A stretch of DNA of 64,000 nucleotides from Candidatus Bathyarchaeota archaeon (GCA_963715865.1 OY970280.1:800001-864000); one strand, 5' to 3'. Numbered from the stretch's first letter, positions 1 through 64,000 are shown. Numbers and translations are program-made. The notes: generated by a model from the letters alone, not told the origin.

Positions 1-54
1 AAACTTCTTAAGGCAATGAGTTCAGCCAAACCTGAGGTCATCAAAACCAAATGA
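1..54 (+). CDS. 3' end of an upstream gene (partial), product not identifiable
   Basis: Frame 1 is open ([17 protein letters not shown]) to TGA at 52-54, which overlaps the ATG at 51 (ATGA coupling). Confidence 0.55.
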
Positions 55-1139
55 TTCCATTCATAGACTTCAAACGAGAACTTGCCGAGATAGGCGATAA
101 AGTAGCCGATGCCATGCTAACGGTTCAAAAGAGCGGCCAATTTATCTTAGGCGAAAATCTAAAAGAATTTGAAAGAGAATTCTCTAGCTATATAGAAGCT
201 CGATATGGAATCGGTGTAAACTCTGGCTCCGATGCATTATACTTGACCGTAAAAGCACTAGGAATCTCCAAAAACGACGAAGTCATCACCGTTTCACATA
301 CCATGAGTTCCACCGTTGACGCAATAAGCAGAAATGGAGCCAAACCCATCTTCGTTGACATCGATCCCGAAACCTTTACAATGGACGCAACAAAAGTCGA
401 AACTAAAATCTCAAACAAGACACAAGCGATAATACCCGTACACCTCTACGGTCACCCAGCAAACATGACTCCACTACTCAAAATAGCAAACGAGCACAAT
501 ATACCGATAATCGAAGATGCTTGCCAAGCCCACGGCTCAGAATACTGCAATAAAAAAGTGGGAAACATCGGAGACGTCGGCTGCTTTAGTTTTTACCCAA
601 CAAAAAACCTCGGCGCCTATGGTGATGCTGGCATGATAACCACCAACAACAAAGAGCTAGCAGAAGAACTGACAAAAATGAGAAACTACGGCCAATCCGC
701 AAGATACAGCCATGACTTCATAGGCGTAAACAGTCGACTAGACGAAATCCAAGCTGCAATATTACGCGTGAAATTGCGAAAACTCGACGAATGGAATGAA
801 AGAAGAAGAAGAACTGCCAAACTCTACAACGAACTCCTAAGCAACGCTAACGTAACAACGCCCATCGAAAGAGAATACGCAAAGCATGTGTATCACTTAT
901 ACGTGATAACCCATAACGAACGAGACAAGCTTCAGAATCATTTAACGGAAAAAGGAATTCAGACACTAATACACTATCCAATTCCAGTACATCAACAGAA
1001 GGCGTACGCAACAAAAGTAAAGCTTCCAATAACCGAGAAAACTTGCGGCAAAATCCTCTCTCTGCCCATTCATCCATGGCTAGACGAAGACGAAGTCAGA
1101 AAGATAGCCGACTGTATTAACGAATACTGCAGAAACTAA
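51..1139 (+). CDS. DegT/DnrJ/EryC1/StrS family PLP-dependent sugar aminotransferase
   Basis: Motifs [28 protein letters not shown] and [15 protein letters not shown] (Schiff-base Lys), plus [12 protein letters not shown]. Confidence 0.95.
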
Positions 1140-1601
1140 AACAAAGCTACAATCGGCATTTTTTATACCACTTGAAATTCCGCTTCGTCCTTCACCAAAC
1201 TTGGTAATCACATTCGGGGTTATTCGCCAAGATATCCAGGGGCGAAGCTCCATTTAAAGTCTCAAATCCATAAGAACACGCGCGCAAATCAACTAACATA
1301 ACTGTGGGAACGCCAAACCCAAGAGAAGGATGTGAACTTGCCAAACAAAGTGAAAAGCGTCTTCGCATTCAACTGGGCATCCTTCCTGCGCTCACCTAAC
1401 TGCTAAACAACAGCGCCCGATTCCTGCTACTATTCATCTTTTGATTAGCAATGTAATATTGGTGGTAGTGGGATTTTTGGGTTTTAACTAAATTTAACAT
1501 TGATTAGTACGTATTACTAAACCAGATATACCGTTCTCGCCTATTTCACATATTTTTAGAAATTTTGCAAAAAAACCAAATTATTTTTTAGGGAATCAAA
1601 A

Positions 1602-2387
1602 ATGGAAACAATTGATAAATCTGAAATTTTCTTTATCGTATTAGCTAGAACACAAGAGGGCGTTGCAGAAAAAGCAGTTGAACTAAGAAAGCTTGGTATG
1701 CCATTTATTGTTATTTGCGGGGAAAAAATGAATCATCCAAATGTGGTTTACAGACAGAAAAAAGGTAAATTTGATGCAATAAATTTTGCCGCCAAATTTA
1801 TCAATAAAGATATTAAAATTGTATGTTTGAATGATGTTGATACTAAAATATTTAATTTCGAAAAGGCTCTTGAATCAATGCGTGGTACGAATGCTGGTTT
1901 AGCTTTCTGCAAAGTTAAGGTTAATGGCGGACCTCAGGTTCAATTTTACTCTTTAATGGACAAAATAAGACGATACGTACCGATTACATCAAGCGGCGAA
2001 CTTATGTTAATTCGAAAAAAAGTGTTCGATAAAATTTTACCCATTCCGCCTTGCAAAACAGAAGATAATTACGTTTCATTCAAGGCTGCAGAGCTCGGTT
2101 ACAATGTTCTTTTCTGTGAAGATTGCTGGGTAGAAACAAAAAGAACACAAACATTGGAAGAAGAATCACAGTATAAAACTCGAACTGTAACTGGTATCTA
2201 CCAAGCTCTCTCCTTTACTAAAACTGATCCTTTGGTTCGCGTCTTTTACCTTGGCCTTCCTCTTATTACTCCGCTTTTGCTACTTCAAGGTAAAAGGGGC
2301 GCGGCTTGGACTAAGGGAATAATTCAAGGGTTCACAAATTTTCTTAGAGGTGATAGTGCAGGAGCATTCGAAAAAATTGCGGGTTAA
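1602..2387 (+). CDS. Glycosyltransferase, GT-A fold (GT2-like)
   Basis: DxD-type motif LNDVDT, a TEDNY motif, a C-terminal hydrophobic stretch and glycan-locus context. Confidence 0.7.
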   Translation: METIDKSEIFFIVLARTQEGVAEKAVELRKLGMPFIVICGEKMNHPNVVYRQKKGKFDAINFAAKFINKDIKIVCLNDVDTKIFNFEKALESMRGTNAGLAFCKVKVNGGPQVQFYSLMDKIRRYVPITSSGELMLIRKKVFDKILPIPPCKTEDNYVSFKAAELGYNVLFCEDCWVETKRTQTLEEESQYKTRTVTGIYQALSFTKTDPLVRVFYLGLPLITPLLLLQGKRGAAWTKGIIQGFTNFLRGDSAGAFEKIAG

Positions 2388-2426
2388 CCAAAAGCCAGTA
2401 GTTAACATTTTTTAGAGGAAGTCATA

Positions 2427-3350
2427 TTGGAATCTCTTGAGAAGTATCCTTTTGTCTCAATTATTGTAGTAGTACTAAACATGGCAAGCATGATTGGTGC
2501 ATGTCTATCATCGCTGATTTCTCTTGACTATCCAAAAGATAGATACGAAATTATAGTTATCGATGGTGGGTCTACTGATGGCACGCTGAAAATTTGCAAA
2601 GACTTTGGCGTACAATGCTTTATCGAGAAAAAAAGAGGACGCGGCTTAGCTAGAAATGCAGGAGTCAAAAAGGCTAAAGGAGAAATTATTGCGTTTATTG
2701 ATGCAGATTGCAAAGCTTATAAAAATTGGCTTTCAATCCACGTTTCAAACCACTCTGATAAAACGATTGGTGCAGTTACAGGGTCAGTTATCGACCCATA
2801 TTTAGTCACGAGCACTAAATCTGCAATTATGGCTCATTATGTAAGTTTTGCTGAATTCGACGAAGCATTAAAACGAAATTACACCTATCATGCGCCAACT
2901 TGCAATACCAGCTTTAAAAGGAGCGTATTACAGGTCGTTAATTTTTTTTATGAAGAACTCGATGCTTATGAGGATTTTCTTTTAAGCAGAAAAATCACAG
3001 ATGCAGGTTATAAAATTCTTTTTGAACCACAAGCTAAAATTCTCCATTTCGGAATACGTGATGACTTAAAATTTGAATCATATTTGCGTAGGGAATGGAA
3101 AAATGGAGAAGCTCATTTTAAAGCTCAAGCAATCAACAAAAACATGTTCGGTAGGATTCCAATGAACCCGCTGGCATCATCTATTTTTGCACCATCAATA
3201 ATGATGGCAAGAATCGCACGTGAATCATATAAATTACTTCGAATTCCTAATTTTGCCAGACATGCAATTACATGCATACCTTATTTGTTGAGCGGAGGTT
3301 TCGTGTGGAGTTGCGCTTACGTCAAAATGTCCTTTTCCCAGAATAAATGA
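2427..3350 (+). CDS. Glycosyltransferase family 2
   Basis: VSIIVVVLN, EIIVIDGGSTDGT, ARNAGVKKAKGEIIAFIDADC and ED motifs; TTG start. Confidence 0.93.
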   Translation: MESLEKYPFVSIIVVVLNMASMIGACLSSLISLDYPKDRYEIIVIDGGSTDGTLKICKDFGVQCFIEKKRGRGLARNAGVKKAKGEIIAFIDADCKAYKNWLSIHVSNHSDKTIGAVTGSVIDPYLVTSTKSAIMAHYVSFAEFDEALKRNYTYHAPTCNTSFKRSVLQVVNFFYEELDAYEDFLLSRKITDAGYKILFEPQAKILHFGIRDDLKFESYLRREWKNGEAHFKAQAINKNMFGRIPMNPLASSIFAPSIMMARIARESYKLLRIPNFARHAITCIPYLLSGGFVWSCAYVKMSFSQNK

Positions 3351-3370
3351 GAAGTTATGGTTAAAATTAA

Positions 3371-4534
3371 ATGATAGTTATAATTTTCAGTCCTGGTTTT
3401 CCTCCGTGGAATATTGGAGGAGAAGAGTATTACGCTTACTATCAAGCTATAGAACTGAGAAAGTTAGGAAACGAAGTTTATGTAATTGCCAGCAATATTG
3501 GCAACACGGCCAATTCTAAAGGTAAGCCACCCACGTTTTATTCATTACGTGCTCGTTTGTCCTTGGCAAGGCCTCAAATGCTTCGGTATGCATTTACCAG
3601 TATCTCTGTATTTTTCTCGTTTTTGAAATTACACTTAAGGCCTCATGTAATTCACGCTCATGATCCATACGGTGAAGGCCTGGCCGCGGTAATAGTCAAG
3701 AAAATCTTTAGGATTCCAGTGGTAATTACGTGGCATGCTGCAGAACTCGTAGACAAGGGTGCCAGGTTCTCAATTGTTGGAGATACCTGCCGACGAATCG
3801 TCTTAAAAAATGCTAATTGTATAATTGTAAACTCTGAGCTATTCAAAGAGCTAGCGATCAACAATGTTGGAGGTAAAAATTTAATTTCCAAGATTTGCGT
3901 GGTTTCACCAGGTGTTGATGTTAATAGATTCAATCCCCTGAATAATAACTCCTCTAAATCAATAGCGTTTATCCCTTCAGATTCTCAGGTTATACTCGCG
4001 GTTTGTCGTCTGGAAAAAATAAAAGGTCTCGATATTCTAATTAGGGCTACACCGCACGTTTTAAAAGAATTTCCAAAAGCCCGGTTTATCTTAGTAGGAT
4101 CTGGAAATGAAAGAACATATCTTGAAAGACTTTCACAAGAATTAAACGTGCATAACAATATTATCTTCACCGGTGCTGTATCAGACGAATTACTTCCAGC
4201 TTATTACTCAATATGCGATATTTTTACAGTTCCAACGCAAGGCGAAGGCTTTGGAATGGCATTTCTTGAAGCCTGGTCATCTGGTAAGCCAATTATCGTT
4301 ACTGCACATGCCCCCGAAATAGCGAAACTTGTGCAAAAGCATGGGAGTGGTTTCGTTGTGGCTGATGATCCGCAAGAACTCGCTAAAGCAATTATTAAGC
4401 TCCTATCAAATCCGACACTTAAAAGTAGGATGGGAAAAATCGGCAGGCAAATTGCTTTAACCGAGTATTCATGGGAAAAAACAATTTTTACCATTTATCA
4501 AAGGTATCAAACTGTTTTAAGGCGAGACAATTGA
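3371..4534 (+). CDS. Glycosyltransferase family 4 (GT-B)
   Basis: N-terminal GGEE, KIKGLDILIRA, and EGFGMAFLEAWSSGKPII (EX7E motif). Confidence 0.93.
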   Translation: MIVIIFSPGFPPWNIGGEEYYAYYQAIELRKLGNEVYVIASNIGNTANSKGKPPTFYSLRARLSLARPQMLRYAFTSISVFFSFLKLHLRPHVIHAHDPYGEGLAAVIVKKIFRIPVVITWHAAELVDKGARFSIVGDTCRRIVLKNANCIIVNSELFKELAINNVGGKNLISKICVVSPGVDVNRFNPLNNNSSKSIAFIPSDSQVILAVCRLEKIKGLDILIRATPHVLKEFPKARFILVGSGNERTYLERLSQELNVHNNIIFTGAVSDELLPAYYSICDIFTVPTQGEGFGMAFLEAWSSGKPIIVTAHAPEIAKLVQKHGSGFVVADDPQELAKAIIKLLSNPTLKSRMGKIGRQIALTEYSWEKTIFTIYQRYQTVLRRDN

Positions 4535-5673
4535 AAATAGCTATGCTCGTTGAAAATCCTCTTTTCTTCGGTGGCGGAGAAATTCATGCTTATGAAATAG
4601 CAAAAAATCTTTTAAAATTCGGGCATAAAGTTGATTTTATTCAACTTTACGGTTTTCCTAGAAAACGCGAATTCGGTTCATCCCAAGAATTGAGTCCGTC
4701 AAGATGGGTACCTCTCCCGAATTCTAGATTTACAAATTTCATATATGCTCGAATTTTGTGGTCTTATAGCTTTCTTACGGTTCCTTTGGTTTTAAGGGAA
4801 TTATTCAAAGGTAAATATGATATTGTGCATGTGCATGGATTTGGTTATTCCTCTCTATTGATATCGGCGGTTATAGCAAAAAGAAGTAACCATTCCAAAG
4901 TATTCTGTACACTTCATAATGATTTGCTTCATCATGTTGACCACAAAGTTATGCAGATACTTTCTCAATATGTAGATCAGTTTATTGCAGTCAGCTCTTC
5001 AATCCAGAAGAGGTGGCAGATCCTTTACAATTCAGATCCATTGTTAATTCCAAACGGTGTTGATGTTTCCCGTTTTAACCGCAAAGTTGATGGTTCTTTA
5101 ATAAGGAAACGTTTGGGAATAGAGAGCAAGTACGTTGTACTATCAATTGGGCGGTTATCCAGCCAAAAAGGCATTAAATACCTTGTTCAGGCGTCATCTT
5201 CCCTCAAAAAGGATATACCTAATCTAATCGTTCTGATCTGTGGGCGCGGTGAAGAGGAAGCTTATCTGAAAAAAATGGTCAAAGACCTTGAATTAGACGG
5301 GATAATCAAGTTTTTAGGATATATTCCGTCCGATGAGCTTCCGATGTACTATGCTGCCTGTGACGTCTTCGTTCTTCCTTCAGTTTTCGAAACATTTGCG
5401 CTTACATTACTCGAAGCTTTAAGTGTTGGAAAACCAACAGTATGCGCTAAAGTAGGCGGTGCAAAAGAAATTGCTAGCCAATTTGAAATTAACTATTATT
5501 CTAAACTTGTTAAACCTGAAGATTCTGAGGATTTGGCGAAAGGTATTTTATGGTATTTTAGTCATCCTGAATTTTCGACGATTAATCGCAAGAAAATTGT
5601 TAATCGGAAATTAAAAATCTATTCGTGGGAAAATATTTCACTAAAAATAAATGAGCTCTATGAGCAGTCGTGA
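4531..5673 (+). CDS. Glycosyltransferase family 4 (GT-B)
   Basis: GGGEIH, GRLSSQKG and ETFALTLLEALSVGKP motifs. Start moved from 4471 to the in-frame TTG at 4531, which overlaps the upstream stop (TTGA) and gives MKIAML. Confidence 0.92.
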   Translation: MKIAMLVENPLFFGGGEIHAYEIAKNLLKFGHKVDFIQLYGFPRKREFGSSQELSPSRWVPLPNSRFTNFIYARILWSYSFLTVPLVLRELFKGKYDIVHVHGFGYSSLLISAVIAKRSNHSKVFCTLHNDLLHHVDHKVMQILSQYVDQFIAVSSSIQKRWQILYNSDPLLIPNGVDVSRFNRKVDGSLIRKRLGIESKYVVLSIGRLSSQKGIKYLVQASSSLKKDIPNLIVLICGRGEEEAYLKKMVKDLELDGIIKFLGYIPSDELPMYYAACDVFVLPSVFETFALTLLEALSVGKPTVCAKVGGAKEIASQFEINYYSKLVKPEDSEDLAKGILWYFSHPEFSTINRKKIVNRKLKIYSWENISLKINELYEQS

Positions 5674-5775
5674 GCAAGCAAATAGCATTTTCTAAAACTT
5701 GGTTACCTCCGAGACTACCGTGATTAAGCAAGCAAACCTTAGCTTCAAAGTATAATTTCAAAAGCGTGATCAGCA

Positions 5776-7533
5776 ATGTCGAAAAAAACTGCGTTAAAAA
5801 GCAGAGTTAGCCTAAAGATTCTTTCGATTTCGCTGACTACAATCGGCATAATGCTACTGATATGGTATCTAAGATTTGTCGAAACTGGGCTATCAATTTG
5901 GCTACTTTATGCGGGTGTGGCAACATTAAGCATTGGGAACATGCTAGCCTTTGTCACTCTTGAAAGTAAATCAAAGAATATTCATTTCATACTTGTTCTC
6001 TTTCTGACAACCATTTTTTTAGCAAACATGTATACCGTACGTTTTGACTCACTACAGGGATCAGACATATTATATGAGTATACAACGGCTAGAACAACAC
6101 TTCAACAAGGAACATGGTCATTGGCACGCTCGCCATTCGAGAACTATTTTTCAGCAATTTCAGTTTCGCTAGTTCCCGCCCTCTTATCTCAGATAAGTGG
6201 GCTTAATCTATTTTTGATTTTTGAAGTAGTTCTTCAACTAGTGGCGGCTTTACTTCCTATAATTATTTTTATAACAGTTAAAGAAGTTTTCAAAAATACA
6301 CGTCTTGCTGGCTTGTCTTCGTTACTATTCAGTCAACTATACTTTAATTTCACTTTGCTTCCTTCATTAATGCGCCAATACGTTGCAGAAATTACGCTTG
6401 TTCTATCAATGTTTATTTTAATAAGAATGTATCAAAAGAAATCCTCAAAACTTTGGGCTTGGACGCTTCTTTTATCAATATCATTATTTGGTGTTGCCGC
6501 TTTTCACTATACAGTGGCTTATTGGGCAGTTGCTATTTTTCTTGCAATCTTTATTTTCGAATCATTACTTTCTTTCTTCCCTAAAAAACTCTTGAAAATT
6601 TTCAAATTTTCTACAGTGATTAAACAGCGACAGATATTTCGTGCTGAATATCTGTTGTTATTTTTTGTTTTCCTTGCTTTTTGGACAATAACAACAAATC
6701 TTGTACCTTTTTTGACCGACGTTCATAATCAAATTTATTTACTATCTGGAGGCACACCTGCCGCTTCGGGGCAATACCAAGTTGGATGGTTATCAGGTAG
6801 CACAGTAGGATTAACTACTACTGCTTGGTTTATTTGGGAGGCCGGATTGGGTGTCTTAGGTTTCATCTATTTTATGTTTAAAGTTCCTAAACAAACAAGG
6901 CATGTCCCCTGGATAATAGCTGCCTTAGTTATGTTTGCTGCGGTAGCAATCTGGATTAGTCCTTCCTTTTCTGGCGGTTTAATTTATCTGGACAGAGTTT
7001 ATTTAATTGGTTCTATCTTTTTTACTGCATTTGCAGCAGGTTTACTTCTGAAAATAAATTCTAAATTGAAGGTAGTAGTCATTATATTTCTTCTTATAAA
7101 TCTACCAGTTAATATGCTTATAATTCCCAACCAAAGATACGTTTTGTACCACAAAGAAAGCGATGTCGCTCCTGCGGATGAAATGTTAGCGAATATTGTC
7201 CGTCAACCTTCCATGGTTTTGGCGAACTGGTTAAATCTTCATCCATCTACAAACGCATCAGATACTATTTACACAGATAGTGTTACTGGTCCCCGATCAC
7301 TATACTCCTTGAACTACAACTACACAATTGTCCCACTTTCATTTATACCCACAGATCTTAATGAAACAGGTCTTTTTTTCTTTCATTATCTTAACCTAGA
7401 GTATGGATTATGGCAAACTAGCGAACGGACTAACGCAAATATTGATGTGCAAAACACTTTGAATGATACAACGATTGTTTATAATAACGGCCAAGCAATG
7501 TTAGCGTATATACAACAACCGGAGAATCCCTAA
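5776..7533 (+). CDS. Multipass membrane protein, DUF2206-like (possible GT-C fold transferase/polymerase)
   Basis: Many hydrophobic segments, an early loop GSDILYEY, an FHYT motif, and a C-terminal soluble domain ending IVYNNG; lies next to DUF1616-like genes. Confidence 0.6.
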   Translation: MSKKTALKSRVSLKILSISLTTIGIMLLIWYLRFVETGLSIWLLYAGVATLSIGNMLAFVTLESKSKNIHFILVLFLTTIFLANMYTVRFDSLQGSDILYEYTTARTTLQQGTWSLARSPFENYFSAISVSLVPALLSQISGLNLFLIFEVVLQLVAALLPIIIFITVKEVFKNTRLAGLSSLLFSQLYFNFTLLPSLMRQYVAEITLVLSMFILIRMYQKKSSKLWAWTLLLSISLFGVAAFHYTVAYWAVAIFLAIFIFESLLSFFPKKLLKIFKFSTVIKQRQIFRAEYLLLFFVFLAFWTITTNLVPFLTDVHNQIYLLSGGTPAASGQYQVGWLSGSTVGLTTTAWFIWEAGLGVLGFIYFMFKVPKQTRHVPWIIAALVMFAAVAIWISPSFSGGLIYLDRVYLIGSIFFTAFAAGLLLKINSKLKVVVIIFLLINLPVNMLIIPNQRYVLYHKESDVAPADEMLANIVRQPSMVLANWLNLHPSTNASDTIYTDSVTGPRSLYSLNYNYTIVPLSFIPTDLNETGLFFFHYLNLEYGLWQTSERTNANIDVQNTLNDTTIVYNNGQAMLAYIQQPENP

Positions 7534-7534
7534 G

Positions 7535-7765
7535 ATGGCGTTTGACATATTAACGCTATTAACGTCGCCATTGATGTATACACTGGCTTTTCTTTCGTTC
7601 ACAGCTGTTCTTTTCTTTCTGTTGGGAAAGTTTCATCAATCTTTCTTTAGAGGCTTCTCTCTGCTTGATAGAGAAAAACTTGTTCTTGTGAGCAACATTT
7701 TTTCTGTTGCCAGTATAATATTATCAATTTATATTATCTATATGCAATACATGCTTTTGTTTTAG
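7535..7765 (+). CDS. Small two-TM membrane protein, hypothetical
   Basis: Two hydrophobic helices; starts 1 nt after the previous stop. Confidence 0.65.
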   Translation: MAFDILTLLTSPLMYTLAFLSFTAVLFFLLGKFHQSFFRGFSLLDREKLVLVSNIFSVASIILSIYIIYMQYMLLF

Positions 7766-7788
7766 TAAAAAACCAATGGTGAAAAAAA

Positions 7789-8166
7789 TTGTATAAACGA
7801 TTTTGGCTTATCTTAGCTGTAACTATACTCACTGATGTTACAGTCTTGAAAATAAGCGAATTTTCTGTTTTTATACCTTTACGTTGGGTTATTAGCCTTA
7901 TTTTTTCTTTAGTTCTTCCTGGTTATTGCTTGCTTGAAGCCTTGTTTTCCCCTAATGAAATCGACTTAGTGGTTAAGGCTTGTTTAAGTGTTATTTTGAG
8001 TTTCTGTCTTCTTGCGTTAGTTGGATTGCTTATAAACTATCTATTCGGCAATATTACTCTTTTAAACTTGATGATTTTCATCTCTTTTGAAATAATAATT
8101 TTAGCTACAATCGGTGGCCTCAAGCATTCACGATTTCAAGCCACTAGAAACATCATAGTCGATTAA
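7789..8166 (+). CDS. DUF1616-like N-terminal membrane domain protein
   Basis: IFSLVLPGYCLLEALF...LSVILSF...VGLLINY resembles the DUF1616 TM region; TTG start. Confidence 0.65.
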   Translation: MYKRFWLILAVTILTDVTVLKISEFSVFIPLRWVISLIFSLVLPGYCLLEALFSPNEIDLVVKACLSVILSFCLLALVGLLINYLFGNITLLNLMIFISFEIIILATIGGLKHSRFQATRNIIVD

Positions 8167-8501
8167 GGCACTGTTAACCTGAAAGAAGAATATAATAACC
8201 GATGGGTCAAAATGAATATGATGGCATATTTAGCAAGGGTCTATTTCGCTATAGGTGGTTCATAAACTGCTTTAAGCCGCTTGCTCAAGATTCATTAACT
8301 CATGACTTCAATGCAAGAGGGGTCGTCGGGAATGTTGCGAGTTCTAGTTTGACTGGTGTCTGGAGTGCTAATGCGTTGAGTAAAGTTAAGTGCGGGATGA
8401 TATCCATAAAAGTTAAAGGAACCCTTTTATGCGGGGAATGTGAGAAATACAATTTTCAAAATTAACTTCGAAAATTCAGGATTAAGGCTGTTGAGACTTG
8501 T

Positions 8502-9227
8502 ATGGTAAACCTAAAACGTTTTAAATTGAACAGCGATAAACAAGTATTAATAGCTGGAATAGTTTGCTCTGTTGTCTTATTATCTTTTGTAGTGTATGTT
8601 TTTACGTTACCGGCACCAACTCAGCCCATTTTTCCCATGTGGGTTGTTGAACAAAACGGTGCGATTCCAAGTTCAGAGATGAACATAACCTTAGGGAATC
8701 AATCTGGACTTTTAATTGGCGTTCAAAATCAAATGGGGAAGCTTCAGTACTGTTCGATTGTGGTAAAATTTAGGAATTTATCTTCCCCCCCGCCGGTCTC
8801 TGCCAATGCAACTGTTCAAAGCAAAGCAAGCCCTCTCCATCCTATAATGAGTTTTAGCTTAGTGCTCACCAATAATGAAACATGGGTAACACCGTTTAAC
8901 TTTAAGTTCCTCTGGGAAGGCAACATTGACAACAGCTACACTATCAATTCAGTGGTGATAAATGACCAAAGTTATAATTTAACCGAGCCCATACAAAACG
9001 GAAACTTGCAAAATTCTTCATACCAATTTTTGTTTGAACTCTGGACGAAGAATACACCAGAAGAGAACTATAATTTTTCGGGAATATGGGTATCTTCTCC
9101 ATTCTTAATATTTAATCAAAATATAAGCCTAACTTCTACTTCGACTCCAGAACCAACGCCAACTTCGATGATTAATGTTGATTTTTCTGCTACTGACTCT
9201 GTTTCATCAATCAAAGATGTACTATAA
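8502..9227 (+). CDS. DUF1616-like C-terminal extracellular domain with N-terminal TM anchor
   Basis: Single N-terminal TM, IGVQNQMG...Y...VKF and YQFLFELW segments, many N-x-S/T sequons. Confidence 0.6.
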   Translation: MVNLKRFKLNSDKQVLIAGIVCSVVLLSFVVYVFTLPAPTQPIFPMWVVEQNGAIPSSEMNITLGNQSGLLIGVQNQMGKLQYCSIVVKFRNLSSPPPVSANATVQSKASPLHPIMSFSLVLTNNETWVTPFNFKFLWEGNIDNSYTINSVVINDQSYNLTEPIQNGNLQNSSYQFLFELWTKNTPEENYNFSGIWVSSPFLIFNQNISLTSTSTPEPTPTSMINVDFSATDSVSSIKDVL

Positions 9228-9385
9228 AGTCTACAACCATAATACAAACAGTTAGGTTTTCTCCACTAACGTAATGTTGCAAAGGCACCCTACGATGACG
9301 ATAAACCGTTCTTGGTATTATACTTTCTATGTATGGGTGTCCGTCAGACTCACAGAAGTTCATTGGGATCAAAATATAAGTAACA

Positions 9386-10135
9386 TTGGCACATAAGAAG
9401 CAAAAATATGGTGTTGACCCTATGAAATTGAACTCAATAGTAAGGTACTCAATAGTTATGATTACTGCTGAGGTTGGCATACTTCTTTTCGTGTTGTCTT
9501 TCTATTATTTTCCATCGAATATTCTTATGATTTTGACAGGCTTAACCCTTATAATTTCGGCTGTTTCCTTTGCTTATACAACTTCTACTAGGATGGTACA
9601 AGCAAGAGTTATAACATCACAAATAAGTAGTTTAACTTTGACTCTTAATCGCCTACTTAAGGAGGCAGGATACGAAGGAAAAACTTGTTTCTTGCCCCCT
9701 CAATTACCGGGGGAACCGCCTGTTCAGTTAATAGGTAGTAAACCTATTATTCCCACTGGTCTTCATCTTGAATCAATTTTTGAGAAAGAAACTGGGGTTG
9801 ATTTTTTTTCAATCGACCTTAAGCAATTAGAAGAGCTTTTAGTGAAAGTGATTGTCGATAAGCTCGAAATTGCTAGCGGATTCGGAATTTTAGATAAAGA
9901 CGGAGTCATATACATTCGGATGAAGGGTTTTGCATTGTATGAATTTTACAATTACTTGCAGGAGACGACTTCTCAAGATTACTTATCGCTGAGTCCTACT
10001 GTTAGTGCCTTAGCATGCGCTATTGCTAAAGCTACCAAAAAAGCCGTTTGGATTGACCAAGTTTTTCTTAGAAAACAAAATCTTGAAATTAAATTTAGGT
10101 ATGGTTCCACAGATGTAGGGGTAAAGATTCCTTGA
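9386..10135 (+). CDS. Hypothetical membrane protein (two N-terminal TMs plus soluble domain)
   Basis: Long ORF with coherent topology; the start may be the ATG of MKLNS. Confidence 0.65.
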   Translation: MAHKKQKYGVDPMKLNSIVRYSIVMITAEVGILLFVLSFYYFPSNILMILTGLTLIISAVSFAYTTSTRMVQARVITSQISSLTLTLNRLLKEAGYEGKTCFLPPQLPGEPPVQLIGSKPIIPTGLHLESIFEKETGVDFFSIDLKQLEELLVKVIVDKLEIASGFGILDKDGVIYIRMKGFALYEFYNYLQETTSQDYLSLSPTVSALACAIAKATKKAVWIDQVFLRKQNLEIKFRYGSTDVGVKIP

Positions 10136-10177
10136 CTTTCTCAATAAAGCGTTATTAGATATGAAAACAAAAAAAGG

Positions 10178-10930
10178 ATGTGGCTGGTAACTTTTATGGG
10201 CAAGCTTTTCTCTTCAGGACCACAGCCTTGGTCAGAAACTCCGTGGCTGGAAAGAAGTAAATTCTTTGATTATCTTTTTATGCGCTTTCTTGAATTTAAC
10301 GATGCTAAAGTAAATGGTGTCTGTGTTGACATAGGTTGTGGAGACGATAGGTCTATTGGCAACGCTTTGTTTCTTTTAAAGTATTTCTCGGAAGTAGTCT
10401 GTACTGATTTAAACAAGCAAGGACTAAAAAATCATCAAGAAAAATCTAAAAAGCTAAGAAAGCAAACTGCATATGTGGTTGCAGATGCGCAGCATTTACC
10501 TTTTAAAAATGAATCAGTCGATGGAGTCTCTGCTTTTTCATTAATTGAGCATTTGCCTAAGCAGATTGAATTTATTGGTGAAGTGAGGCGTATACTTGTG
10601 GATGATTCATTGTTCATACTGCAATTTCCTAACAGACAATTTCCACTTGAAGTCCATACTGGTGTACCTTTTCCAAGCATTATTCCGATAAAAGTACAAA
10701 AGCGGTGGGGTCAGTTTATGTATGGATGGATTGATTTCGAGCTGAATAGCCTTACGAAGAAGGCAGCCATAAAATTATGCGAGATGTCGTTTAAGTCGAT
10801 CTCCATTCAAAATGTCAATTTTACCGAAAATCTGATTCCAATTAAATTTAGAGTAATTAAAAAGGTTTTGGAAAAATCAGGTTTTCTTAAATTTGTTCCA
10901 ATGGGTTACTTTTTCATTTGCACTACCTGA
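10178..10930 (+). CDS. Class I SAM-dependent methyltransferase
   Basis: Motif I VDIGCG, VADAQHLPFKNESVD, LIEHL, EVRRIL. Confidence 0.9.
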   Translation: MWLVTFMGKLFSSGPQPWSETPWLERSKFFDYLFMRFLEFNDAKVNGVCVDIGCGDDRSIGNALFLLKYFSEVVCTDLNKQGLKNHQEKSKKLRKQTAYVVADAQHLPFKNESVDGVSAFSLIEHLPKQIEFIGEVRRILVDDSLFILQFPNRQFPLEVHTGVPFPSIIPIKVQKRWGQFMYGWIDFELNSLTKKAAIKLCEMSFKSISIQNVNFTENLIPIKFRVIKKVLEKSGFLKFVPMGYFFICTT

Positions 10931-10984
10931 CGCAGTAAAGTTGCCAATATTAGGGACATTTGGGTTAACCGATGAAGGAGAAGG

Positions 10985-12412
10985 TCAAGAAGAAAGCGGA
11001 TCAGTTCCAGAATCGCTTACTCCAACATTTCCATGCAGGTAAACTTGCGTGCAATGACCTAAGCTTACTTTTGTCCCACTTATTCCGGTGAAATTGCTGT
11101 AAAGTATGCGAACGTAATGTGAGTTCTGCACATAGTCCGTGACACCGTTTGCACCAGATAAAGTCACGTTTAGAATGTTAACGTTCAATGCTGACACGAG
11201 GCATATAGCGCCATTATAGTCAGTTGGAGAGTTAATTGAACCTCCAGAAATAGTGACGTTGTTTGCTCCAATCCATATGGCGTTTGAACTCAGAATGGTG
11301 TTATTTATGAATTGAACGTTAAAAGTCTGAGAATTTGTGTAAGTTGCTAAAGGAAGGTTGCAGTTAGATACTGTGTTGTTGGTGACGATGTTGTTGTTTG
11401 AATTTAAAATGTGTATTCCTGCACTTTCACCTATATTGTTCTGCCCGTTCACTATGTTGTTAGCAATCAGGGTATTATTCCTAGTTGAAGCTAAATCATC
11501 TTCGCATGCTGAAACGTTATTGTTTAAAATATTGATGTTTTGACTCCATTCTGCCGCGATTCCCCAGTGGCTTGCTCCAGAATATTGAGTAACGTTTGAA
11601 ACGGTGTTTCCTTTGATAGTTACATTATTAACATACCAAGAGTTTATACCAACATCTTGACCCCCATTTACAACACAACTTTCTACGGTAGTATTACTGT
11701 AAAAGCTTGCGTCATTGCCTTCAATCGTAATTGGATTATCGCCAGCGTTTATCACCGTACAATTGTAGACATATCCATTACTTACTTGGCGTAAGTCAAT
11801 GCCTTGGCCTATTACATTTTGTAAAACAAGATTTTTGACGATAATATTACTGTAAACTGCACCATAAAATGATATGCCAAAGTACTGACTAAAGTAACTA
11901 CCCCATGTGCTTGTTCCACGGTGATCTACTAATGTACCTTTATTTCCATTCCAGTTACCTCCGTCGACAACAAAGTTTTGCACGTTTGATTTCGTAACAA
12001 GAAGTGAAATACTTGCTCCAAGACTTGATGGGGTGTTTTGGTAAATTGTTGCTGAGGATGAAACTTGAAGGTATACGCCAGTTTGTGCGATTAAGGGGGT
12101 ATTTAATCGGAACGACCCATTTCCTATTTTTACTGTTCCGCCTCCGTTTTGGCTCGCGGTTTGCATGGCATCATTGATTAGTTTTGAGGCATAATTGGGG
12201 TCGGTAGCGTATGTTTGCTGATTTCCTTGATTGACAGCGTAATATGTGCCGTTGCTGTATTGACCGATATAATAGGTGTTCACTGAGTAAGAGTATGATA
12301 TCTGACCTGTGCTACTTATTGAAATGCTTACATTCAGTGCTGAAAGTGCCAAAGGAGATAATAAAAGGACTAACAGCACTGCTAGAATGGCTAAAGCCAC
12401 ATTTTGTCTCAT
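10985..12412 (-). CDS. Secreted right-handed parallel beta-helix (pectin lyase-like) protein
   Basis: Signal peptide, INDAMQTA...GGGTVKIGNGSF glycoside hydrolase-like N-cap, and repeated N/V/I-rich beta-helix turns (NVTIKGNTVSN, NINILNNNVS). Confidence 0.85.
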   Translation of the reverse strand: MRQNVALAILAVLLVLLLSPLALSALNVSISISSTGQISYSYSVNTYYIGQYSNGTYYAVNQGNQQTYATDPNYASKLINDAMQTASQNGGGTVKIGNGSFRLNTPLIAQTGVYLQVSSSATIYQNTPSSLGASISLLVTKSNVQNFVVDGGNWNGNKGTLVDHRGTSTWGSYFSQYFGISFYGAVYSNIIVKNLVLQNVIGQGIDLRQVSNGYVYNCTVINAGDNPITIEGNDASFYSNTTVESCVVNGGQDVGINSWYVNNVTIKGNTVSNVTQYSGASHWGIAAEWSQNINILNNNVSACEDDLASTRNNTLIANNIVNGQNNIGESAGIHILNSNNNIVTNNTVSNCNLPLATYTNSQTFNVQFINNTILSSNAIWIGANNVTISGGSINSPTDYNGAICLVSALNVNILNVTLSGANGVTDYVQNSHYVRILYSNFTGISGTKVSLGHCTQVYLHGNVGVSDSGTDPLSS

Positions 12413-12590
12413 TTAAAGTCGGTATCTTACAGTTTCAGATATAATTAAATCTTTGTGCGGATGTGTTTAACAGATAAACAGTTTAAATAGTCTGTGACAT
12501 TTTTTAAATTTGAAAATAAATCAAACAAACTAAATAATTTGAAATAAGGGTAAATCCAGTTAGATCTTTCTTGGTTTTTGATATGTTACG

Positions 12591-12826
12591 GGTCACACTT
12601 CCGCGGTTGGAAGCTTTCAGTTGTTTCTAGGGAAGATGCTTTCAACCATGTATGTTCATAGGCATATTTTGGACCTAGAAAAAATACGAAACCGTAATAG
12701 ACTTTAAATCTTCAGCAAAAATACTTCTAGCTTCGTCGATTGCAGCCATGATCACGTACCTCTTCTTGTATTTTCTCAACATGGCTTATTGGATTCAGCT
12801 TGTAACTGGTTTAGTCCTTTTTTGCG
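12591..12826 (+). pseudogene. Internally deleted oligosaccharide flippase (Wzx/MATE-like) remnant
   Basis: GHTSAVGSFQLFLGKMLST (12591-, flippase-like N-terminus) is followed in another frame by GIFWT*KKYETVIDFKSSAKILLASSIAAMITYLFL (12661-, flippase-like C-terminus with an in-frame TAG). Family recognised from memory, not by search. Confidence 0.6.
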
Positions 12827-12827
12827 G

Positions 12828-12914
12828 AGCTGGAAAAAGCCTAGTGCCTAATCCAGCAGCTGGAATGATAACTTTACGAATCGCCAATACCCTGTTTACC
12901 TCTTCCCTTCTCAT
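12828..12914 (-). pseudogene. galU: N-terminal fragment of UTP-glucose-1-phosphate uridylyltransferase (GalU-like)
   Basis: Minus strand reads MRREEVNRVLAIRKVIIPAAGLGTRLFPA, containing the nucleotidyltransferase PAAGLGTR motif. Similarity ends there and a stop follows about 10 codons later. Confidence 0.8.
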
Positions 12915-13471
12915 TTCTCACCCGTCCGTTAAATACAATATGAATAAAAAATATGAATTGCTAAATAGTTGCTAGAATAACTTGAAATCAGGACACCCTC
13001 GTCAGGGCATTGTAGATACGATGATTATGAACGAAAATGGAATTCGCAGGAACTTGCCCGTCTATTATAGTCGATAATGTTCAATTAACCCTTTCGGGAC
13101 TGCTTTCCACGCTTCGGAAACTACGCGGGTTGTAAGTAGTATTTTGCCTGATTTCTGCAGATGAAAAAATAGACGTAAATATCATCAAATATATTTACTA
13201 CCAAAACATAAGTAAGAATTCCCATATATTCGTTTGAGGAGTAATTTAGGAGAAGAAGAGCACGGTATGAGGAGAAATCAGCTAGCAGTAGCGAATATGC
13301 TCTGCTTTTCAGCAAAGGTTGACATATCCCAGTTTTTGAACTATTCAAGCTCTGAAAACGTCGCTTACACCATGATACCCGACTCTCCAACTACAACCAG
13401 ACATAATAACCCCTACCTCTATGCCAAGAGCCCAAATCTAAGTCAACAAAAACCATCAGGATGAAAGAAAC

Positions 13472-16400
13472 ATGAAAAAACTACAAATCCTAATAATCGC
13501 ATTTCTAATTTCGTTATCAATATGCGCATTCGCGAGTATGCAAGCCAAAGCTGTGGGACAGTACCAGGTGACGTTCTCCAGTTCTGTTCTTGGTGCTGAT
13601 GCTACTGGAAACTTGGTGAGTTTCAGCGTTAGTGGCGGCTCATATTCTGGTGCTACTAGTCCGATTGACGTTCCTGGCGGTTCCATCTTGGTTGATGACG
13701 GTGCGACCGTTATCTACAGCTTCGTTAATCCTGTAGCGAGCACATTTACTGGCGAGCAGTATCGGCTTGACAGTGTTACTGGTTCTACTTCTCCAATTAC
13801 TGTTACTGGCGACACCACGGTTACTGGCAATTATGTGGCTCAGTATTTGTTGACTGACTCTTTGGATTCTGGTGCGGTTAATTCTATTACTGCTTCTCCG
13901 ACTGGTGATTCTTGGTATGACAGCGGGACGACGGTTATTGTGGTTTTGAATAATGTTTGGGATGCTTCTTCCTCTACACGGACCAACTTGTTCAGCTACA
14001 CTGTTGATTCTACTCCTACGCCGGTGACTAGAAGCAATACTGGTACGGTTACTGTTCCTGATATCGTCATGAGTGCTGCTCACAGTATCAGTGATGCTTC
14101 TAAGACTCAGTATTTGTTGACGGTTACTGGTGGAAACGGCATAACTTATGGGACTGCTTCGCCTACTGGTGACCAATGGTATGACTCGGGCACAAGCACA
14201 ACAGTCTCTTCGAATTGGGTTTGGGGTACTTCTGGCTCAATGCGTACTACGTTGACAAACTGGAACCTTGATGGTGGTTCTAACCAGAACCCGGCTAGGG
14301 CTAATTCTGGAACCCTAACAACTAGCTCTGTTGCTATGTCCGCAGCTCACACGGTCAACTTCATTTCAACTATGCAGTACTATCTGACGGTTACTGGTGG
14401 AAACAGCATAACTTATGGCGCTGCGTCGCCGACATCGGACAACTGGTATGATTCTGGTACTTTTACGACGGTTAGTTCCAACGGAATTTATAACCGAGCA
14501 AGCGGAACTGGAACTCGCGTTTCATCATGGAACATTGACAGCGGCTCAAACACTAATGTAGCAACAACTGGAATCGTTTCGACATCTTCCGTCTCGATGT
14601 CAACATATCACACTGTAAACTTCAACACGGTTACTCAATATCAAGTGACGCTGGATACTGGTGCAACCAGTGCGCTTTCATCTATTACTTCACCAACAAT
14701 AAGTGGAGATAATTATTGGTATGACAGTGGCACTACAGTTACAATTGCTCTCAATGGTGTCTATGGAAGAGGTAGCGGCGCAGGAACAAGAATCACAGGA
14801 TATGAACTTAATAGCGGTTCAAACAATCCTGAATCTACAACGGGTACGTTTAACGCTTTTAGTGGTGCTATTTCAAATCACGAATATGTTACGACGGCAA
14901 CTGTAACTCAATACCAAGTAACTTTAGATTCAGGTGCTACATTAGCTCTAAACTCTATCACGACCCCAACAATAAGTGGCGACAACTATTGGTACGACTC
15001 AGGCACATCAGTTACTTTGGTTCTTAACGGAGTCTATGGCAGGTCTGGAGGCTCAGGAACGAGAATCAGCGGATACAAAATTAACGCTGGCTCCAATAAC
15101 CCTGAATCCACAACCGGCGCTTTCGTCGTCCTTAATGCATTAAGCATCAGTTCAGCCCAGTCGATAACAACCACAACCGTGACACAGTTCTTTTTGACGG
15201 TGACTGGTGGCAACGGAATCACTTATGGGGCTGCACCCACAATTTCAGGCGATACAGGTTGGTATGACTCTGGAACTTCCACGACCGTTTCGTCCAATTG
15301 GGTCTGGAACATAGTAGCTGGTCAAAGTCGAACTGCACTTACAAATTATGCTATTGATTCTACGAATCAAAATCCTACACGATCAAACACAGGAACTTTA
15401 ACGACCTCTTCTATTTCTATGACTACATTTCACACAGTTGCGTTCGCTTTGACAACACAATATTATCTCTCTGTCAGTGGGGGAAACGGTGTTTCTTATG
15501 GAACCGCTTCACCTACCAACGATAATTGGTACGATTCAGGCAGTTCTACTACTGTTTCGTCTAACTGGGAGTGGAATGTGGTTTCTGGTCAGTCCAGAAC
15601 AGCGATAAACAATTATGCGATAGATGGCTCGAACCAGAATCCTGCGAGGCAAGGCTCTGGTACATTAACTACTTCTTCAATCATCATGTCCACTTACCAT
15701 ACCGTCGTTTTTGCATCCACAACTCAGTACTATCTGATGGACGCGACGATTTCTGGTTCTGAATACTCGATCACGGCTTCTCAGACGAATGATGGCTGGT
15801 ATGACAGTGGAACTAACGTTTACGTGGTGTTGAACAATGTTTGGGGTGTCTTGGATGGGAGCAGAAGCAACCTTGTTAGTTACACGGTTGACACTACGAC
15901 TACGATGGTTTCTAGGAGTGGCAGTGGGACCGTTTCGGTGCCGGCCATAATGATGAGTGCCGCTCATTCAGTTAGCGATGCAGCTCAGACTCAATACCAG
16001 TTGACGCTTTCTTACTCTGTAAGCGACGGCGGTTCTGGTTATTCTGCCCCCTCGTTTACGGCTAATCAGTTTGGTTCTCTGTACGGTCAGACTTTGACGA
16101 CTTCTGCTGCAGGTTACTGGTTTGACGCTGGCTCTTCGTGGACTGAGACAAATCCGTTGGGAGGTTCAGGAGGAACTGAGCGTTGGCAGACTAACCAGGC
16201 AGTTTCTGGCTCCGTTAGTTCCGCTCAAACCCTTGCTTTCGTTTATTATCATCAGTATCAGGTGACTTTTGCTGTTAGTCCTTCTGGAAGTGGATCAACA
16301 TCTCCTGCTGGTGCCAATGTTTGGGAGGCTGCTAGTTCTCTTGGCATATCTGCCACAGCAAACAGTTTTTATGTGTTCTCAAATTGGACAAGCAGCACTG

Positions 16401-17626
16401 GGTCAATTACATTTAGCAACGCAACCTCTGCATCTACGACCGCGACCATAAGTGGATCTGGAGTAATTACAGGTAACTTTTCACCTGTTTCGGATCACTT
16501 TTTCTTTAACCAAATTGGTTCTCAGATTGCGGGCACGTCGTTTACTGTAACGATTACGGATGAGGATTCTTCAGGGGGAACCATTACAAGCTATAGTGGC
16601 ACGCCGACTTTCACGTATTCTGCTGGATCTGTTACTCCGTCTTCTGCGACTGGCGGCTTCTCGAATGGAGTTTGGACCGGTTCAGTTACGGTGACTGTTG
16701 CTGGTTCAGGCGTTACTATTACAGCTACTGATGGTAGTCATACTGGGACGAGTAACTCGTTTACGGTAAATCATGCTGTTGCAGTCGCTAACGTTGTGAT
16801 TTCTCCTGCTGGTTCATCAGTTACAGCTGGGGCATCTAAGACTTATTCGGCTACGGCTTCTGACGCTTACGGTAACACATGGGATGTGACTTCTTCAACG
16901 ACTTGGAGCATAAGCTCTAGCGCGGGCGGTTCATGGAGCAGTAACGTTTACACTTCTGCGACTGCTGGTGCCTGGACAGTTACGGGCACTTATGCTTCTA
17001 CGGCTTACACTGCTGGTTTGACGGTGAATCCGGCTGGTCTGGATCATTTTGTCTTTAATGCTGTTGCGGCTCAGACTGCTGGTTCAGCTTTCAGCATAAC
17101 GGTTACTGCTGTTGATGCGTATGGCAACACGGTTACAGGCTATACTGGTACGCCGTCTTTGACGGTTTCTGCTGGGTCGATTAGTCCTGGCACTATGAAT
17201 GCTTTCGTTAACGGTGTAGGCTCGACTACGGTCACGGTGACTACTGCGGGTTCAAGCGTTACTATCACGGCTACTGATGGTGGTCATTCTGTGACGAGTA
17301 ACTCGTTTACAGTGACGGCTGCACCAACTCCTACTCCAACAGCAACGCCATCACCCTCACCAACTGCCACTCCGACCCCTACACCAACTCCAACACCTAT
17401 ACCTACAGCTACTCCTACTCCCACGATACCGTTACCTACTCAAACTCCATCAGCAACACTGCCGCCAGCACCATCATTAGGACTTGTGATTATCGTCGTC
17501 ACAACCGTCGCCGAAATCATTGTAATATTCACAGTAATAGCCATCAAACGTTCAAGACGAAAACCTGGCAACGCCCGTTTTTACACAGACAAGCTGACAA
17601 TTATTATATTCCAATCCTTGCAATAA
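13472..17626 (+). CDS. Large Ser/Thr/Gly-rich cell-surface protein (adhesin-like) with tandem beta-repeats, Ig-like domains, PT linker and C-terminal TM anchor
   Basis: Signal peptide; eight roughly 90-aa repeats with WYDSG plus one WFDAG; two Ig-like DHF.F repeats; a (PT)n linker; hydrophobic anchor followed by KRSRRK. Confidence 0.9.
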   Translation: MKKLQILIIAFLISLSICAFASMQAKAVGQYQVTFSSSVLGADATGNLVSFSVSGGSYSGATSPIDVPGGSILVDDGATVIYSFVNPVASTFTGEQYRLDSVTGSTSPITVTGDTTVTGNYVAQYLLTDSLDSGAVNSITASPTGDSWYDSGTTVIVVLNNVWDASSSTRTNLFSYTVDSTPTPVTRSNTGTVTVPDIVMSAAHSISDASKTQYLLTVTGGNGITYGTASPTGDQWYDSGTSTTVSSNWVWGTSGSMRTTLTNWNLDGGSNQNPARANSGTLTTSSVAMSAAHTVNFISTMQYYLTVTGGNSITYGAASPTSDNWYDSGTFTTVSSNGIYNRASGTGTRVSSWNIDSGSNTNVATTGIVSTSSVSMSTYHTVNFNTVTQYQVTLDTGATSALSSITSPTISGDNYWYDSGTTVTIALNGVYGRGSGAGTRITGYELNSGSNNPESTTGTFNAFSGAISNHEYVTTATVTQYQVTLDSGATLALNSITTPTISGDNYWYDSGTSVTLVLNGVYGRSGGSGTRISGYKINAGSNNPESTTGAFVVLNALSISSAQSITTTTVTQFFLTVTGGNGITYGAAPTISGDTGWYDSGTSTTVSSNWVWNIVAGQSRTALTNYAIDSTNQNPTRSNTGTLTTSSISMTTFHTVAFALTTQYYLSVSGGNGVSYGTASPTNDNWYDSGSSTTVSSNWEWNVVSGQSRTAINNYAIDGSNQNPARQGSGTLTTSSIIMSTYHTVVFASTTQYYLMDATISGSEYSITASQTNDGWYDSGTNVYVVLNNVWGVLDGSRSNLVSYTVDTTTTMVSRSGSGTVSVPAIMMSAAHSVSDAAQTQYQLTLSYSVSDGGSGYSAPSFTANQFGSLYGQTLTTSAAGYWFDAGSSWTETNPLGGSGGTERWQTNQAVSGSVSSAQTLAFVYYHQYQVTFAVSPSGSGSTSPAGANVWEAASSLGISATANSFYVFSNWTSSTGSITFSNATSASTTATISGSGVITGNFSPVSDHFFFNQIGSQIAGTSFTVTITDEDSSGGTITSYSGTPTFTYSAGSVTPSSATGGFSNGVWTGSVTVTVAGSGVTITATDGSHTGTSNSFTVNHAVAVANVVISPAGSSVTAGASKTYSATASDAYGNTWDVTSSTTWSISSSAGGSWSSNVYTSATAGAWTVTGTYASTAYTAGLTVNPAGLDHFVFNAVAAQTAGSAFSITVTAVDAYGNTVTGYTGTPSLTVSAGSISPGTMNAFVNGVGSTTVTVTTAGSSVTITATDGGHSVTSNSFTVTAAPTPTPTATPSPSPTATPTPTPTPTPIPTATPTPTIPLPTQTPSATLPPAPSLGLVIIVVTTVAEIIVIFTVIAIKRSRRKPGNARFYTDKLTIIIFQSLQ
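13844..15994 (+). repeat. Eight tandem roughly 270-bp coding repeats (WYDSG units)
   Basis: Recurrent cagta(t/c)...tggta(t/c)ga(c/t)(tc/ag)...gg units in the DNA and in the translation. Confidence 0.9.
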
Positions 17627-17643
17627 GACGCAGAGGGAATTGT

Positions 17644-18051
17644 ATGATCGTTAGAAGTAATATTAATCCTTTCGCTAAAATTTGATATCCTGACCTCGTC
17701 AACATATACGATAGTTATGTAGGTGAAGGCACCAAAATAGCAAGCTTCGTCGAGATAGGCAACGCCAGAATTGGAAGGAATTGCAAGATCGAGGCTTTCT
17801 CTTTCTTGCCTCCTGGGACAGTGATTGAGGATAACGTTTTCATCGGTCCTCATGTAATAATAACAAACGACCGCTACCCAGATGCAAAAAGCAAAACTTG
17901 GAAAAAAGAGCCCGTCACAGTTAAAAAAGGCGCAAGTATAGGCGCAGGCAGTATTTTAATTGCTGGTGTTACTGTAGGTGTTACTGTAGGCGAAAACGCT
18001 ATAGTTGGTGCAGGCAGCATCGTGCCGCGTGATGTACCCGACGCCACTTAG
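17644..18051 (+). pseudogene. Hexapeptide-repeat N-acetyltransferase (WbpD-like), interrupted
   Basis: ATG 17644 reads MIVRSNINPFAKI*YPDLVNIYDSYVGEGTKIASFVEIG, in frame with the 17806 ORF (FIGPHVIITNDRYP, GASIGAGS). TGA at 17683-17685 sits where Trp is typical; there is a 12-bp duplication and a short C-terminus. Confidence 0.8.
17965..17988 (+). repeat. 12-bp tandem duplication (ggtgttactgta x2)
   Basis: Directly visible; produces GVTVGVTV. Confidence 0.9.
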
Positions 18052-18088
18052 ATTCTTAGCGGGAATACAGGCAATTTTTCCAAACTTC

Positions 18089-18409
18089 TTACATTAGGCG
18101 GAAATTCACTGTCTTCGAGATTCGGCGTTTATTCAGCCAACCCATCCGTGAAAGTTGATTTAAATAGTTGCTTTCAATTGCTCGGCATCGCCCCGTAAGA
18201 TTTGATACGTCCACCGCGTTGCATTCGCCTTTAGAAGCCACAATAACGTAGGTCCTCCTTAAGTGATCAGGCAAAGTGATTAGTGAGGATTCAGGTACGC
18301 CTACGGGCTGTTGCCTCCAACCTGAGAAGCTGTTTTCAATATCGTCGAGGCGGTGACGTATACTCATCATCTCTTTGAATATGCTTTCAAGAACCGATCT
18401 CCGAACCAT
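18089..18409 (-). CDS. Winged helix-turn-helix transcriptional regulator with N-terminal coiled coil
   Basis: LPDHLRRTY...NAVDVSNLTGRCRAIESNYLNQLSRMGWL is an archaeal wHTH pattern. Confidence 0.8.
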   Translation of the reverse strand: MVRRSVLESIFKEMMSIRHRLDDIENSFSGWRQQPVGVPESSLITLPDHLRRTYVIVASKGECNAVDVSNLTGRCRAIESNYLNQLSRMGWLNKRRISKTVNFRLM

Positions 18410-18768
18410 TTTTTCCCCTCATTTTTCCCTTCATTTCATATCAACCAACCAAGCGAAAGTACACAGAAAAAATGATTTAACATTTTTTGAGAACACAACT
18501 TAAGCGATTTGTCAACCAAACTTGGAAAGATGCGAAGCCAACTTCGCAGGATTGCAAAGACAAACTCGCAAGAACGTTTTGACATGCAAAAAAATCTAAA
18601 TTCAACAAAACAGTGCGTTCCTTCTTCCTGTTACTGATGATCCAAAGATGCTTCCTTTTTAGATTAAAGAACACCGAACCGGTCGGTTGTGTAAATACCT
18701 CTTTTCACGTAGCCAATACAAACTTTTTTCCTATTCGTGCAAAAAAAAGATAAGGTTAGAATTTTGGC

Positions 18769-19269
18769 TTAGCCTGTTCCATATATTAATATCTGGACGC
18801 TGAAAGATGTGATTCCAGTTATGCTAGAAGACACTGACAGCGTAATTGCCGCCGCAGTGGATTGCCCAGGTGCCAGCAAGGCGCCTTCTTTGTCCCAAGT
18901 TATTGTTAATGGTCCATTCGCGTTTGTTGGGTTCCAGTTGCTTGTCGCCATACTAAGCGTCAACGAAACTCCGCCTCCCGTATTTTTGACGTAAACTGTT
19001 CTGGTTATTGTTCCCCCTGGCGATACTGAACCCCAGTCTATAGTTGTCATAGGAACGGTGCAAGCACTATCAGAGTACACGCTTAAGCTCGATGAGAGAG
19101 CGTTTGAAGTGGCGGATATGCCCGATGAGGTGCCCGATGAGGTGACGATTGACCCTGATGAATTTATGCTTGTCCTTACGCTAATTGCGCCGAAAGCAGT
19201 TAAGGTCAAAGCTAATTCGACTAAAACTATCGCTATTATTGTTACCCTTGAGAATTTTCTCTGTGCCAT
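18769..19269 (-). CDS. Secreted small beta-sandwich protein, TasA/CalY-like (paralog 1)
   Basis: Signal peptide, then VYSDSAC...IDWGSVSPGG...TVYVKNTG...SSSITGITSFS; clear paralog of 19848..20315. Confidence 0.7.
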   Translation of the reverse strand: MAQRKFSRVTIIAIVLVELALTLTAFGAISVRTSINSSGSIVTSSGTSSGISATSNALSSSLSVYSDSACTVPMTTIDWGSVSPGGTITRTVYVKNTGGGVSLTLSMATSNWNPTNANGPLTITWDKEGALLAPGQSTAAAITLSVSSSITGITSFSVQILIYGTG

Positions 19270-19847
19270 ATTATATCCTCATATGGCAAAGGTGCATTGT
19301 GAGTCTAAGAATTTCATTGTATAAGAGAACAACAAAAATACACATGCCACTTCTTCAAATCTCCCGCACAAGGTTTCAATTCTGGCGTTGCCTATCTCGA
19401 CGAAGCTCGCTATTTTCGTGCCTTCCCCAAAGTGCTAATATGCTCTATGGCGTTAACCTGAAGACAAAAAGAAGTTTCCACTGTAAGCATTAAGCGCAAA
19501 CTTCTTCAAGGCTCTAAGCATTCACAGGATGCTCAACAGTTATAACTTTGCCAAGCGTGACTTTGACTATACTATTGTAGAATTGCTAAACAACCTCTTT
19601 TCAGGCTCAAGGCTTCTTTTGCTGGCTCGATTGTCTGGACAATTGCTTTAGCGTTTGTTTGGACAAAAGAATTTAGTAAAGTTAAGAAATACGCGAACGT
19701 TCGAATAGTAACTACTCTGTTGTCTGCCGCTCTTATCGAAAATGGAACCTGAATCATTCTCGTTTGTCTTCCGGGTTCTGAGACGAAGCATCAAACCTTG
19801 GAATTACGTTTAGATAAAACAAAAAAGGAAAGAACGTGGCGGCGCTT

Positions 19848-20315
19848 TTAGCCTGTTCCTGATATCGTGATTGTGTTGCTGAAGCTCGTAATGCCAGTTA
19901 TGCTAGAAGACACGGTCAACGTTATCGTGGCAGCTACTGACTGTCCAGCTGAGAGTTGCGTCCCTTGCTGATTCCAACTTATGGTTATGTAGGTGCTTGC
20001 TCCTGAAGGGCTCCAGCTGCTTGCGGTCAAGCTTAGAGTCATCGTGCCGGTGCCTGTGTTCTTAACATAGACGGCTTGAGTGGCGGTGCCTCCGGCTGCT
20101 ACGGATCCCCAGTTTATCGAAGTTATGTTGGTAGCGCAGTTGCTGTCGGAGTACACTCCTATGTTTGGGGACGTTGTGATTGTTCCAGAGGAGGAGACGT
20201 TCTGACTGACGTTTATTGCTGCTAATGTTAAGGCTGCCAGCGCGAACGCGGCTACTGTTAAGACGACTACCACTAATTTTGAGGTTTTAGCCATTGCCAT
20301 GAGGTATTTCACCAT
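19848..20315 (-). CDS. Secreted small beta-sandwich protein, TasA/CalY-like (paralog 2)
   Basis: Signal peptide, then VYSDSNC...INWGSVAAGG...AVYVKNTG...SSSITGITSFS. Likely start is ATG 20300, after a GGTGA SD-like motif. Confidence 0.7.
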   Translation of the reverse strand: MVKYLMAMAKTSKLVVVVLTVAAFALAALTLAAINVSQNVSSSGTITTSPNIGVYSDSNCATNITSINWGSVAAGGTATQAVYVKNTGTGTMTLSLTASSWSPSGASTYITISWNQQGTQLSAGQSVAATITLTVSSSITGITSFSNTITISGTG

Positions 20316-20644
20316 TGTTACAAGACGTGTATTAAGACTTAATAAACATTACTTTATAACAGTTCACAGGGTACACCCGTTCATCACAAATACAAATTAA
20401 ATGGCGAGAAAACAAGTTTAATGAGACAAAAGAACTGCTAAAAGCACCTTCTATGTACAACACAACCACAACCACTCTTAACACAAAAAACGCAAAATGC
20501 TGCGAGCCAACACCAATCTTTTGAGTCAATCACGTAAAAATTCTTGTACAGGCGCATATCAGATATAACATTCATCATTCTAAAAGGGTAAGTAACTCAT
20601 CAGCATAACATAATACAGGAATAACCCGACAAAGAGGAAAAAAG

Positions 20645-20980
20645 ATGTTAAAGAAAGAACTCTTGTTCTTTTCTGCGATAATTCTGATGGGCTTCTTAGA
20701 CTGGTTAACAACAGTCACAGGAGTTCTCTTCTTCGGAGCAACAGAAGTCAACCCTCTACTCTTCGGACTAACAAGATCAAGCATGATACTCTTCAGCGCA
20801 GTAAAACTCTCAGCAGTCGTACTCGCAGGCTTCGCATTCTACAAAGCAGCAGCCATAAGCAGACCCACAACTAACGACTGGCACTTCATAAAAAGATTCC
20901 TAGACGGAGGATATTCACTAACCTTTCTCGCCCTCACCGCAGTAGTTGCCAACAACATGATAGCAGTCTTCAGACTGTAA
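20645..20980 (+). CDS. DUF5658-like small membrane protein
   Basis: LDWLTT...G..E.NP motif and three to four TM segments. Confidence 0.7.
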   Translation: MLKKELLFFSAIILMGFLDWLTTVTGVLFFGATEVNPLLFGLTRSSMILFSAVKLSAVVLAGFAFYKAAAISRPTTNDWHFIKRFLDGGYSLTFLALTAVVANNMIAVFRL

Positions 20981-21160
20981 ACACCAACAGAAAAACACCC
21001 ACTGAAAACCGACACCATTAACCTATTGAATCCCAAGGATCTTTTTATTTACGAATCCAACGAAAATACCCAAAAAAAACCAAAAGACAGAACAACCCAC
21101 ATAAAAGAAAAACCCAAAACAACAAAACAGTTAAGTTTTAACACGATTATATGAAGAATC

Positions 21161-22081
21161 ATGAAAAAGGTCCTAGTTACAGGCGGAGCAGGCTTCATCG
21201 GCTCGAATCTAGTTCCGCGCCTCATAGAAAAAGGGCACTCTGTAATTGTACTTGACAATTTGTCGTCTGGGAAACTGGAGAACCTGAGTAGCGTCCGAAA
21301 TAACCCTAATTTTTGCTTTATACAAGGCGACATCCGTGATAAAACAGCGGTGCATGAGGCATTTTGCAGGGTTGATGCAGTTGTGCATTTAGCTGCTTTG
21401 ATCGATGTTTCAGCCTCAGTAATTGATCCTTCAAAGACCCATGAGGTTAACGTTACAGGCACTTTAAATATGCTTCAAGCAGCAGAAAACAAAGTTGATC
21501 GGTTTGTTTTCGCTTCTTCTACAGCCGTGTATGGGAATACTGAAGCCTTGCCCATTAAAGAGACTGAAGTTCTTAGGCCAATTTCTCCTTATGCAGCGTC
21601 AAAAGTTGCAGGCGAAAGCTATTGCAGCGCTTTTACAGGCTGCTACGGCTTAGACGCGGTTGCTTTGAGGTTTTTTAACGTGTATGGACCTAGAAACGAG
21701 AATAGTCCTTACAGCGGGGTTATTACAAAATTTCTCAGAAAAGCTTGCAACAATGAGGTTTTAACTATTGAAGGGGATGGAGAACAAACCAGAGACTTTA
21801 TTCATGTGAGCGATGTTGCTGAGGCGTTAGTGTTAGCTCTAGAGCGTAAACAGTTGCAGGGTGAGGTTTTTAATATCTGTACGGGTGTGCCTACGAGTGT
21901 AAATCAGCTTGTTAATGTTTTAAGGAGTGTTACAGGCAAAAATCTATGCGTAAAACATGACTCGCCTAGGCAAGGCGATATTCGAGAAAGCTTTGGGGAT
22001 CCCGCTAAAGCAATGGATAAACTTGGTTTTAAGTCTAAAATAAGCTTGAAGAAAGGATTAGAGATGTTGCTCAAAACGTAA
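21161..22081 (+). CDS. NAD-dependent epimerase/dehydratase (UDP-glucose 4-epimerase-like extended SDR)
   Basis: TGGAGFIGS, HLAA, ASSTAVYG, YAASK (YxxxK) and RFFNVYGPR motifs. Confidence 0.95.
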   Translation: MKKVLVTGGAGFIGSNLVPRLIEKGHSVIVLDNLSSGKLENLSSVRNNPNFCFIQGDIRDKTAVHEAFCRVDAVVHLAALIDVSASVIDPSKTHEVNVTGTLNMLQAAENKVDRFVFASSTAVYGNTEALPIKETEVLRPISPYAASKVAGESYCSAFTGCYGLDAVALRFFNVYGPRNENSPYSGVITKFLRKACNNEVLTIEGDGEQTRDFIHVSDVAEALVLALERKQLQGEVFNICTGVPTSVNQLVNVLRSVTGKNLCVKHDSPRQGDIRESFGDPAKAMDKLGFKSKISLKKGLEMLLKT

Positions 22082-22474
22082 AGAGAACTTATGCCTTTGT
22101 AAAGCTTTAATTCAAGTTTAGATAGAGGATTTCTAAAAAAACATGTGCCCCATAATCAATATAAGGTCCGTTTGAAAAACAGGCAAAAATAGCTCCAATC
22201 AACAACCCACCCAAAGAGAGATAGCACCTAAAATCAGATTTTGGAAGTACAATTCTAGAATATCATGCCGCTACGCGTTAAGTCGCAGGGTTCAAGCAAA
22301 AAACTAAACCCATCCAATTTCATTCCTCGTGCCGTCATCATTCTCCACCAGAAAAGGAGATGGCGAGCACCTAAACCTAACTCCGCAAACCAAAATCCCG
22401 TTACCAGCTCCGACCACCACACCAACCCCAACCCAGCAAGCACTTCAATCAGCATCTATATTGATAGCAAACGA

Positions 22475-22963
22475 TTAGGTTGCGTGAAGCCAACCGCGCC
22501 CGCCTTTCTTAGGCTGCTGAACCCCCCGTTTCTCAGGAACATAAGAAGCAACACGCTTATCACTCTGAGGTCTGCGACCGGTGATTTCTGTTTTTATGAA
22601 CTTATTCCAGCCTCCCACATGCGCATCTGGCTGAACGAAACGATCAGGGTCTTCAACCAGATGCTGCTCAAGAATCTCTCTAAAATGTAACGCCTTAAAA
22701 TCTCTAGTCGCGTGAATGATGGTGCCCCGTTCCACACGCAAACTAACATAATCATTCACCGAAACTCCCTCAGCCCTCACCTTATCGGCATAGCGCTCAC
22801 TCCATAAAAGCTTCCACTGAACCTTAAGCTCCTCAACCAATTTCTTCTGCTCTTCAACTCTGCCCTCACGGGAACCACCAATAAAAGCCTGAGCTGAATG
22901 GCGTAACCTGTCCAATTTATCCCCTCTTTCTCCACTCACATTTCGCCGAGACCTATTTAACAA
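22475..22963 (-). CDS. Hypothetical protein
   Basis: Charged, plausible composition and a basic C-terminus; true start uncertain and probably downstream of 22963. Confidence 0.55.
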   Translation of the reverse strand: MLNRSRRNVSGERGDKLDRLRHSAQAFIGGSREGRVEEQKKLVEELKVQWKLLWSERYADKVRAEGVSVNDYVSLRVERGTIIHATRDFKALHFREILEQHLVEDPDRFVQPDAHVGGWNKFIKTEITGRRPQSDKRVASYVPEKRGVQQPKKGGRGWLHAT

Positions 22964-23316
22964 TTATTCTAGAACAAGATGATTTTTCTATAATCACTAT
23001 AGAAAAAACAACAGCTTATACAAAAACTATAAACTCAAAAGCCGAGTCAAAACATATCGGCGCGAGTTTAAGTGAATTTCAGGAATTTCAGGAACTACTA
23101 ATGGATTTTGTTAATCGTGATTCCAATAGTGCTACGTAACCAGTTTAGTTCTGACTGGAAAAAAATGGTTTTTGAGCGTTGCCGCCGGTGGAAACCTTTT
23201 ACGATAAAGCAGCAAGAAACCCCACGACCTCAGAGGGTGAAAGCAACCATGTTTGTTTGTGTTCTATAAGCTAGAAAGAAAATGCACACAACAGTTTTTA
23301 GAAATCAAAAATGAAT

Positions 23317-23394
23317 TGGTGGACCGGGCGGGATTTGAACCCGCGGCTTCCGCGTTGCGAACGCGGCGATCATACCAGGCTGATCTACCGGCCC
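23317..23394 (-). tRNA. tRNA-Ala (anticodon CGC), intronless, CCA encoded
   Basis: Reverse complement GGGCCGGTAGATCAGCCTGGTATGATCGCCGCGTTCGCAACGCGGAAGCCGCGGGTTCAAATCCCGCCCGGTCCACCA has a CCGCG/CGCGG anticodon stem, a GTTCAAATC T-loop and the G3:U70 alanine identity pair. Confidence 0.97.
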
Positions 23395-23516
23395 GTTCAG
23401 GCGCTTTTCTGAAAAAATACCATATTTAGCACATTTAGAGCTTTCGGTCAAAAAGAATCTTCTTCAAAAATAGAGTAAGGTTAGTGGTGGATTGAAACTA
23501 GCATGCCAGCAAAAGC

Positions 23517-23693
23517 TTACCCTTCACCATATCCGTGTTCTAGTCTGCCGTGAGTTCTGCGGTAAGAAAACTCGTGTTCTTCTTTGCCGTTGCCAAACTG
23601 GTTTATGTGTTTTTGCAGGTCTGCTTTTGTTAAAAATATGCAAGCGCAGTGAGGGCACTTGTAGTATATGTTGTTGTTTGCTTCTTCCGCCAT
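23517..23693 (-). CDS. 58-aa C2H2-type zinc-finger protein (not in ORF track)
   Basis: MAEEANNNIYYKCPHCACIFLTKADLQKHINQFGNGKEEHEFSYRRTHGRLEHGYGEG*; purine-rich GAAGGGG upstream; same strand, directly after ileS. Confidence 0.75.
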   Translation of the reverse strand: MAEEANNNIYYKCPHCACIFLTKADLQKHINQFGNGKEEHEFSYRRTHGRLEHGYGEG

Positions 23694-23717
23694 TTTTTCC
23701 CCTTCTATTTCATGGTT

Positions 23718-26700
23718 TCAGTGGATGTTAATGTATATTCTTTTGCCATCTAACTCGGATTCGTGCCATTCTGCTTCAACTTCGCTACGACTGCCATGCA
23801 AATACACTTTCCTAGACCGTACCAAACCAGCCATCTCCTCCAAATACGGTTCCAAGAGTGTCATGCTTTCAGCTTCCAATTCGGCAATGTGAACCGACTC
23901 TAAAACATCCGTCGGCACAAAACCCATCTCTTTGCGCAATGCTTGGACACGGCGCGCCAAATCGCGCATTATGCCTTCACCCAACAGAGTTTCGTCCCGT
24001 TGCCCGCTTACGAACACGGTTATGTCGCCTTCTTGGCTGGAAACCCAGTTTTCGCCTCCAACGTACTCTGGAACCTGCGCTGTGTATTCTGCGGCTTTCA
24101 CGTTTGTAAGCTCTAAGAACAGTGGCTCAAGATGCTTTAGGGCTTCAAGTGTTTTTTCTGGCGCAACCACGATTGCTTTGCTAAGTGGCCACCTGCGCTT
24201 CAGCTTTCCCTGTTGCCTTGCAGCATAAGCTATTGAAACAGCCTTAAGCAGAATCTCAAATTGCGCTTCGAGGGTTATGTTGCGGATTTTCTCGTTTGGC
24301 ACAGGCCAAGAAGCGAAATTCACTGATTCGGGCAGTTTCGGTTCAAGTTGCCTGTAAACTTTCTGGTACAATGCCTCACTCAGATAAGGCGTGACTGGAT
24401 TGAAGAGCAACGTTACCGTCTTCAGCGCATGATGCAGCAGTGCATAGATGGTTTGACGTCTCTCAAGAGTTTCAGGCTCGTCAGTCCAAAGTTCCTTTCG
24501 TATCATGGGCACGTACAGCCTGCTTAATGTTTCAATCACGAAATCATCCAAAACTGCAACGGCAGCGTTGAATTCGCATCTTTCAAGCTTATTGGTGTAA
24601 TCTCCGATTTTCTCTTGCAGTTTAGACAAGAGCCACAAGTCAGCTGCCTGAAGCTGATTCGCCTTGAAAACCCAATCTAACGTGTACTTTCTGGGATTAA
24701 ACTCGTCAAAAGTTGCATTTTGCATAAAGAACCTGCTCAAATGATAAAGCGTAGACAAAACTTGGTATGGTCGACGATTTAGTTCCTGCATGTCAAAATT
24801 CATAAAATCAATCGGCGAACATTTGCGCATCATGTAAAAACGGCACAGGTCAGCCGAGTTCTTCTCCAATAGCTTGTTGGTTTCGACCACGTTGCCTAAG
24901 CTTTTGCTCATTTTTCTGCCTTTAGCGTCCTGCGTTAAACCCTGAAACAAAAATGCCTTATATGGCCCTGTCGGTTTTCCAGTTAAAATAACGTATTCAA
25001 GCAGCAGGGAGTTTGCCCAGCCTCGAGTTTGGTCAATACCTTCAGTTAAGAAGTCTGTTGGCACAAACTTCTCAACTTCTTCATCTGAGAAGCGCGCGTA
25101 TGGCGAAGCGCCACTGTTGTGCCAAGTGTCCAGCACGAAATCTTCGCGGCGCATGGTTCCGCTGCATTTTTCGCATTTAAGTGTGATTCGGTCAACCCAT
25201 GGCTTGTGCAACTCGAAGTTTTCTGGAATCGTTTCCAGCGCGTTTTCTATGAGTTCTTTTTTGCTTGCAACTAGACGCTTATTGCCGCATTTTTCGCATG
25301 CCCAAATTGGCAGCGGTGTGCCCCAGATGCGTTCTCGGCTTATGCACCATGGCTTTCCTTCTTTGAGGAAGCTTAGGAAACGGTTTTTTGGTTCTTCAAA
25401 AAAGTACTCAATTTTTTCGGCAGCCTCAAGCACTTTGCTGTTTACCTTGTCTGTTCGTAAAAAGTACTCTTTTCTTGCTAGCCAAACTAGTTTGTGGTGT
25501 GAACGCCAGCAAGTTGGGTACTCATGTTTCACCTTTGCGACTTTAACGAAAGCGTTGCGGTTGCGCAGTTCCTCAACCACCAAGTAATCAGTATCACGAG
25601 CAAAGACACCGACGAATGTGCCCGCGTCTTTGGTGAATTTTACTTCATCATCAAAGGGAGCGAAAATGGGAACTCCTCTCCGCTGAGCTGCCCAAAAATC
25701 GTCTTCGCCGTTTCCAGGCGAAAGATGGACAACGCCTGTGGCGGTGTTAACGTCAACGAAGTCTTCGCCTATAACTTTGTGCACTAAGGGATGTTTGGTT
25801 TCGAGTTCTGCTTGTTTGGGAATTATGTCTTTTAGTGGGTAATCGTATGCTGTTCCTTCCAAACTTTTGCCCAAAATGGATTCGGTGATTTCATATTTTG
25901 TTATTCCGAGTTCCGCCATGACTGGCTCAACGCGTTGCTTCACCATTACCCAGATTTCTTCGCCGACTTTCACTTTCACGTATTCGGCATTTGGCTGAAC
26001 AGCAAGCATAGTGTCTGTTATTATAGTGAAGGGCATCGTTGTCCAAACAAGGAAAAACTCGTTTTTGCTGCCTGCGACTTTGAATTTAAAGTATAATGAG
26101 GGGTCTTCAACTTCTTTGTAGCTGCCTTCGTAACCGACTTCTGCGCTGCTAAGCGAGGTTTGGCAACCTGGGCAATAAGCTACAACGTAATGTCCTTCTT
26201 CGAGGAGGTTTTGTTCCCATGCGCGTTTGAGAATTTGCCACTCGCGCTCAATGTACTCGTCTTTGTATGTCCAGTAAGCTTTCTCTTGGTTGATGAATAC
26301 GCCTAAGTTTGTGTCGGCTTCAAGCCACATCTGGTGGTAGCGCATGATGGCTTTTTTGCACTCTTCAATGAAGCGTTCTTGACCAACACGCTCGACAAGT
26401 TCACGCTTGTTTTTAACGCCAAGGAGCTTCTCAACCTCGAGTTCCACGGGTAAGCCTTGGCAATCCCATCCAGCCCAAAACGGCATGTAGTAGCCTTGCA
26501 TGGTTTTCAATCGGTAACGAATATCCTTCATTACTCGTCCACGAGCATGCCCGATGTGTGGGATTCCGTTTAGTGTTGGTGGACCTTCAACGTAGCCTAA
26601 GATTGCTTTAGCATCCTTTTCGATAAGTTCCAGTTTGTCGCGGATTTGGTTTTTTGTCCAGAATTCGCGGATTTCTTTTTCTAGTTCAAGCGGATTGTAG

Positions 26701-26771
26701 TTTGTTGGTAAGCTTTGGTTTGAGTCGGCTTCTTCGTTTTGGGCAGTCACTTTTTCATTCCCGTACCGCAA
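23718..26771 (-). CDS. ileS: Isoleucine--tRNA ligase
   Basis: EGPPTLNGIPHIGH, GWDCQGLPVE, WTTMPFT, GTGVVH-like TGVVH, WCISR and KMSKS motifs; possible GTG start at 26750. Confidence 0.96.
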   Translation of the reverse strand: MRYGNEKVTAQNEEADSNQSLPTNYNPLELEKEIREFWTKNQIRDKLELIEKDAKAILGYVEGPPTLNGIPHIGHARGRVMKDIRYRLKTMQGYYMPFWAGWDCQGLPVELEVEKLLGVKNKRELVERVGQERFIEECKKAIMRYHQMWLEADTNLGVFINQEKAYWTYKDEYIEREWQILKRAWEQNLLEEGHYVVAYCPGCQTSLSSAEVGYEGSYKEVEDPSLYFKFKVAGSKNEFFLVWTTMPFTIITDTMLAVQPNAEYVKVKVGEEIWVMVKQRVEPVMAELGITKYEITESILGKSLEGTAYDYPLKDIIPKQAELETKHPLVHKVIGEDFVDVNTATGVVHLSPGNGEDDFWAAQRRGVPIFAPFDDEVKFTKDAGTFVGVFARDTDYLVVEELRNRNAFVKVAKVKHEYPTCWRSHHKLVWLARKEYFLRTDKVNSKVLEAAEKIEYFFEEPKNRFLSFLKEGKPWCISRERIWGTPLPIWACEKCGNKRLVASKKELIENALETIPENFELHKPWVDRITLKCEKCSGTMRREDFVLDTWHNSGASPYARFSDEEVEKFVPTDFLTEGIDQTRGWANSLLLEYVILTGKPTGPYKAFLFQGLTQDAKGRKMSKSLGNVVETNKLLEKNSADLCRFYMMRKCSPIDFMNFDMQELNRRPYQVLSTLYHLSRFFMQNATFDEFNPRKYTLDWVFKANQLQAADLWLLSKLQEKIGDYTNKLERCEFNAAVAVLDDFVIETLSRLYVPMIRKELWTDEPETLERRQTIYALLHHALKTVTLLFNPVTPYLSEALYQKVYRQLEPKLPESVNFASWPVPNEKIRNITLEAQFEILLKAVSIAYAARQQGKLKRRWPLSKAIVVAPEKTLEALKHLEPLFLELTNVKAAEYTAQVPEYVGGENWVSSQEGDITVFVSGQRDETLLGEGIMRDLARRVQALRKEMGFVPTDVLESVHIAELEAESMTLLEPYLEEMAGLVRSRKVYLHGSRSEVEAEWHESELDGKRIYINIH

Positions 26772-27161
26772 AATACGCTAAAAGAGTATATAAAAGTATA
26801 AAGTGCCTTTGCGGAAGAGGGCATAGAACCCTAGTGCTCGGTAGAAACTTCCCTCGAGCGCAATTTATACTTTGATGTTCTGCTTGATTCTTGTGGCATG
26901 TGAGTTTTCAGCGGCAGCTGGAAGAGGGGTAGGCGCATTTTGTTTGGGCGTTTGAGTAACAAAATGAGGGGAGGGGGAGGGGTAGGAGGTTTACTTTTGC
27001 CTCTGCCACCTTGATGTGGTCATGAACCTTTTTTTAAGTAAGCTTAGCTTACCAGATCGTTGTGAGGCAGCTTTGCAGTCTGTACTATAGCTGCAACAAG
27101 CCTGGTGGCAATAGTTAAGATTATAGAGCAGTCATTAACCGCTTGAAGACCTAGTTACCGT

Positions 27162-29237
27162 TTACTTCTTTTGGGGCAGACGTATAATGAATTTCGTGCC
27201 CTTGCCTTGTTCACTTTCAAACGATACAGTGCCACCGAGAGCCTCAGTCATGCGTTTAACCACAGCTAAACCGAAACCTTGACCCTTCGGTTTAGTTGTG
27301 AACAACGGCGTGAATAGTTTAGGCTTGATTTCTTCGGGAACGCCAACGCCTGTATCTTGGACTACGATAACCGTGTCACCTGCTTCTTTGTATGCGTGTA
27401 TGACGAGTTTTCCGCCTTCCGGCATGGCTTGAACCGCATTATTCACCAAGTTGCTTAAGATGCGCTTCAACAACTCAGGGTCAGCATCTAATTTCTTCGC
27501 TTGTTTCTCCACTTTGAGGGCGGCATCGATGTTTTCTGGAACGCCATTCTTAAACAGCACCTCTTGACAGAGCCTCTCAAAATCTGTTTCCTGCAAAGTT
27601 GGCTTAATCGGTTTAGCATAGTCCTGCAGGTCTTGGACAATCTTGTTAATGTACTCAACGTTCTTCTCAATGCCCTCAAGGCTTTCTTTCATGCTGTCTT
27701 TCGCCTCACCTTCAGGCATCAAAGCCAAATCAGACTTAACCAAGTACACGTCGCTGGCAATCCCCTGCAAAGGATTGCGAATGTCATGACCCACCATGCC
27801 TGCAGTTGTGCCGATAGCGGCTAAACGCTCAGCGTCTTTGAGTTGCTTGGTTCTCTCTTCAACCGCCTTCTCTAAGTTTTTGGCGTATTCATCGATTTTT
27901 TGCTCGTTTTCTACGCGTTCAACAAAATCTGCTGCTTGACGAACCAACAAATCAAGCAATCGCAAATTAAACTCATCAGGTTTATGTGAGGTTTGATAAT
28001 ATGTAGTGATAACGCCTAAGAATTTGCCAGAACGAGTAAAAAGTGGTGTGGACTGAACAGCCCTAACTCCCGCTTCCAATAGAACTTTCAACGCAGGAGT
28101 ATTGACAAATATGGGACTTTGGGTTACGTCATCAAAAATTACACGCTTTTTACTTCTCATTGCCTCGCCATAGACAGTATGACCGTCAGCATTAATGCAC
28201 TTGAAAAAGTCCAAATAAGACTGTTTAAACCCACGCTGAGAAACAAATCTTAATGTGTTATCCTCATTGAGTAGTTGCATAGTGCCCATGTCAGCATGGG
28301 TGATTTCTATCGCAGAATTAACGATTCCGTCGAGTAATGCTTGCATTTTGTCTTGGCTTACAAAACGCATGCTGATTTCTTGCAGCTTAGATAGCCCTGC
28401 CAACTCTTCTGCTAAGCGATTTTTAGTAGCGGTTAGTTCTTCTTCAGCTTTCTTGCGTTCGGCAATTTCCCCCTCCAAATCGGCTTTAGAAGCAGTCGTC
28501 GTTTTTAAATTCGCTGCCATTTGGTTGAAAGATTTGGATACTTCGCCGATTTCATCTTTTTTATCCGCTTTAATTGAATAGTCGAGATTTCCAGAACCGA
28601 TAACTGCTATTCCAGCTTGCAAATCAGAAATTGACTTCAAAGTGTTACGGTAAGTTATGAGATAATTTGTGATGAAGTAGGCACCAAACAATCCTAACAA
28701 GGCAAAAATGAGTATAATTTCTGTCAAGTTTAGTTGGTCAACTTGATTGCGAATAGCTTGTGATAACTGCTGTGCGTCAAAGGCAAGAGCTTGGTTCTGC
28801 ACCGCCATTCGACTCCAATCAGTCTGAAATGCTGGCAGAACCCTCACACTAACGTTCATAGGCTCATTTTCAAGATACGAAACCACATCAGTCCAGACAC
28901 TGTTTAACTGCTGCGCATCGCCTTTAACATTGTTAAGCAGCATTTGCTGCTCTGGGCTGGAAGGATTTAATTTTGAAAGGTCATTGGAAAGCGAAGAAAA
29001 CGCTGATTGCCACATAGTAAGCTGTGAATTTTCTTGATAAAGGAAGTAATCATTCGAAATATAAGCGAGATTGCTGGCTCTAGTTTGAATGTCTAGTGCA
29101 ATCGCTTCCTGACTGCTCAACTGGGCTGTTTGTTGCTCAGTAATAATTACTGAAGCGGTGATAACGGCAAGTATGATTATGAAGATTGCGATGCTTATGC
29201 GAAACTGATTCTTAATTTTCATCTTTCGTCGCCTCAA
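27162..29237 (-). CDS. Membrane sensor histidine kinase (TM-extracellular domain-TM, HAMP, GAF, HisKA, HATPase)
   Basis: DEIGEVSKSFNQM (HAMP), VGHDIRNPL (H-box), NLVNNAVQA (N), QDTGVG (G1), LFTPLFTTK (F), GFGL (G2). Confidence 0.95.
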   Translation of the reverse strand: MRRRKMKIKNQFRISIAIFIIILAVITASVIITEQQTAQLSSQEAIALDIQTRASNLAYISNDYFLYQENSQLTMWQSAFSSLSNDLSKLNPSSPEQQMLLNNVKGDAQQLNSVWTDVVSYLENEPMNVSVRVLPAFQTDWSRMAVQNQALAFDAQQLSQAIRNQVDQLNLTEIILIFALLGLFGAYFITNYLITYRNTLKSISDLQAGIAVIGSGNLDYSIKADKKDEIGEVSKSFNQMAANLKTTTASKADLEGEIAERKKAEEELTATKNRLAEELAGLSKLQEISMRFVSQDKMQALLDGIVNSAIEITHADMGTMQLLNEDNTLRFVSQRGFKQSYLDFFKCINADGHTVYGEAMRSKKRVIFDDVTQSPIFVNTPALKVLLEAGVRAVQSTPLFTRSGKFLGVITTYYQTSHKPDEFNLRLLDLLVRQAADFVERVENEQKIDEYAKNLEKAVEERTKQLKDAERLAAIGTTAGMVGHDIRNPLQGIASDVYLVKSDLALMPEGEAKDSMKESLEGIEKNVEYINKIVQDLQDYAKPIKPTLQETDFERLCQEVLFKNGVPENIDAALKVEKQAKKLDADPELLKRILSNLVNNAVQAMPEGGKLVIHAYKEAGDTVIVVQDTGVGVPEEIKPKLFTPLFTTKPKGQGFGLAVVKRMTEALGGTVSFESEQGKGTKFIIRLPQKK

Positions 29238-30262
29238 CCGATAATGTTTACTGATTCAGGCTCTACGGATTTTAAGCCATTTACGTATGTGCAATTCAAG
29301 AAATTAGGAACAGCTGTTGCGTTGGTAAAGTTGTTTTGTATTAGCCAGCGTGATTCATCTTGCATAGCCAAAATAAGAGATTGATCAAGCGAAAGCGAAA
29401 ATCTGTATTGGGACCAAACCTCCTCGACGTATGCAGCAGTAAGGTTGAGGCGATTCTGCAGGATGATTTTTGCTTCAGCTGGGTGATAAATAATATATTG
29501 CTCAGCCTGAGCGAGCGAATTCAAGAATCGCTTTACCAATTCTGGATTGCTGGATATCCAATTGTTTGTGCTGACGGCGCAGTCAAACGCCGCCTGCCCA
29601 CTTTGGGCATCCCACATGACTGTGCTGTTACCTAGCCGATTTTCAATTGCTCCAACATAAGGCTGCCAAGCAACCACGGCGTCAACTGCTCCGTTTTCTA
29701 AGGCATCTTCTACTTGTGAAGGAGTAACATTAACAAGGCTTATTTGGTCAAGATCCATGCCGTTTAGCTCAAGAAATCTGCCAAGATAAAACTCTGACGC
29801 CGTTTGCACCGACAAACCAACTTTTTTTCCTGCTAGGTCTGTAACGTTTTCGATTCCTCGGTCTTTGTTGCCAACGATATAAATCTGTAGGAATTTATCG
29901 ATAACCCCGAAGGTCTGGATGCTCTGGTTTGCCAACGCATTATTGGCAACGACGAACTCGGTTGCTGTGGCAACGTTTACTTCGCCATTTAGCATTCCAT
30001 TAACCGCAGCTGAACCGGAAGCGTAATCTTTGATAGTTACGTTGAGCCCATTTGCCGCAAAGTAGCTTTGGTTTTCAGCAACGTAGACTAGGAGGTTAAC
30101 CTGATTAGGCTCCATTCCAACAATGAGTGATTCAACGTTTCCTACGTAGCCGCGCTGGGAATTGAGGTAAAGAAAAGAACCGAGCACTAATGCCACGATT
30201 AAGACGATAACTGTTAATATTATTGAAAACCGTTTTAGTGGTCTTATGTTAATTTGAGTCAT
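29234..30262 (-). CDS. ABC-type substrate-binding protein, SsuA/THI5(NMT1)-like
   Basis: N-terminal TM, VAENQSYFAANGL, DLAGKKVG, VDAVVAWQPY; 4-nt overlap with the kinase gene. Confidence 0.88.
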   Translation of the reverse strand: MTQINIRPLKRFSIILTVIVLIVALVLGSFLYLNSQRGYVGNVESLIVGMEPNQVNLLVYVAENQSYFAANGLNVTIKDYASGSAAVNGMLNGEVNVATATEFVVANNALANQSIQTFGVIDKFLQIYIVGNKDRGIENVTDLAGKKVGLSVQTASEFYLGRFLELNGMDLDQISLVNVTPSQVEDALENGAVDAVVAWQPYVGAIENRLGNSTVMWDAQSGQAAFDCAVSTNNWISSNPELVKRFLNSLAQAEQYIIYHPAEAKIILQNRLNLTAAYVEEVWSQYRFSLSLDQSLILAMQDESRWLIQNNFTNATAVPNFLNCTYVNGLKSVEPESVNIIG

Positions 30263-30568
30263 ATGAACTTCACATTAGATTACAGCGCATAAATAGCTAT
30301 TAAAAATAACCAAAGCCACTAGTTCATATTAACCTTTTCAATCTCTGACAATATCTGCTTGAGAAGCTACTGATTATACTTCAATTATCGCTCTGACTAC
30401 CCTTTTTCCTTGTGTTTGAACAGATTTTTCAGTGGCCTCATATCAAAAAGTAAACTCAAAGAAATCGGCAATTTCTACAGCAGCAAACCAAGCAATCTAA
30501 CTTATATCTAAAAGTAAGTTAACATTAGCTAATCAAACGAAGAAACACCAATTAAAGAAGTGCACTGA

Positions 30569-31765
30569 ATGGGAAAGTTTCGGTTAGCCGTCTTCAACAC
30601 TCAGCCGCCTCACTTGTACTTTGGAGGAGTGGAAAGGCGGATAATCGAAACAGCCAAGCGACTGCAAAACCAAGCGGACATCACCGTTTACAGCGGCACT
30701 AAAGCAGGCTTCAAAAAACCCGAGGCTATTGATGGCGTAAGGTTGGTTCCGTGTTTTTCAACGGATAAGCTTTTTCCATTGGATAACTGGTTTTTCAACA
30801 GAAGCATAGCCAAAAAAGCAGTCGCTATCAACGCTGATATTTATGAAGCCCACGCGGTAAGCGGCTATGGACTTTTAAAAGCGTTAAACAAGCAAGGCAT
30901 CAAAAAGCCATTCGTACATACGATTCACGGTGTCCTCGCTGACGAATATGAACAAGCAAGAGAAAACGAGTATCAATCATTCAGGAGCAGGATTGCTAAC
31001 TATTTCATGCATCGGCTTGCCAAATTAGAAGGAGAAACAGCGAAAAACGCAAAGCTAATAGTCACAATAAGCAAATACTCGCTTGAAAAAATAGAGAATC
31101 ATTATGGTGTTGACGCAGCAAAGGTCAGGATTGTTCCAAACGGCGTTGACACAGAAAAATTCAAGCCAGTTGCAGAGACAGACAGAGAGGGGAGTAGGAG
31201 ACGGTTTGGGTTAGGCAGTGAGCCCTGCGTGCTTTTTGTAGGCAGTTTAATACCTCGGAAAGGCTTGCCTTTTCTGGTTGAAGCAGCAAAAAAAATCGTC
31301 AAAAAATACAGTGAAACCAAGTTTGTAATCGTCGGTGAAGGACCATTAAAAAACCGACTGCTCAGTAACCTTGCGACTGCTAATCTTTCAGGCAACTTCA
31401 CGTTTTTAGGCAACGTTAAAGAGGATATGCTTCCAACCTTGTATAATTGCGCTGACGTGCTTGCTTTGCCGTCAATTCAGGAAGGGCAAGGCATAGTGCT
31501 GCTTGAAGCGCAAGCATCAGCTAAGCCCGTTGTGGCTTTTGACGTTGGCGGAGTCAACGAAGCCGTTCGCAACGGCGAAACAGGTTTACTTGTTAAGCGA
31601 GGCAGCAGTGAAGAGTTGGCGGATGCGTTGTTGAAGCTTCTTTCAGACAAGGCTTTACGTGAAAAAATGGGCGCTAACGGTCGAAGATTTGTTACTGAAA
31701 ACTTTACTTGGGATATTTGTGCTCAAAAAATGCTTAACGTTTACCATGAAGCGTTAGCAATATGA
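30569..31765 (+). CDS. Glycosyltransferase family 4
   Basis: GGVERR, IVPNGVD, GSLIPRKG and EGQGIVLLEAQASAKP motifs. Confidence 0.95.
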   Translation: MGKFRLAVFNTQPPHLYFGGVERRIIETAKRLQNQADITVYSGTKAGFKKPEAIDGVRLVPCFSTDKLFPLDNWFFNRSIAKKAVAINADIYEAHAVSGYGLLKALNKQGIKKPFVHTIHGVLADEYEQARENEYQSFRSRIANYFMHRLAKLEGETAKNAKLIVTISKYSLEKIENHYGVDAAKVRIVPNGVDTEKFKPVAETDREGSRRRFGLGSEPCVLFVGSLIPRKGLPFLVEAAKKIVKKYSETKFVIVGEGPLKNRLLSNLATANLSGNFTFLGNVKEDMLPTLYNCADVLALPSIQEGQGIVLLEAQASAKPVVAFDVGGVNEAVRNGETGLLVKRGSSEELADALLKLLSDKALREKMGANGRRFVTENFTWDICAQKMLNVYHEALAI

Positions 31766-32290
31766 GACGTTGACTGATTTTGCTAACTTTTTAAAGTCGT
31801 ACTCGCTCATCCACTCGGTTTTAAGGTACAAGCAGATTCTTTCCTCGCTCAAGCCGAGGCGTCTTGCTTCTTGAACGGTGTAACGGTAAGCTTCAATCTC
31901 TGTGGGGCGTTCAACATATTCGTATCTTGGGTCAAAGAGTTCTTTGCCTTCGATAAACTGTTTAACATGGTATAACTCATGGATTAGGTCCAAGTAAATG
32001 TCAGTTTTATTGCCATTGCTAAGGTAATTTTTGCTTATTACAAGGTGACCATCGGAGCCGTCCACATACATGTAGCCGCCAACCCAGCTGAGCTCAACCT
32101 TGAGGTGATGAAGAACTTCCTCGGTCTTTTCGCCAAAAATACCTTTTACTGAGCCAAGTTTCTCAAAATCCTTGAAATACTCTGCGAAAATTACAGTGGA
32201 GCTTCCAATGCTAAGTACGTTAACGGGGAGTCTTCTAAACAAACGCAATATTCTAAATGTGACGTATTCTACTGCTGGCAAAGCATACAA
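31754..32290 (-). CDS. Putative zincin-like metalloprotein (HEXXH)
   Basis: LIHELYHVKQ followed by PTEIEAY (possible third-ligand Glu); start uncertain. Confidence 0.6.
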   Translation of the reverse strand: MYALPAVEYVTFRILRLFRRLPVNVLSIGSSTVIFAEYFKDFEKLGSVKGIFGEKTEEVLHHLKVELSWVGGYMYVDGSDGHLVISKNYLSNGNKTDIYLDLIHELYHVKQFIEGKELFDPRYEYVERPTEIEAYRYTVQEARRLGLSEERICLYLKTEWMSEYDFKKLAKSVNVSYC

Positions 32291-32296
32291 CCGCTC

Positions 32297-33658
32297 CTAT
32301 TTGAAATCGAGATACTCAAGCCTCATTCCTCGACGCACCAAATCAGCAAGGTTTTCTACGGTTCCTACACTGGCGTCAATGTTACGGTGTACTGGGTGAC
32401 CCCACATGCCTTCTGGGGCAAGGTTAAACTGTAAAGGTACTTCCGTTATAACGTTATATTTTTGGTTCAAATTTTTAATCAATTTTCCCTCTCTGCAAGC
32501 AGTACGGGCACAAGAGTAGCTTTGCAACAATTGAGGAGAAGCAAAGGCACCGACGCCATGCCAAAGCGCCGCATCCTCAGGTGAACCTAAAGAATAAAGA
32601 AAGAATTGGGGTGTAGATGGCGTCTCCGAAAAACTGTAATCGGCCAGTTTTTCTCCCACTATAGTGAAACTATCCTCTGCTTCTGCAACCGCAATATCAG
32701 TTGGGTCGATGCCGTTGGGGTAAAGCATAGTGGTTTTGTATTTGACCACAACATCCAGCAGCTTGCTGCCTTCAAAGTGTATTTTGCCGCGAGCTGCCCG
32801 TTTGGAGCCATAGCCTTTCTTTGAATGAGGCACCGTCAGCAGAGTGGTTCGTTTCGTCATGCTTCTGCCCATGCAAGAGTAAGCTTGTTCGACAGCTTCG
32901 TAATCGCGGTGACTCTCACTGATAATGTAATGCAGTAAGCCATCTTTTCTTTCTGCTTGCAAGGTTGAAAGAGGCATGCGTAGGGCACTAAGTGACAGGT
33001 CCATGCCTAAAAATTCAGATAGCTTCTCAAGCTGGTTGTATTTTAGCGAATCAACAAAATCCAAGTAAGAACCTTTAGCGTCCTTAAGGCTGTTGCCAAT
33101 TAGTTCTGCTTCTTTTTTAGAGATTAAAGTTCCGACATACTTTCTCACGAACGCCTCATCAACTTTTAGCTGGTCAGTTTTTACATATACTGCAGGAAAC
33201 GCGCTTTGCCCACTGGCTACAATGGAATATTTCAGAGGATTCATGGAGTACCGGTCTGGCTCCACATCATCAGTATTCAGCAAGAAAGGAACAGCACAGC
33301 CTTCAGGCGTCTTCTTCAACATCTCGCAAAGCTGAACAACATCGCTGCCGTTTGGTTCATGCAGACCATACTCGACAAAGTAGTTTCCGCAAACTTCAAG
33401 CAGGCGTACACCAATAATTCCCTGAACTTCCTCAACGGTCAACTGAGGATTCGTGTACTCAACTGAGCTTCTTAAAAAAAACCGGTTACCCTCAAATTGA
33501 ACGTTGACTTTTTGATCATTAACATAACGAAATAATGTTACCTGCCTGGTGCGTTTCTCCTCTCTGAAACTGCTTAGCTTTTCAACCATGACTTTTACGG
33601 TTGACCAAGAATTCTTAATAAAATCTTCAAGCAAAATCTTACAGTAATCTTCATGCAT
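32297..33658 (-). CDS. Hypothetical protein of unknown function (453 aa)
   Basis: Long ORF with 5-6 nt gaps to both neighbours; no recognisable motif. Confidence 0.75.
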   Translation of the reverse strand: MHEDYCKILLEDFIKNSWSTVKVMVEKLSSFREEKRTRQVTLFRYVNDQKVNVQFEGNRFFLRSSVEYTNPQLTVEEVQGIIGVRLLEVCGNYFVEYGLHEPNGSDVVQLCEMLKKTPEGCAVPFLLNTDDVEPDRYSMNPLKYSIVASGQSAFPAVYVKTDQLKVDEAFVRKYVGTLISKKEAELIGNSLKDAKGSYLDFVDSLKYNQLEKLSEFLGMDLSLSALRMPLSTLQAERKDGLLHYIISESHRDYEAVEQAYSCMGRSMTKRTTLLTVPHSKKGYGSKRAARGKIHFEGSKLLDVVVKYKTTMLYPNGIDPTDIAVAEAEDSFTIVGEKLADYSFSETPSTPQFFLYSLGSPEDAALWHGVGAFASPQLLQSYSCARTACREGKLIKNLNQKYNVITEVPLQFNLAPEGMWGHPVHRNIDASVGTVENLADLVRRGMRLEYLDFK

Positions 33659-33663
33659 AAATA

Positions 33664-34503
33664 TTAACCTCTTTCTAAAGATTCAGCCATGTATATACAA
33701 TTTTTCGCAACAGCTTGACCTAAAAACATTCTTGATACACAAAAACCTTCCTTAAAACCAAAACTTGAAAGCATATCCGCAAGAGCAGACTCCCTTTTTG
33801 GTAGAAACACGTAAACGCTCAAGCCGGTTAGTTTTCCAAGAACCGTTTTAAGAAGCGAAGCAGCGACATCAACATGACCCTCTTGGCATATTAATGGTCC
33901 AATCTCAGCCATTTTCTCATAAACCTTAGCCGCCACATACCCCACAACCTCATTATCCGCAAACTTACAATAGCTTAAATTACCCGCTTCGAGAATGATG
34001 GATTCCAGCAGTTTTTTCCTGTTTCCACCAAAACATCGGCTATCAAACTCTGCTATTGCCTGAATTTGCTGCGTTCCCACTTTTGGCAGAGTTTCAGCAG
34101 TCAAGGAATCAAGGGTTTCTGCACGCAAAACGGAAAAATCCTCATCACGTTCGAAACCAAATTTGCTGTAGAAGCCAATCAGGTTTGGATAAGCGTAAAG
34201 CCCAATGGTTTCGACACCTTTGCTTTGCAAATAGTTTACTGCGTGCTTTACAAGTAGGCTTCCTACACCCTTGTTTCGATATTTTTCTTTAACTATTAAG
34301 TTGCCAAACCAGCCTACTTTGCCGTAACTGATGCTTGTAGCTATGCCTAAGCGTTCCGAACCCTGAAAAACAACAAAACAGCCCTCTGGTTCAAGCGAAG
34401 ATAGAAACTCAAAATCTTCTGTTGCCATGTTCCAGTTCATAGTGTTGGCTAGTATAGTTGCAAACGGAAAATCATCAAAGCTCATTGGCTTCACTTGAAA
34501 CAT
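33664..34503 (-). CDS. GNAT family N-acetyltransferase (tandem-domain, YitH-like)
   Basis: IVKEKYRNKGVGSLL (motif A) and FYSKFGF (motif B), plus a second domain with IGPL. Confidence 0.9.
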   Translation of the reverse strand: MFQVKPMSFDDFPFATILANTMNWNMATEDFEFLSSLEPEGCFVVFQGSERLGIATSISYGKVGWFGNLIVKEKYRNKGVGSLLVKHAVNYLQSKGVETIGLYAYPNLIGFYSKFGFERDEDFSVLRAETLDSLTAETLPKVGTQQIQAIAEFDSRCFGGNRKKLLESIILEAGNLSYCKFADNEVVGYVAAKVYEKMAEIGPLICQEGHVDVAASLLKTVLGKLTGLSVYVFLPKRESALADMLSSFGFKEGFCVSRMFLGQAVAKNCIYMAESLERG

Positions 34504-34709
34504 AAAAAATACACTGTTATCTCTAGGAATTAAGTATTTGAACCTAAGTAAAAGTTTTTTCCACTATCTATAATAACTGTAGCTAGGTTTTCATTTTCTA
34601 ATATACAAATGACAAATAGCCACAATGTTGAGTTGACTTCAGTCTCAGTTCTTACCGCTGGTGGATCAAGCTTTACGGTTAGTTATCTAGCAGGCAGGTA
34701 AAAAGTAGA

Positions 34710-35240
34710 CTATTGGCCAGCAGAAATGGCTGCTGAAAGAGCCTCAGAACTCTTCTGAATTTCCTTTGTTACACTTGAGAGCAGTTTTATGCGGTTCTCT
34801 AATTTGCGTTTTTGCATGCTTGTTAAACTCTTGAATTTTGGCATGACATCTCCGACAACTGCCATCATAAGGTCGCGGTTTTTTTCTTCGCTTAAGTCTT
34901 TGAGCTCGAGGTGGCCGTCTTCAAACTGTAATACCAAGTGTCCTGTTGGATCAACATGCGCCTGAACTACATCTCCAACTTGAGCTGGAAGTGCTAATTG
35001 ATTTACAGCTATCGAGGGAGCTAGGGGTTGCATGAGTTTAAAGAGGGATGAGAAAAATTGAGCTACCAGTATTTTTTCTTCAGAGCTAAGTTCGCTTATT
35101 TGGCCAATGTCGTCAGCTGTGCTTTTTAGGGATTCAACAAGTTCTTGGATTGTCACCTGCTTTTTCTTCTCAGATTGTTTGAGTTCTTGTGAAGCGAAGA
35201 GTTCTGCAGGCTCTTCCTTAACTGCCACTTCTTGAGTCAA
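34710..35240 (-). CDS. Hypothetical coiled-coil-rich protein
   Basis: Heptad-like E/K/Q-rich ends around a short beta-rich core; TTG start. Confidence 0.65.
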   Translation of the reverse strand: MTQEVAVKEEPAELFASQELKQSEKKKQVTIQELVESLKSTADDIGQISELSSEEKILVAQFFSSLFKLMQPLAPSIAVNQLALPAQVGDVVQAHVDPTGHLVLQFEDGHLELKDLSEEKNRDLMMAVVGDVMPKFKSLTSMQKRKLENRIKLLSSVTKEIQKSSEALSAAISAGQ

Positions 35241-35441
35241 TGTTGATCGAATGGTGATAGCGTTTCCTAGACAGAAAAGTGCTTGTATGTCTCAGAGTCT
35301 ATGCACAGAAATTTTAGGCCCTTTCCTGCAATGTGGAAGCAGGATTGAATAGTACATGTTACGGCATATACCAAGTAGTAATACATAATACTTATCTATC
35401 TGATTGCGAAACCAATTAACACATAGAGGCGGCGCTTCCCA

Positions 35442-36467
35442 ATGAGTTATGGACACCAAGGACTTAAAGAAAAAGCAGATGCAAGCAGGGTACAAGAGGT
35501 TTCCTCTCTTAAAAAGGACAAGTTTAAGGTAACCGTATCCTTGGATAAAGAGCGCCCCATGTCCAAATCACCATTATACGAAAAATACGACATACAAAAG
35601 TATGACCTTATTCCGAACTTCAATTTTGCCCACTTAGACGGCATGATACCGAAAAACACGCCTGAATACATTGACCATGGACAACACTATGTTGAACGCA
35701 TCGTGCGTGCACTGTACTATTTCAAGCAATGCAGCTTAATCGGACCATCAGGAACAGGCAAAACTCACATTGTTTACCTAGTGGCAGAACTCACAGGCTT
35801 GCCAATTTGGGAAGTCAACTGCGGCTTATCAACATCTTCATTTGACCTTATCGGACGATTCATCGGTTTAGGAAAAGAAAACTGGGTAGATGGACTGCTA
35901 ACCCAATGGCTAAGAAAAGGCGGCATCATGTACCTCGACGAAGCTAACATGATGAAGCAGGACGTTGCCACCAGATTAAACCCAGTTTTGGATACTCGAG
36001 GCCACCTAGTGCTAAACGAAAAAGACAGCGAAGTAATCGAGCGCCATAAGTACGGGTACCTGATCATTAGCATGAACCCTGCGACAGCTGAATTCTCAGG
36101 AACAAAACCGTTAAACGCTGCCATGAGACGACGCATGGCTGTCTGGATAAACTTTGATTTCTTAAGCGTCGGAGAAACCATCTCACCACATGAGGTGGAG
36201 ATGCTGCGTAAAAGAACAAAGATTGATCAGGATATGGCTTATAAAATCATTCAAGCTGGCGCCGAGTTAAGAAGACAATACAAAGCTGGCGACTTGCCTT
36301 ATGGGCCCTCTTTAGGTGACTTAATCAATTGGGCTACTTTGGTGAATGATGGAAATACTCCTTTAGACGCAGCTGAGGAAACTATAATCGGGTTAACCAG
36401 CGATAACGTTGAAGTTCAAGCTGATGTGAGGAGAATCATCGAGGCAGTTTTCAATAAATCGCAATAA
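35442..36467 (+). CDS. MoxR-type AAA+ ATPase (CbbQ/NirQ/NorQ/GvpN-like)
   Basis: Walker A GPSGTGKT, Walker B YLDEANM, SMNP and AAMRRR motifs. Confidence 0.92.
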   Translation: MSYGHQGLKEKADASRVQEVSSLKKDKFKVTVSLDKERPMSKSPLYEKYDIQKYDLIPNFNFAHLDGMIPKNTPEYIDHGQHYVERIVRALYYFKQCSLIGPSGTGKTHIVYLVAELTGLPIWEVNCGLSTSSFDLIGRFIGLGKENWVDGLLTQWLRKGGIMYLDEANMMKQDVATRLNPVLDTRGHLVLNEKDSEVIERHKYGYLIISMNPATAEFSGTKPLNAAMRRRMAVWINFDFLSVGETISPHEVEMLRKRTKIDQDMAYKIIQAGAELRRQYKAGDLPYGPSLGDLINWATLVNDGNTPLDAAEETIIGLTSDNVEVQADVRRIIEAVFNKSQ

Positions 36468-36484
36468 TCCGGAGTTATTGTATT

Positions 36485-38203
36485 TTGGGATTAATTGATT
36501 ACGCTTGGTCGGTTTCTTTCCAGAAAGATAACACTAAAGTAAAAATTCTTCAGGACGCAGCCCTAGTTCAGCCTGTTCTCCAGATTGATAATTTTGGGTT
36601 TACTATCAAACTCCCAACAGTTCACTTGTTGGAAGATGGGAATATTTCATTCCTTGGATACAAGTTTGCCGCAAACAATTCAGGTAAATCTAAAGTGGGG
36701 CGGTTATTTAGGGCGTCAGTTTTACACCTGACAACTCACACTTTTGCTCCGTTTCCCAAAGAAAAAATCGCTCCTAAAGAATCAGACCCAATCACCGAAG
36801 CATTCGCCAAATCGCTAATCAACGACACTTACATCAACGCCTATATTCAAGCGTTGTATCCCGATAGATTTTTTGACATTGCTTATGCAAATGCGCTGGC
36901 TTACCAAAAAATAAAATCGTCAGAGAGAATCTTTACCTCTTCAACAAAACTTATGGCGGCTTTACTAACAAAACTTAACACAGGCTTAATCAAAAATTCT
37001 CCCGGCGTAGAAGAAGAGCAAACAGTAAATCAATTATTCAACGACTTAATGGCTCTCAAGGAAACGTTCTTAGTTTCGATAGCTGGCGAACAGATTAAAC
37101 TGGAAGAATTATTCGACGAAAAGGTTAAAGATATAAAGCGTTTGCTTGAGCCTTTTGGCCCATTTTTGGAAGCACCCTCACTTCGACACACTGAAAGCAA
37201 CGGGCGCTGCAGTATTTACAGCGAAACGGAAACATCTGGAGATAATGATTTTGAAAGCCTATTTGCGCAATCCCTCATGAGCTTAGGCGGCACTGTACCT
37301 GCCTTAGATAACATAGACCAATGTTGGAGACCAGAACAGGACGCAGAGGCCTTACAAGCATTTAATTCTGACCATTACCAGAAGCAACGTGAGGCAAAAA
37401 TACTTTCAAAAATCAACCCCTATATAGCTTTGACTAGATTTAGGTCAGTTTCTTTTCCTGAGGAAGATTACACTCAATATCTTAGAGCTAGAAGTTTGGT
37501 GCAAGGGGCAAGCCGGCGACTTCTTGATATCCTTCGCTCAGGCTTTAATTATCTTGATGAGGACCCAAGGCAAGAGATGGGTCAACTAGATTTAGCTGCT
37601 GTAATTCAATCCTTGGCAAGTAACAAACCAGCGACAGATGTGTTTTTCCTTGATGAGTATCTTAAGCCAAGTTTCGCTTGGTCCTTAATTTTTGACGTCA
37701 GCAGCAGCATGCAGGTGAAAGGAGAAGATGGTCGAGCATTAGCTATAGCTGCGGCTGAGGCAGTGAAAGACTTAATGACTGATCCGACTTCCTGGTCATT
37801 CTTCGCTTTCAGCGACAAACTCTACATACTTAAGGATAGTACGGAATCTTATTCAAAAAGGGTTAGTGCTAGAATTGGCGGCCTGAAATTTGAAGGGCTC
37901 ACTTTCATTCCTGATGCGGTTCAGATGGCGGGAAAAATGCTGGCTAAAAGGTTTGAAGAACAGCGCTGCTTAATAGTTATCTCTGATGGTTGGCCATATG
38001 GCTATCCCAACATGCCACTAGCATTGAAGGAATGTGTTGATGACTTATTAAAGAAAGGAGTTATAGTTATAGGAATTGGAGTAGAAACAGAGAGAATGGG
38101 CAATTTCTTCCGAGTGCACGCCTCTGTTTACACTCAAAAAGATCTCATCAACAAGTTCGGCGCAGTATATGCTAATGCGTGTGAAAAAGCACTTGAAACA
38201 TGA
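36485..38203 (+). CDS. VWA domain protein (NorD/CbbO-like)
   Basis: C-terminal MIDAS DVSSSM, GLT..PDA and IVISDGWP; immediately downstream of the AAA gene; TTG start. Confidence 0.88.
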   Translation: MGLIDYAWSVSFQKDNTKVKILQDAALVQPVLQIDNFGFTIKLPTVHLLEDGNISFLGYKFAANNSGKSKVGRLFRASVLHLTTHTFAPFPKEKIAPKESDPITEAFAKSLINDTYINAYIQALYPDRFFDIAYANALAYQKIKSSERIFTSSTKLMAALLTKLNTGLIKNSPGVEEEQTVNQLFNDLMALKETFLVSIAGEQIKLEELFDEKVKDIKRLLEPFGPFLEAPSLRHTESNGRCSIYSETETSGDNDFESLFAQSLMSLGGTVPALDNIDQCWRPEQDAEALQAFNSDHYQKQREAKILSKINPYIALTRFRSVSFPEEDYTQYLRARSLVQGASRRLLDILRSGFNYLDEDPRQEMGQLDLAAVIQSLASNKPATDVFFLDEYLKPSFAWSLIFDVSSSMQVKGEDGRALAIAAAEAVKDLMTDPTSWSFFAFSDKLYILKDSTESYSKRVSARIGGLKFEGLTFIPDAVQMAGKMLAKRFEEQRCLIVISDGWPYGYPNMPLALKECVDDLLKKGVIVIGIGVETERMGNFFRVHASVYTQKDLINKFGAVYANACEKALET

Positions 38204-38305
38204 CTAGGTTAAGACTTTTTTGTGGAGTTCTGATTCGAGAATAAAATATGAATTCTGGATTCAGATTTTGAAGTCGTAATTATAAAATATATAATTTGTC
38301 AGTAT

Positions 38306-39235
38306 TTGGTAGTCATATCCGAATCGGAGAACCAAAAAATGAACCCCCAGATAGAGCTTGCAATGGAAAATGGCGAACTTACGAAAGTGTACGATAAACA
38401 AACTGAAGCATGGAAACTAGTCAAAAAAGACCAAACCTACAACAATCAACTAACAACTATTGAAGAAACACTTTCAAGGTTTGGACTGCTCAAAAACGAG
38501 ATTAAAGTCTACTTGCATCTTGCAAGAGCAGGTGAAAAGAAGGCTGGAGAGATAGCCGAAGCAATTTCGCTTCACCGAACTGAAACCTACCGAATCTTAA
38601 GGGATTTAGAGAAAAAAGGAATAGTTTTTTCTATTTTCGAGAAACCTCTAAAATTCACAGCTGTTCCCTTGGATAAAGCTATTGATTTGCTTGTAAATGC
38701 ACAAAAAATAAAGATTAAGCTTTTAGAACAAGAAAAAGCAAGCCTTGTAGAACTCTGGCAATCCATGCCTCAGCCGAAAGTTGCAGAGACGAAAAAAGAG
38801 CTTTTCCAAATGCTCGAGGGTGAACAGCAAGTACTAATGAAAGCTAATGAACTACTTGAAAGAACCGAAAAAGAATTTCAAGTATTCGCTTCAGCTGATT
38901 ATTTGTCTCAGCTGTACTACAGCGATTTTTCTGACAAGCTGAAGAATCAAGCTGACAAAGTTAATGTCACTTTGGTTACTGATAACTCGTTAAAAAGCGC
39001 TTATTTCATGGGGCAACTGCAATGGCTAAGTGAATCAAATAGAATCGTTGATGACCAAAACTTGCCGTGCTTTATGATTTCTGACAATAAAGAAGTGTTA
39101 ATCGCTTTTCATGAAAGAGACGCAACAAACGATGAAGATGTAAAAAAGAAGTATAAAACAGCGGCTATATGGACAAACTACGATGCCTTCGTTAAGGTCT
39201 TGCGAATGCTATTCTCTAAACTGGCGGAAACATAA
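38306..39235 (+). CDS. TrmB family transcriptional regulator
   Basis: FGLLKNEIKVYLHL...AGEIAEAISLHRTETYRILRDLEKKGIV HTH plus a C-terminal MISDNKEVL effector domain; alternative ATG at 38339. Confidence 0.9.
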   Translation: MVVISESENQKMNPQIELAMENGELTKVYDKQTEAWKLVKKDQTYNNQLTTIEETLSRFGLLKNEIKVYLHLARAGEKKAGEIAEAISLHRTETYRILRDLEKKGIVFSIFEKPLKFTAVPLDKAIDLLVNAQKIKIKLLEQEKASLVELWQSMPQPKVAETKKELFQMLEGEQQVLMKANELLERTEKEFQVFASADYLSQLYYSDFSDKLKNQADKVNVTLVTDNSLKSAYFMGQLQWLSESNRIVDDQNLPCFMISDNKEVLIAFHERDATNDEDVKKKYKTAAIWTNYDAFVKVLRMLFSKLAET

Positions 39236-39249
39236 ACCGTGAAGTGCAA

Positions 39250-40617
39250 TTAACCAACACCTTTTATGCCATCTAAACTTTGATTGTTACCTCGTTTTTT
39301 GCGAAGTTTAAGCAGCAAAAATAAAGCCGCCAGTAAAATCCCAAACACCGTGACTGCGTAAGCGATAAACTGGAAACTTAGCCCATTGCGGTCTTGGGGA
39401 ACGCTGAGTTTAACAACGTAGAAATCATATAGAGCCTTGCCAATTAAGGCAGGTTGCCCAAACGGGTCCGTCCACCCCACCATAACATACTGGTTTTCGC
39501 CGGCTTCAATGACGCTGTAAGCCTCTTGGAAACCCTCGTTGCCTTGAGTACAACTCCATAAAATTTGTCCAGAACCGTCGATTTTGAAGAGCCAAAAATC
39601 ACGGTTTCCTGCGCCGAAAGAGAAAGTGAAGCCGCCAACTAAGTAACCGCCATCCTCTGAAGGAGTGATACATGATGGTGAATCAGCGTTTTTGCCGCCA
39701 ACGGTTTTAGCCCATAACATATTACCGTTCAAATCAACCTTTACCACCCAAGCATGAATATCAGTCCCTGTCGATTGTGTATCCCCGACAATTACGTAGC
39801 CGTCAGGGGCTTTCGCCATTGCATGGGCTTCTTGCGTCCCTGTTCCACCGTAAGTTTTATTCCAAACCAAGGTTCCATCCGTGTCAATTTGCATAAGTAG
39901 AAAATCATAGCTTGCTCCTCGAGGGTTCGTGTAACCTGCCACCACATAATTGCCATCAGGAGCTAAAACACCGGTTCTTGCAACTGTGTCCACTGCGTTA
40001 CCGTAGGTTTTGCCCCAGACGACATTGCCATTTAGGTCAAGTTTAACTACCCAAGCATGAGAGTCTCCATTCGTGTCGTAGGAGGTTGAACCAACGAGTA
40101 CAAAGCCGTCTTGAGCGGCGAACGCTGAAAAAAGCTTGTTAACTCCTTCTCCGCCGACTGTAGCGTTCCATATTGGGGTTCCTTGAATATCTATTTTTAC
40201 AACGTAACCGTTAACGTCTCCGGACGGTAAGAACTCGTTGCCTACAAGCAAGAAACCGTCAGTTAAGTTAATGGCATATCTTAGTTCGGTGCCTGATCCT
40301 TCAAGGTAAGTTTTGTTCCAAACAGCGTTGCCGTCCTTGTCAAGCCTTAAAGCCCAACCCACGGTGGCGTTTGGCACAATTGATTTAGTTGAACCAACAA
40401 CCAAATACCCGTCACCAGCGGGCACCGCGTAAAATGCGCGGTCGTCACTTGCTCCGCCATAGGTTTTTGCCCAAATCACATTTGCAGGCAAAACGCTGAC
40501 TGACGTACCATCAAGCTTTGGAGATGAAGGATTCTCAAAAGCGCTAATGCTTACAGTCAAAATAATTAAAACCGCTAATAGCAAAACTAAAATCTTAATT
40601 GCTCGATTAGGATTCAT
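39250..40617 (-). CDS. Secreted beta-propeller repeat protein with C-terminal TM anchor
   Basis: About seven W.KTYGG...DG..LVG...W..K.D..G repeats, a signal peptide and an anchor followed by KLRKKR. Confidence 0.85.
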   Translation of the reverse strand: MNPNRAIKILVLLLAVLIILTVSISAFENPSSPKLDGTSVSVLPANVIWAKTYGGASDDRAFYAVPAGDGYLVVGSTKSIVPNATVGWALRLDKDGNAVWNKTYLEGSGTELRYAINLTDGFLLVGNEFLPSGDVNGYVVKIDIQGTPIWNATVGGEGVNKLFSAFAAQDGFVLVGSTSYDTNGDSHAWVVKLDLNGNVVWGKTYGNAVDTVARTGVLAPDGNYVVAGYTNPRGASYDFLLMQIDTDGTLVWNKTYGGTGTQEAHAMAKAPDGYVIVGDTQSTGTDIHAWVVKVDLNGNMLWAKTVGGKNADSPSCITPSEDGGYLVGGFTFSFGAGNRDFWLFKIDGSGQILWSCTQGNEGFQEAYSVIEAGENQYVMVGWTDPFGQPALIGKALYDFYVVKLSVPQDRNGLSFQFIAYAVTVFGILLAALFLLLKLRKKRGNNQSLDGIKGVG

Positions 40618-40678
40618 TCTGCCGCTTCTCTCCTCTCATTGAGCAATAAACAAAGCTTTCCGCATTTTAGATTTTTCA

Positions 40679-41440
40679 TTACCCCACGGAGCATGTTAAA
40701 TTCGCTCCAACAGTTATACCGCGTTGATCCTGACAATACATAGAAACAAGAAGAGTGCCGCTTGGCTGATCAGTTTCAGCAATAAACGATACTGCGTATG
40801 TTCCATTGCCAAAATTAGTTATGCTTGGCGAATCAACTTGTATCCAATCAGTTGCATTCTCGAAGTAAAAGGTGAAGTTTTGCGCTAAAGCAGGTTTGCC
40901 TTCGTTGAGTACGTTGACTGTTAAGTTTACTTGCTTAAAGGTGTCGTTAAGTTGCAAATAGTTTCCGCTCAAATTGACCGCGGAAGTTACATTTACCGCG
41001 TATTCCAAATTAGAAGTCGTGGATGAGCCTGAAGAGTTAAAAGCAAAATTGACATAAGCGCTTGAGACCCCATGACCATCCGTGCCCCATGAAATCCAAA
41101 TACCGTTTTGGTAAGGAGCTGCATTCAGCGGAGTGAAATCCATTTTGATTATGGCTTGGTATGAATTAGAAGAGATTGCTGAATTCAATTCGTTTAGGTC
41201 AGCGGTTAAAACGCCTGCGTCGCCGCCGTTGGTTACGTTTGCTAGTGCGCTAATTAGAGTGTTTCTTGTGCTTTGCTTGTACGCCGGGAAAGCGTTGTTT
41301 TCGTCGGTTCCGATTGTCGGTACTTCTTTTTCAGTTTCAATAATGTAGATGGCAGTGGATAGTAAAAGCAACGCTACCAGTAAAGCTGTGATTACAAGCA
41401 CTTGACCTGAGTTGTCGCGTTTTAGGTCGCGTTTTTTCAT
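40679..41440 (-). CDS. Minor pilin-like protein (class III signal peptide)
   Basis: Start moved to ATG 41440: MKKRDLKRDNSG/QVLVITALLVALLLLS. Confidence 0.75.
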   Translation of the reverse strand: MKKRDLKRDNSGQVLVITALLVALLLLSTAIYIIETEKEVPTIGTDENNAFPAYKQSTRNTLISALANVTNGGDAGVLTADLNELNSAISSNSYQAIIKMDFTPLNAAPYQNGIWISWGTDGHGVSSAYVNFAFNSSGSSTTSNLEYAVNVTSAVNLSGNYLQLNDTFKQVNLTVNVLNEGKPALAQNFTFYFENATDWIQVDSPSITNFGNGTYAVSFIAETDQPSGTLLVSMYCQDQRGITVGANLTCSVG

Positions 41441-41441
41441 G

Positions 41442-41864
41442 TTAATCCACCAGTGACAATTGCAGCCGCAGGATGTAGATTGTGTATGTGCTGTTTTGGC
41501 TTGCGCATAAATAGTCCATTGAAACGATTTTGTCACTTACGGCGCCAGCGTTGCAGATGGGAAAGTCGTTTATGCTATTCATGTCTCTGTCGAATACTGT
41601 TAAGTTAAACCAGACTGTAAGCGGAAGAGCAGATTCAACACAGTCCTTAAGCGCTGTCCAATTTCGGTTATCGACCAGGTTTGCCAAGTGTCCGTTGCTG
41701 TCTAAACTTAACAGAATGTTTTGAGCTGTTGAAACAAGATTTTCTGTTGAATCCTTCAAGCTTGACTGCGCAGGAATAAGCGTTAGACATGACATCAACA
41801 GGACTGAGGCTAAAAATGCTTCTATTATGCGCACTTGCCCTTTCTTGTCTTTTAGCAGTCTCAC
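41442..41864 (-). CDS. Minor pilin-like protein (class III signal peptide)
   Basis: MRLLKDKKG/QVRIIEAFLASVLLM has the K-G/Q cleavage site and Glu near +5. Confidence 0.8.
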   Translation of the reverse strand: MRLLKDKKGQVRIIEAFLASVLLMSCLTLIPAQSSLKDSTENLVSTAQNILLSLDSNGHLANLVDNRNWTALKDCVESALPLTVWFNLTVFDRDMNSINDFPICNAGAVSDKIVSMDYLCASQNSTYTIYILRLQLSLVD

Positions 41865-42910
41865 GAAACCACGTCTCCCAAACTTACATCAAGCCTATAG
41901 AGTACATCGTTTATTGTAACGACGTAGCTGAAGATGTTTTGTTCTGAACCCTCAAAGTTTGAACCTGCTCTCAATGGAATTTGAGGATAAGCGATCCATT
42001 CTTGAAAATACGTGCCGTTATTGAGACCGCAGATAACCATAATTAAGGGGCTTTTGTCAATTATCTCTGGAATTGGGCATTGAGTGGCGCCTTGCATGTA
42101 AGTGAGATTCTGCTGATACGAGTAAGAGAAGACGTAGCCTTTTTGAACCATTAAGCCAGACGAATTTGATGTGAAACTTAGCGTGTAATTAAGCGGACTT
42201 AAAACTAAAATGCCATTGCTCGGTGCTGATTCCTGCGTGGAATTAAGGAAATTGTAGATTGCATATGAGGTTATCCTGTCGTCAAAAGAGGCTCTTGCGA
42301 ACACAATGAGCATAGCGTTGCCAGTTGCTGCGCTTGGGATTTGAACGGTAACGTAGCCAACTCCAACGTTTGAAGTGCTGTTGGTTATGTCGCTCAGATA
42401 GTTGTTTGCTACAACATAGCAGTGTAGGTTTGCGCTTGTGGGTTCGGAATCAATGCTGGTTGAAATTCCAAAGGTAAAAGATACTTCGCTGCCTACTATC
42501 GTGCTGTTGCTAAGTTGCTCAATATTTATGGACATAACTTGAGAAACCATTATGCCCAAAGCTAAATTGTTTAGCTTAGCGGCGTTGGCCATGTCACCGT
42601 AGGATAATGAGTAGTTGTTTAGATTGTTCAACCTGCTGATTTTATCTATGTCTAGTTCATAGGGGATTGTGGAGGGGCTTGTTGCTAAACCGAAGTCAGC
42701 GGGAACACTGCTGCTGGACCCCCAGTTGATGGGGGCTCCAGAGTTTGTTATGAGGTGGTCGGCTATGGCTTTGAGGTAACTTTCTTTGTTAATGTCTTGT
42801 GTGCTGGTTATTCTGGTTTGCATTGTTGAGCATAGAAAAGCGGTTGCTATCAAAGCTGCGGCTACTATGATTGTGCATGCGAAGAAGGTATCCAAAGAGG
42901 CTGATGGCAA
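41861..42910 (-). CDS. Pilus-associated protein with N-terminal hydrophobic helix
   Basis: SLDTFFACTIIVAA N-terminal helix; overlaps the next gene; T4P operon context. Confidence 0.7.
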   Translation of the reverse strand: MPSASLDTFFACTIIVAAALIATAFLCSTMQTRITSTQDINKESYLKAIADHLITNSGAPINWGSSSSVPADFGLATSPSTIPYELDIDKISRLNNLNNYSLSYGDMANAAKLNNLALGIMVSQVMSINIEQLSNSTIVGSEVSFTFGISTSIDSEPTSANLHCYVVANNYLSDITNSTSNVGVGYVTVQIPSAATGNAMLIVFARASFDDRITSYAIYNFLNSTQESAPSNGILVLSPLNYTLSFTSNSSGLMVQKGYVFSYSYQQNLTYMQGATQCPIPEIIDKSPLIMVICGLNNGTYFQEWIAYPQIPLRAGSNFEGSEQNIFSYVVTINDVLYRLDVSLGDVVS

Positions 42911-42926
42911 AGGATTGCTCCTCCTT

Positions 42927-44432
42927 TTAGGTGGTTATTTTCATTCCGAAAGCGCCTGTAAGAAGTATTTGAGAGACAATCAAAGATACGTACGCAGTTG
43001 TTGCCAGCAAAGCTGAATGCTTGAATCCGGCGCCGAAGTTGCCTTCGCTGATTTTTCCGATGAAGAACCCTGAGATCCAGCATTGAATGATTATGCCCAC
43101 AGAGAAGGTTCTAAGTTGGTCTTGCATGGCTATTGAAGCGACTGCCGAGAGGTCTGTGCTGACAATGGTTGTCATCATGGACGAGGTTAAGGCTACTATT
43201 GTGGTTGTGACAGCGATTAATGCGCTCCAGATGAAAGCGAGAAGTATGTAAGGCTTCAAGAGTTCACGCCGATTGACTTGTAATTCGCGTTCTTTTTCAC
43301 TGTATTCGGAAAGTATCTCTAGCGATTGGATTGAGTTGCCGCCGATTTCAATGGTTTCCACCATCATGGCAAAGTTAACTATGACAAACCAGCTCCGAAT
43401 TTCCTTGCGTAGGTTATCAAAAGTTTTTCTTAAGGGTATGCCCCATTCGATTTGGCTGCGGATTAAATCTAAAAATTTGGAGAATGGTCCGTAATCTTTG
43501 CGTTTTGTAGCTTGCACTATGCTTTTTTCTGGTGAAAGCCCAGTTTTTTGTGATTCGGTTATGTCTCGGATGAAGCTGGGAATTGATTCTTCTGCGTTGT
43601 AGTTAATTCTGGCAATGCGCCAATATTGGATAGCAATCGGCAGTGAAGCAGCAACTAAACATATGGTGGTGATTTCAGGTAACCCCACTGGATTTAACGC
43701 TTTTGACAGCGAAGGAACCATTGAGAAGACAGCTATTATGGCGAATGCTGGGGCTATGAAGAATAAGGCTTTTTTGTAGAGGTCTTTTAGGTCGGGGAAA
43801 GCGCTTCTTTGCATGTTATGCGCTATCAAAATGAAGATGCCTGACATCACAGGCATAAGGATAAACGCTATTAGGTAAGACGTTGTGGGCGAAATAGAGA
43901 CAGAACTGCTTGAAAGCAGCTGCATAACGCTTGTCGATGCGAAAACAACAAAAAGAATGTACGAGCACAACACTACGATTAGCATGACCGAGTAGGCTTC
44001 AACCAAAGTAGCGATTCGCTCAATTGACCGGTTCAGGTTAATGTATCTCAGTTCAAAGATTGCTTTCAACTGGCTTTTCATGTAATCAACCAGTTTTCCG
44101 CCGCTTCTAATTGAAGAAACAAAGCCGCCAAGAAAGTTTCTGTATAGCTTGGAGTTCGTGTTTTCTGAGCGCTGTTGCATTACGGTTAAGGGGTCTTTGC
44201 CTAAAACTTCAACCTGTCGAACGACTTCGTCTGCTTCTTGTTTGAATGTTGGAAGGAAAGTAAGTTTTCGCATTTTTTTCCAGCTATCGTAGGGCGAGAT
44301 TCCGCTTGCAGCCATAAGCGTAAAAATCATTACAGCGAATGGCAGTTCCTGCTCAGTTTTCTCTTTTTCTTCACTAGTAGCCTTAGAAAGTAAACCGAAA
44401 ATTTTGCCGAGGAAACCGCCAGGAGCTTTCAT
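42927..44432 (-). CDS. Type IV pilus/T2SS membrane platform protein (TadC/ArlJ-like, two GspF domains)
   Basis: ELPFAV...ASG and IPSFIRDITESQKTGLSPE repeats, multiple TMs. Confidence 0.92.
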   Translation of the reverse strand: MKAPGGFLGKIFGLLSKATSEEKEKTEQELPFAVMIFTLMAASGISPYDSWKKMRKLTFLPTFKQEADEVVRQVEVLGKDPLTVMQQRSENTNSKLYRNFLGGFVSSIRSGGKLVDYMKSQLKAIFELRYINLNRSIERIATLVEAYSVMLIVVLCSYILFVVFASTSVMQLLSSSSVSISPTTSYLIAFILMPVMSGIFILIAHNMQRSAFPDLKDLYKKALFFIAPAFAIIAVFSMVPSLSKALNPVGLPEITTICLVAASLPIAIQYWRIARINYNAEESIPSFIRDITESQKTGLSPEKSIVQATKRKDYGPFSKFLDLIRSQIEWGIPLRKTFDNLRKEIRSWFVIVNFAMMVETIEIGGNSIQSLEILSEYSEKERELQVNRRELLKPYILLAFIWSALIAVTTTIVALTSSMMTTIVSTDLSAVASIAMQDQLRTFSVGIIIQCWISGFFIGKISEGNFGAGFKHSALLATTAYVSLIVSQILLTGAFGMKITT

Positions 44433-44435
44433 TTG

Positions 44436-46025
44436 TTATTGCTCCTTTGAAGCTTCTTTGGCGGCTAATTCCGCAAGATTAAGTGAACTGTTTAATGCTT
44501 TGTGGACGCTTCTGAAGTCACGAAGGTTTTTCTCAACCATCTTCAGCATAATTTGTTTTCTTCGCTCAAACTCTTCTTGAACAACGCTCAATGGAGCATC
44601 AAGGTTTTGGGCTATTTTGGATAGTAAGTAGCTTTTGTCCAGGTTTTGTTCGAAAGTGTCTGAGGACAAGTTCCAATTGAAAACTTCGTGGGGAACGCCG
44701 TTATTATCGATTTCAGCGACTTTAACAAATTTTCTGGATGACATTTTTCGTTCTTGCGGGTTGATATTTGAGGTTTTGACTTGCTTAACAACTATTACGC
44801 AATTCATCAGTGACAATATGGTTTGTGGAATGTTCATGGGTGGCTGTGTTAGCCTTTTAATGACTGTTTCCACGTCATCAGCGTGCATTGTGCATAATCC
44901 ACCGTGGCCTGTGGCTAAGGCTTGGAATAGAACGTATGCTTCCTCGCCCCTGATTTCGCCGACAAGGATCAATGCTGGTCTGTGTCTCACTGCTGACTTT
45001 ATTAGGTCGAAGAGTGTGACTTCGCCTTCACTGTCTCCTCCGAATCCTATTCGTGCAACGGTTGACACCCAGTTTTCTTGGGGAAGATTAATCTCTTGAA
45101 CTTCTTCAACTGAAATCATTTTAAAGTCTGGTCGAACTAGGCAAGCAATAGCGTTCAATGCGGTTGTTTTTCCTGCGCCTGTTGGTCCTACAATCATAAC
45201 TGACATTTTGTTTTCCATTAGCATCCAGAGGAAAGCGCCAATTGACTCGTCGATGGTTTCGTTTATTATCAAGTCAACGATAGTTAGTGGATCTTCTTTG
45301 AATTTTCTTATAGTGAAGCTTGTTCCGGCAGGGGTTGTTTCTTTTCCGAAAGATATTGCAAGTCTGTGTTTTCCTGGAAGGGTTACGTCTACTATCGGGT
45401 GGGCTATGCTTACGTGTTTGCCTTGTCTGTGTACAACTCGTGTTATGAAATCGTCTAATTCTTCCTCATCAGTAAAGATAATGTTGGTTCGTGCGTTAGC
45501 GTATTTTCTATGGTAAATGTATATGGGCTTGTTTGTGCCTAAACAACTTATATCTTCTATTAACGGATCGTTTATGAGTCCTTCGATTTTTCCGTATCCG
45601 ATTAAGTCTTTTTCAAGGTAGTAAATGATTTTTCTTAGACCCACTTGATTGGTTCCTTCAAGAGCTTTTTGGTGCTCTTCTAGTATGGCTGGAAGCTGCC
45701 TATGGAATGAATCGACTAAGGTTTCGTCTATTCTGGGGGCTTTCAGTTCGTATTCGAGGATGTTTTTTAGTTGTTTGTAGGATTCTCGCTCTTCTCTTGA
45801 CATGGGAAGTTCGTCAACAACGTAGAAGAAACTTCCTTCAGAGTCGTCTTGGAATATCCAAGCATAAGAGAACGGTGGATTGAGGGGGTAACTCTCGATT
45901 TGTGTGTAACCTTCAGGTACCTGGTAGCCCTGAATGCCTAAGTAGGCTATCAGTTCCTCGTCTGAGGTTTTTTCTTTTTCTTGGGTTTCTTCTTGTTTCT
46001 TTTTGCCGATTTTCATCTTAATCAC
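44436..46025 (-). CDS. Type II/IV secretion ATPase (TadA/VirB11/ArlI-like)
   Basis: GPTGAGKTT, RHRP..ILVGEIRG, TGHGGLCTMHA, TIRKF motifs. Confidence 0.95.
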   Translation of the reverse strand: MIKMKIGKKKQEETQEKEKTSDEELIAYLGIQGYQVPEGYTQIESYPLNPPFSYAWIFQDDSEGSFFYVVDELPMSREERESYKQLKNILEYELKAPRIDETLVDSFHRQLPAILEEHQKALEGTNQVGLRKIIYYLEKDLIGYGKIEGLINDPLIEDISCLGTNKPIYIYHRKYANARTNIIFTDEEELDDFITRVVHRQGKHVSIAHPIVDVTLPGKHRLAISFGKETTPAGTSFTIRKFKEDPLTIVDLIINETIDESIGAFLWMLMENKMSVMIVGPTGAGKTTALNAIACLVRPDFKMISVEEVQEINLPQENWVSTVARIGFGGDSEGEVTLFDLIKSAVRHRPALILVGEIRGEEAYVLFQALATGHGGLCTMHADDVETVIKRLTQPPMNIPQTILSLMNCVIVVKQVKTSNINPQERKMSSRKFVKVAEIDNNGVPHEVFNWNLSSDTFEQNLDKSYLLSKIAQNLDAPLSVVQEEFERRKQIMLKMVEKNLRDFRSVHKALNSSLNLAELAAKEASKEQ

Positions 46026-46465
46026 TCACTGGTTAATGTTAAAGTAACAGTTTGGTTCTCGGAGTGGCATTGCAGAAAAGCCCTGCCAGAACAGCTAATG
46101 AAAGACCCTGAAGCATCAATTTGGGCAGGTATGTAAAGGCGAGGGTAGCTTGGATTAACGGTTGTTCCAAAGCCTGATTCAACCCATGCACCAGACGAGT
46201 CGTTCGCTATTCGAATCCAGTAAATTTGATTTCCGATTTGTGAAGGAATATCCAGAAATTGAGTGGTATTTTGGTTGTTTTCGGATGCATGTGCTAGAAG
46301 GGTTAGGCTTTGTGTTGCTACATACTCATCAATGTTTGTTAACTGTTGGTTTTCTGCTTCATTTTTTATGTTTACCATTGAAAGGCTGCAGCTGGAAACT
46401 ATGATTGCGCCAACGATAAGGGCTGCAAACAGTGAGTACACGTAGCTTGGAATTATCGACGGCAT
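46022..46465 (-). CDS. Pilus-associated small protein with N-terminal TM
   Basis: Hydrophobic N-terminus; overlaps the ATPase start. Confidence 0.7.
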   Translation of the reverse strand: MPSIIPSYVYSLFAALIVGAIIVSSCSLSMVNIKNEAENQQLTNIDEYVATQSLTLLAHASENNQNTTQFLDIPSQIGNQIYWIRIANDSSGAWVESGFGTTVNPSYPRLYIPAQIDASGSFISCSGRAFLQCHSENQTVTLTLTSE

Positions 46466-46466
46466 T

Positions 46467-47306
46467 TTACCTAATCCACCTCTCGATTGATATGTTGGAA
46501 ATGACGGTCTCTATGTTGATTATTGCGCCTTCAGGTGTGCTTGAAATCGGAACTGAAACGCTTCCGTTAGCGCCATCCAATTGTGAAGTTATCGCTAAGT
46601 TTTCAGGTTGATAGGAAACTTGGTAAGTTTCAGTGGTTAATTGTGTGCTTGTGCAGGAAATTTTTAGGGGAAGCTCGCCGTGTAATGCTATGGTGTCTGA
46701 AGAGTTCAAGTTAACTATGTAGATGCGAATTTCGGTGACGGCTTTACCGTTTTCCAATCCTGCAGTCGCATATGACACTGTTGGCCGATACCTCAACTGG
46801 ATTTCAGGCCCTTGGTTGCCGTTTGCTACATAAAGCTGACTTAGTGAGGAGCCGCTTTGATTGGTTATTGTTTGGCTGTCGCCTTTTAGGTAAAGTCCAG
46901 TTGCTAATGAGCCTAAATATGGAAGTTCATATGTGACTTCGCCTACCGATGAGTTAAAGATAGGTTCTTCAATGCTTGAGTTGTCATTGATGCTGATTGT
47001 TAGAACATTGCTGGTTGGCTGAATGTTTGTTAATCCGCCTGAATCAGTCAAGTCAAACGTAGCTGAGGAGCCAGGCTGCCATAAAGTTGAAAGAATAACA
47101 TCGTCCAGAGATAGAAAGTTTTGTTTGGCTGTGGAAACTTTGAGAGTTTCGCTTTGCGTATTGAGTCTTTCAACTGAAAAGTAATAGGTAACTGAAATGA
47201 TGCCTAGCGTCGACACTAAAAGTATCAAGAATGTAACGGGTAAAGCTAAAGCAACTTTAGATCGAACAAACCCTCTGAAGAGTCGATTATGCAAGACTGC
47301 GGCCAA
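46467..47306 (-). CDS. Minor pilin-like protein
   Basis: Basic leader ...RSKVA/LALPVTFLILLV followed by a hydrophobic helix; TTG start. Confidence 0.7.
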   Translation of the reverse strand: MAAVLHNRLFRGFVRSKVALALPVTFLILLVSTLGIISVTYYFSVERLNTQSETLKVSTAKQNFLSLDDVILSTLWQPGSSATFDLTDSGGLTNIQPTSNVLTISINDNSSIEEPIFNSSVGEVTYELPYLGSLATGLYLKGDSQTITNQSGSSLSQLYVANGNQGPEIQLRYRPTVSYATAGLENGKAVTEIRIYIVNLNSSDTIALHGELPLKISCTSTQLTTETYQVSYQPENLAITSQLDGANGSVSVPISSTPEGAIINIETVISNISIERWIR

Positions 47307-47460
47307 TTACATCCTCTCGTATGTATGCATTACTATAGAAGAGCTGGAAGAATGGATTAAGCCGTTTGTGTGTATAAACAATTTACGTATTACTTGCAGG
47401 ATTCTACGTAAAAATTGGATAAGCACAAAATCAGCCTTTTTGAATTTAGCGAAAATTTAT

Positions 47461-47500
47461 TTTTAAAAATAAAAAAGAAAGAGGGTGAGGGTTGTTTGGG
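47461..47500 (-). terminator. Oligo-T tract, probable archaeal terminator after pilin copy 1
   Basis: Minus strand reads ccctctttcttttttattttt. Similar T tracts follow copy 2 (about 48265-48300) and copy 3 (about 49000-49025). Confidence 0.45.
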
Positions 47501-47538
47501 GTAGATAACTCTTAGGTTACTTTATTCTAGCCCTTTGC

Positions 47539-48144
47539 TTATGCTGGTGCTACGTACGCTTGGACGTTTGCCTCTTGATAGTACATCGCTTGCGAAGTGA
47601 ACACCGTTATTCCAACAGTTAAGCCTATGTCATTAATGGTGACGCTATCTGGGCCTACAACGTAAACAACCATGCTATCGCCTGATTTCAATGTTACGTC
47701 GCCTGAAGCTACTGCCAATGTCATACCCGTTTTTATAGTATCTGCAGTTGTTAAAATAGCAACGGCATTGTTGGTTGTTCCATCTGTTCCCGGTACGTAT
47801 ACGAGGTCAGCAGTTACTGAGCCAACAGCAGAATAGACCTGAGCCCAGGGTGATGCTTGTCCTCGAACAGTGATTTTATTTATAACTACGTCTCGACCAC
47901 CAGTGTTAATGATTACAAAAGCCGCCTCAGCGGGATATTGACCATCGATTGCGCTTGCGGATTGTGGACACCATACGTGTAGCATTTGCATGGTTAAGCT
48001 TTCTTCTTGAACTCGGGTGCTGGTAACGTTGATAGCAAAGTAAGTAACGACGCCTGCGAGAAGCACTGAAACCACCAGAATAATCAGCGTAGTAACGACT
48101 GTACTTAGAGCCAAACGATTCTTCAGTATATTCTTCATTTTCAT
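47539..48144 (-). CDS. Major type IV pilin (archaeal pilin N-terminal domain), copy 1
   Basis: MKMKNILKNRLA/LSTVVTTLIILVVSVLLAGVV; start moved to ATG 48144 (or 48138). Confidence 0.88.
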   Translation of the reverse strand: MKMKNILKNRLALSTVVTTLIILVVSVLLAGVVTYFAINVTSTRVQEESLTMQMLHVWCPQSASAIDGQYPAEAAFVIINTGGRDVVINKITVRGQASPWAQVYSAVGSVTADLVYVPGTDGTTNNAVAILTTADTIKTGMTLAVASGDVTLKSGDSMVVYVVGPDSVTINDIGLTVGITVFTSQAMYYQEANVQAYVAPA

Positions 48145-48990
48145 TTTTTGTTTCACTGAAAAACCAATCAGCAAATTTTAGATAAGTAAACTTGTGCATA
48201 CAAAAAAATACACATAAACAAGAACCAAGCCAAAAAAATAATAATTTATTTTCTTAAACGAAAAAACTTATTTTTTCAAAAAGAAAAAAAGAAGAGAGGG
48301 GGATTTTTGTGGGGGGTTTTAATGAGCTTTTATTGACCGCTGCCTTCTGCTATTATCAGCTTGCTTGGACGTTGGCTTCTTGGTAGTACATCGCTTGCGA
48401 AGTGAACACAGTTATTCCAACAGTTAAGCCTATGTCATTAATGGTGACGCTATCTGGGCCTACAATGTAAACAACCATGCTAGCGCCTGATTGCAACGTT
48501 ATGTCGCCTGAAGCTGGTGTCAATGCGACATTATGACCTGAGGTACCGTCTACAGCGAGGGCAGATGCAGGAGCATCGGAATCTATGTATGCAAGGTCTT
48601 CACTTACGGTATGAGTTGCGACACCAGCAAAGACTGTTGCACCATCCCAAGCTGCTGCTTGTCCTCGAACAGTGATTTTATTTATAACTACGTCTCGACC
48701 GCCAGTGTTAATCATCAAAAATGCCGCTTCACCTCTACTATTAGCTGAATCGTACCATACGTGTAGTTTTGTTAATTGTAGGCTTTCTTCTTGAACGCGG
48801 GTGCTGGTAACGTTGATAGCAAAGTAAGTAACGACGCCTGCGAGAAGCACTGAAACCACCAGAATAATCAGCGTAGTAACGACTGTACTTAGAGCCAAAC
48901 GATTCTTCAGTATATTCTTCATTTTCATTCTTAATTCACTGAAAAACCAATCAACAAATTTAAGATAAGTAAACTTGTGCGTACGAAAAA
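47560..48990 (-). repeat. Tandem duplication of pilin gene plus about 60 bp upstream region
   Basis: Near-identical 5' coding, central and 3' blocks, and upstream gataagtaaacttgtgc at 48181-48197 and 48964-48980. Confidence 0.9.
48356..48928 (-). CDS. Major type IV pilin, copy 2
   Basis: Leader and N-terminal helix identical to copy 1; start moved to ATG 48928 (or 48922). Confidence 0.88.
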   Translation of the reverse strand: MKMKNILKNRLALSTVVTTLIILVVSVLLAGVVTYFAINVTSTRVQEESLQLTKLHVWYDSANSRGEAAFLMINTGGRDVVINKITVRGQAAAWDGATVFAGVATHTVSEDLAYIDSDAPASALAVDGTSGHNVALTPASGDITLQSGASMVVYIVGPDSVTINDIGLTVGITVFTSQAMYYQEANVQAS

Positions 48991-49058
48991 CGACACCTAA
49001 CAAAAAAGAAACAAAAAAGAAAGGATCGGAGTTTGTTTAACTTTACCCTTTTACGGGC

Positions 49059-49754
49059 CTAGACTGCTGGAGTTACTGGAGCGTATGCTTGAACGTTGGA
49101 TTCTACGTAGTACATTGCTTGCGCCGTGTAGAGCGTTAGGCTTACGGTTAAGCCGATGTCGTTTATGGTGATGCTGTCAGGGTTTATCACGTAAATTAGC
49201 ATTGTGTAGCCTGATCTTAGAACCAGGTCTGTTGCGGCGTAATTGAACGTATATGGAGTTCCGGGTACTGCGTCGTCAGGATTTAGAGATAAGGACTGCG
49301 TTGGTTTCACGGGTGGCGTTCCGGCTGGGGCGGTTTCGGCTAACATACCTTTCTGGAAGTACATGTCTGTGGATACAGGTTGGTTTGTTATCGAATAGAC
49401 TATGAATTGCGTATCCAGTGCTTCTAACCCAGATGTCCACGGGCAGTCTTGGCCTCTTACGGCTATCTTATTGATGACGACGTCTCTACCGCCAGTGTTA
49501 ACGACCCTTACTGAAGCCATCGAGTAGGTCGGGTCTCCTGGAGCGGCTGCAGGGTTGAGCCATACGTGAGAGCTGGTCATGGAAAGGCTTTCTTCTTGGA
49601 CTCTTGTGCTGACGACGTTTATGGCGAAGTAGGTGACTACGCTTGCCAGTAGCACTGAGATGACTAGGATAATGAGCGTTGTTACGACCGTGCTGAGAGC
49701 ATACTTGTTTTTTAATAATTTATGGAAAGAACTGTAATTCAATGTATTTTTCAC
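49059..49754 (-). CDS. Major type IV pilin, copy 3 (more divergent)
   Basis: KLLKNKYA/LSTVVTTLIILVISVLLASVV and the shared NTGGRDVVINKI.VRGQ. GGAGGTGA looks like an SD, so the start may be TTG at 49742. Confidence 0.85.
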   Translation of the reverse strand: MKNTLNYSSFHKLLKNKYALSTVVTTLIILVISVLLASVVTYFAINVVSTRVQEESLSMTSSHVWLNPAAAPGDPTYSMASVRVVNTGGRDVVINKIAVRGQDCPWTSGLEALDTQFIVYSITNQPVSTDMYFQKGMLAETAPAGTPPVKPTQSLSLNPDDAVPGTPYTFNYAATDLVLRSGYTMLIYVINPDSITINDIGLTVSLTLYTAQAMYYVESNVQAYAPVTPAV

Positions 49755-50113
49755 CTCCTGCTTTCGGGGATGATTTGATGAGTTGCTGGAAGCTTTGGGG
49801 TTGTTTTCATGTTCGACATGTCCCTTATCTTTGAAATAGCAGTACGGGTTTTTCTTATAAATGTCTTCTGTAGCGAGATTTAATACACAATATAATGCTT
49901 ACAACTAAGGAAGACAAAGCCAACTCTAAAATATGAATTACCAATAAATGCCCTTGAACACCTTTAATTTTCAAGGGCCTATGTTGGGCTAATAGAACAC
50001 ATGAAAATCTGGCTAAAAGCAAAAGTTTCTACGGATAATTTGCTTTTAGAGCATAGAATCATTTTGAATCCAATTCTATTCTAAAAATATAGATTCAGCC
50101 TTCATAACCAATA

Positions 50114-51787
50114 TTGTCCACCACCCGAATATATAGCGCTTGCAGGCTGGTAGCCATGCATCTGAAAATCAACCCCCACACAAAAACCCTATCACTGGTT
50201 ACAATAGTAGTGTTAATAATCAGTCCCTTATTCATGGCTACAGCCTTCAGCATCCAATTAACTACCACTTCAGAATACACCAACTACGTACACAACTACG
50301 TCAACTCACCTCAAGGAAACTACACTTACATTGAAAAACCAATCTTCCCAGTGCTAATTAACAATTCTCAAATACAAATCGGCCAAAACTGGACCATCAT
50401 CTGCCCTCTACAAGAGGGCCATAACTACCACATTTACTGTTATGGAGCATGGATAAATACCTCATCCGCGGCAAAAACAGACTACAACATCTACGTCTAT
50501 GACCCACAGGGAAACTTGGAGAGTTCACACACTGAATCAGCTGGTCTTCCAGAACACTTAGGTACAACAACTGATGACGCGCTTTTTACGCCGGTGCAGT
50601 CAGGCAACTACTCGTTTGTTATAGTGAATAATCCAGTTGATAGCGCAGGTGCTCAGCAGGCGACTTTTATGATAATTGAAAATCTTGAATGCGACAAATG
50701 GTACACGAGTTACGTCGAAGGCACAATTGATAATAATTCAAGTTTCTACACAAACTGGGCGTACGAGTTCGTAACTAACGCGTCATATGTTGAATTGTAC
50801 ATAAAAGTTCCAGAAACGCTCGACATGTATGAAGCTAGGCTTTACTTGATGAATAACGCTAATTCTTCAAGCTTAAACTCTTATCCACTGCCTTGGGAAC
50901 CAGGCTTGTACGGCAACTTAAGCAGTCCTGTCGGCGGCTACAACTTTGAAAGCGAAGCCTACAGAGGTGTAGCCTACGCAAGCTGTGAACATATGGGTCA
51001 AGCGATGTTTCTAAATTACACGTCGCCTAAGAATAATGGAACAAATCTCTATCATTTAGCGCTCATCGGTGAAGTAGGTTCAGGGAATATAGAGTTCATG
51101 TTGAAGACTCATTTTGAAAATGCTTCCTTGATACCCTTAACTATTCCAAGAAGAGTCATTCCTGAAAATCAAACTGAACTCGCCTTCACCTCAAACAACA
51201 CTAATTTGGAGACGGCTCAACTGTCATACACTACCAATAATTGGACAGATATTAATACCGTTGATATGGAAGTCAGCAACCAAACATGCAATGCTACGAT
51301 TCCAGGCCAAAATGCAGGGTCATTAGTGCAATATAAAATTCAAGCAATTGACGTTCTAAAAAATAGCTTGAAAGCAGCAGGCAACTATACTGTAAAGGCG
51401 CCGTCAACTCTTAACATTACTGCAGTTGAAGAAAAAATAGGCCTTGGCGAAAACATCACAATTGCTGGAGTTCTGACTCCAAACGATAATTATTCTAGAG
51501 TTAATGTGCAGTTCAGCAGCATCAACTCCACCCAAACGGTAAATTGCACTGTGAACAGTAATGGTACTTTTGTTGCAACTTTCAAACCGGGCTCTTCTGG
51601 ACTTTGGGCTGTTAGTGCAACTTCGCCTGAAACCCAAACGTCTTACAGGTGCGATAGCCAAGAGTTAACGGTAACGGTGACCGAGCCGCCAATTTACGTT
51701 AAGTATTCTCTTTTTATTATTGCTGGGCTTGTTGCTGCTTTTGCGGTTGGTGGAGTGGTTTACTTTTTAAAGTTCAGAGAAAAATGA
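50114..51787 (+). CDS. Secreted, membrane-anchored multi-domain beta protein (PPC-like and Ig-like domains)
   Basis: Signal peptide from ATG 50156, DYNIYVYDPQG segment, C-terminal TM followed by KFREK. Confidence 0.75.
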   Translation: MSTTRIYSACRLVAMHLKINPHTKTLSLVTIVVLIISPLFMATAFSIQLTTTSEYTNYVHNYVNSPQGNYTYIEKPIFPVLINNSQIQIGQNWTIICPLQEGHNYHIYCYGAWINTSSAAKTDYNIYVYDPQGNLESSHTESAGLPEHLGTTTDDALFTPVQSGNYSFVIVNNPVDSAGAQQATFMIIENLECDKWYTSYVEGTIDNNSSFYTNWAYEFVTNASYVELYIKVPETLDMYEARLYLMNNANSSSLNSYPLPWEPGLYGNLSSPVGGYNFESEAYRGVAYASCEHMGQAMFLNYTSPKNNGTNLYHLALIGEVGSGNIEFMLKTHFENASLIPLTIPRRVIPENQTELAFTSNNTNLETAQLSYTTNNWTDINTVDMEVSNQTCNATIPGQNAGSLVQYKIQAIDVLKNSLKAAGNYTVKAPSTLNITAVEEKIGLGENITIAGVLTPNDNYSRVNVQFSSINSTQTVNCTVNSNGTFVATFKPGSSGLWAVSATSPETQTSYRCDSQELTVTVTEPPIYVKYSLFIIAGLVAAFAVGGVVYFLKFREK

Positions 51788-51847
51788 TCATAATCGCGTT
51801 GTTTATTAAAGCAAACCCAGTGATTCTAAGACAAGGAGACAGGCAAG

Positions 51848-52390
51848 TTGGTTTTAGTCTTCGCGGCTGTTGGCGTAAGCGGTTCAGGCAAAACTACCAC
51901 ACTTGAGTATTTAATTTCACACCTGACCAGCGAGGGCTACAGGGTCGGCGCAATAAAACATATTCACCGCGAAAACTTCACCATTGATAGGGAAGGTAGC
52001 AACACGTGGAGATTCAGCAAGGCGGGCTCCAAAGTAACAGTAGCTATCTCACCCGAGGAAATAGCAATAATAAAAAAAACAAATGCCTCCCTCAATGATT
52101 TGGATAAAGTAGTTAAACTATTAGAAAGCGAAAAACTGGACATTATTTTCATTGAAGGATTCCACAGTTCCATTTCAAAGAGACCAGACATCGTTAAGGT
52201 TATAACCGCAAAGAACCCTGACGACCTAAATAGGACGCTGAAGGAAACTGTTCCGCCAATATTAGCAATAACAGGTTTGATTGCTAAAAATAAACCTCCC
52301 ACAAGCGAAATCCCCTTCATTAATTTACCTGACGAAGGAGCCCAGCTTCTAGAACTTGTAAAAAACCATTTAGCGCCAAGAGGAAATTAA
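51848..52390 (+). CDS. mobB: Molybdopterin-guanine dinucleotide biosynthesis protein B
   Basis: GVSGSGKTT, VGAIKH.H, GSNTWRF..AG and IEGF motifs. Confidence 0.93.
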   Translation: MVLVFAAVGVSGSGKTTTLEYLISHLTSEGYRVGAIKHIHRENFTIDREGSNTWRFSKAGSKVTVAISPEEIAIIKKTNASLNDLDKVVKLLESEKLDIIFIEGFHSSISKRPDIVKVITAKNPDDLNRTLKETVPPILAITGLIAKNKPPTSEIPFINLPDEGAQLLELVKNHLAPRGN

Positions 52391-52448
52391 GCATCATCAG
52401 GAAAATTAGATAAACTGCCTTTATTTTTCTACTAAACAAGGTAGTTGA

Positions 52449-53504
52449 ATGACTAGACGAGCAGCAATCATCCTAGCTGGAGGAAAAGCCCAAAGATTCC
52501 AGACCACTCAGGGAAAATGGCAAGATAAGGCTCTGGCTGAGCTTTATGGAAAGCCTCTTCTAGTCCATGCTATTGAGAATGCCCAAGATGTTGTTGATGA
52601 AACATTAATTGTAGTAAATGAAAATGAAAACCGAAAACCACAATATAAAAATGTTTTAGCAAAGTATCACGTTGAAAACGCCAGAATAATTACCGACATA
52701 AAAATCGATCATCTAAACGGACCTCTCGTGGCAATTTTAACTGGGCTAAAATCTGTCGATGCAGATTATTGCCTTACGGTTCCCTGTGACATGCCTTTGC
52801 TTAGTGGAAAAGTTGCTGACTACTTATTTAACGAAATCAAAGGTTCCTATGTTGCTGTTCCAATGTGGCCTAACGGTAGGCTTGAAACGCTTCTTATGGT
52901 TCTTGAGCGGTCGAGCACTATAGAAATAGCCAGTGCACTTTGCCTATTAGGTCGCTCTCATCCTGACGATATTATAAGAGGCGCTTTACACGTCTTGCTT
53001 GTTTCTCCGTTAGGCGAAATTAAAGCTTTGGACCCAGAACTGAAGAGTTTTGTAAACATTAACTCTCAAGAAGATTTAAGTCGGTTGCAACCCCGCCAAG
53101 GTCAAGGTTCAGTTATTGAGAATCTGCGGTTAAACCTTGGAACTCTGCCTATTGGAGAGTTACAACGTCTTCAGAAAGCGTCTTTGGAGCGAGATAATAC
53201 TGATTTTTTGGAAGCCGCAAAATTATTTTCAGCTTGCGCCGTTAATTTGGAGAAGGAAAACTCGTTTTTTTGGGCTGCCTTGAGCCGAGAGAATGAAGGA
53301 AAATGTTGCCTATGCTTGTCTAAGCAGCAGAGTAAGCTTGAATTCATCAACCTTGGTAAAGGCGCACTCTTAAAAGCCGCGAGTAACTACGGGTTGGAAG
53401 CTGAAATGTACGAGCATAACCGCTGTTACTTATTGGCTGAACGGGCAAAAGCTGACAAGTCATGGTGCGAATCACATGTTAAAAGCTTGAACATAATTAA
53501 ATGA
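52449..53504 (+). CDS. mobA: Molybdenum cofactor guanylyltransferase with C-terminal extension
   Basis: ILAGGKAQRF, DKAL, GPLVAILTGL, PCDMP and NINSQEDL motifs, followed by about 130 extra residues. Confidence 0.9.
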   Translation: MTRRAAIILAGGKAQRFQTTQGKWQDKALAELYGKPLLVHAIENAQDVVDETLIVVNENENRKPQYKNVLAKYHVENARIITDIKIDHLNGPLVAILTGLKSVDADYCLTVPCDMPLLSGKVADYLFNEIKGSYVAVPMWPNGRLETLLMVLERSSTIEIASALCLLGRSHPDDIIRGALHVLLVSPLGEIKALDPELKSFVNINSQEDLSRLQPRQGQGSVIENLRLNLGTLPIGELQRLQKASLERDNTDFLEAAKLFSACAVNLEKENSFFWAALSRENEGKCCLCLSKQQSKLEFINLGKGALLKAASNYGLEAEMYEHNRCYLLAERAKADKSWCESHVKSLNIIK

Positions 53505-54282
53505 TTATTCTTTCTGGCACAGTGTAAACGTTCAGGCGTTTTCCACGTACAAACCCAGCCAAAGTCAAATTCGATGCTTCAGCCATCGCTATACCCGAAG
53601 AAAGTGCCGCTGCCAGCGAAGCAACAATGGGCAAACCAACCTTAGCAGCCTTGAAAGCCACATCACCAGACATGCGCCCGCTCAAAGCCAAAAAGCACAT
53701 GCCAAAATCAACCCTGTTCAACGCAGCCATCCCAATCACTTTGTCAACGGCGTTGTGTCTGCCTACGTCTTCAGCCAACGCAACCAATGAGCCGTCGCCC
53801 TTGTAGATTGCGGCAACGTGAAGCCCGCCTGTTTGCCTGAAACCTTCAGCTTTGAAGTTCAGCTGGTTAACGCTGTCAAAAATGACCTTGGCGTTAACTT
53901 TTAGGTTTGATTCAACCTTAGGGTTTTTGCCTGCGTATTGGTAGGGTGAGCCGCCGCCGCAGGCTGACGTAATAACGCGAGCATGAAGCCTTGACAGGCT
54001 AATGCGGTCATCAACGTTAACGCTTGGTTTAAGTTTAACGTAGCAGGCGTTTTCCGCTTCTTTTAGGGTTACCTCCTCGATTTCATCGATTGACTTCAAT
54101 ATGCCCTCGGAAAGCAGGTGCCCGACTGCCAGCTCCCTGATGTTGGTTGGCGTGCAAAGAATGGTTACCCAAAAAGCAGTATCAACAAAAAGGTGAAGAG
54201 GACTCTCTTCAGCAACAAAATCAAGTTTTCTTTCAGCTTTTCCAGTTGAGAGGTCAATTTTTACAATGTCAACTTGACGCAT
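53497..54282 (-). CDS. fdhD: Formate dehydrogenase accessory sulfurtransferase
   Basis: EESPL, LAVGHLLSEG, SACG, TGGLH and EDVGRHNAVDK motifs. Confidence 0.95.
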   Translation of the reverse strand: MRQVDIVKIDLSTGKAERKLDFVAEESPLHLFVDTAFWVTILCTPTNIRELAVGHLLSEGILKSIDEIEEVTLKEAENACYVKLKPSVNVDDRISLSRLHARVITSACGGGSPYQYAGKNPKVESNLKVNAKVIFDSVNQLNFKAEGFRQTGGLHVAAIYKGDGSLVALAEDVGRHNAVDKVIGMAALNRVDFGMCFLALSGRMSGDVAFKAAKVGLPIVASLAAALSSGIAMAEASNLTLAGFVRGKRLNVYTVPERIII

Positions 54283-54386
54283 AACTCTGTCCTCTTGTGC
54301 TGTTGTGTTTTGAACTCAGCGCTGTTGATAAGGCATTCGGCTACCCAAATTATGTATAATGAGGTTTCAAACCTTTAAAAATTGAA

Positions 54387-54546
54387 TTAGGGAATTAGCA
54401 GTTTGCCACCGCACATAGGACAGAAAAGCTTATGCAAGTACATTAGCTCAATCCAGCATGTATAGCAAAAGTAAATTTGGCATTTTGAGCATATTGAAGC
54501 CAGCGCCTATGAACTTTCCGCAAGAATCGCAAGGTCGAGTTAAAAC
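54387..54546 (-). pseudogene. Frameshifted small Cys-rich (4x CxxC) zinc-binding protein
   Basis: TRPCDSCGKFIGAGF, then after a +1 shift near 54495, ICSKCQIYFCYTCWIELMYLHKLFCPMCGGKLLIP*. Confidence 0.55.
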
Positions 54547-54684
54547 AAAAATGGTAGTTTTAGAGGATTAAACGTTTTATAAAACAAGTGAAGAAACGAT
54601 GTTTTAGCACAGTAGGGGCTTTATTGAAAGTAAAAACTAGGCAAAAAAGCGCAAAGAGCAAACACTAAGACTTTTTTTGCATCC

Positions 54685-55608
54685 TCAGTTTGGTATTTCC
54701 TTTACCTTTCGATACATTCTAACTAATAGGTCACTATACTTATTGATTGAAGGCTTCAATTCTTTGATTTCGTTGTAGTCTAAGCAGGGTTCAATAGAGT
54801 GTGCACCTGCATTTCCTTCTTCTTTTACGTCAAATAAGAAATTAACAAATGATTCTTTCTCTTTCTCTAATTTGAAGAAATCGTAAGGCTTGAAATCGTC
54901 TAATTTATCCCTCAAATTAGGAATAAGTGTACTCAAATTAAGAAATCCATCGGAATAAAAAAGCTCCTTTCGAGCCATACCGTACTTTTGCCTAAGTAAA
55001 TCAATTATTAATCTCTCAAATAATTTTCTAACTAACACCATAGTGGCAGTATATAGCCCTACACGGAAGGTGGTGTTTATCTCAAATTTAAGGTCATCAT
55101 AGACCTTATCGTTAAACATGATATCTATTAATAATTCAGAATTATGTAGTGGCTCTCCACTAGTACCTTTTATTTCAAAATCCTTTGAGCCTTCAACCCT
55201 TTCCTCAGAAAAAATTTTGTTAGCCTCAGAACATAGTTGTGGTGGACTTGTGCCTTGAAAGCTCTTGTAAACTAATTCATCTATCTCTAATTCAAGCCCC
55301 ATATTTGCTTTTATTGCATAGTCTCTAACAAAATTGGGTGGAAGTAATAACCGTCTTAGGTAAGTTACATCATTACCGTTGCCAGTATACCATCCCTTTG
55401 AAACTACTCGAAAATCAAACGGTTTATTTATAACACGCTTAACACAGCAGTTTTCATCCACCAATATAGTTAGAGTACTTCTAAGGTACGTCTCGATTCC
55501 AGTATCAAGTTCATAATATTTGGCGATTCTTTCATCATCTATGTTAAGCTGAAGCATGAGTGGATTGTTATCAGTTCCTTCAATTTTCTTTCGAATAATA
55601 TAGGGCAT
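54685..55608 (-). CDS. Hypothetical protein with a possible HEPN/DUF4145-like C-terminal domain
   Basis: AT-rich; helical C-terminus with LVRKLFE and GNAGAH. Confidence 0.6.
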   Translation of the reverse strand: MPYIIRKKIEGTDNNPLMLQLNIDDERIAKYYELDTGIETYLRSTLTILVDENCCVKRVINKPFDFRVVSKGWYTGNGNDVTYLRRLLLPPNFVRDYAIKANMGLELEIDELVYKSFQGTSPPQLCSEANKIFSEERVEGSKDFEIKGTSGEPLHNSELLIDIMFNDKVYDDLKFEINTTFRVGLYTATMVLVRKLFERLIIDLLRQKYGMARKELFYSDGFLNLSTLIPNLRDKLDDFKPYDFFKLEKEKESFVNFLFDVKEEGNAGAHSIEPCLDYNEIKELKPSINKYSDLLVRMYRKVKEIPN

Positions 55609-55752
55609 TTTAACCTGTCAAATCTTATAGATTGGTTTGCTTTTTCAACTTTTCTATTACAATTCAGTCAAGCAACTTAGCGATGCAAAAAAGCGCAAAG
55701 ACTAAAAACTAACGCATAAAGAGGGCTGCTTAGTTTTTTCATACTGCTTAAT

Positions 55753-56553
55753 TTACTGTAAAGCCATCTCGAACAATTTTTTTTGAACTGGAACTAGTCT
55801 GTCATCACACATTTTCTTTAAAAGGTCTTCTAACATCCGTATCAATTTCATGTCAATTATGCCTTCATTAAGTTTTTTCAAGATATCAGTTGACTTATCC
55901 TTTGAATCGAACTTCAATAGGTGTTCCTTAGACATTGAAAGCATAAGAGCCTCAATTATCTGGTCTAAAATGACTTTGAAATCATCAATTATTGCATTAT
56001 CGCATGAACGTATAACCTCTTTATGTTCTTTCAAGAAATCATAAGCAATATAATATGCCCTAATCTCATAGAGTAAATCTCCTAGTTCGATATGCTCGTT
56101 CTTAAAAATATGCGGAAGTACATAGAAATTGAAGTTTCCGCCAACTGCTGATGTTTTCACACTTTCCATTAATATATCAATGAGGTCTTGTGAATGTTTT
56201 ACTGTTACAAATTTTCCATCCGCTATAACCTGAATTTTTACAGGTGTAATGGTTAGACTTATACCTACATCCTTTGGGTTGTCATGGAGGTACGTTAACA
56301 CATCATCTCTCGAAAGGTCTAATGGACTTAGAATACCCACTTTAGCTGTTTTTTTGACTTCATCAATAGCCTGAATAATTGCTTTCGAGGCGGTCGCAAG
56401 CGTTTTTTTCTTTTCTGATTCTTCTTTTAGTAATCTAACTTGTTCATTTGAGCTTTTTGCTTGTTGGCTCGTATACACTAAGCTGATAATAGAAATTACG
56501 AAGGCAAGCGTGCTAAACACAATGGTAATTATGATTGTTATATCCATACTCAT
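55753..56553 (-). CDS. Hypothetical protein with N-terminal TM and coiled coil
   Basis: Hydrophobic residues 5-27, then a Q/E/K heptad segment; AT-rich. Confidence 0.7.
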   Translation of the reverse strand: MSMDITIIITIVFSTLAFVISIISLVYTSQQAKSSNEQVRLLKEESEKKKTLATASKAIIQAIDEVKKTAKVGILSPLDLSRDDVLTYLHDNPKDVGISLTITPVKIQVIADGKFVTVKHSQDLIDILMESVKTSAVGGNFNFYVLPHIFKNEHIELGDLLYEIRAYYIAYDFLKEHKEVIRSCDNAIIDDFKVILDQIIEALMLSMSKEHLLKFDSKDKSTDILKKLNEGIIDMKLIRMLEDLLKKMCDDRLVPVQKKLFEMALQ

Positions 56554-56737
56554 CCGTTCTTAGTTTGAAGATTTTACTTCTATATGTTTTACTAATGCTA
56601 TAAGATTTTAGTCCCTACCACTTTTTGTGTTTTGACTTTTAAATTGAGCGATGCAAAAACTTAAACGCTAAAAAACTCAATTCTGCTACCAAGATAAAAA
56701 TGGCTCATAGAAATAGACGAGGAAAATCAATAATCAA

Positions 56738-57379
56738 ATGAAAAAACAGCGAGAAGAAGAACAATATTCAATGCAAAATGCTATGAATAAGCTTGCAGAA
56801 ATATGCAAAATTATTTTTGAGGACAATAAGCTTATTTTTCTCAAAAAAAGTGAAGAGATTGACGAAACTCTTCTTAAGACTCTTTCATTGTCATTTACGA
56901 CACTTTCTACCTTGTTTGAAGACGCTATAGAACATTGGTTTGGTTCAAAATTAAAAGGTCCTGACGCTGTTCAACCCTCGGAAAAATTGGAAGACCGAAT
57001 TGATATTAAGCTTTATCAAACTGGCAGTCTGGATTTCGAGCAGTTGAAGAGAATTATGGTTCGTTTGAATAGGATTGATGATGCATTGGGAGGCATCGAA
57101 AGAATAGCGTTCTACCTGACGCATTACGAGAATATCTGTAAAGCGAAAGGTCTTAACAAATATGCTGAATTGTCCGAATTATTCCGTGTTTATAGTATTG
57201 AAGAATTTGGTAAGAGCCTTAAAATGGAGGCAAGCCAACTTAGAGGTAAAGTTGAAAGAAGTAACTTATACTTTCAATCCAAATTAAACACAACGACAGT
57301 AAGAATAGCTTATTTTGCTTTAGCGATTTCAGTTTTGTCGGTCTTAATAACCATACTATGGCTTCTATTTGGAAAATAA
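56738..57379 (+). CDS. Hypothetical helical protein with C-terminal TM
   Basis: C-terminal IAYFALAISVLSVLITILWLLF. Confidence 0.7.
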   Translation: MKKQREEEQYSMQNAMNKLAEICKIIFEDNKLIFLKKSEEIDETLLKTLSLSFTTLSTLFEDAIEHWFGSKLKGPDAVQPSEKLEDRIDIKLYQTGSLDFEQLKRIMVRLNRIDDALGGIERIAFYLTHYENICKAKGLNKYAELSELFRVYSIEEFGKSLKMEASQLRGKVERSNLYFQSKLNTTTVRIAYFALAISVLSVLITILWLLFGK

Positions 57380-57559
57380 CGAATTTGCATTTCCTTAAAA
57401 CCTACAAGCGCAAAAAAAACCAAAAAGTGCATTTACAGTTTACAAGATACAGGAGCCTATTTGGGTCATACAGTGGACCGAGGGGTAGGGTGTGAGAGAG
57501 ACAGAAGGCTCTTGCTACTAATGCTTAAAGCGCCGTTTTGACTATTTGGGATGCGATTT

Positions 57560-57610
57560 CGTTTAGTATAGTAAACGCAATTCTTATATTTTCGTTTACT
57601 ATAGTAAACG
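57560..57610. promoter_or_regulatory. Tandem 18-bp palindromic operator-like sites
   Basis: CGTTTAGTATAGTAAACG (57560-57577, one mismatch) and perfect CGTTTACTATAGTAAACG (57593-57610), ending 3 nt before ATG 57614. Confidence 0.7.
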
Positions 57611-57613
57611 AGC

Positions 57614-58909
57614 ATGGCAACAATCGAAGACTTCCGATACATAATGAACCTTTGGAAAAATTTAGAAATTCCCACAACGGTTAGACGAGAAATCGACATA
57701 GATATAAACGCTGACAAAATAATCACAGTTGCTGGAGTCAGAAGGTCAGGAAAGACAAGCCTAATCTTCCAATGCATAACAGACCTCCTAAATAATGGAG
57801 TAAAAAAGGATAACATAATTTATGTAAATTTTGAAAATGAGCGGTTAATGGGCGCAAAAGCTACAGACTTAGATAAACTGCTAATTGCGCATAACATGGC
57901 ATTCGCCCCAGAGCAAGGTATAATCTACCTTTTCCTAGACGAGATACAGATTGTAGAAAACTGGGACAAATGGGTAAGAAAAATATACGACCTTCACAAG
58001 CACCGAATTGTCATCACGGGTTCATCCTCTGAATTGCTAAGCATCGAGATAGCAACAGCTCTCGCAGGAAGAAACCTCTCGTACATAGTTTACCCCTTTT
58101 CATTTCGGGAATTCATAAAGGCAAAGGGCATAAAGGAAGAAAAAGAAGACTTAAAATACTCGGCGAAGAGAGGACTCGTACTTAAAGAGCTCGATGAATT
58201 TCTTGAATACGGGTCATTTCCAGAAGTGACTCTAACTAAAGATGACGGAAGGAAAATGGAACTTTTGTCTTCTTACTTTGACGCCATATTCTTTAGAGAC
58301 ATAGTAAAAAGATACAAGCTCAGGGAAACGGGCAACCTAAGTGTTTTCCTAAGAATATTGGCAAGTAACTACGCTGTCTACTTCAGCTCCAGCAAAGCCT
58401 ACAATTATTTTTCAAGTGTGGGCTTGAAAGTAAGCAGGAAAACCATTCTTAACTTCTTAGAGTATGCAAAATCAGTTTTCTTTGCGGCAATACTTGAACA
58501 ATACAGCAAAAGCCCCAAAAAACGGTTTGCAAGACAACAGAAAACCTACGTCATAGACATAGGGCTTTCAAAGTTGTTCGGCGATGTAGATAAAGGAAGA
58601 GCACTCGAAAACGCAGTCTTCATAGAATTATTGAGGCACAAAAAAATCGGAGAATCAATTTACTATCTAAAACTAAAATCAGGCAAGGAAATAGACTTTA
58701 TAGTGAAAGGAAAGAGTACACAATTACTACAGGTTTCATATGACGTATCCTCATCTGAAGCTCGGAAACGGGAGACTTCCGCTCTTGTGGAAGCAGCTAA
58801 AACATTCGGTTTAAGCAACTGTAAAGTTATAACATATGACTATGAAAATGAAGAAACGGTGGATGACTTAAAAATAAAGTTTGTTCCCTTTTGGATTTGG
58901 GCATTATAA
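57614..58909 (+). CDS. COG1373-type AAA+ ATPase (AAA_14 + DUF4143)
   Basis: GVRRSGKT, FLDEIQ, ITGSSS, YGSFPE, K.YVIDIGL, G.ALEN and EIDFIV motifs. Confidence 0.93.
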   Translation: MATIEDFRYIMNLWKNLEIPTTVRREIDIDINADKIITVAGVRRSGKTSLIFQCITDLLNNGVKKDNIIYVNFENERLMGAKATDLDKLLIAHNMAFAPEQGIIYLFLDEIQIVENWDKWVRKIYDLHKHRIVITGSSSELLSIEIATALAGRNLSYIVYPFSFREFIKAKGIKEEKEDLKYSAKRGLVLKELDEFLEYGSFPEVTLTKDDGRKMELLSSYFDAIFFRDIVKRYKLRETGNLSVFLRILASNYAVYFSSSKAYNYFSSVGLKVSRKTILNFLEYAKSVFFAAILEQYSKSPKKRFARQQKTYVIDIGLSKLFGDVDKGRALENAVFIELLRHKKIGESIYYLKLKSGKEIDFIVKGKSTQLLQVSYDVSSSEARKRETSALVEAAKTFGLSNCKVITYDYENEETVDDLKIKFVPFWIWAL

Positions 58910-58914
58910 ACCTG

Positions 58915-58956
58915 TGTTATGGTTTGAGGTGAAATATTTTCATCCGCTAAAAAATT
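58915..58956 (-). pseudogene. N-terminal remnant of DUF5615 (PIN-like) toxin
   Basis: Minus strand reads NFLADENISPQTI; it has no intact start and runs into the 3' end of the ATPase gene. Confidence 0.6.
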
Positions 58957-59191
58957 CGGAGTTTAAGACACCGCGTACTCGAAAGCTTCTTCGTTCTTGA
59001 CAATTTGTGTCAGCGTAGTTAACTGCCGCTTTAATGTCCTCTTCCGTCAAGGTTGGGTACGCTGTAATTATGCGCTTGAAATCGTAGCCAGCTGATAATA
59101 GTTCAAGTATCAAGTACACAGGAATCCTAGTGCCTTTGATTACTGGTTTCCCGCCTAGAATTTTAGGATTCACTTCAATACGTTCGCTCAA
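58940..59191 (-). CDS. DUF433 family antitoxin, probably frameshifted near the C-terminus
   Basis: NPKILGGKPVIKGTRIPV...YPTLTEEDIKAA; the alternative frame after about 59011 gives TQIVKNEEAFEYAVS*. Confidence 0.85.
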   Translation of the reverse strand: MSERIEVNPKILGGKPVIKGTRIPVYLILELLSAGYDFKRIITAYPTLTEEDIKAAVNYADTNCQERRSFRVRGVLNSEFFSG

Positions 59192-59403
59192 TTCTCATCC
59201 CATAGATTGCTTGTGGATGATTAGAAATTCATTTTGAATTTCAAACCTTTAGTATTCAATTCATTACCAAAGAATTAAAGTTTTTTGGCTGAATTATAGG
59301 CACACAACTGCTAAAAACAGAAGCCTAGCCTAAACACATGCAATTTTACAGAAATAAGTATGGTATAAGCAGACGCTTGAAAGCGTTGCCCATTACTGAG
59401 AGA

Positions 59404-60219
59404 TTACAGGTATTTTTCGTATGTTTTAAGCTGCGGATTGTTGGCTTTTGAGACGAAGATTTTGCCTGTGCCGTGCTCAGCTAAGTCGCCTAGAAACACG
59501 TAGAATGGGCCTGCCGCTGATTCGGTGTCGTCAATTTTGACTTTAGGCTTAACATTGTCAATGGTAAACGTGGGCATTACTTCATCTATTTTTCCAGAAA
59601 CAACGATTTTTCCGCCAGTCATGTTCGTGCCGACTCTCGTCGTAGCATCTTTTTCAACGTGAATAATGCCATCGCGCATGTGGAAACCTAAGAATTGGCC
59701 AGTGTTGCTGCCTTTTATCTTGATTAATCCGCCGTGCATGTAGGCGCCTGAGTCGCTACCGACATTGCCGTCTACTACTATTTTGCCTCCACGCATGCCC
59801 TCGCTAGCTCCGCGGTAAGGTGAAGCTAAATAGTCATTTGCGTTTCCGTGAACTTCAATTAAACCGTTCTTCATGGCGCTGCCTGTCCATTGGCCTGCAT
59901 CGCCGTTTACCGTGATTTTGCCGCCTACCATTTTCTCGCCAAGGTGCATTCCTGCATTGCCGTTGATGACAATTTCTCCGTTTTTCATGCCTTGACCTAT
60001 CCGTCTTACTTCGCTTACGTCACCGTTGATGGTTATGCTCGGAGTTTCAGCGCCGTCTTCTTCTATTTTAAAGAGGTCGCTGAGCTTTTTCGGCTTGTTT
60101 CCTTCGTAAACGGGCAACTTTGCGATTTCAGCAGTGTCTTTACCCTGAAATACATCAGGACTTATGCATTCAGCTTGAACTGGAAACGTAAATTTTCTCA
60201 GCGGTGTTAAAGTTATCAT
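59404..60219 (-). CDS. fwdC: Formylmethanofuran dehydrogenase subunit C
   Basis: PVQAECISPD and repeated G..M.GG.I.V.G beta-helix turns; YRGASEGMRGG. Confidence 0.95.
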   Translation of the reverse strand: MITLTPLRKFTFPVQAECISPDVFQGKDTAEIAKLPVYEGNKPKKLSDLFKIEEDGAETPSITINGDVSEVRRIGQGMKNGEIVINGNAGMHLGEKMVGGKITVNGDAGQWTGSAMKNGLIEVHGNANDYLASPYRGASEGMRGGKIVVDGNVGSDSGAYMHGGLIKIKGSNTGQFLGFHMRDGIIHVEKDATTRVGTNMTGGKIVVSGKIDEVMPTFTIDNVKPKVKIDDTESAAGPFYVFLGDLAEHGTGKIFVSKANNPQLKTYEKYL

Positions 60220-60220
60220 T

Positions 60221-61921
60221 TTAAACGTTCGCCTTCACAGTTATCGGATCTTTAACTTTAACGTAATGATCGTACACTGGATAATTGTCATATTCAACAG
60301 TCCAGTACTGCTTGAATTTGCTCTTCATGTCTTCGTCAATCTTGCATGGCTCATTTGTTTGCACGTCAAGCCACATGGTTCTGCCGTCGACATGCCCTAC
60401 TACTTCGCCGTCTTTAACAACGATTTTGCCGTCCTTAATAGTGTAAGCCGCATGCTTGAACGCTCTGCGCACAGTCTTGTACTTTCGGGCTATGTCGGAA
60501 GTTTCAGGATTAATGTTATATATTGCAATGTCAGCGTCAGCGCCTACGCCGAGGTGACCTTTATTTTTGAGCCCTAAAGCTTTGGCTTGTCCTGCACGAG
60601 TCATTATTGCCAACTCATAGAGGCTTAATTCACGGTTAATTGAGGGTAGCAGACTCTTTTTCTGTGCTTTCTTGTGGCACCTCTTTAACGTTGCCATGCG
60701 TGCATTCTTGCTCATGAGCCAAGCAAGGATTCTTGGGTAAGCAATGAATGGTCCACCGTTCGGGTGGTCAGTGGTCAAAAACATTTTCCAAGGATCATCA
60801 ATCAACAGCGCGAGTTCTAAGGCTATTGACCATTGTGTAGCGTTCACAGCGTTGTTACGTTTGTAATGGAATGGGATGATTCCTCCGCTTGTCTCCGTTT
60901 CCACGTCACCGTTAACCCATTTGTGCCCGCTTAACTGGTAGAGCGTGTACTCGAAGGGTCCGTCAGCCGTCATCGTTGTGGTGTCAGTGAAGATTACTTG
61001 TCCCATGTCAAAAGTCATGTGGCTATGATTGTTAATGTACTTGGAAATTTCTTCAGCGGCAGAACGCATGTTTCCCCAGCTGTCGCCTCCGAAACTGCTA
61101 AACTGCAAGTGAGTAATGTGACCAACGGGTCTGCCCTCATAAGGCACGCTTTCTAAAGCCTTCATTGTTTCCAGCGTAGTAACGTAGTTGCCTGGTAATC
61201 CAAGATTGTTAGTGTGAAGGTGAATGGAATGAGGCAGGTTGAGCATTTTGTTAACCTTTGCTAAGCCACAAATGATTTCTCTAGGGGTAATGCAGAAGTT
61301 TGGAACTTGATCGTCAATGCTATGAACATTGTGTCCGAAACCCCATGATTCCAATCCGCCTGGATTAACAATTTTTATAGCATAACCTTTAGTGGTGTCG
61401 AGCATCCAAGCGACATGCCTTGCGCACCCTTCCAAGTCACCTTTCTGCAGATATTCAAGGACAAACCACCAGTCGCCAATCAACGGGTAAGTGGCTTTGT
61501 CTAAGAGGGGTATGTCGTTTAATTCTTCATGGGTATGTTTAGCTTCCAGAGGCGCCATGGACGGATTCATCACAGTAGTGTAACCCATCTTTGAGTAACG
61601 ATAACCAGTAATGAAAGTCGATGGAACCGAGTAGCCAGTACCTGATCTAGTTATGGCTGTTTTGCTTACAGCATCTTTAACGTGATCTTCAGGTCGAACG
61701 ATTCGACCAGTGTTTACTTCGCCACCAGCAATATGAGTATGAATGTCTATGCCACCTGGCATTATGGTTAAGCCAGTAGCATCTATCGTTTTACCTCTAT
61801 GTTCATGCACTTTCGCAACGATTTTGCCGTTTCTAATAGCTATATCCATTTTTTCGCCGTTAATCCCATTTAAGGGGTCAAAGACGAAGCCGTTTTTAAT
61901 CAACAATTCAGCCATTTTCAA
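60221..61921 (-). CDS. fwdA: Formylmethanofuran dehydrogenase subunit A (amidohydrolase)
   Basis: GGIDIHTHIAG, AIKIVNPGG, LHTNNLG, TTDHPNGGPF and RAGQAKALG motifs. Confidence 0.96.
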   Translation of the reverse strand: MKMAELLIKNGFVFDPLNGINGEKMDIAIRNGKIVAKVHEHRGKTIDATGLTIMPGGIDIHTHIAGGEVNTGRIVRPEDHVKDAVSKTAITRSGTGYSVPSTFITGYRYSKMGYTTVMNPSMAPLEAKHTHEELNDIPLLDKATYPLIGDWWFVLEYLQKGDLEGCARHVAWMLDTTKGYAIKIVNPGGLESWGFGHNVHSIDDQVPNFCITPREIICGLAKVNKMLNLPHSIHLHTNNLGLPGNYVTTLETMKALESVPYEGRPVGHITHLQFSSFGGDSWGNMRSAAEEISKYINNHSHMTFDMGQVIFTDTTTMTADGPFEYTLYQLSGHKWVNGDVETETSGGIIPFHYKRNNAVNATQWSIALELALLIDDPWKMFLTTDHPNGGPFIAYPRILAWLMSKNARMATLKRCHKKAQKKSLLPSINRELSLYELAIMTRAGQAKALGLKNKGHLGVGADADIAIYNINPETSDIARKYKTVRRAFKHAAYTIKDGKIVVKDGEVVGHVDGRTMWLDVQTNEPCKIDEDMKSKFKQYWTVEYDNYPVYDHYVKVKDPITVKANV

Positions 61922-63387
61922 GTAGCCTCCACTTTTTGCTTTGTCTTTTGAGATTTTATTACTCTGACTTCTTCAAGAATTTTCTTCAGGATTTCCTCGT
62001 CAGAAAGTATTCCCTTTGGGGGTTCAACAACTTTCTTAAGCGGAAGTGGCACGTTATCCATGCGGTAAGCTGTTCCTTCAACTTCTATGCCGACAAACGC
62101 AGCTGGAAACACGACGTCGCCAAGCATGGCTGTAGCGTTCATGTGCGGGTCAATAACTATCAATGGGTGCTTAACCATGTTTTCAACGGCTCTCTTAGGA
62201 AAGTTCGCGCCTGGATCAGACGCAATAATCAACGAGGCATCGTTTTCTCCTCGCAAGAGAACATCCATGCAGGTGGTTTCTCCAGGGTTATACCGTGGGT
62301 AACCCATTGAGAAGTCAACGCCGTATGGGTAGCCGCTTTGCCAAGCAGAAACCACGTTCGCGCCAGTAACATTGAAGTGCCCTCTCATGGGCATGATTAA
62401 GAATTTTGTCCGCATGTTCAAATCGCGAACCAGCGATATGGCGACTTCTACGTTTCTGAATTTGCCAGCGGTCTGCGTTAAGCCCATGCCGAAGAAGATT
62501 ACGCCGAACTCACAATTCACTAATGCATCAGCTACTTCTTTGAGGTATTCTACTGGAACACCGGCGACTTGGTCAACGTCAAGCTCTTGGTCTTGAATCA
62601 ACGCTCTTAACGCCTGCATCAATTCATAATCCTTGTTAGGCTCAACTTGAATGAAGTAATCAGCCATTTCAGCCGACATACTTTTCCGAACATCGATTAC
62701 TATTAGTTTGCGCCCGCCCTTTGCCATTGCAGGAGGAACTCCGCCAATATAACAAGCTTGAGGCTTTGACCGTTGGCCTTTCACGAAACCGCCTCTAATG
62801 GCGCTTTGAATTTTCTTTTGACCAGCCTGCGCCTTTAGCTTTTGCATATATGCTTTCCATTCGCTTTTCTCAAACCTGCCTTCCGTGAAACTGGTGTACC
62901 TTTCAAGGTGCCTTGGGTGTGCACTCCACGGGTCACATCCCCAATAAATTATGAGGTCTGCACGGTGCCTAATCTGCCCCAAAGTGCACGTTGGAATTCC
63001 TACTTCTTGAAGCCCCAAGATAGATGGACCGTGGCATACAACGGATGTGTTATCTAGAACGCCGCCGACTTCTTCGGTTAATTCTACGCCGACGCGTTGG
63101 GCTTCACAGCTAGTTGAGCTCCAACCGTACAGTATTGGATAATTGGAGTTAGCAAGAATTTCCGCGGCTTTATGCACAGCTTCGTCCATTGAGACTGGAA
63201 CCAACTTGCCATCCTTTCTGATAAGTGGCGTACGGATTCTGTGCTCGCCTTTGTAACCGAGAAATTTGGATTCGCAGACGGCGCAACCGTTCTTAACCTT
63301 GGTTACCTCATTGTTTTCAACTGTTAATTCGATGTCGTCGCATAAGCAGCCGCATATTGGACATGTTACAGATTTAACTATTGACAC
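61918..63387 (-). CDS. fwdB: Formylmethanofuran dehydrogenase subunit B (Mo/W-bisPGD)
   Basis: CPICGCLCDD...C, CHGPS (Cys ligand, not Sec), HPRH and MRGHFNVTG motifs. Confidence 0.95.
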   Translation of the reverse strand: MSIVKSVTCPICGCLCDDIELTVENNEVTKVKNGCAVCESKFLGYKGEHRIRTPLIRKDGKLVPVSMDEAVHKAAEILANSNYPILYGWSSTSCEAQRVGVELTEEVGGVLDNTSVVCHGPSILGLQEVGIPTCTLGQIRHRADLIIYWGCDPWSAHPRHLERYTSFTEGRFEKSEWKAYMQKLKAQAGQKKIQSAIRGGFVKGQRSKPQACYIGGVPPAMAKGGRKLIVIDVRKSMSAEMADYFIQVEPNKDYELMQALRALIQDQELDVDQVAGVPVEYLKEVADALVNCEFGVIFFGMGLTQTAGKFRNVEVAISLVRDLNMRTKFLIMPMRGHFNVTGANVVSAWQSGYPYGVDFSMGYPRYNPGETTCMDVLLRGENDASLIIASDPGANFPKRAVENMVKHPLIVIDPHMNATAMLGDVVFPAAFVGIEVEGTAYRMDNVPLPLKKVVEPPKGILSDEEILKKILEEVRVIKSQKTKQKVEAT

Positions 63388-63390
63388 TTT

Positions 63391-63792
63391 TTACCTCCCA
63401 AATTCGCTTTTAAGAAGTTCCTCCAAGCTCAGAACTTGTTTACTTGGGGCTGGTTCAACTTCAGCTGGAGTTCCCTTGAATGAGGGCGTGCCAATGCTGG
63501 TAGTTTTGTCGCTGCAGACAGCGTTTGCCCATGGTCCATAGGGAATGTAAATTAAGCCCGGGGTGGCGGCGCGAGGGTATTTTACGGCTTTAAGGACAAC
63601 CGAGCCGTCAGCAGTTGTCACTAAAATATTAGTGTTATTTTTCACGCCGAGTTTCTTCATCTCTTCTGCGTCCATATAGCACATTGAACAGGCATCAAAA
63701 TATTCTTTTGAGCTTTTTCCTTTCTCTTTGCCGACGCCTTGCTCTATCGTGCGACCTGTAAGCAAAGTTACCTTTAACTTTTGCTCTACCAT
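63391..63792 (-). CDS. fwdD: Formylmethanofuran dehydrogenase subunit D
   Basis: LLTGRTIEQG, IYIPYGPWAN and G.PSFKG motifs. Confidence 0.95.
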   Translation of the reverse strand: MVEQKLKVTLLTGRTIEQGVGKEKGKSSKEYFDACSMCYMDAEEMKKLGVKNNTNILVTTADGSVVLKAVKYPRAATPGLIYIPYGPWANAVCSDKTTSIGTPSFKGTPAEVEPAPSKQVLSLEELLKSEFGR

Positions 63793-64000
63793 GATTACGA
63801 CCTTACCAATAGAATTTATATAGTTATATTTAAGAGTAAGTTTAGGAAAAACGCAAATTTTACCATCAAGGACAGCACATACGGAACCAACTACAGCATC
63901 AAATAGCCAGCGACTAAACGCCAGTCATTCGCAAACAAAATAGCCTTTTGTTTTTATCGAAAATTTAAAAAGCAAACGTTCCTTCAACTTAATTATGAAG

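Follow-up and report, generated by a model that had tools for sequence, protein, structure and literature searches.

Three proteins encoded in one region of the genome of a Bathyarchaeia peat archaeon (2.35 Mb, 97.9% complete) carry, directly after their signal peptides, the same pattern, A-[IL]-x-V-x3-[IV]-x-S-[ST]-G-x-I, which raises the question whether this segment is a donor strand by which surface subunits are linked to one another and enzymes of unrelated fold are attached to them. The original prediction, made for a 64,000-nucleotide stretch of this genome (the window), proposed a donor-strand fibre of two TasA-like subunits with a beta-helix protein as terminal cargo. The three open reading frames were found, all on the minus strand, as follows.

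19848..20315, minus strand: subunit A, 155 aa (ORF, family search, AF2 model), AINVSQNVSSSGTI
20220-20315, minus strand: signal peptide of A, residues 1-32
20169-20219, minus strand: putative donor strand of A, residues 33-49, AINVSQNVSSSGTITTS
Residues 50-155 of A: Ig core
18769..19269, minus strand: subunit B, 166 aa (ORF; HMM E 3e-52), AISVRTSINSSGSI
Residues 1-27 of B: signal peptide
19138-19188, minus strand: putative donor strand of B, AISVRTSINSSGSIVT, followed by a Ser/Thr-rich linker of ~24 aa with a second SSGIS and then by the Ig core
10985..12412, minus strand: protein C, 475 aa (PF13229, AF2 model), ALNVSISISSTGQI
Residues 1-24 of C: signal peptide
12281-12340, minus strand: strand segment of C, ALNVSISISSTGQISYSYSV
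Remainder of C: right-handed beta-helix, resembling alginate epimerases, GH28 enzymes and tailspikes (Foldseek)

Upstream of the motif, all three proteins display a basic n-region, a hydrophobic stretch and a small-x-small site (TLA↓A, AFG↓A, and ALS↓A in A, B, and C, respectively), and judged by the -3/-1 rule only, the signal peptides would be cleaved just before the strand. Among the six-frame ORFs of at least 50 aa, the strict consensus has three matches genome-wide, A, B, and C only, against 0.007 expected by chance from the amino-acid composition, and the shared post-signal pattern noted originally is thereby borne out. An 18-position HMM, trained on the homologues of other organisms only and with the proteins of this genome left out, gave its five best scores among the ORFs of the genome to A, B, C, a PF14099 polysaccharide lyase, and one paralogue, with a gap before the noise, and a second, independent genome search returned the same six motif places at E ≤ 0.1. 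The six carriers recognised with the foreign-sequence HMM comprise four small Ig proteins, the beta-helix protein C, and the lyase. Since only these six proteins of the genome have the motif, and the 1384-aa exported neighbour protein lacks it, the segment is not a generic post-signal linker. Moreover, DNA identity between the carriers over 16 motif codons amounts to 19-27 of 48 positions (40-56%), which indicates that it is the protein sequence of the motif that is conserved and that no recent copying took place.

Three unrelated protein families have conserved the segment: 103 of the 148 Ig-family representatives carry it, as do approximately 13-15 of the 31 beta-helix homologues, down to 42-60% identity (about half being without the motif), and 6 of the 7 lyase homologues, down to 53% identity. 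Among these, orthologues of C and of the lyase retain it. In the Ig family the small-x-small site is conserved throughout, and in some members strand and Ig core are separated by poly-Pro, poly-Gly, Ser/Thr or Pro/Thr linkers, or by a duplicated strand. Conservation of the strand goes along with that of the c-region and cleavage site (T-x-x-A↓A).

A and B belong to a large, unnamed family of 2,327 clusters at 50% identity, mostly from Bathyarchaeia, and are 51% identical to each other in a three-way alignment, while in the family alignment B shows 57% identity to mature A. The AF2 monomer of A (pLDDT 92) and the structural comparisons revealed a 105-residue ASH/PapD-like Ig sandwich, seven-stranded and of the s-type, with a WG..PG...N.G signature. 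Structural matches of A include generic Ig domains (up to Z 8.8), the MSP domain of VAP (Z 8.2), the ASH domain of CEP192 (Z 8.0), and PapD-type chaperones (Z 7.0-7.5). Profile matches of the small proteins were obtained with FAP81 and Hydin, sub-threshold Pfam matches with PF22544, PF15780, and PF22073, and sequence matches among solved structures with ASH domains only; because all ASH-superfamily sequence scores lie below the curated cut-offs, membership is assigned at the level of the fold only. The label TasA-like is not supported: neither A and B nor the six-frame genome matched PF12389 (TasA/camelysin, Peptidase_M73) at E ≤ 1, the Ig sandwich is smaller than the TasA/AbpA jelly roll, and AbpA (7ueg) aligned at Z 5.7 only (rmsd 3.9, 101 aligned, rank 47), with Tafi (9p0a) at Z 5.8 and TasA absent among the matches listed. 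BsaA (TIGR04090) gave a 38-residue match only, at E 0.12, over the generic Ig motif. The WG..PG...VYVKNTG stretch, which had been read as a mark of TasA, is real, but as a signature it is generic to ASH/CARDB-type Ig domains. Likewise, the genome has no dedicated SipW-like peptidase, which had been considered for this system, but a single general archaeal signal peptidase I at genome position 1,613,854, ~790 kb from the locus.

Whether the strand acts in cis or in trans was approached with structure models. In the AF2 monomer of A, strand 7-16 folds onto its own domain over a 3-residue hinge (pLDDT 88 for residues 11-20), and the strand may thus belong in cis to a complete 8-stranded domain, as one of its ordinary strands. 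This outcome, which had been named as one that would speak against donor-strand exchange, weakens the proposal in part, although the AlphaFold monomer of AbpA, a proven donor-strand pilin, likewise self-complements (PMC9245690), and for that reason cis folding of the A monomer does not decide the matter. A homotrimer model of mature A scored 0.46, whereas the best of three controls scored 0.01; in the calibration of this test, 20 of 30 proteins solved as homo-pairs passed the mark, and so did 1 of 23 solved as single chains. The trimer job differs from that calibration by its three copies and custom alignment. The trimer runs agreed in at least 97% of contacts, with a partner pLDDT of at least 82, and the interface consisted only of residues 1-17 against residues 18-22, 32-42, 50, 101, 103, and 110-123 of the next copy. 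The pairing (5-121, 8-118/119, 11-115, 14-110) aligns the strand with the last one of the neighbouring copy in antiparallel orientation. There it sits between A' and the C-terminal strand, as in chaperone-usher pili, and G12 packs on residues 36-40, including W37 and G38. In the model, therefore, the N-terminal strand completes the sheet of the next subunit, in agreement with the donor-strand exchange of the original prediction, and the shared segment behaves as a separable strand module. Also in favour of exchange, the best Foldseek matches of the A monomer are self-complemented FimA pilins (E 1e-4, TM 0.42-0.53). The trimer may nevertheless be a domain-swap artefact, or a recall of solved chaperone-usher pili.

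Protein C fits the description of an unrelated beta-helix protein that carries the strand and lacks an acceptor domain. Its beta-helix was assigned by PF13229 (E 1.7e-12) and by an AF2 model (pLDDT 93.5), and Foldseek retrieved AlgE6 (1.1e-8), GH28 (1.9e-8), and the HK620 tailspike (1.5e-7). Packing of the strand on the helix is modelled with low confidence: mature residues 1-20 have a pLDDT of 58-59, whereas elsewhere the means of 10-residue blocks are 82-98, except for the last few residues. In the beta-helix homologue P0297, the strand is followed by a Pro/Thr linker. The motif search for further cargo domains, which had been suggested with the prediction, yielded a second candidate type, the PF14099 polysaccharide lyase, whose gene lies far from those of the subunits, in a second glycan cluster. 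Strand and Ig domain (38% identity to A, E 7e-29) are fused to a PF14099 lyase domain in the relative P0268.

The genes surrounding A, B, and C are the following.

51..10930, plus strand: surface-glycan/exopolysaccharide biosynthesis genes adjoining C
13472..17626, plus strand: 1384-aa exported repeat protein, between C and B
18089..18409, minus strand: small winged-helix (TrmB-like) protein, downstream of B (weak PF01978 match)
20645..20980, plus strand: DUF5658 small polytopic membrane protein, 111 aa, divergent from A (PF18902, E 4.8e-8)
21161..22081, plus strand: NAD-dependent sugar epimerase/dehydratase, end of the glycan cluster (PF01370, E 8e-71)

The glycan genes at 51..10930 encode a DegT aminotransferase, one GT2, two GT4, a DUF1616-like protein, a membrane protein, and a methyltransferase, as well as a 585-aa protein without a family match. 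Glycan clusters of this GT2/GT4/DUF1616/methyltransferase type house C, the lyase, and their homologues, and A is embedded in one. DUF5658 is a conserved neighbour of A orthologues: a 59% identical copy adjoins the A orthologue in locus L034, and the gene lies at most 1.5 kb from a subunit gene in L006, L010, L011, L015, and L017. Orthologues of the winged-helix protein (79-80% identity) adjoin subunit and DUF5658 genes in L034, L035, and L006. The 1384-aa protein has a Pro/Thr linker and a C-terminal membrane anchor, and matched no Pfam family at E ≤ 1. A type IV pilus locus is situated elsewhere in the window, at 40.6-49.8 kb.

The reading that we favour, with a probability of about one half, is that A and B form a chaperone-free, donor-strand-complemented surface polymer, the free groove of which takes strand-tagged glycan enzymes. 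After export via Sec, the general signal peptidase I would remove the signal peptides directly in front of A-[IL]-x-V, and the first 16-17 mature residues would become a beta-strand. In the next subunit, this strand is predicted to slot in beside A', the strand of the invariant WG motif, and to pair antiparallel with the C-terminal strand on its other side, with V/I8, G12, and I14 facing the hydrophobic core and G12 lying on the conserved Trp. Head-to-tail repetition would leave a single groove unfilled, at one end of the resulting chain, and strand carriers without an Ig domain, i.e., C, encoded beside the subunit genes, and the PF14099 lyase of the second glycan cluster, could plug this groove.

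Part of the data can also be accommodated by a reading in which the strand is a cis element plus an export cassette. It would then be the first strand of a complete Ig domain and, in the beta-helix protein and the lyase, a short N-terminal cap or spacer, and the shared pattern would have been favoured for Sec export, signal-peptidase cleavage or N-glycosylation, with no protein-protein contact involved. The good confidence of the self-complemented monomer and the conservation of the T-x-x-A↓A region along with the strand agree with this, as do the N-x-S sequons (NVS/NSS) within the motif of A, B, and C and the paralogues at 1666 kb and 1698 kb, which have no Asn there and keep the rest of the motif. 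However, the sequon is missing in many carriers, and the reading leaves unexplained why conservation extends up to 14-16 residues past the cut in three unrelated folds, why the strand is modelled with low confidence on the beta-helix, why flexible linkers and duplicated strands occur, and why so few of the exported proteins of the genome carry the motif. We consider it unlikely, albeit a serious competitor.

The remaining readings concern the hydrophobic segment. If it stayed uncleaved, for which the 20-22 hydrophobic residues of A, B, and C would suffice, it would serve the Ig proteins as a membrane anchor, the strand-groove contact would yield short membrane-bound chains or pairs and no fibre, and the enzymes would be held at the membrane, possibly with the DUF5658 protein. 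The conserved small polytopic membrane protein next door is compatible with such an adaptor, and several homologues were named FlaF/FlaG-like by JGI, after a family of membrane-anchored beta-sandwich proteins. Against it stand the hydrophobic core of the lyase, only ~14 residues long and with a polar c-region behind it, an arrangement seen in cleaved signal peptides, the helix-breaking Pro and A-L-S↓A site of C, and the family-wide small-x-small site. An adaptor of this kind appears rather improbable, and it is a variant of the favoured reading and not its opposite, since the trans-strand part is identical. A type IV pilin-like origin, with class III signal peptides, a prepilin peptidase, a hydrophobic helix building the pilus core, and enzymes pilin-tagged like Sulfolobus sugar-binding proteins, could draw on the single A24 prepilin peptidase of the genome and on the pilus locus of the window. 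Three true pilins in the window match Pilin_N PF07790 (E 2.5e-5 to 1e-3), whereas A, B, and C do not match it at E ≤ 1; moreover, the hydrophobic regions are not conserved between the carriers while the segment after them is, and the hydrophobic core of the lyase is too short for a pilin helix, which makes this origin highly improbable.

The proposed donor-strand polymer shares features with several known systems. With the chaperone-usher pilins (FimA, CfaB, CsuA/B) it has in common a small Ig-like subunit, an N-terminal extension with alternating hydrophobic residues and a conserved Gly, and, as modelled, the antiparallel placement of the strand. In contrast to these pilins, A and B matched no Pfam fimbrial family at E ≤ 1 and by Z-score are closest to ASH/MSP/PapD-chaperone-type folds, FimA reaching only the TM values given above; the 97.9% complete genome has no match at E ≤ 0.01 to the PapD-type chaperone (PF00345) or the usher (PF00577). 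Moreover, archaea are not known to have an outer membrane. Chaperone-free donor-strand filaments of archaea include threads (Saci_0406), bundling pili (AbpA), Tafi (TafE), and cannulae (CanA) (PMC9245690, PMC9715654, PMC12337348, 10.1101/2024.12.30.630787), and AbpA has an N-glycosylation sequon on its donor strand and no dedicated peptidase (PMC9245690). The present system, with its putative signal peptides and candidate N-terminal donor strand, would resemble these filaments in relying on a Sec or Tat signal, on processing by the general signal peptidase, and on neither chaperone nor usher, and its monomer model self-complements like theirs, but it differs in its 105-residue core, compared to jelly rolls of 175 residues or two-domain subunits, and in its Bathyarchaeia lineage.

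Proteins with a donor strand and no usable acceptor site have been described or proposed as well, namely B. subtilis TapA for TasA (PMC10151520), the thread cap Saci_0405 (PMC9715654), and AbpB (PMC9245690), and these are proposed to be fibre nucleators or caps. C and the lyase likewise combine a strand with the lack of an acceptor, but they have glycan-active enzyme folds and lie in exopolysaccharide clusters, and at least two kinds occur per genome, one of them far from the subunit genes. The arrangement proposed here is also reminiscent of cohesin-dockerin display in cellulosomes, in which unrelated carbohydrate-active enzymes dock to a surface scaffold through a short modular tag. Dockerin, a helical module that binds calcium, recognises a cohesin that is already complete, whereas the tag proposed here would be a single beta-strand completing the scaffold's own fold. 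A type I dockerin is present in some Ig-family relatives (P0145, P0154, P0265). One free groove per linear chain would be a low capacity for enzyme display, which counts against such a role.

The same strand on the subunits and on two putative enzymes of sugar-polymer modification suggests a so far undescribed form of enzyme tethering in archaea. If the enzymes indeed plug into the fibre, exopolysaccharide-modifying activities would be kept on the fibre or the cell surface and would not be lost to the medium.

Three open reading frames (ORFs) of the window carry the same sequence motif downstream of a signal peptide:

19848-20315, minus strand, A, ORF of 155 aa
18769-19269, minus strand, B, ORF of 166 aa
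10985-12412, minus strand, C, ORF of 475 aa

The N-termini of A, B, and C consist of a basic n-region, a hydrophobic stretch, and a small-x-small site, directly followed by A-[IL]-x-V-x3-[IV]-x-S-[ST]-G-x-I. The original observation that these ORFs share this post-signal motif was confirmed. The strict pattern occurs three times among the six-frame ORFs of the 2.35-Mb single-contig genome, in exactly A, B, and C, versus 0.007 occurrences expected from composition. Since A and B are paralogues, their agreement is expected, and the informative point is the presence of the motif in C. An 18-position hidden Markov model (HMM) of the strand, built from homologues of other organisms only, ranked the paralogue located at 1,666 kb, A, the 278-aa protein encoded at 663 kb, C, and B as the top five ORFs of the organism's own genome, with a clear gap to the noise, and the genome-search tool returned the identical five and, in addition, a paralogue at 1,698 kb as the sixth carrier. 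Other ORFs of the genome with weak full-profile matches were discarded, their similarity being confined to the signal peptide. Within the 16 motif codons, DNA identity between carriers is only 19 to 27 out of 48 positions (40-56%), which rules out recent gene conversion as the origin of the common motif and indicates that it is maintained as protein, without spread by recent recombination. A search for further cargo types with a short HMM on 40 relatives detected only members of the Ig family described below and one false positive (a GGTINN repeat protein, locus L016), and the loci around homologues yielded no new cargo.

A and B were originally proposed to be TasA-like fibre subunits, a label that proved incorrect. 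PF12389 matches neither protein and is absent from the whole genome, and TasA was not among the structural matches shown. In Pfam and NCBIfam only sub-threshold similarities were obtained, to ASH/HYDIN/Cep192-type Ig domains and 'choice-of-anchor D', next to a 38-residue match to BsaA (E 0.12). The AlphaFold2 (AF2) monomer model of mature A, calculated from an alignment of 110 homologues, is confident (pLDDT 92, pTM 0.83) and consists of an N-terminal strand at residues 7-16 followed by a seven-stranded sandwich. Exhaustive structural comparison placed residues 18-123 among ASH, MSP, and PapD-type Ig domains (Z 7-8.8), versus only 5.8 and 5.7 for the archaeal donor-strand pilins Tafi and AbpA. 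Self-complemented FimA pilins were the best Foldseek matches (E 1e-4, TM 0.42-0.53), and ASH domains were the only, marginal, matches of the family profile among solved structures. Because of these profile and structural matches, the WG..PG...VYVKNTG resemblance that had been read as a mark of TasA is regarded as a generic signature of the ASH/MSP/PapD-type Ig class. The suggested search for a SipW-like signal peptidase identified none adjoining the locus and only the general peptidase elsewhere in the genome. The family of A is large: of 1.84 billion cluster representatives searched, 2,327 are matched at an E-value of 1e-3 or lower and 1,262 at 1e-10 or lower; its members are almost throughout about 150 aa long, and the named ones are Bathyarchaeia. 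It was found in 48 of the 201 sampled genomes of the class and in 19 of 27 of the organism's own family, at one to six copies per genome.

A model of three copies of mature A passed the mark of the prediction tool, with a score of 0.46 versus 0.01 for the best of three controls; among proteins solved as homo-pairs, 20 of 30 reach this mark, compared with 1 of 23 solved as single chains, counts that apply only roughly here because three copies and a custom alignment were used. At least 97% of the contacts agree between runs, and the partner pLDDT does not fall below 82. The contact that a copy makes with the next is confined to its residues 1-17, which touch residues 18-22, 32-42, 50, 60, 66, 80, 101, 103, 107, and 110-123 of that neighbour. 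The order of the lowest-error pairs (5-121, 8-118/119, 11-115, and 14-110) places the strand antiparallel to the C-terminal strand of the partner, with strand 34-41 on the other flank, a topology derived from the trimer contact list and DSSP strings. V8 contacts I35, V50, and I119, I14 contacts V103, and G12 lies over residues 36-40, including the nearly invariant W37-G38. The groove of the strand-donating copy is itself uncontacted, implying a head-to-tail, open-ended arrangement. Donor-strand geometry with a conserved glycine in the donor strand is characteristic of Fim and Pap pili, and the predicted geometry of the A trimer is that of chaperone-usher donor-strand exchange, including this glycine. 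The invariant residues are not enriched in the predicted interface (4 of 11, versus 3.3 expected). The monomer model packs the same strand onto its own domain across a hinge of only three residues, so that the trimer could reflect a domain-swap preference of the predictor or recall of solved pili. AlphaFold models of AbpA, a proven donor-strand pilin, self-complement likewise (PMC9245690).

Besides the Ig proteins, the strand occurs on proteins of other folds. C is a beta-helix protein (PF13229) without an Ig domain, and its AF2 model has 10-residue block means of 82-98 over most of the chain and only 58-59 for mature residues 1-20. Approximately 13-15 of 31 C homologues have a full N-terminus and the same strand (e.g., ALTTIIVISSTGQIS), in one case followed by a Pro/Thr linker, and a subgroup of the homologues is without the strand. 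The 663-kb carrier (278 aa) belongs to the PF14099 polysaccharide lyases (E 5e-12). Of its seven homologues, six have retained an I-x3-G-x-I strand behind the signal peptide, at identities as low as 53%, and with the query used no copy of the lyase was detected in 60 genomes from other genera of the organism's family. Positions 5, 8, 9, 10, 11, 12, and 14, which make contacts in the A model, are S, V, S, S, S, G, and I in A, S, I, S, S, T, G, and I in C, and S, I, S, S, S, G, and I in the lyase. In several Ig-family members, the Ig core is separated from the first strand by a linker (poly-Pro, poly-Gly, or rich in Ser/Thr or Pro/Thr) or by a second copy of the S-S-G-x-I strand; examples are B, P0148, P0149, P0191, P0129, and L021. 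A single metagenomic chain, P0268, combines the strand, the Ig module (38% identity to A, E 7e-29), and a PF14099 lyase domain, and provides independent evidence, of the Rosetta-stone type, for a joint function of this Ig module and the PF14099 family. The strand and Ig module are also fused to type I dockerins in the relatives P0145, P0154, and P0265. Relative P0225 has the strand and Ig module fused to a Golvesin_C domain. In one ESM Atlas cluster, S_layer_C proteins contain the Ig core but not the strand, and the core could there be an acceptor-only anchor.

The genes of A, B, and C belong to a surface-glycan cluster, and the lyase gene to a second cluster of similar make-up:

1-22,081, surface-glycan cluster: DegT aminotransferase, one GT2, two GT4, 585-aa protein of no family, DUF1616-like protein, methyltransferase, C, 1384-aa anchored repeat protein, hexapeptide-transferase fragment, winged-helix protein, B, A, DUF5658, NAD-epimerase
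13472-17626, plus strand, 1384-aa exported protein with about ten repeats of about 100 residues (Y-x-L-T-V...W-Y-D-S-G-T type)
17806-18051, plus strand, 81-aa ORF with hexapeptide-repeat transferase sequence only, at the edge of the glycan cluster
18089-18409, minus strand, small winged-helix protein, kept beside A orthologues elsewhere in the genus (79-80% identity)
20645-20980, plus strand, DUF5658 small membrane protein, kept beside A orthologues elsewhere in the genus (59% identity)
G000:C1:657000-666200 (locus L001, same genome), second glycan cluster: three GT4, NAD-epimerase, 568-aa protein of no family, strand-tagged PF14099 lyase, FkbM methyltransferase, DUF1616 protein

The clusters around C homologues of three other assemblies are of the same kind and include genes for a flippase, GT2, GT4, DUF1616, and a methyltransferase. 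The fold of C resembles alginate C5-epimerases, GH28 hydrolases, and phage depolymerases, so that both strand-only proteins, C and the lyase, are likely exopolysaccharide-processing enzymes. In the 1384-aa protein, for which no Pfam match was obtained at E <= 1, the repeats are followed by a Pro/Thr linker, a membrane anchor at the C-terminus, and a basic tail; the protein is possibly an adhesin or an envelope protein belonging to this cluster. DUF5658, of which the genome has three copies and which no paper mentions, may be an anchor or assembly factor. The 81-aa ORF is probably the remnant of a truncated acetyltransferase gene.

The window also contains a type IV pilus locus:

40679-49754, minus strand, complete archaeal type IV pilus locus (pilins, ATPase, and platform)
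47539-48174, 48356-49003, and 49059-49754, minus strand, three Pilin_N pilins
44436-46025, minus strand, T2SSE ATPase
42927-44432, minus strand, T2SSF platform protein

A similar locus is present about 8 kb from an A orthologue in locus L034. That A, B, and C are themselves type IV pilins is unlikely, as Pilin_N matches the three pilins of this locus and none of A, B, and C, no conservation is seen among the hydrophobic segments of the carriers, and that of the lyase is only about 14 residues long. An uncleaved membrane anchor may be present on A, B, or C, in which case the fibre would instead be a chain bound to the membrane and the strand-groove idea would be unaffected. In the main alternative, the strand would be a regular cis strand of the Ig domain, and its presence on enzymes would reflect a common export or processing cassette. 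This accounts for the monomer model, but neither for the fusion protein and the linkers nor for the poor confidence of the strand on the beta-helix and its conservation well beyond the cleavage site in three folds. It is considered less likely than strand exchange.

Two of the six Ig-family members of the genome are located inside structural modules of tailed proviruses:

G000:C1:587193-587660 (L043:5191-5655), minus strand, provirus Ig-family member
G000:C1:1698487-1698948 (L003:6485-6895), minus strand, provirus Ig-family member

Both have kept a signal-like N-terminus and a strand, and nearby genes encode a major head protein (phrog_1650), tail-tube-like or minor tail proteins (phrog_290, PF18906), and a protein weakly similar to BppU_N (E 0.006, under the Pfam cut-off). 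In the ESM Atlas, the clusters with this fold bear a label of 50% viral. The proviral copies may serve to cap or mimic the fibre of the host. With respect to expression, no RNA dataset was listed for the 1.7-kb stretch. Contigs of 156-237 nt, 90-95% identical to window positions 19838-20281 (gene A), were encountered in four metatranscriptome runs of two studies (soil 2015 and sediment 2025), none of them over B or the flanks. These runs were found using gene A and the contigs derive from relatives, so that they neither rank nor prove expression and show only that gene-A relatives are present in RNA libraries.

Mechanistically, the closest known systems are the chaperone-usher pilins, for strand geometry and the conserved glycine, and the archaeal filaments that assemble without a chaperone (threads, bundling pili, Tafi, and cannulae). 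Assignment to any of these families is at best doubtful: no chaperone or usher was found in the genome, TasA profiles do not match, and structural scores are low. Strand-only accessory proteins have been described or proposed for TasA (TapA; PMC10151520), threads (Saci_0405; PMC9715654), and bundling pili (AbpB; PMC9245690). New here are a candidate subunit that is a minimal ASH/PapD-like Ig domain of a very large unnamed family, strand-only proteins that are likely enzymes and represent at least two folds unrelated to each other, and the encoding of these proteins in glycan clusters, one far from the subunit genes. No paper combining 'donor strand' and Bathyarchaea was found.

Apart from its TasA label, the original idea of a donor-strand fibre with cargo is supported by one passing model, the predicted A trimer, and by comparative evidence that agrees with it, and a donor-strand mechanism with enzyme cargo is given a probability of about one half. 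A broader reading, speculative and rather unlikely, is that the 16-residue strand would be a general docking tag of Bathyarchaeia, which assembles a pilus-like Ig fibre that needs neither chaperone nor usher and, dockerin-like, recruits exopolysaccharide-modifying enzymes to free fibre grooves. Tailed proviruses would have taken up strand-tagged subunit copies, possibly as a means of capping the host fibre or taking advantage of it. Bathyarchaeia are abundant, uncultured polymer degraders of peat and sediments, and their cell surface is, to our knowledge, almost uncharacterised. Should the fibre reading hold, more than 2,000 unnamed protein clusters would constitute a fibre subunit family, and donor-strand assembly would extend to a minimal archaeal Ig domain that employs the chaperone-usher strand geometry without the machinery. 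The strand-groove pair would then be a compact self-assembling tag for protein engineering, and for a cell without an outer membrane it would provide a simple means to keep secreted glycan enzymes attached.
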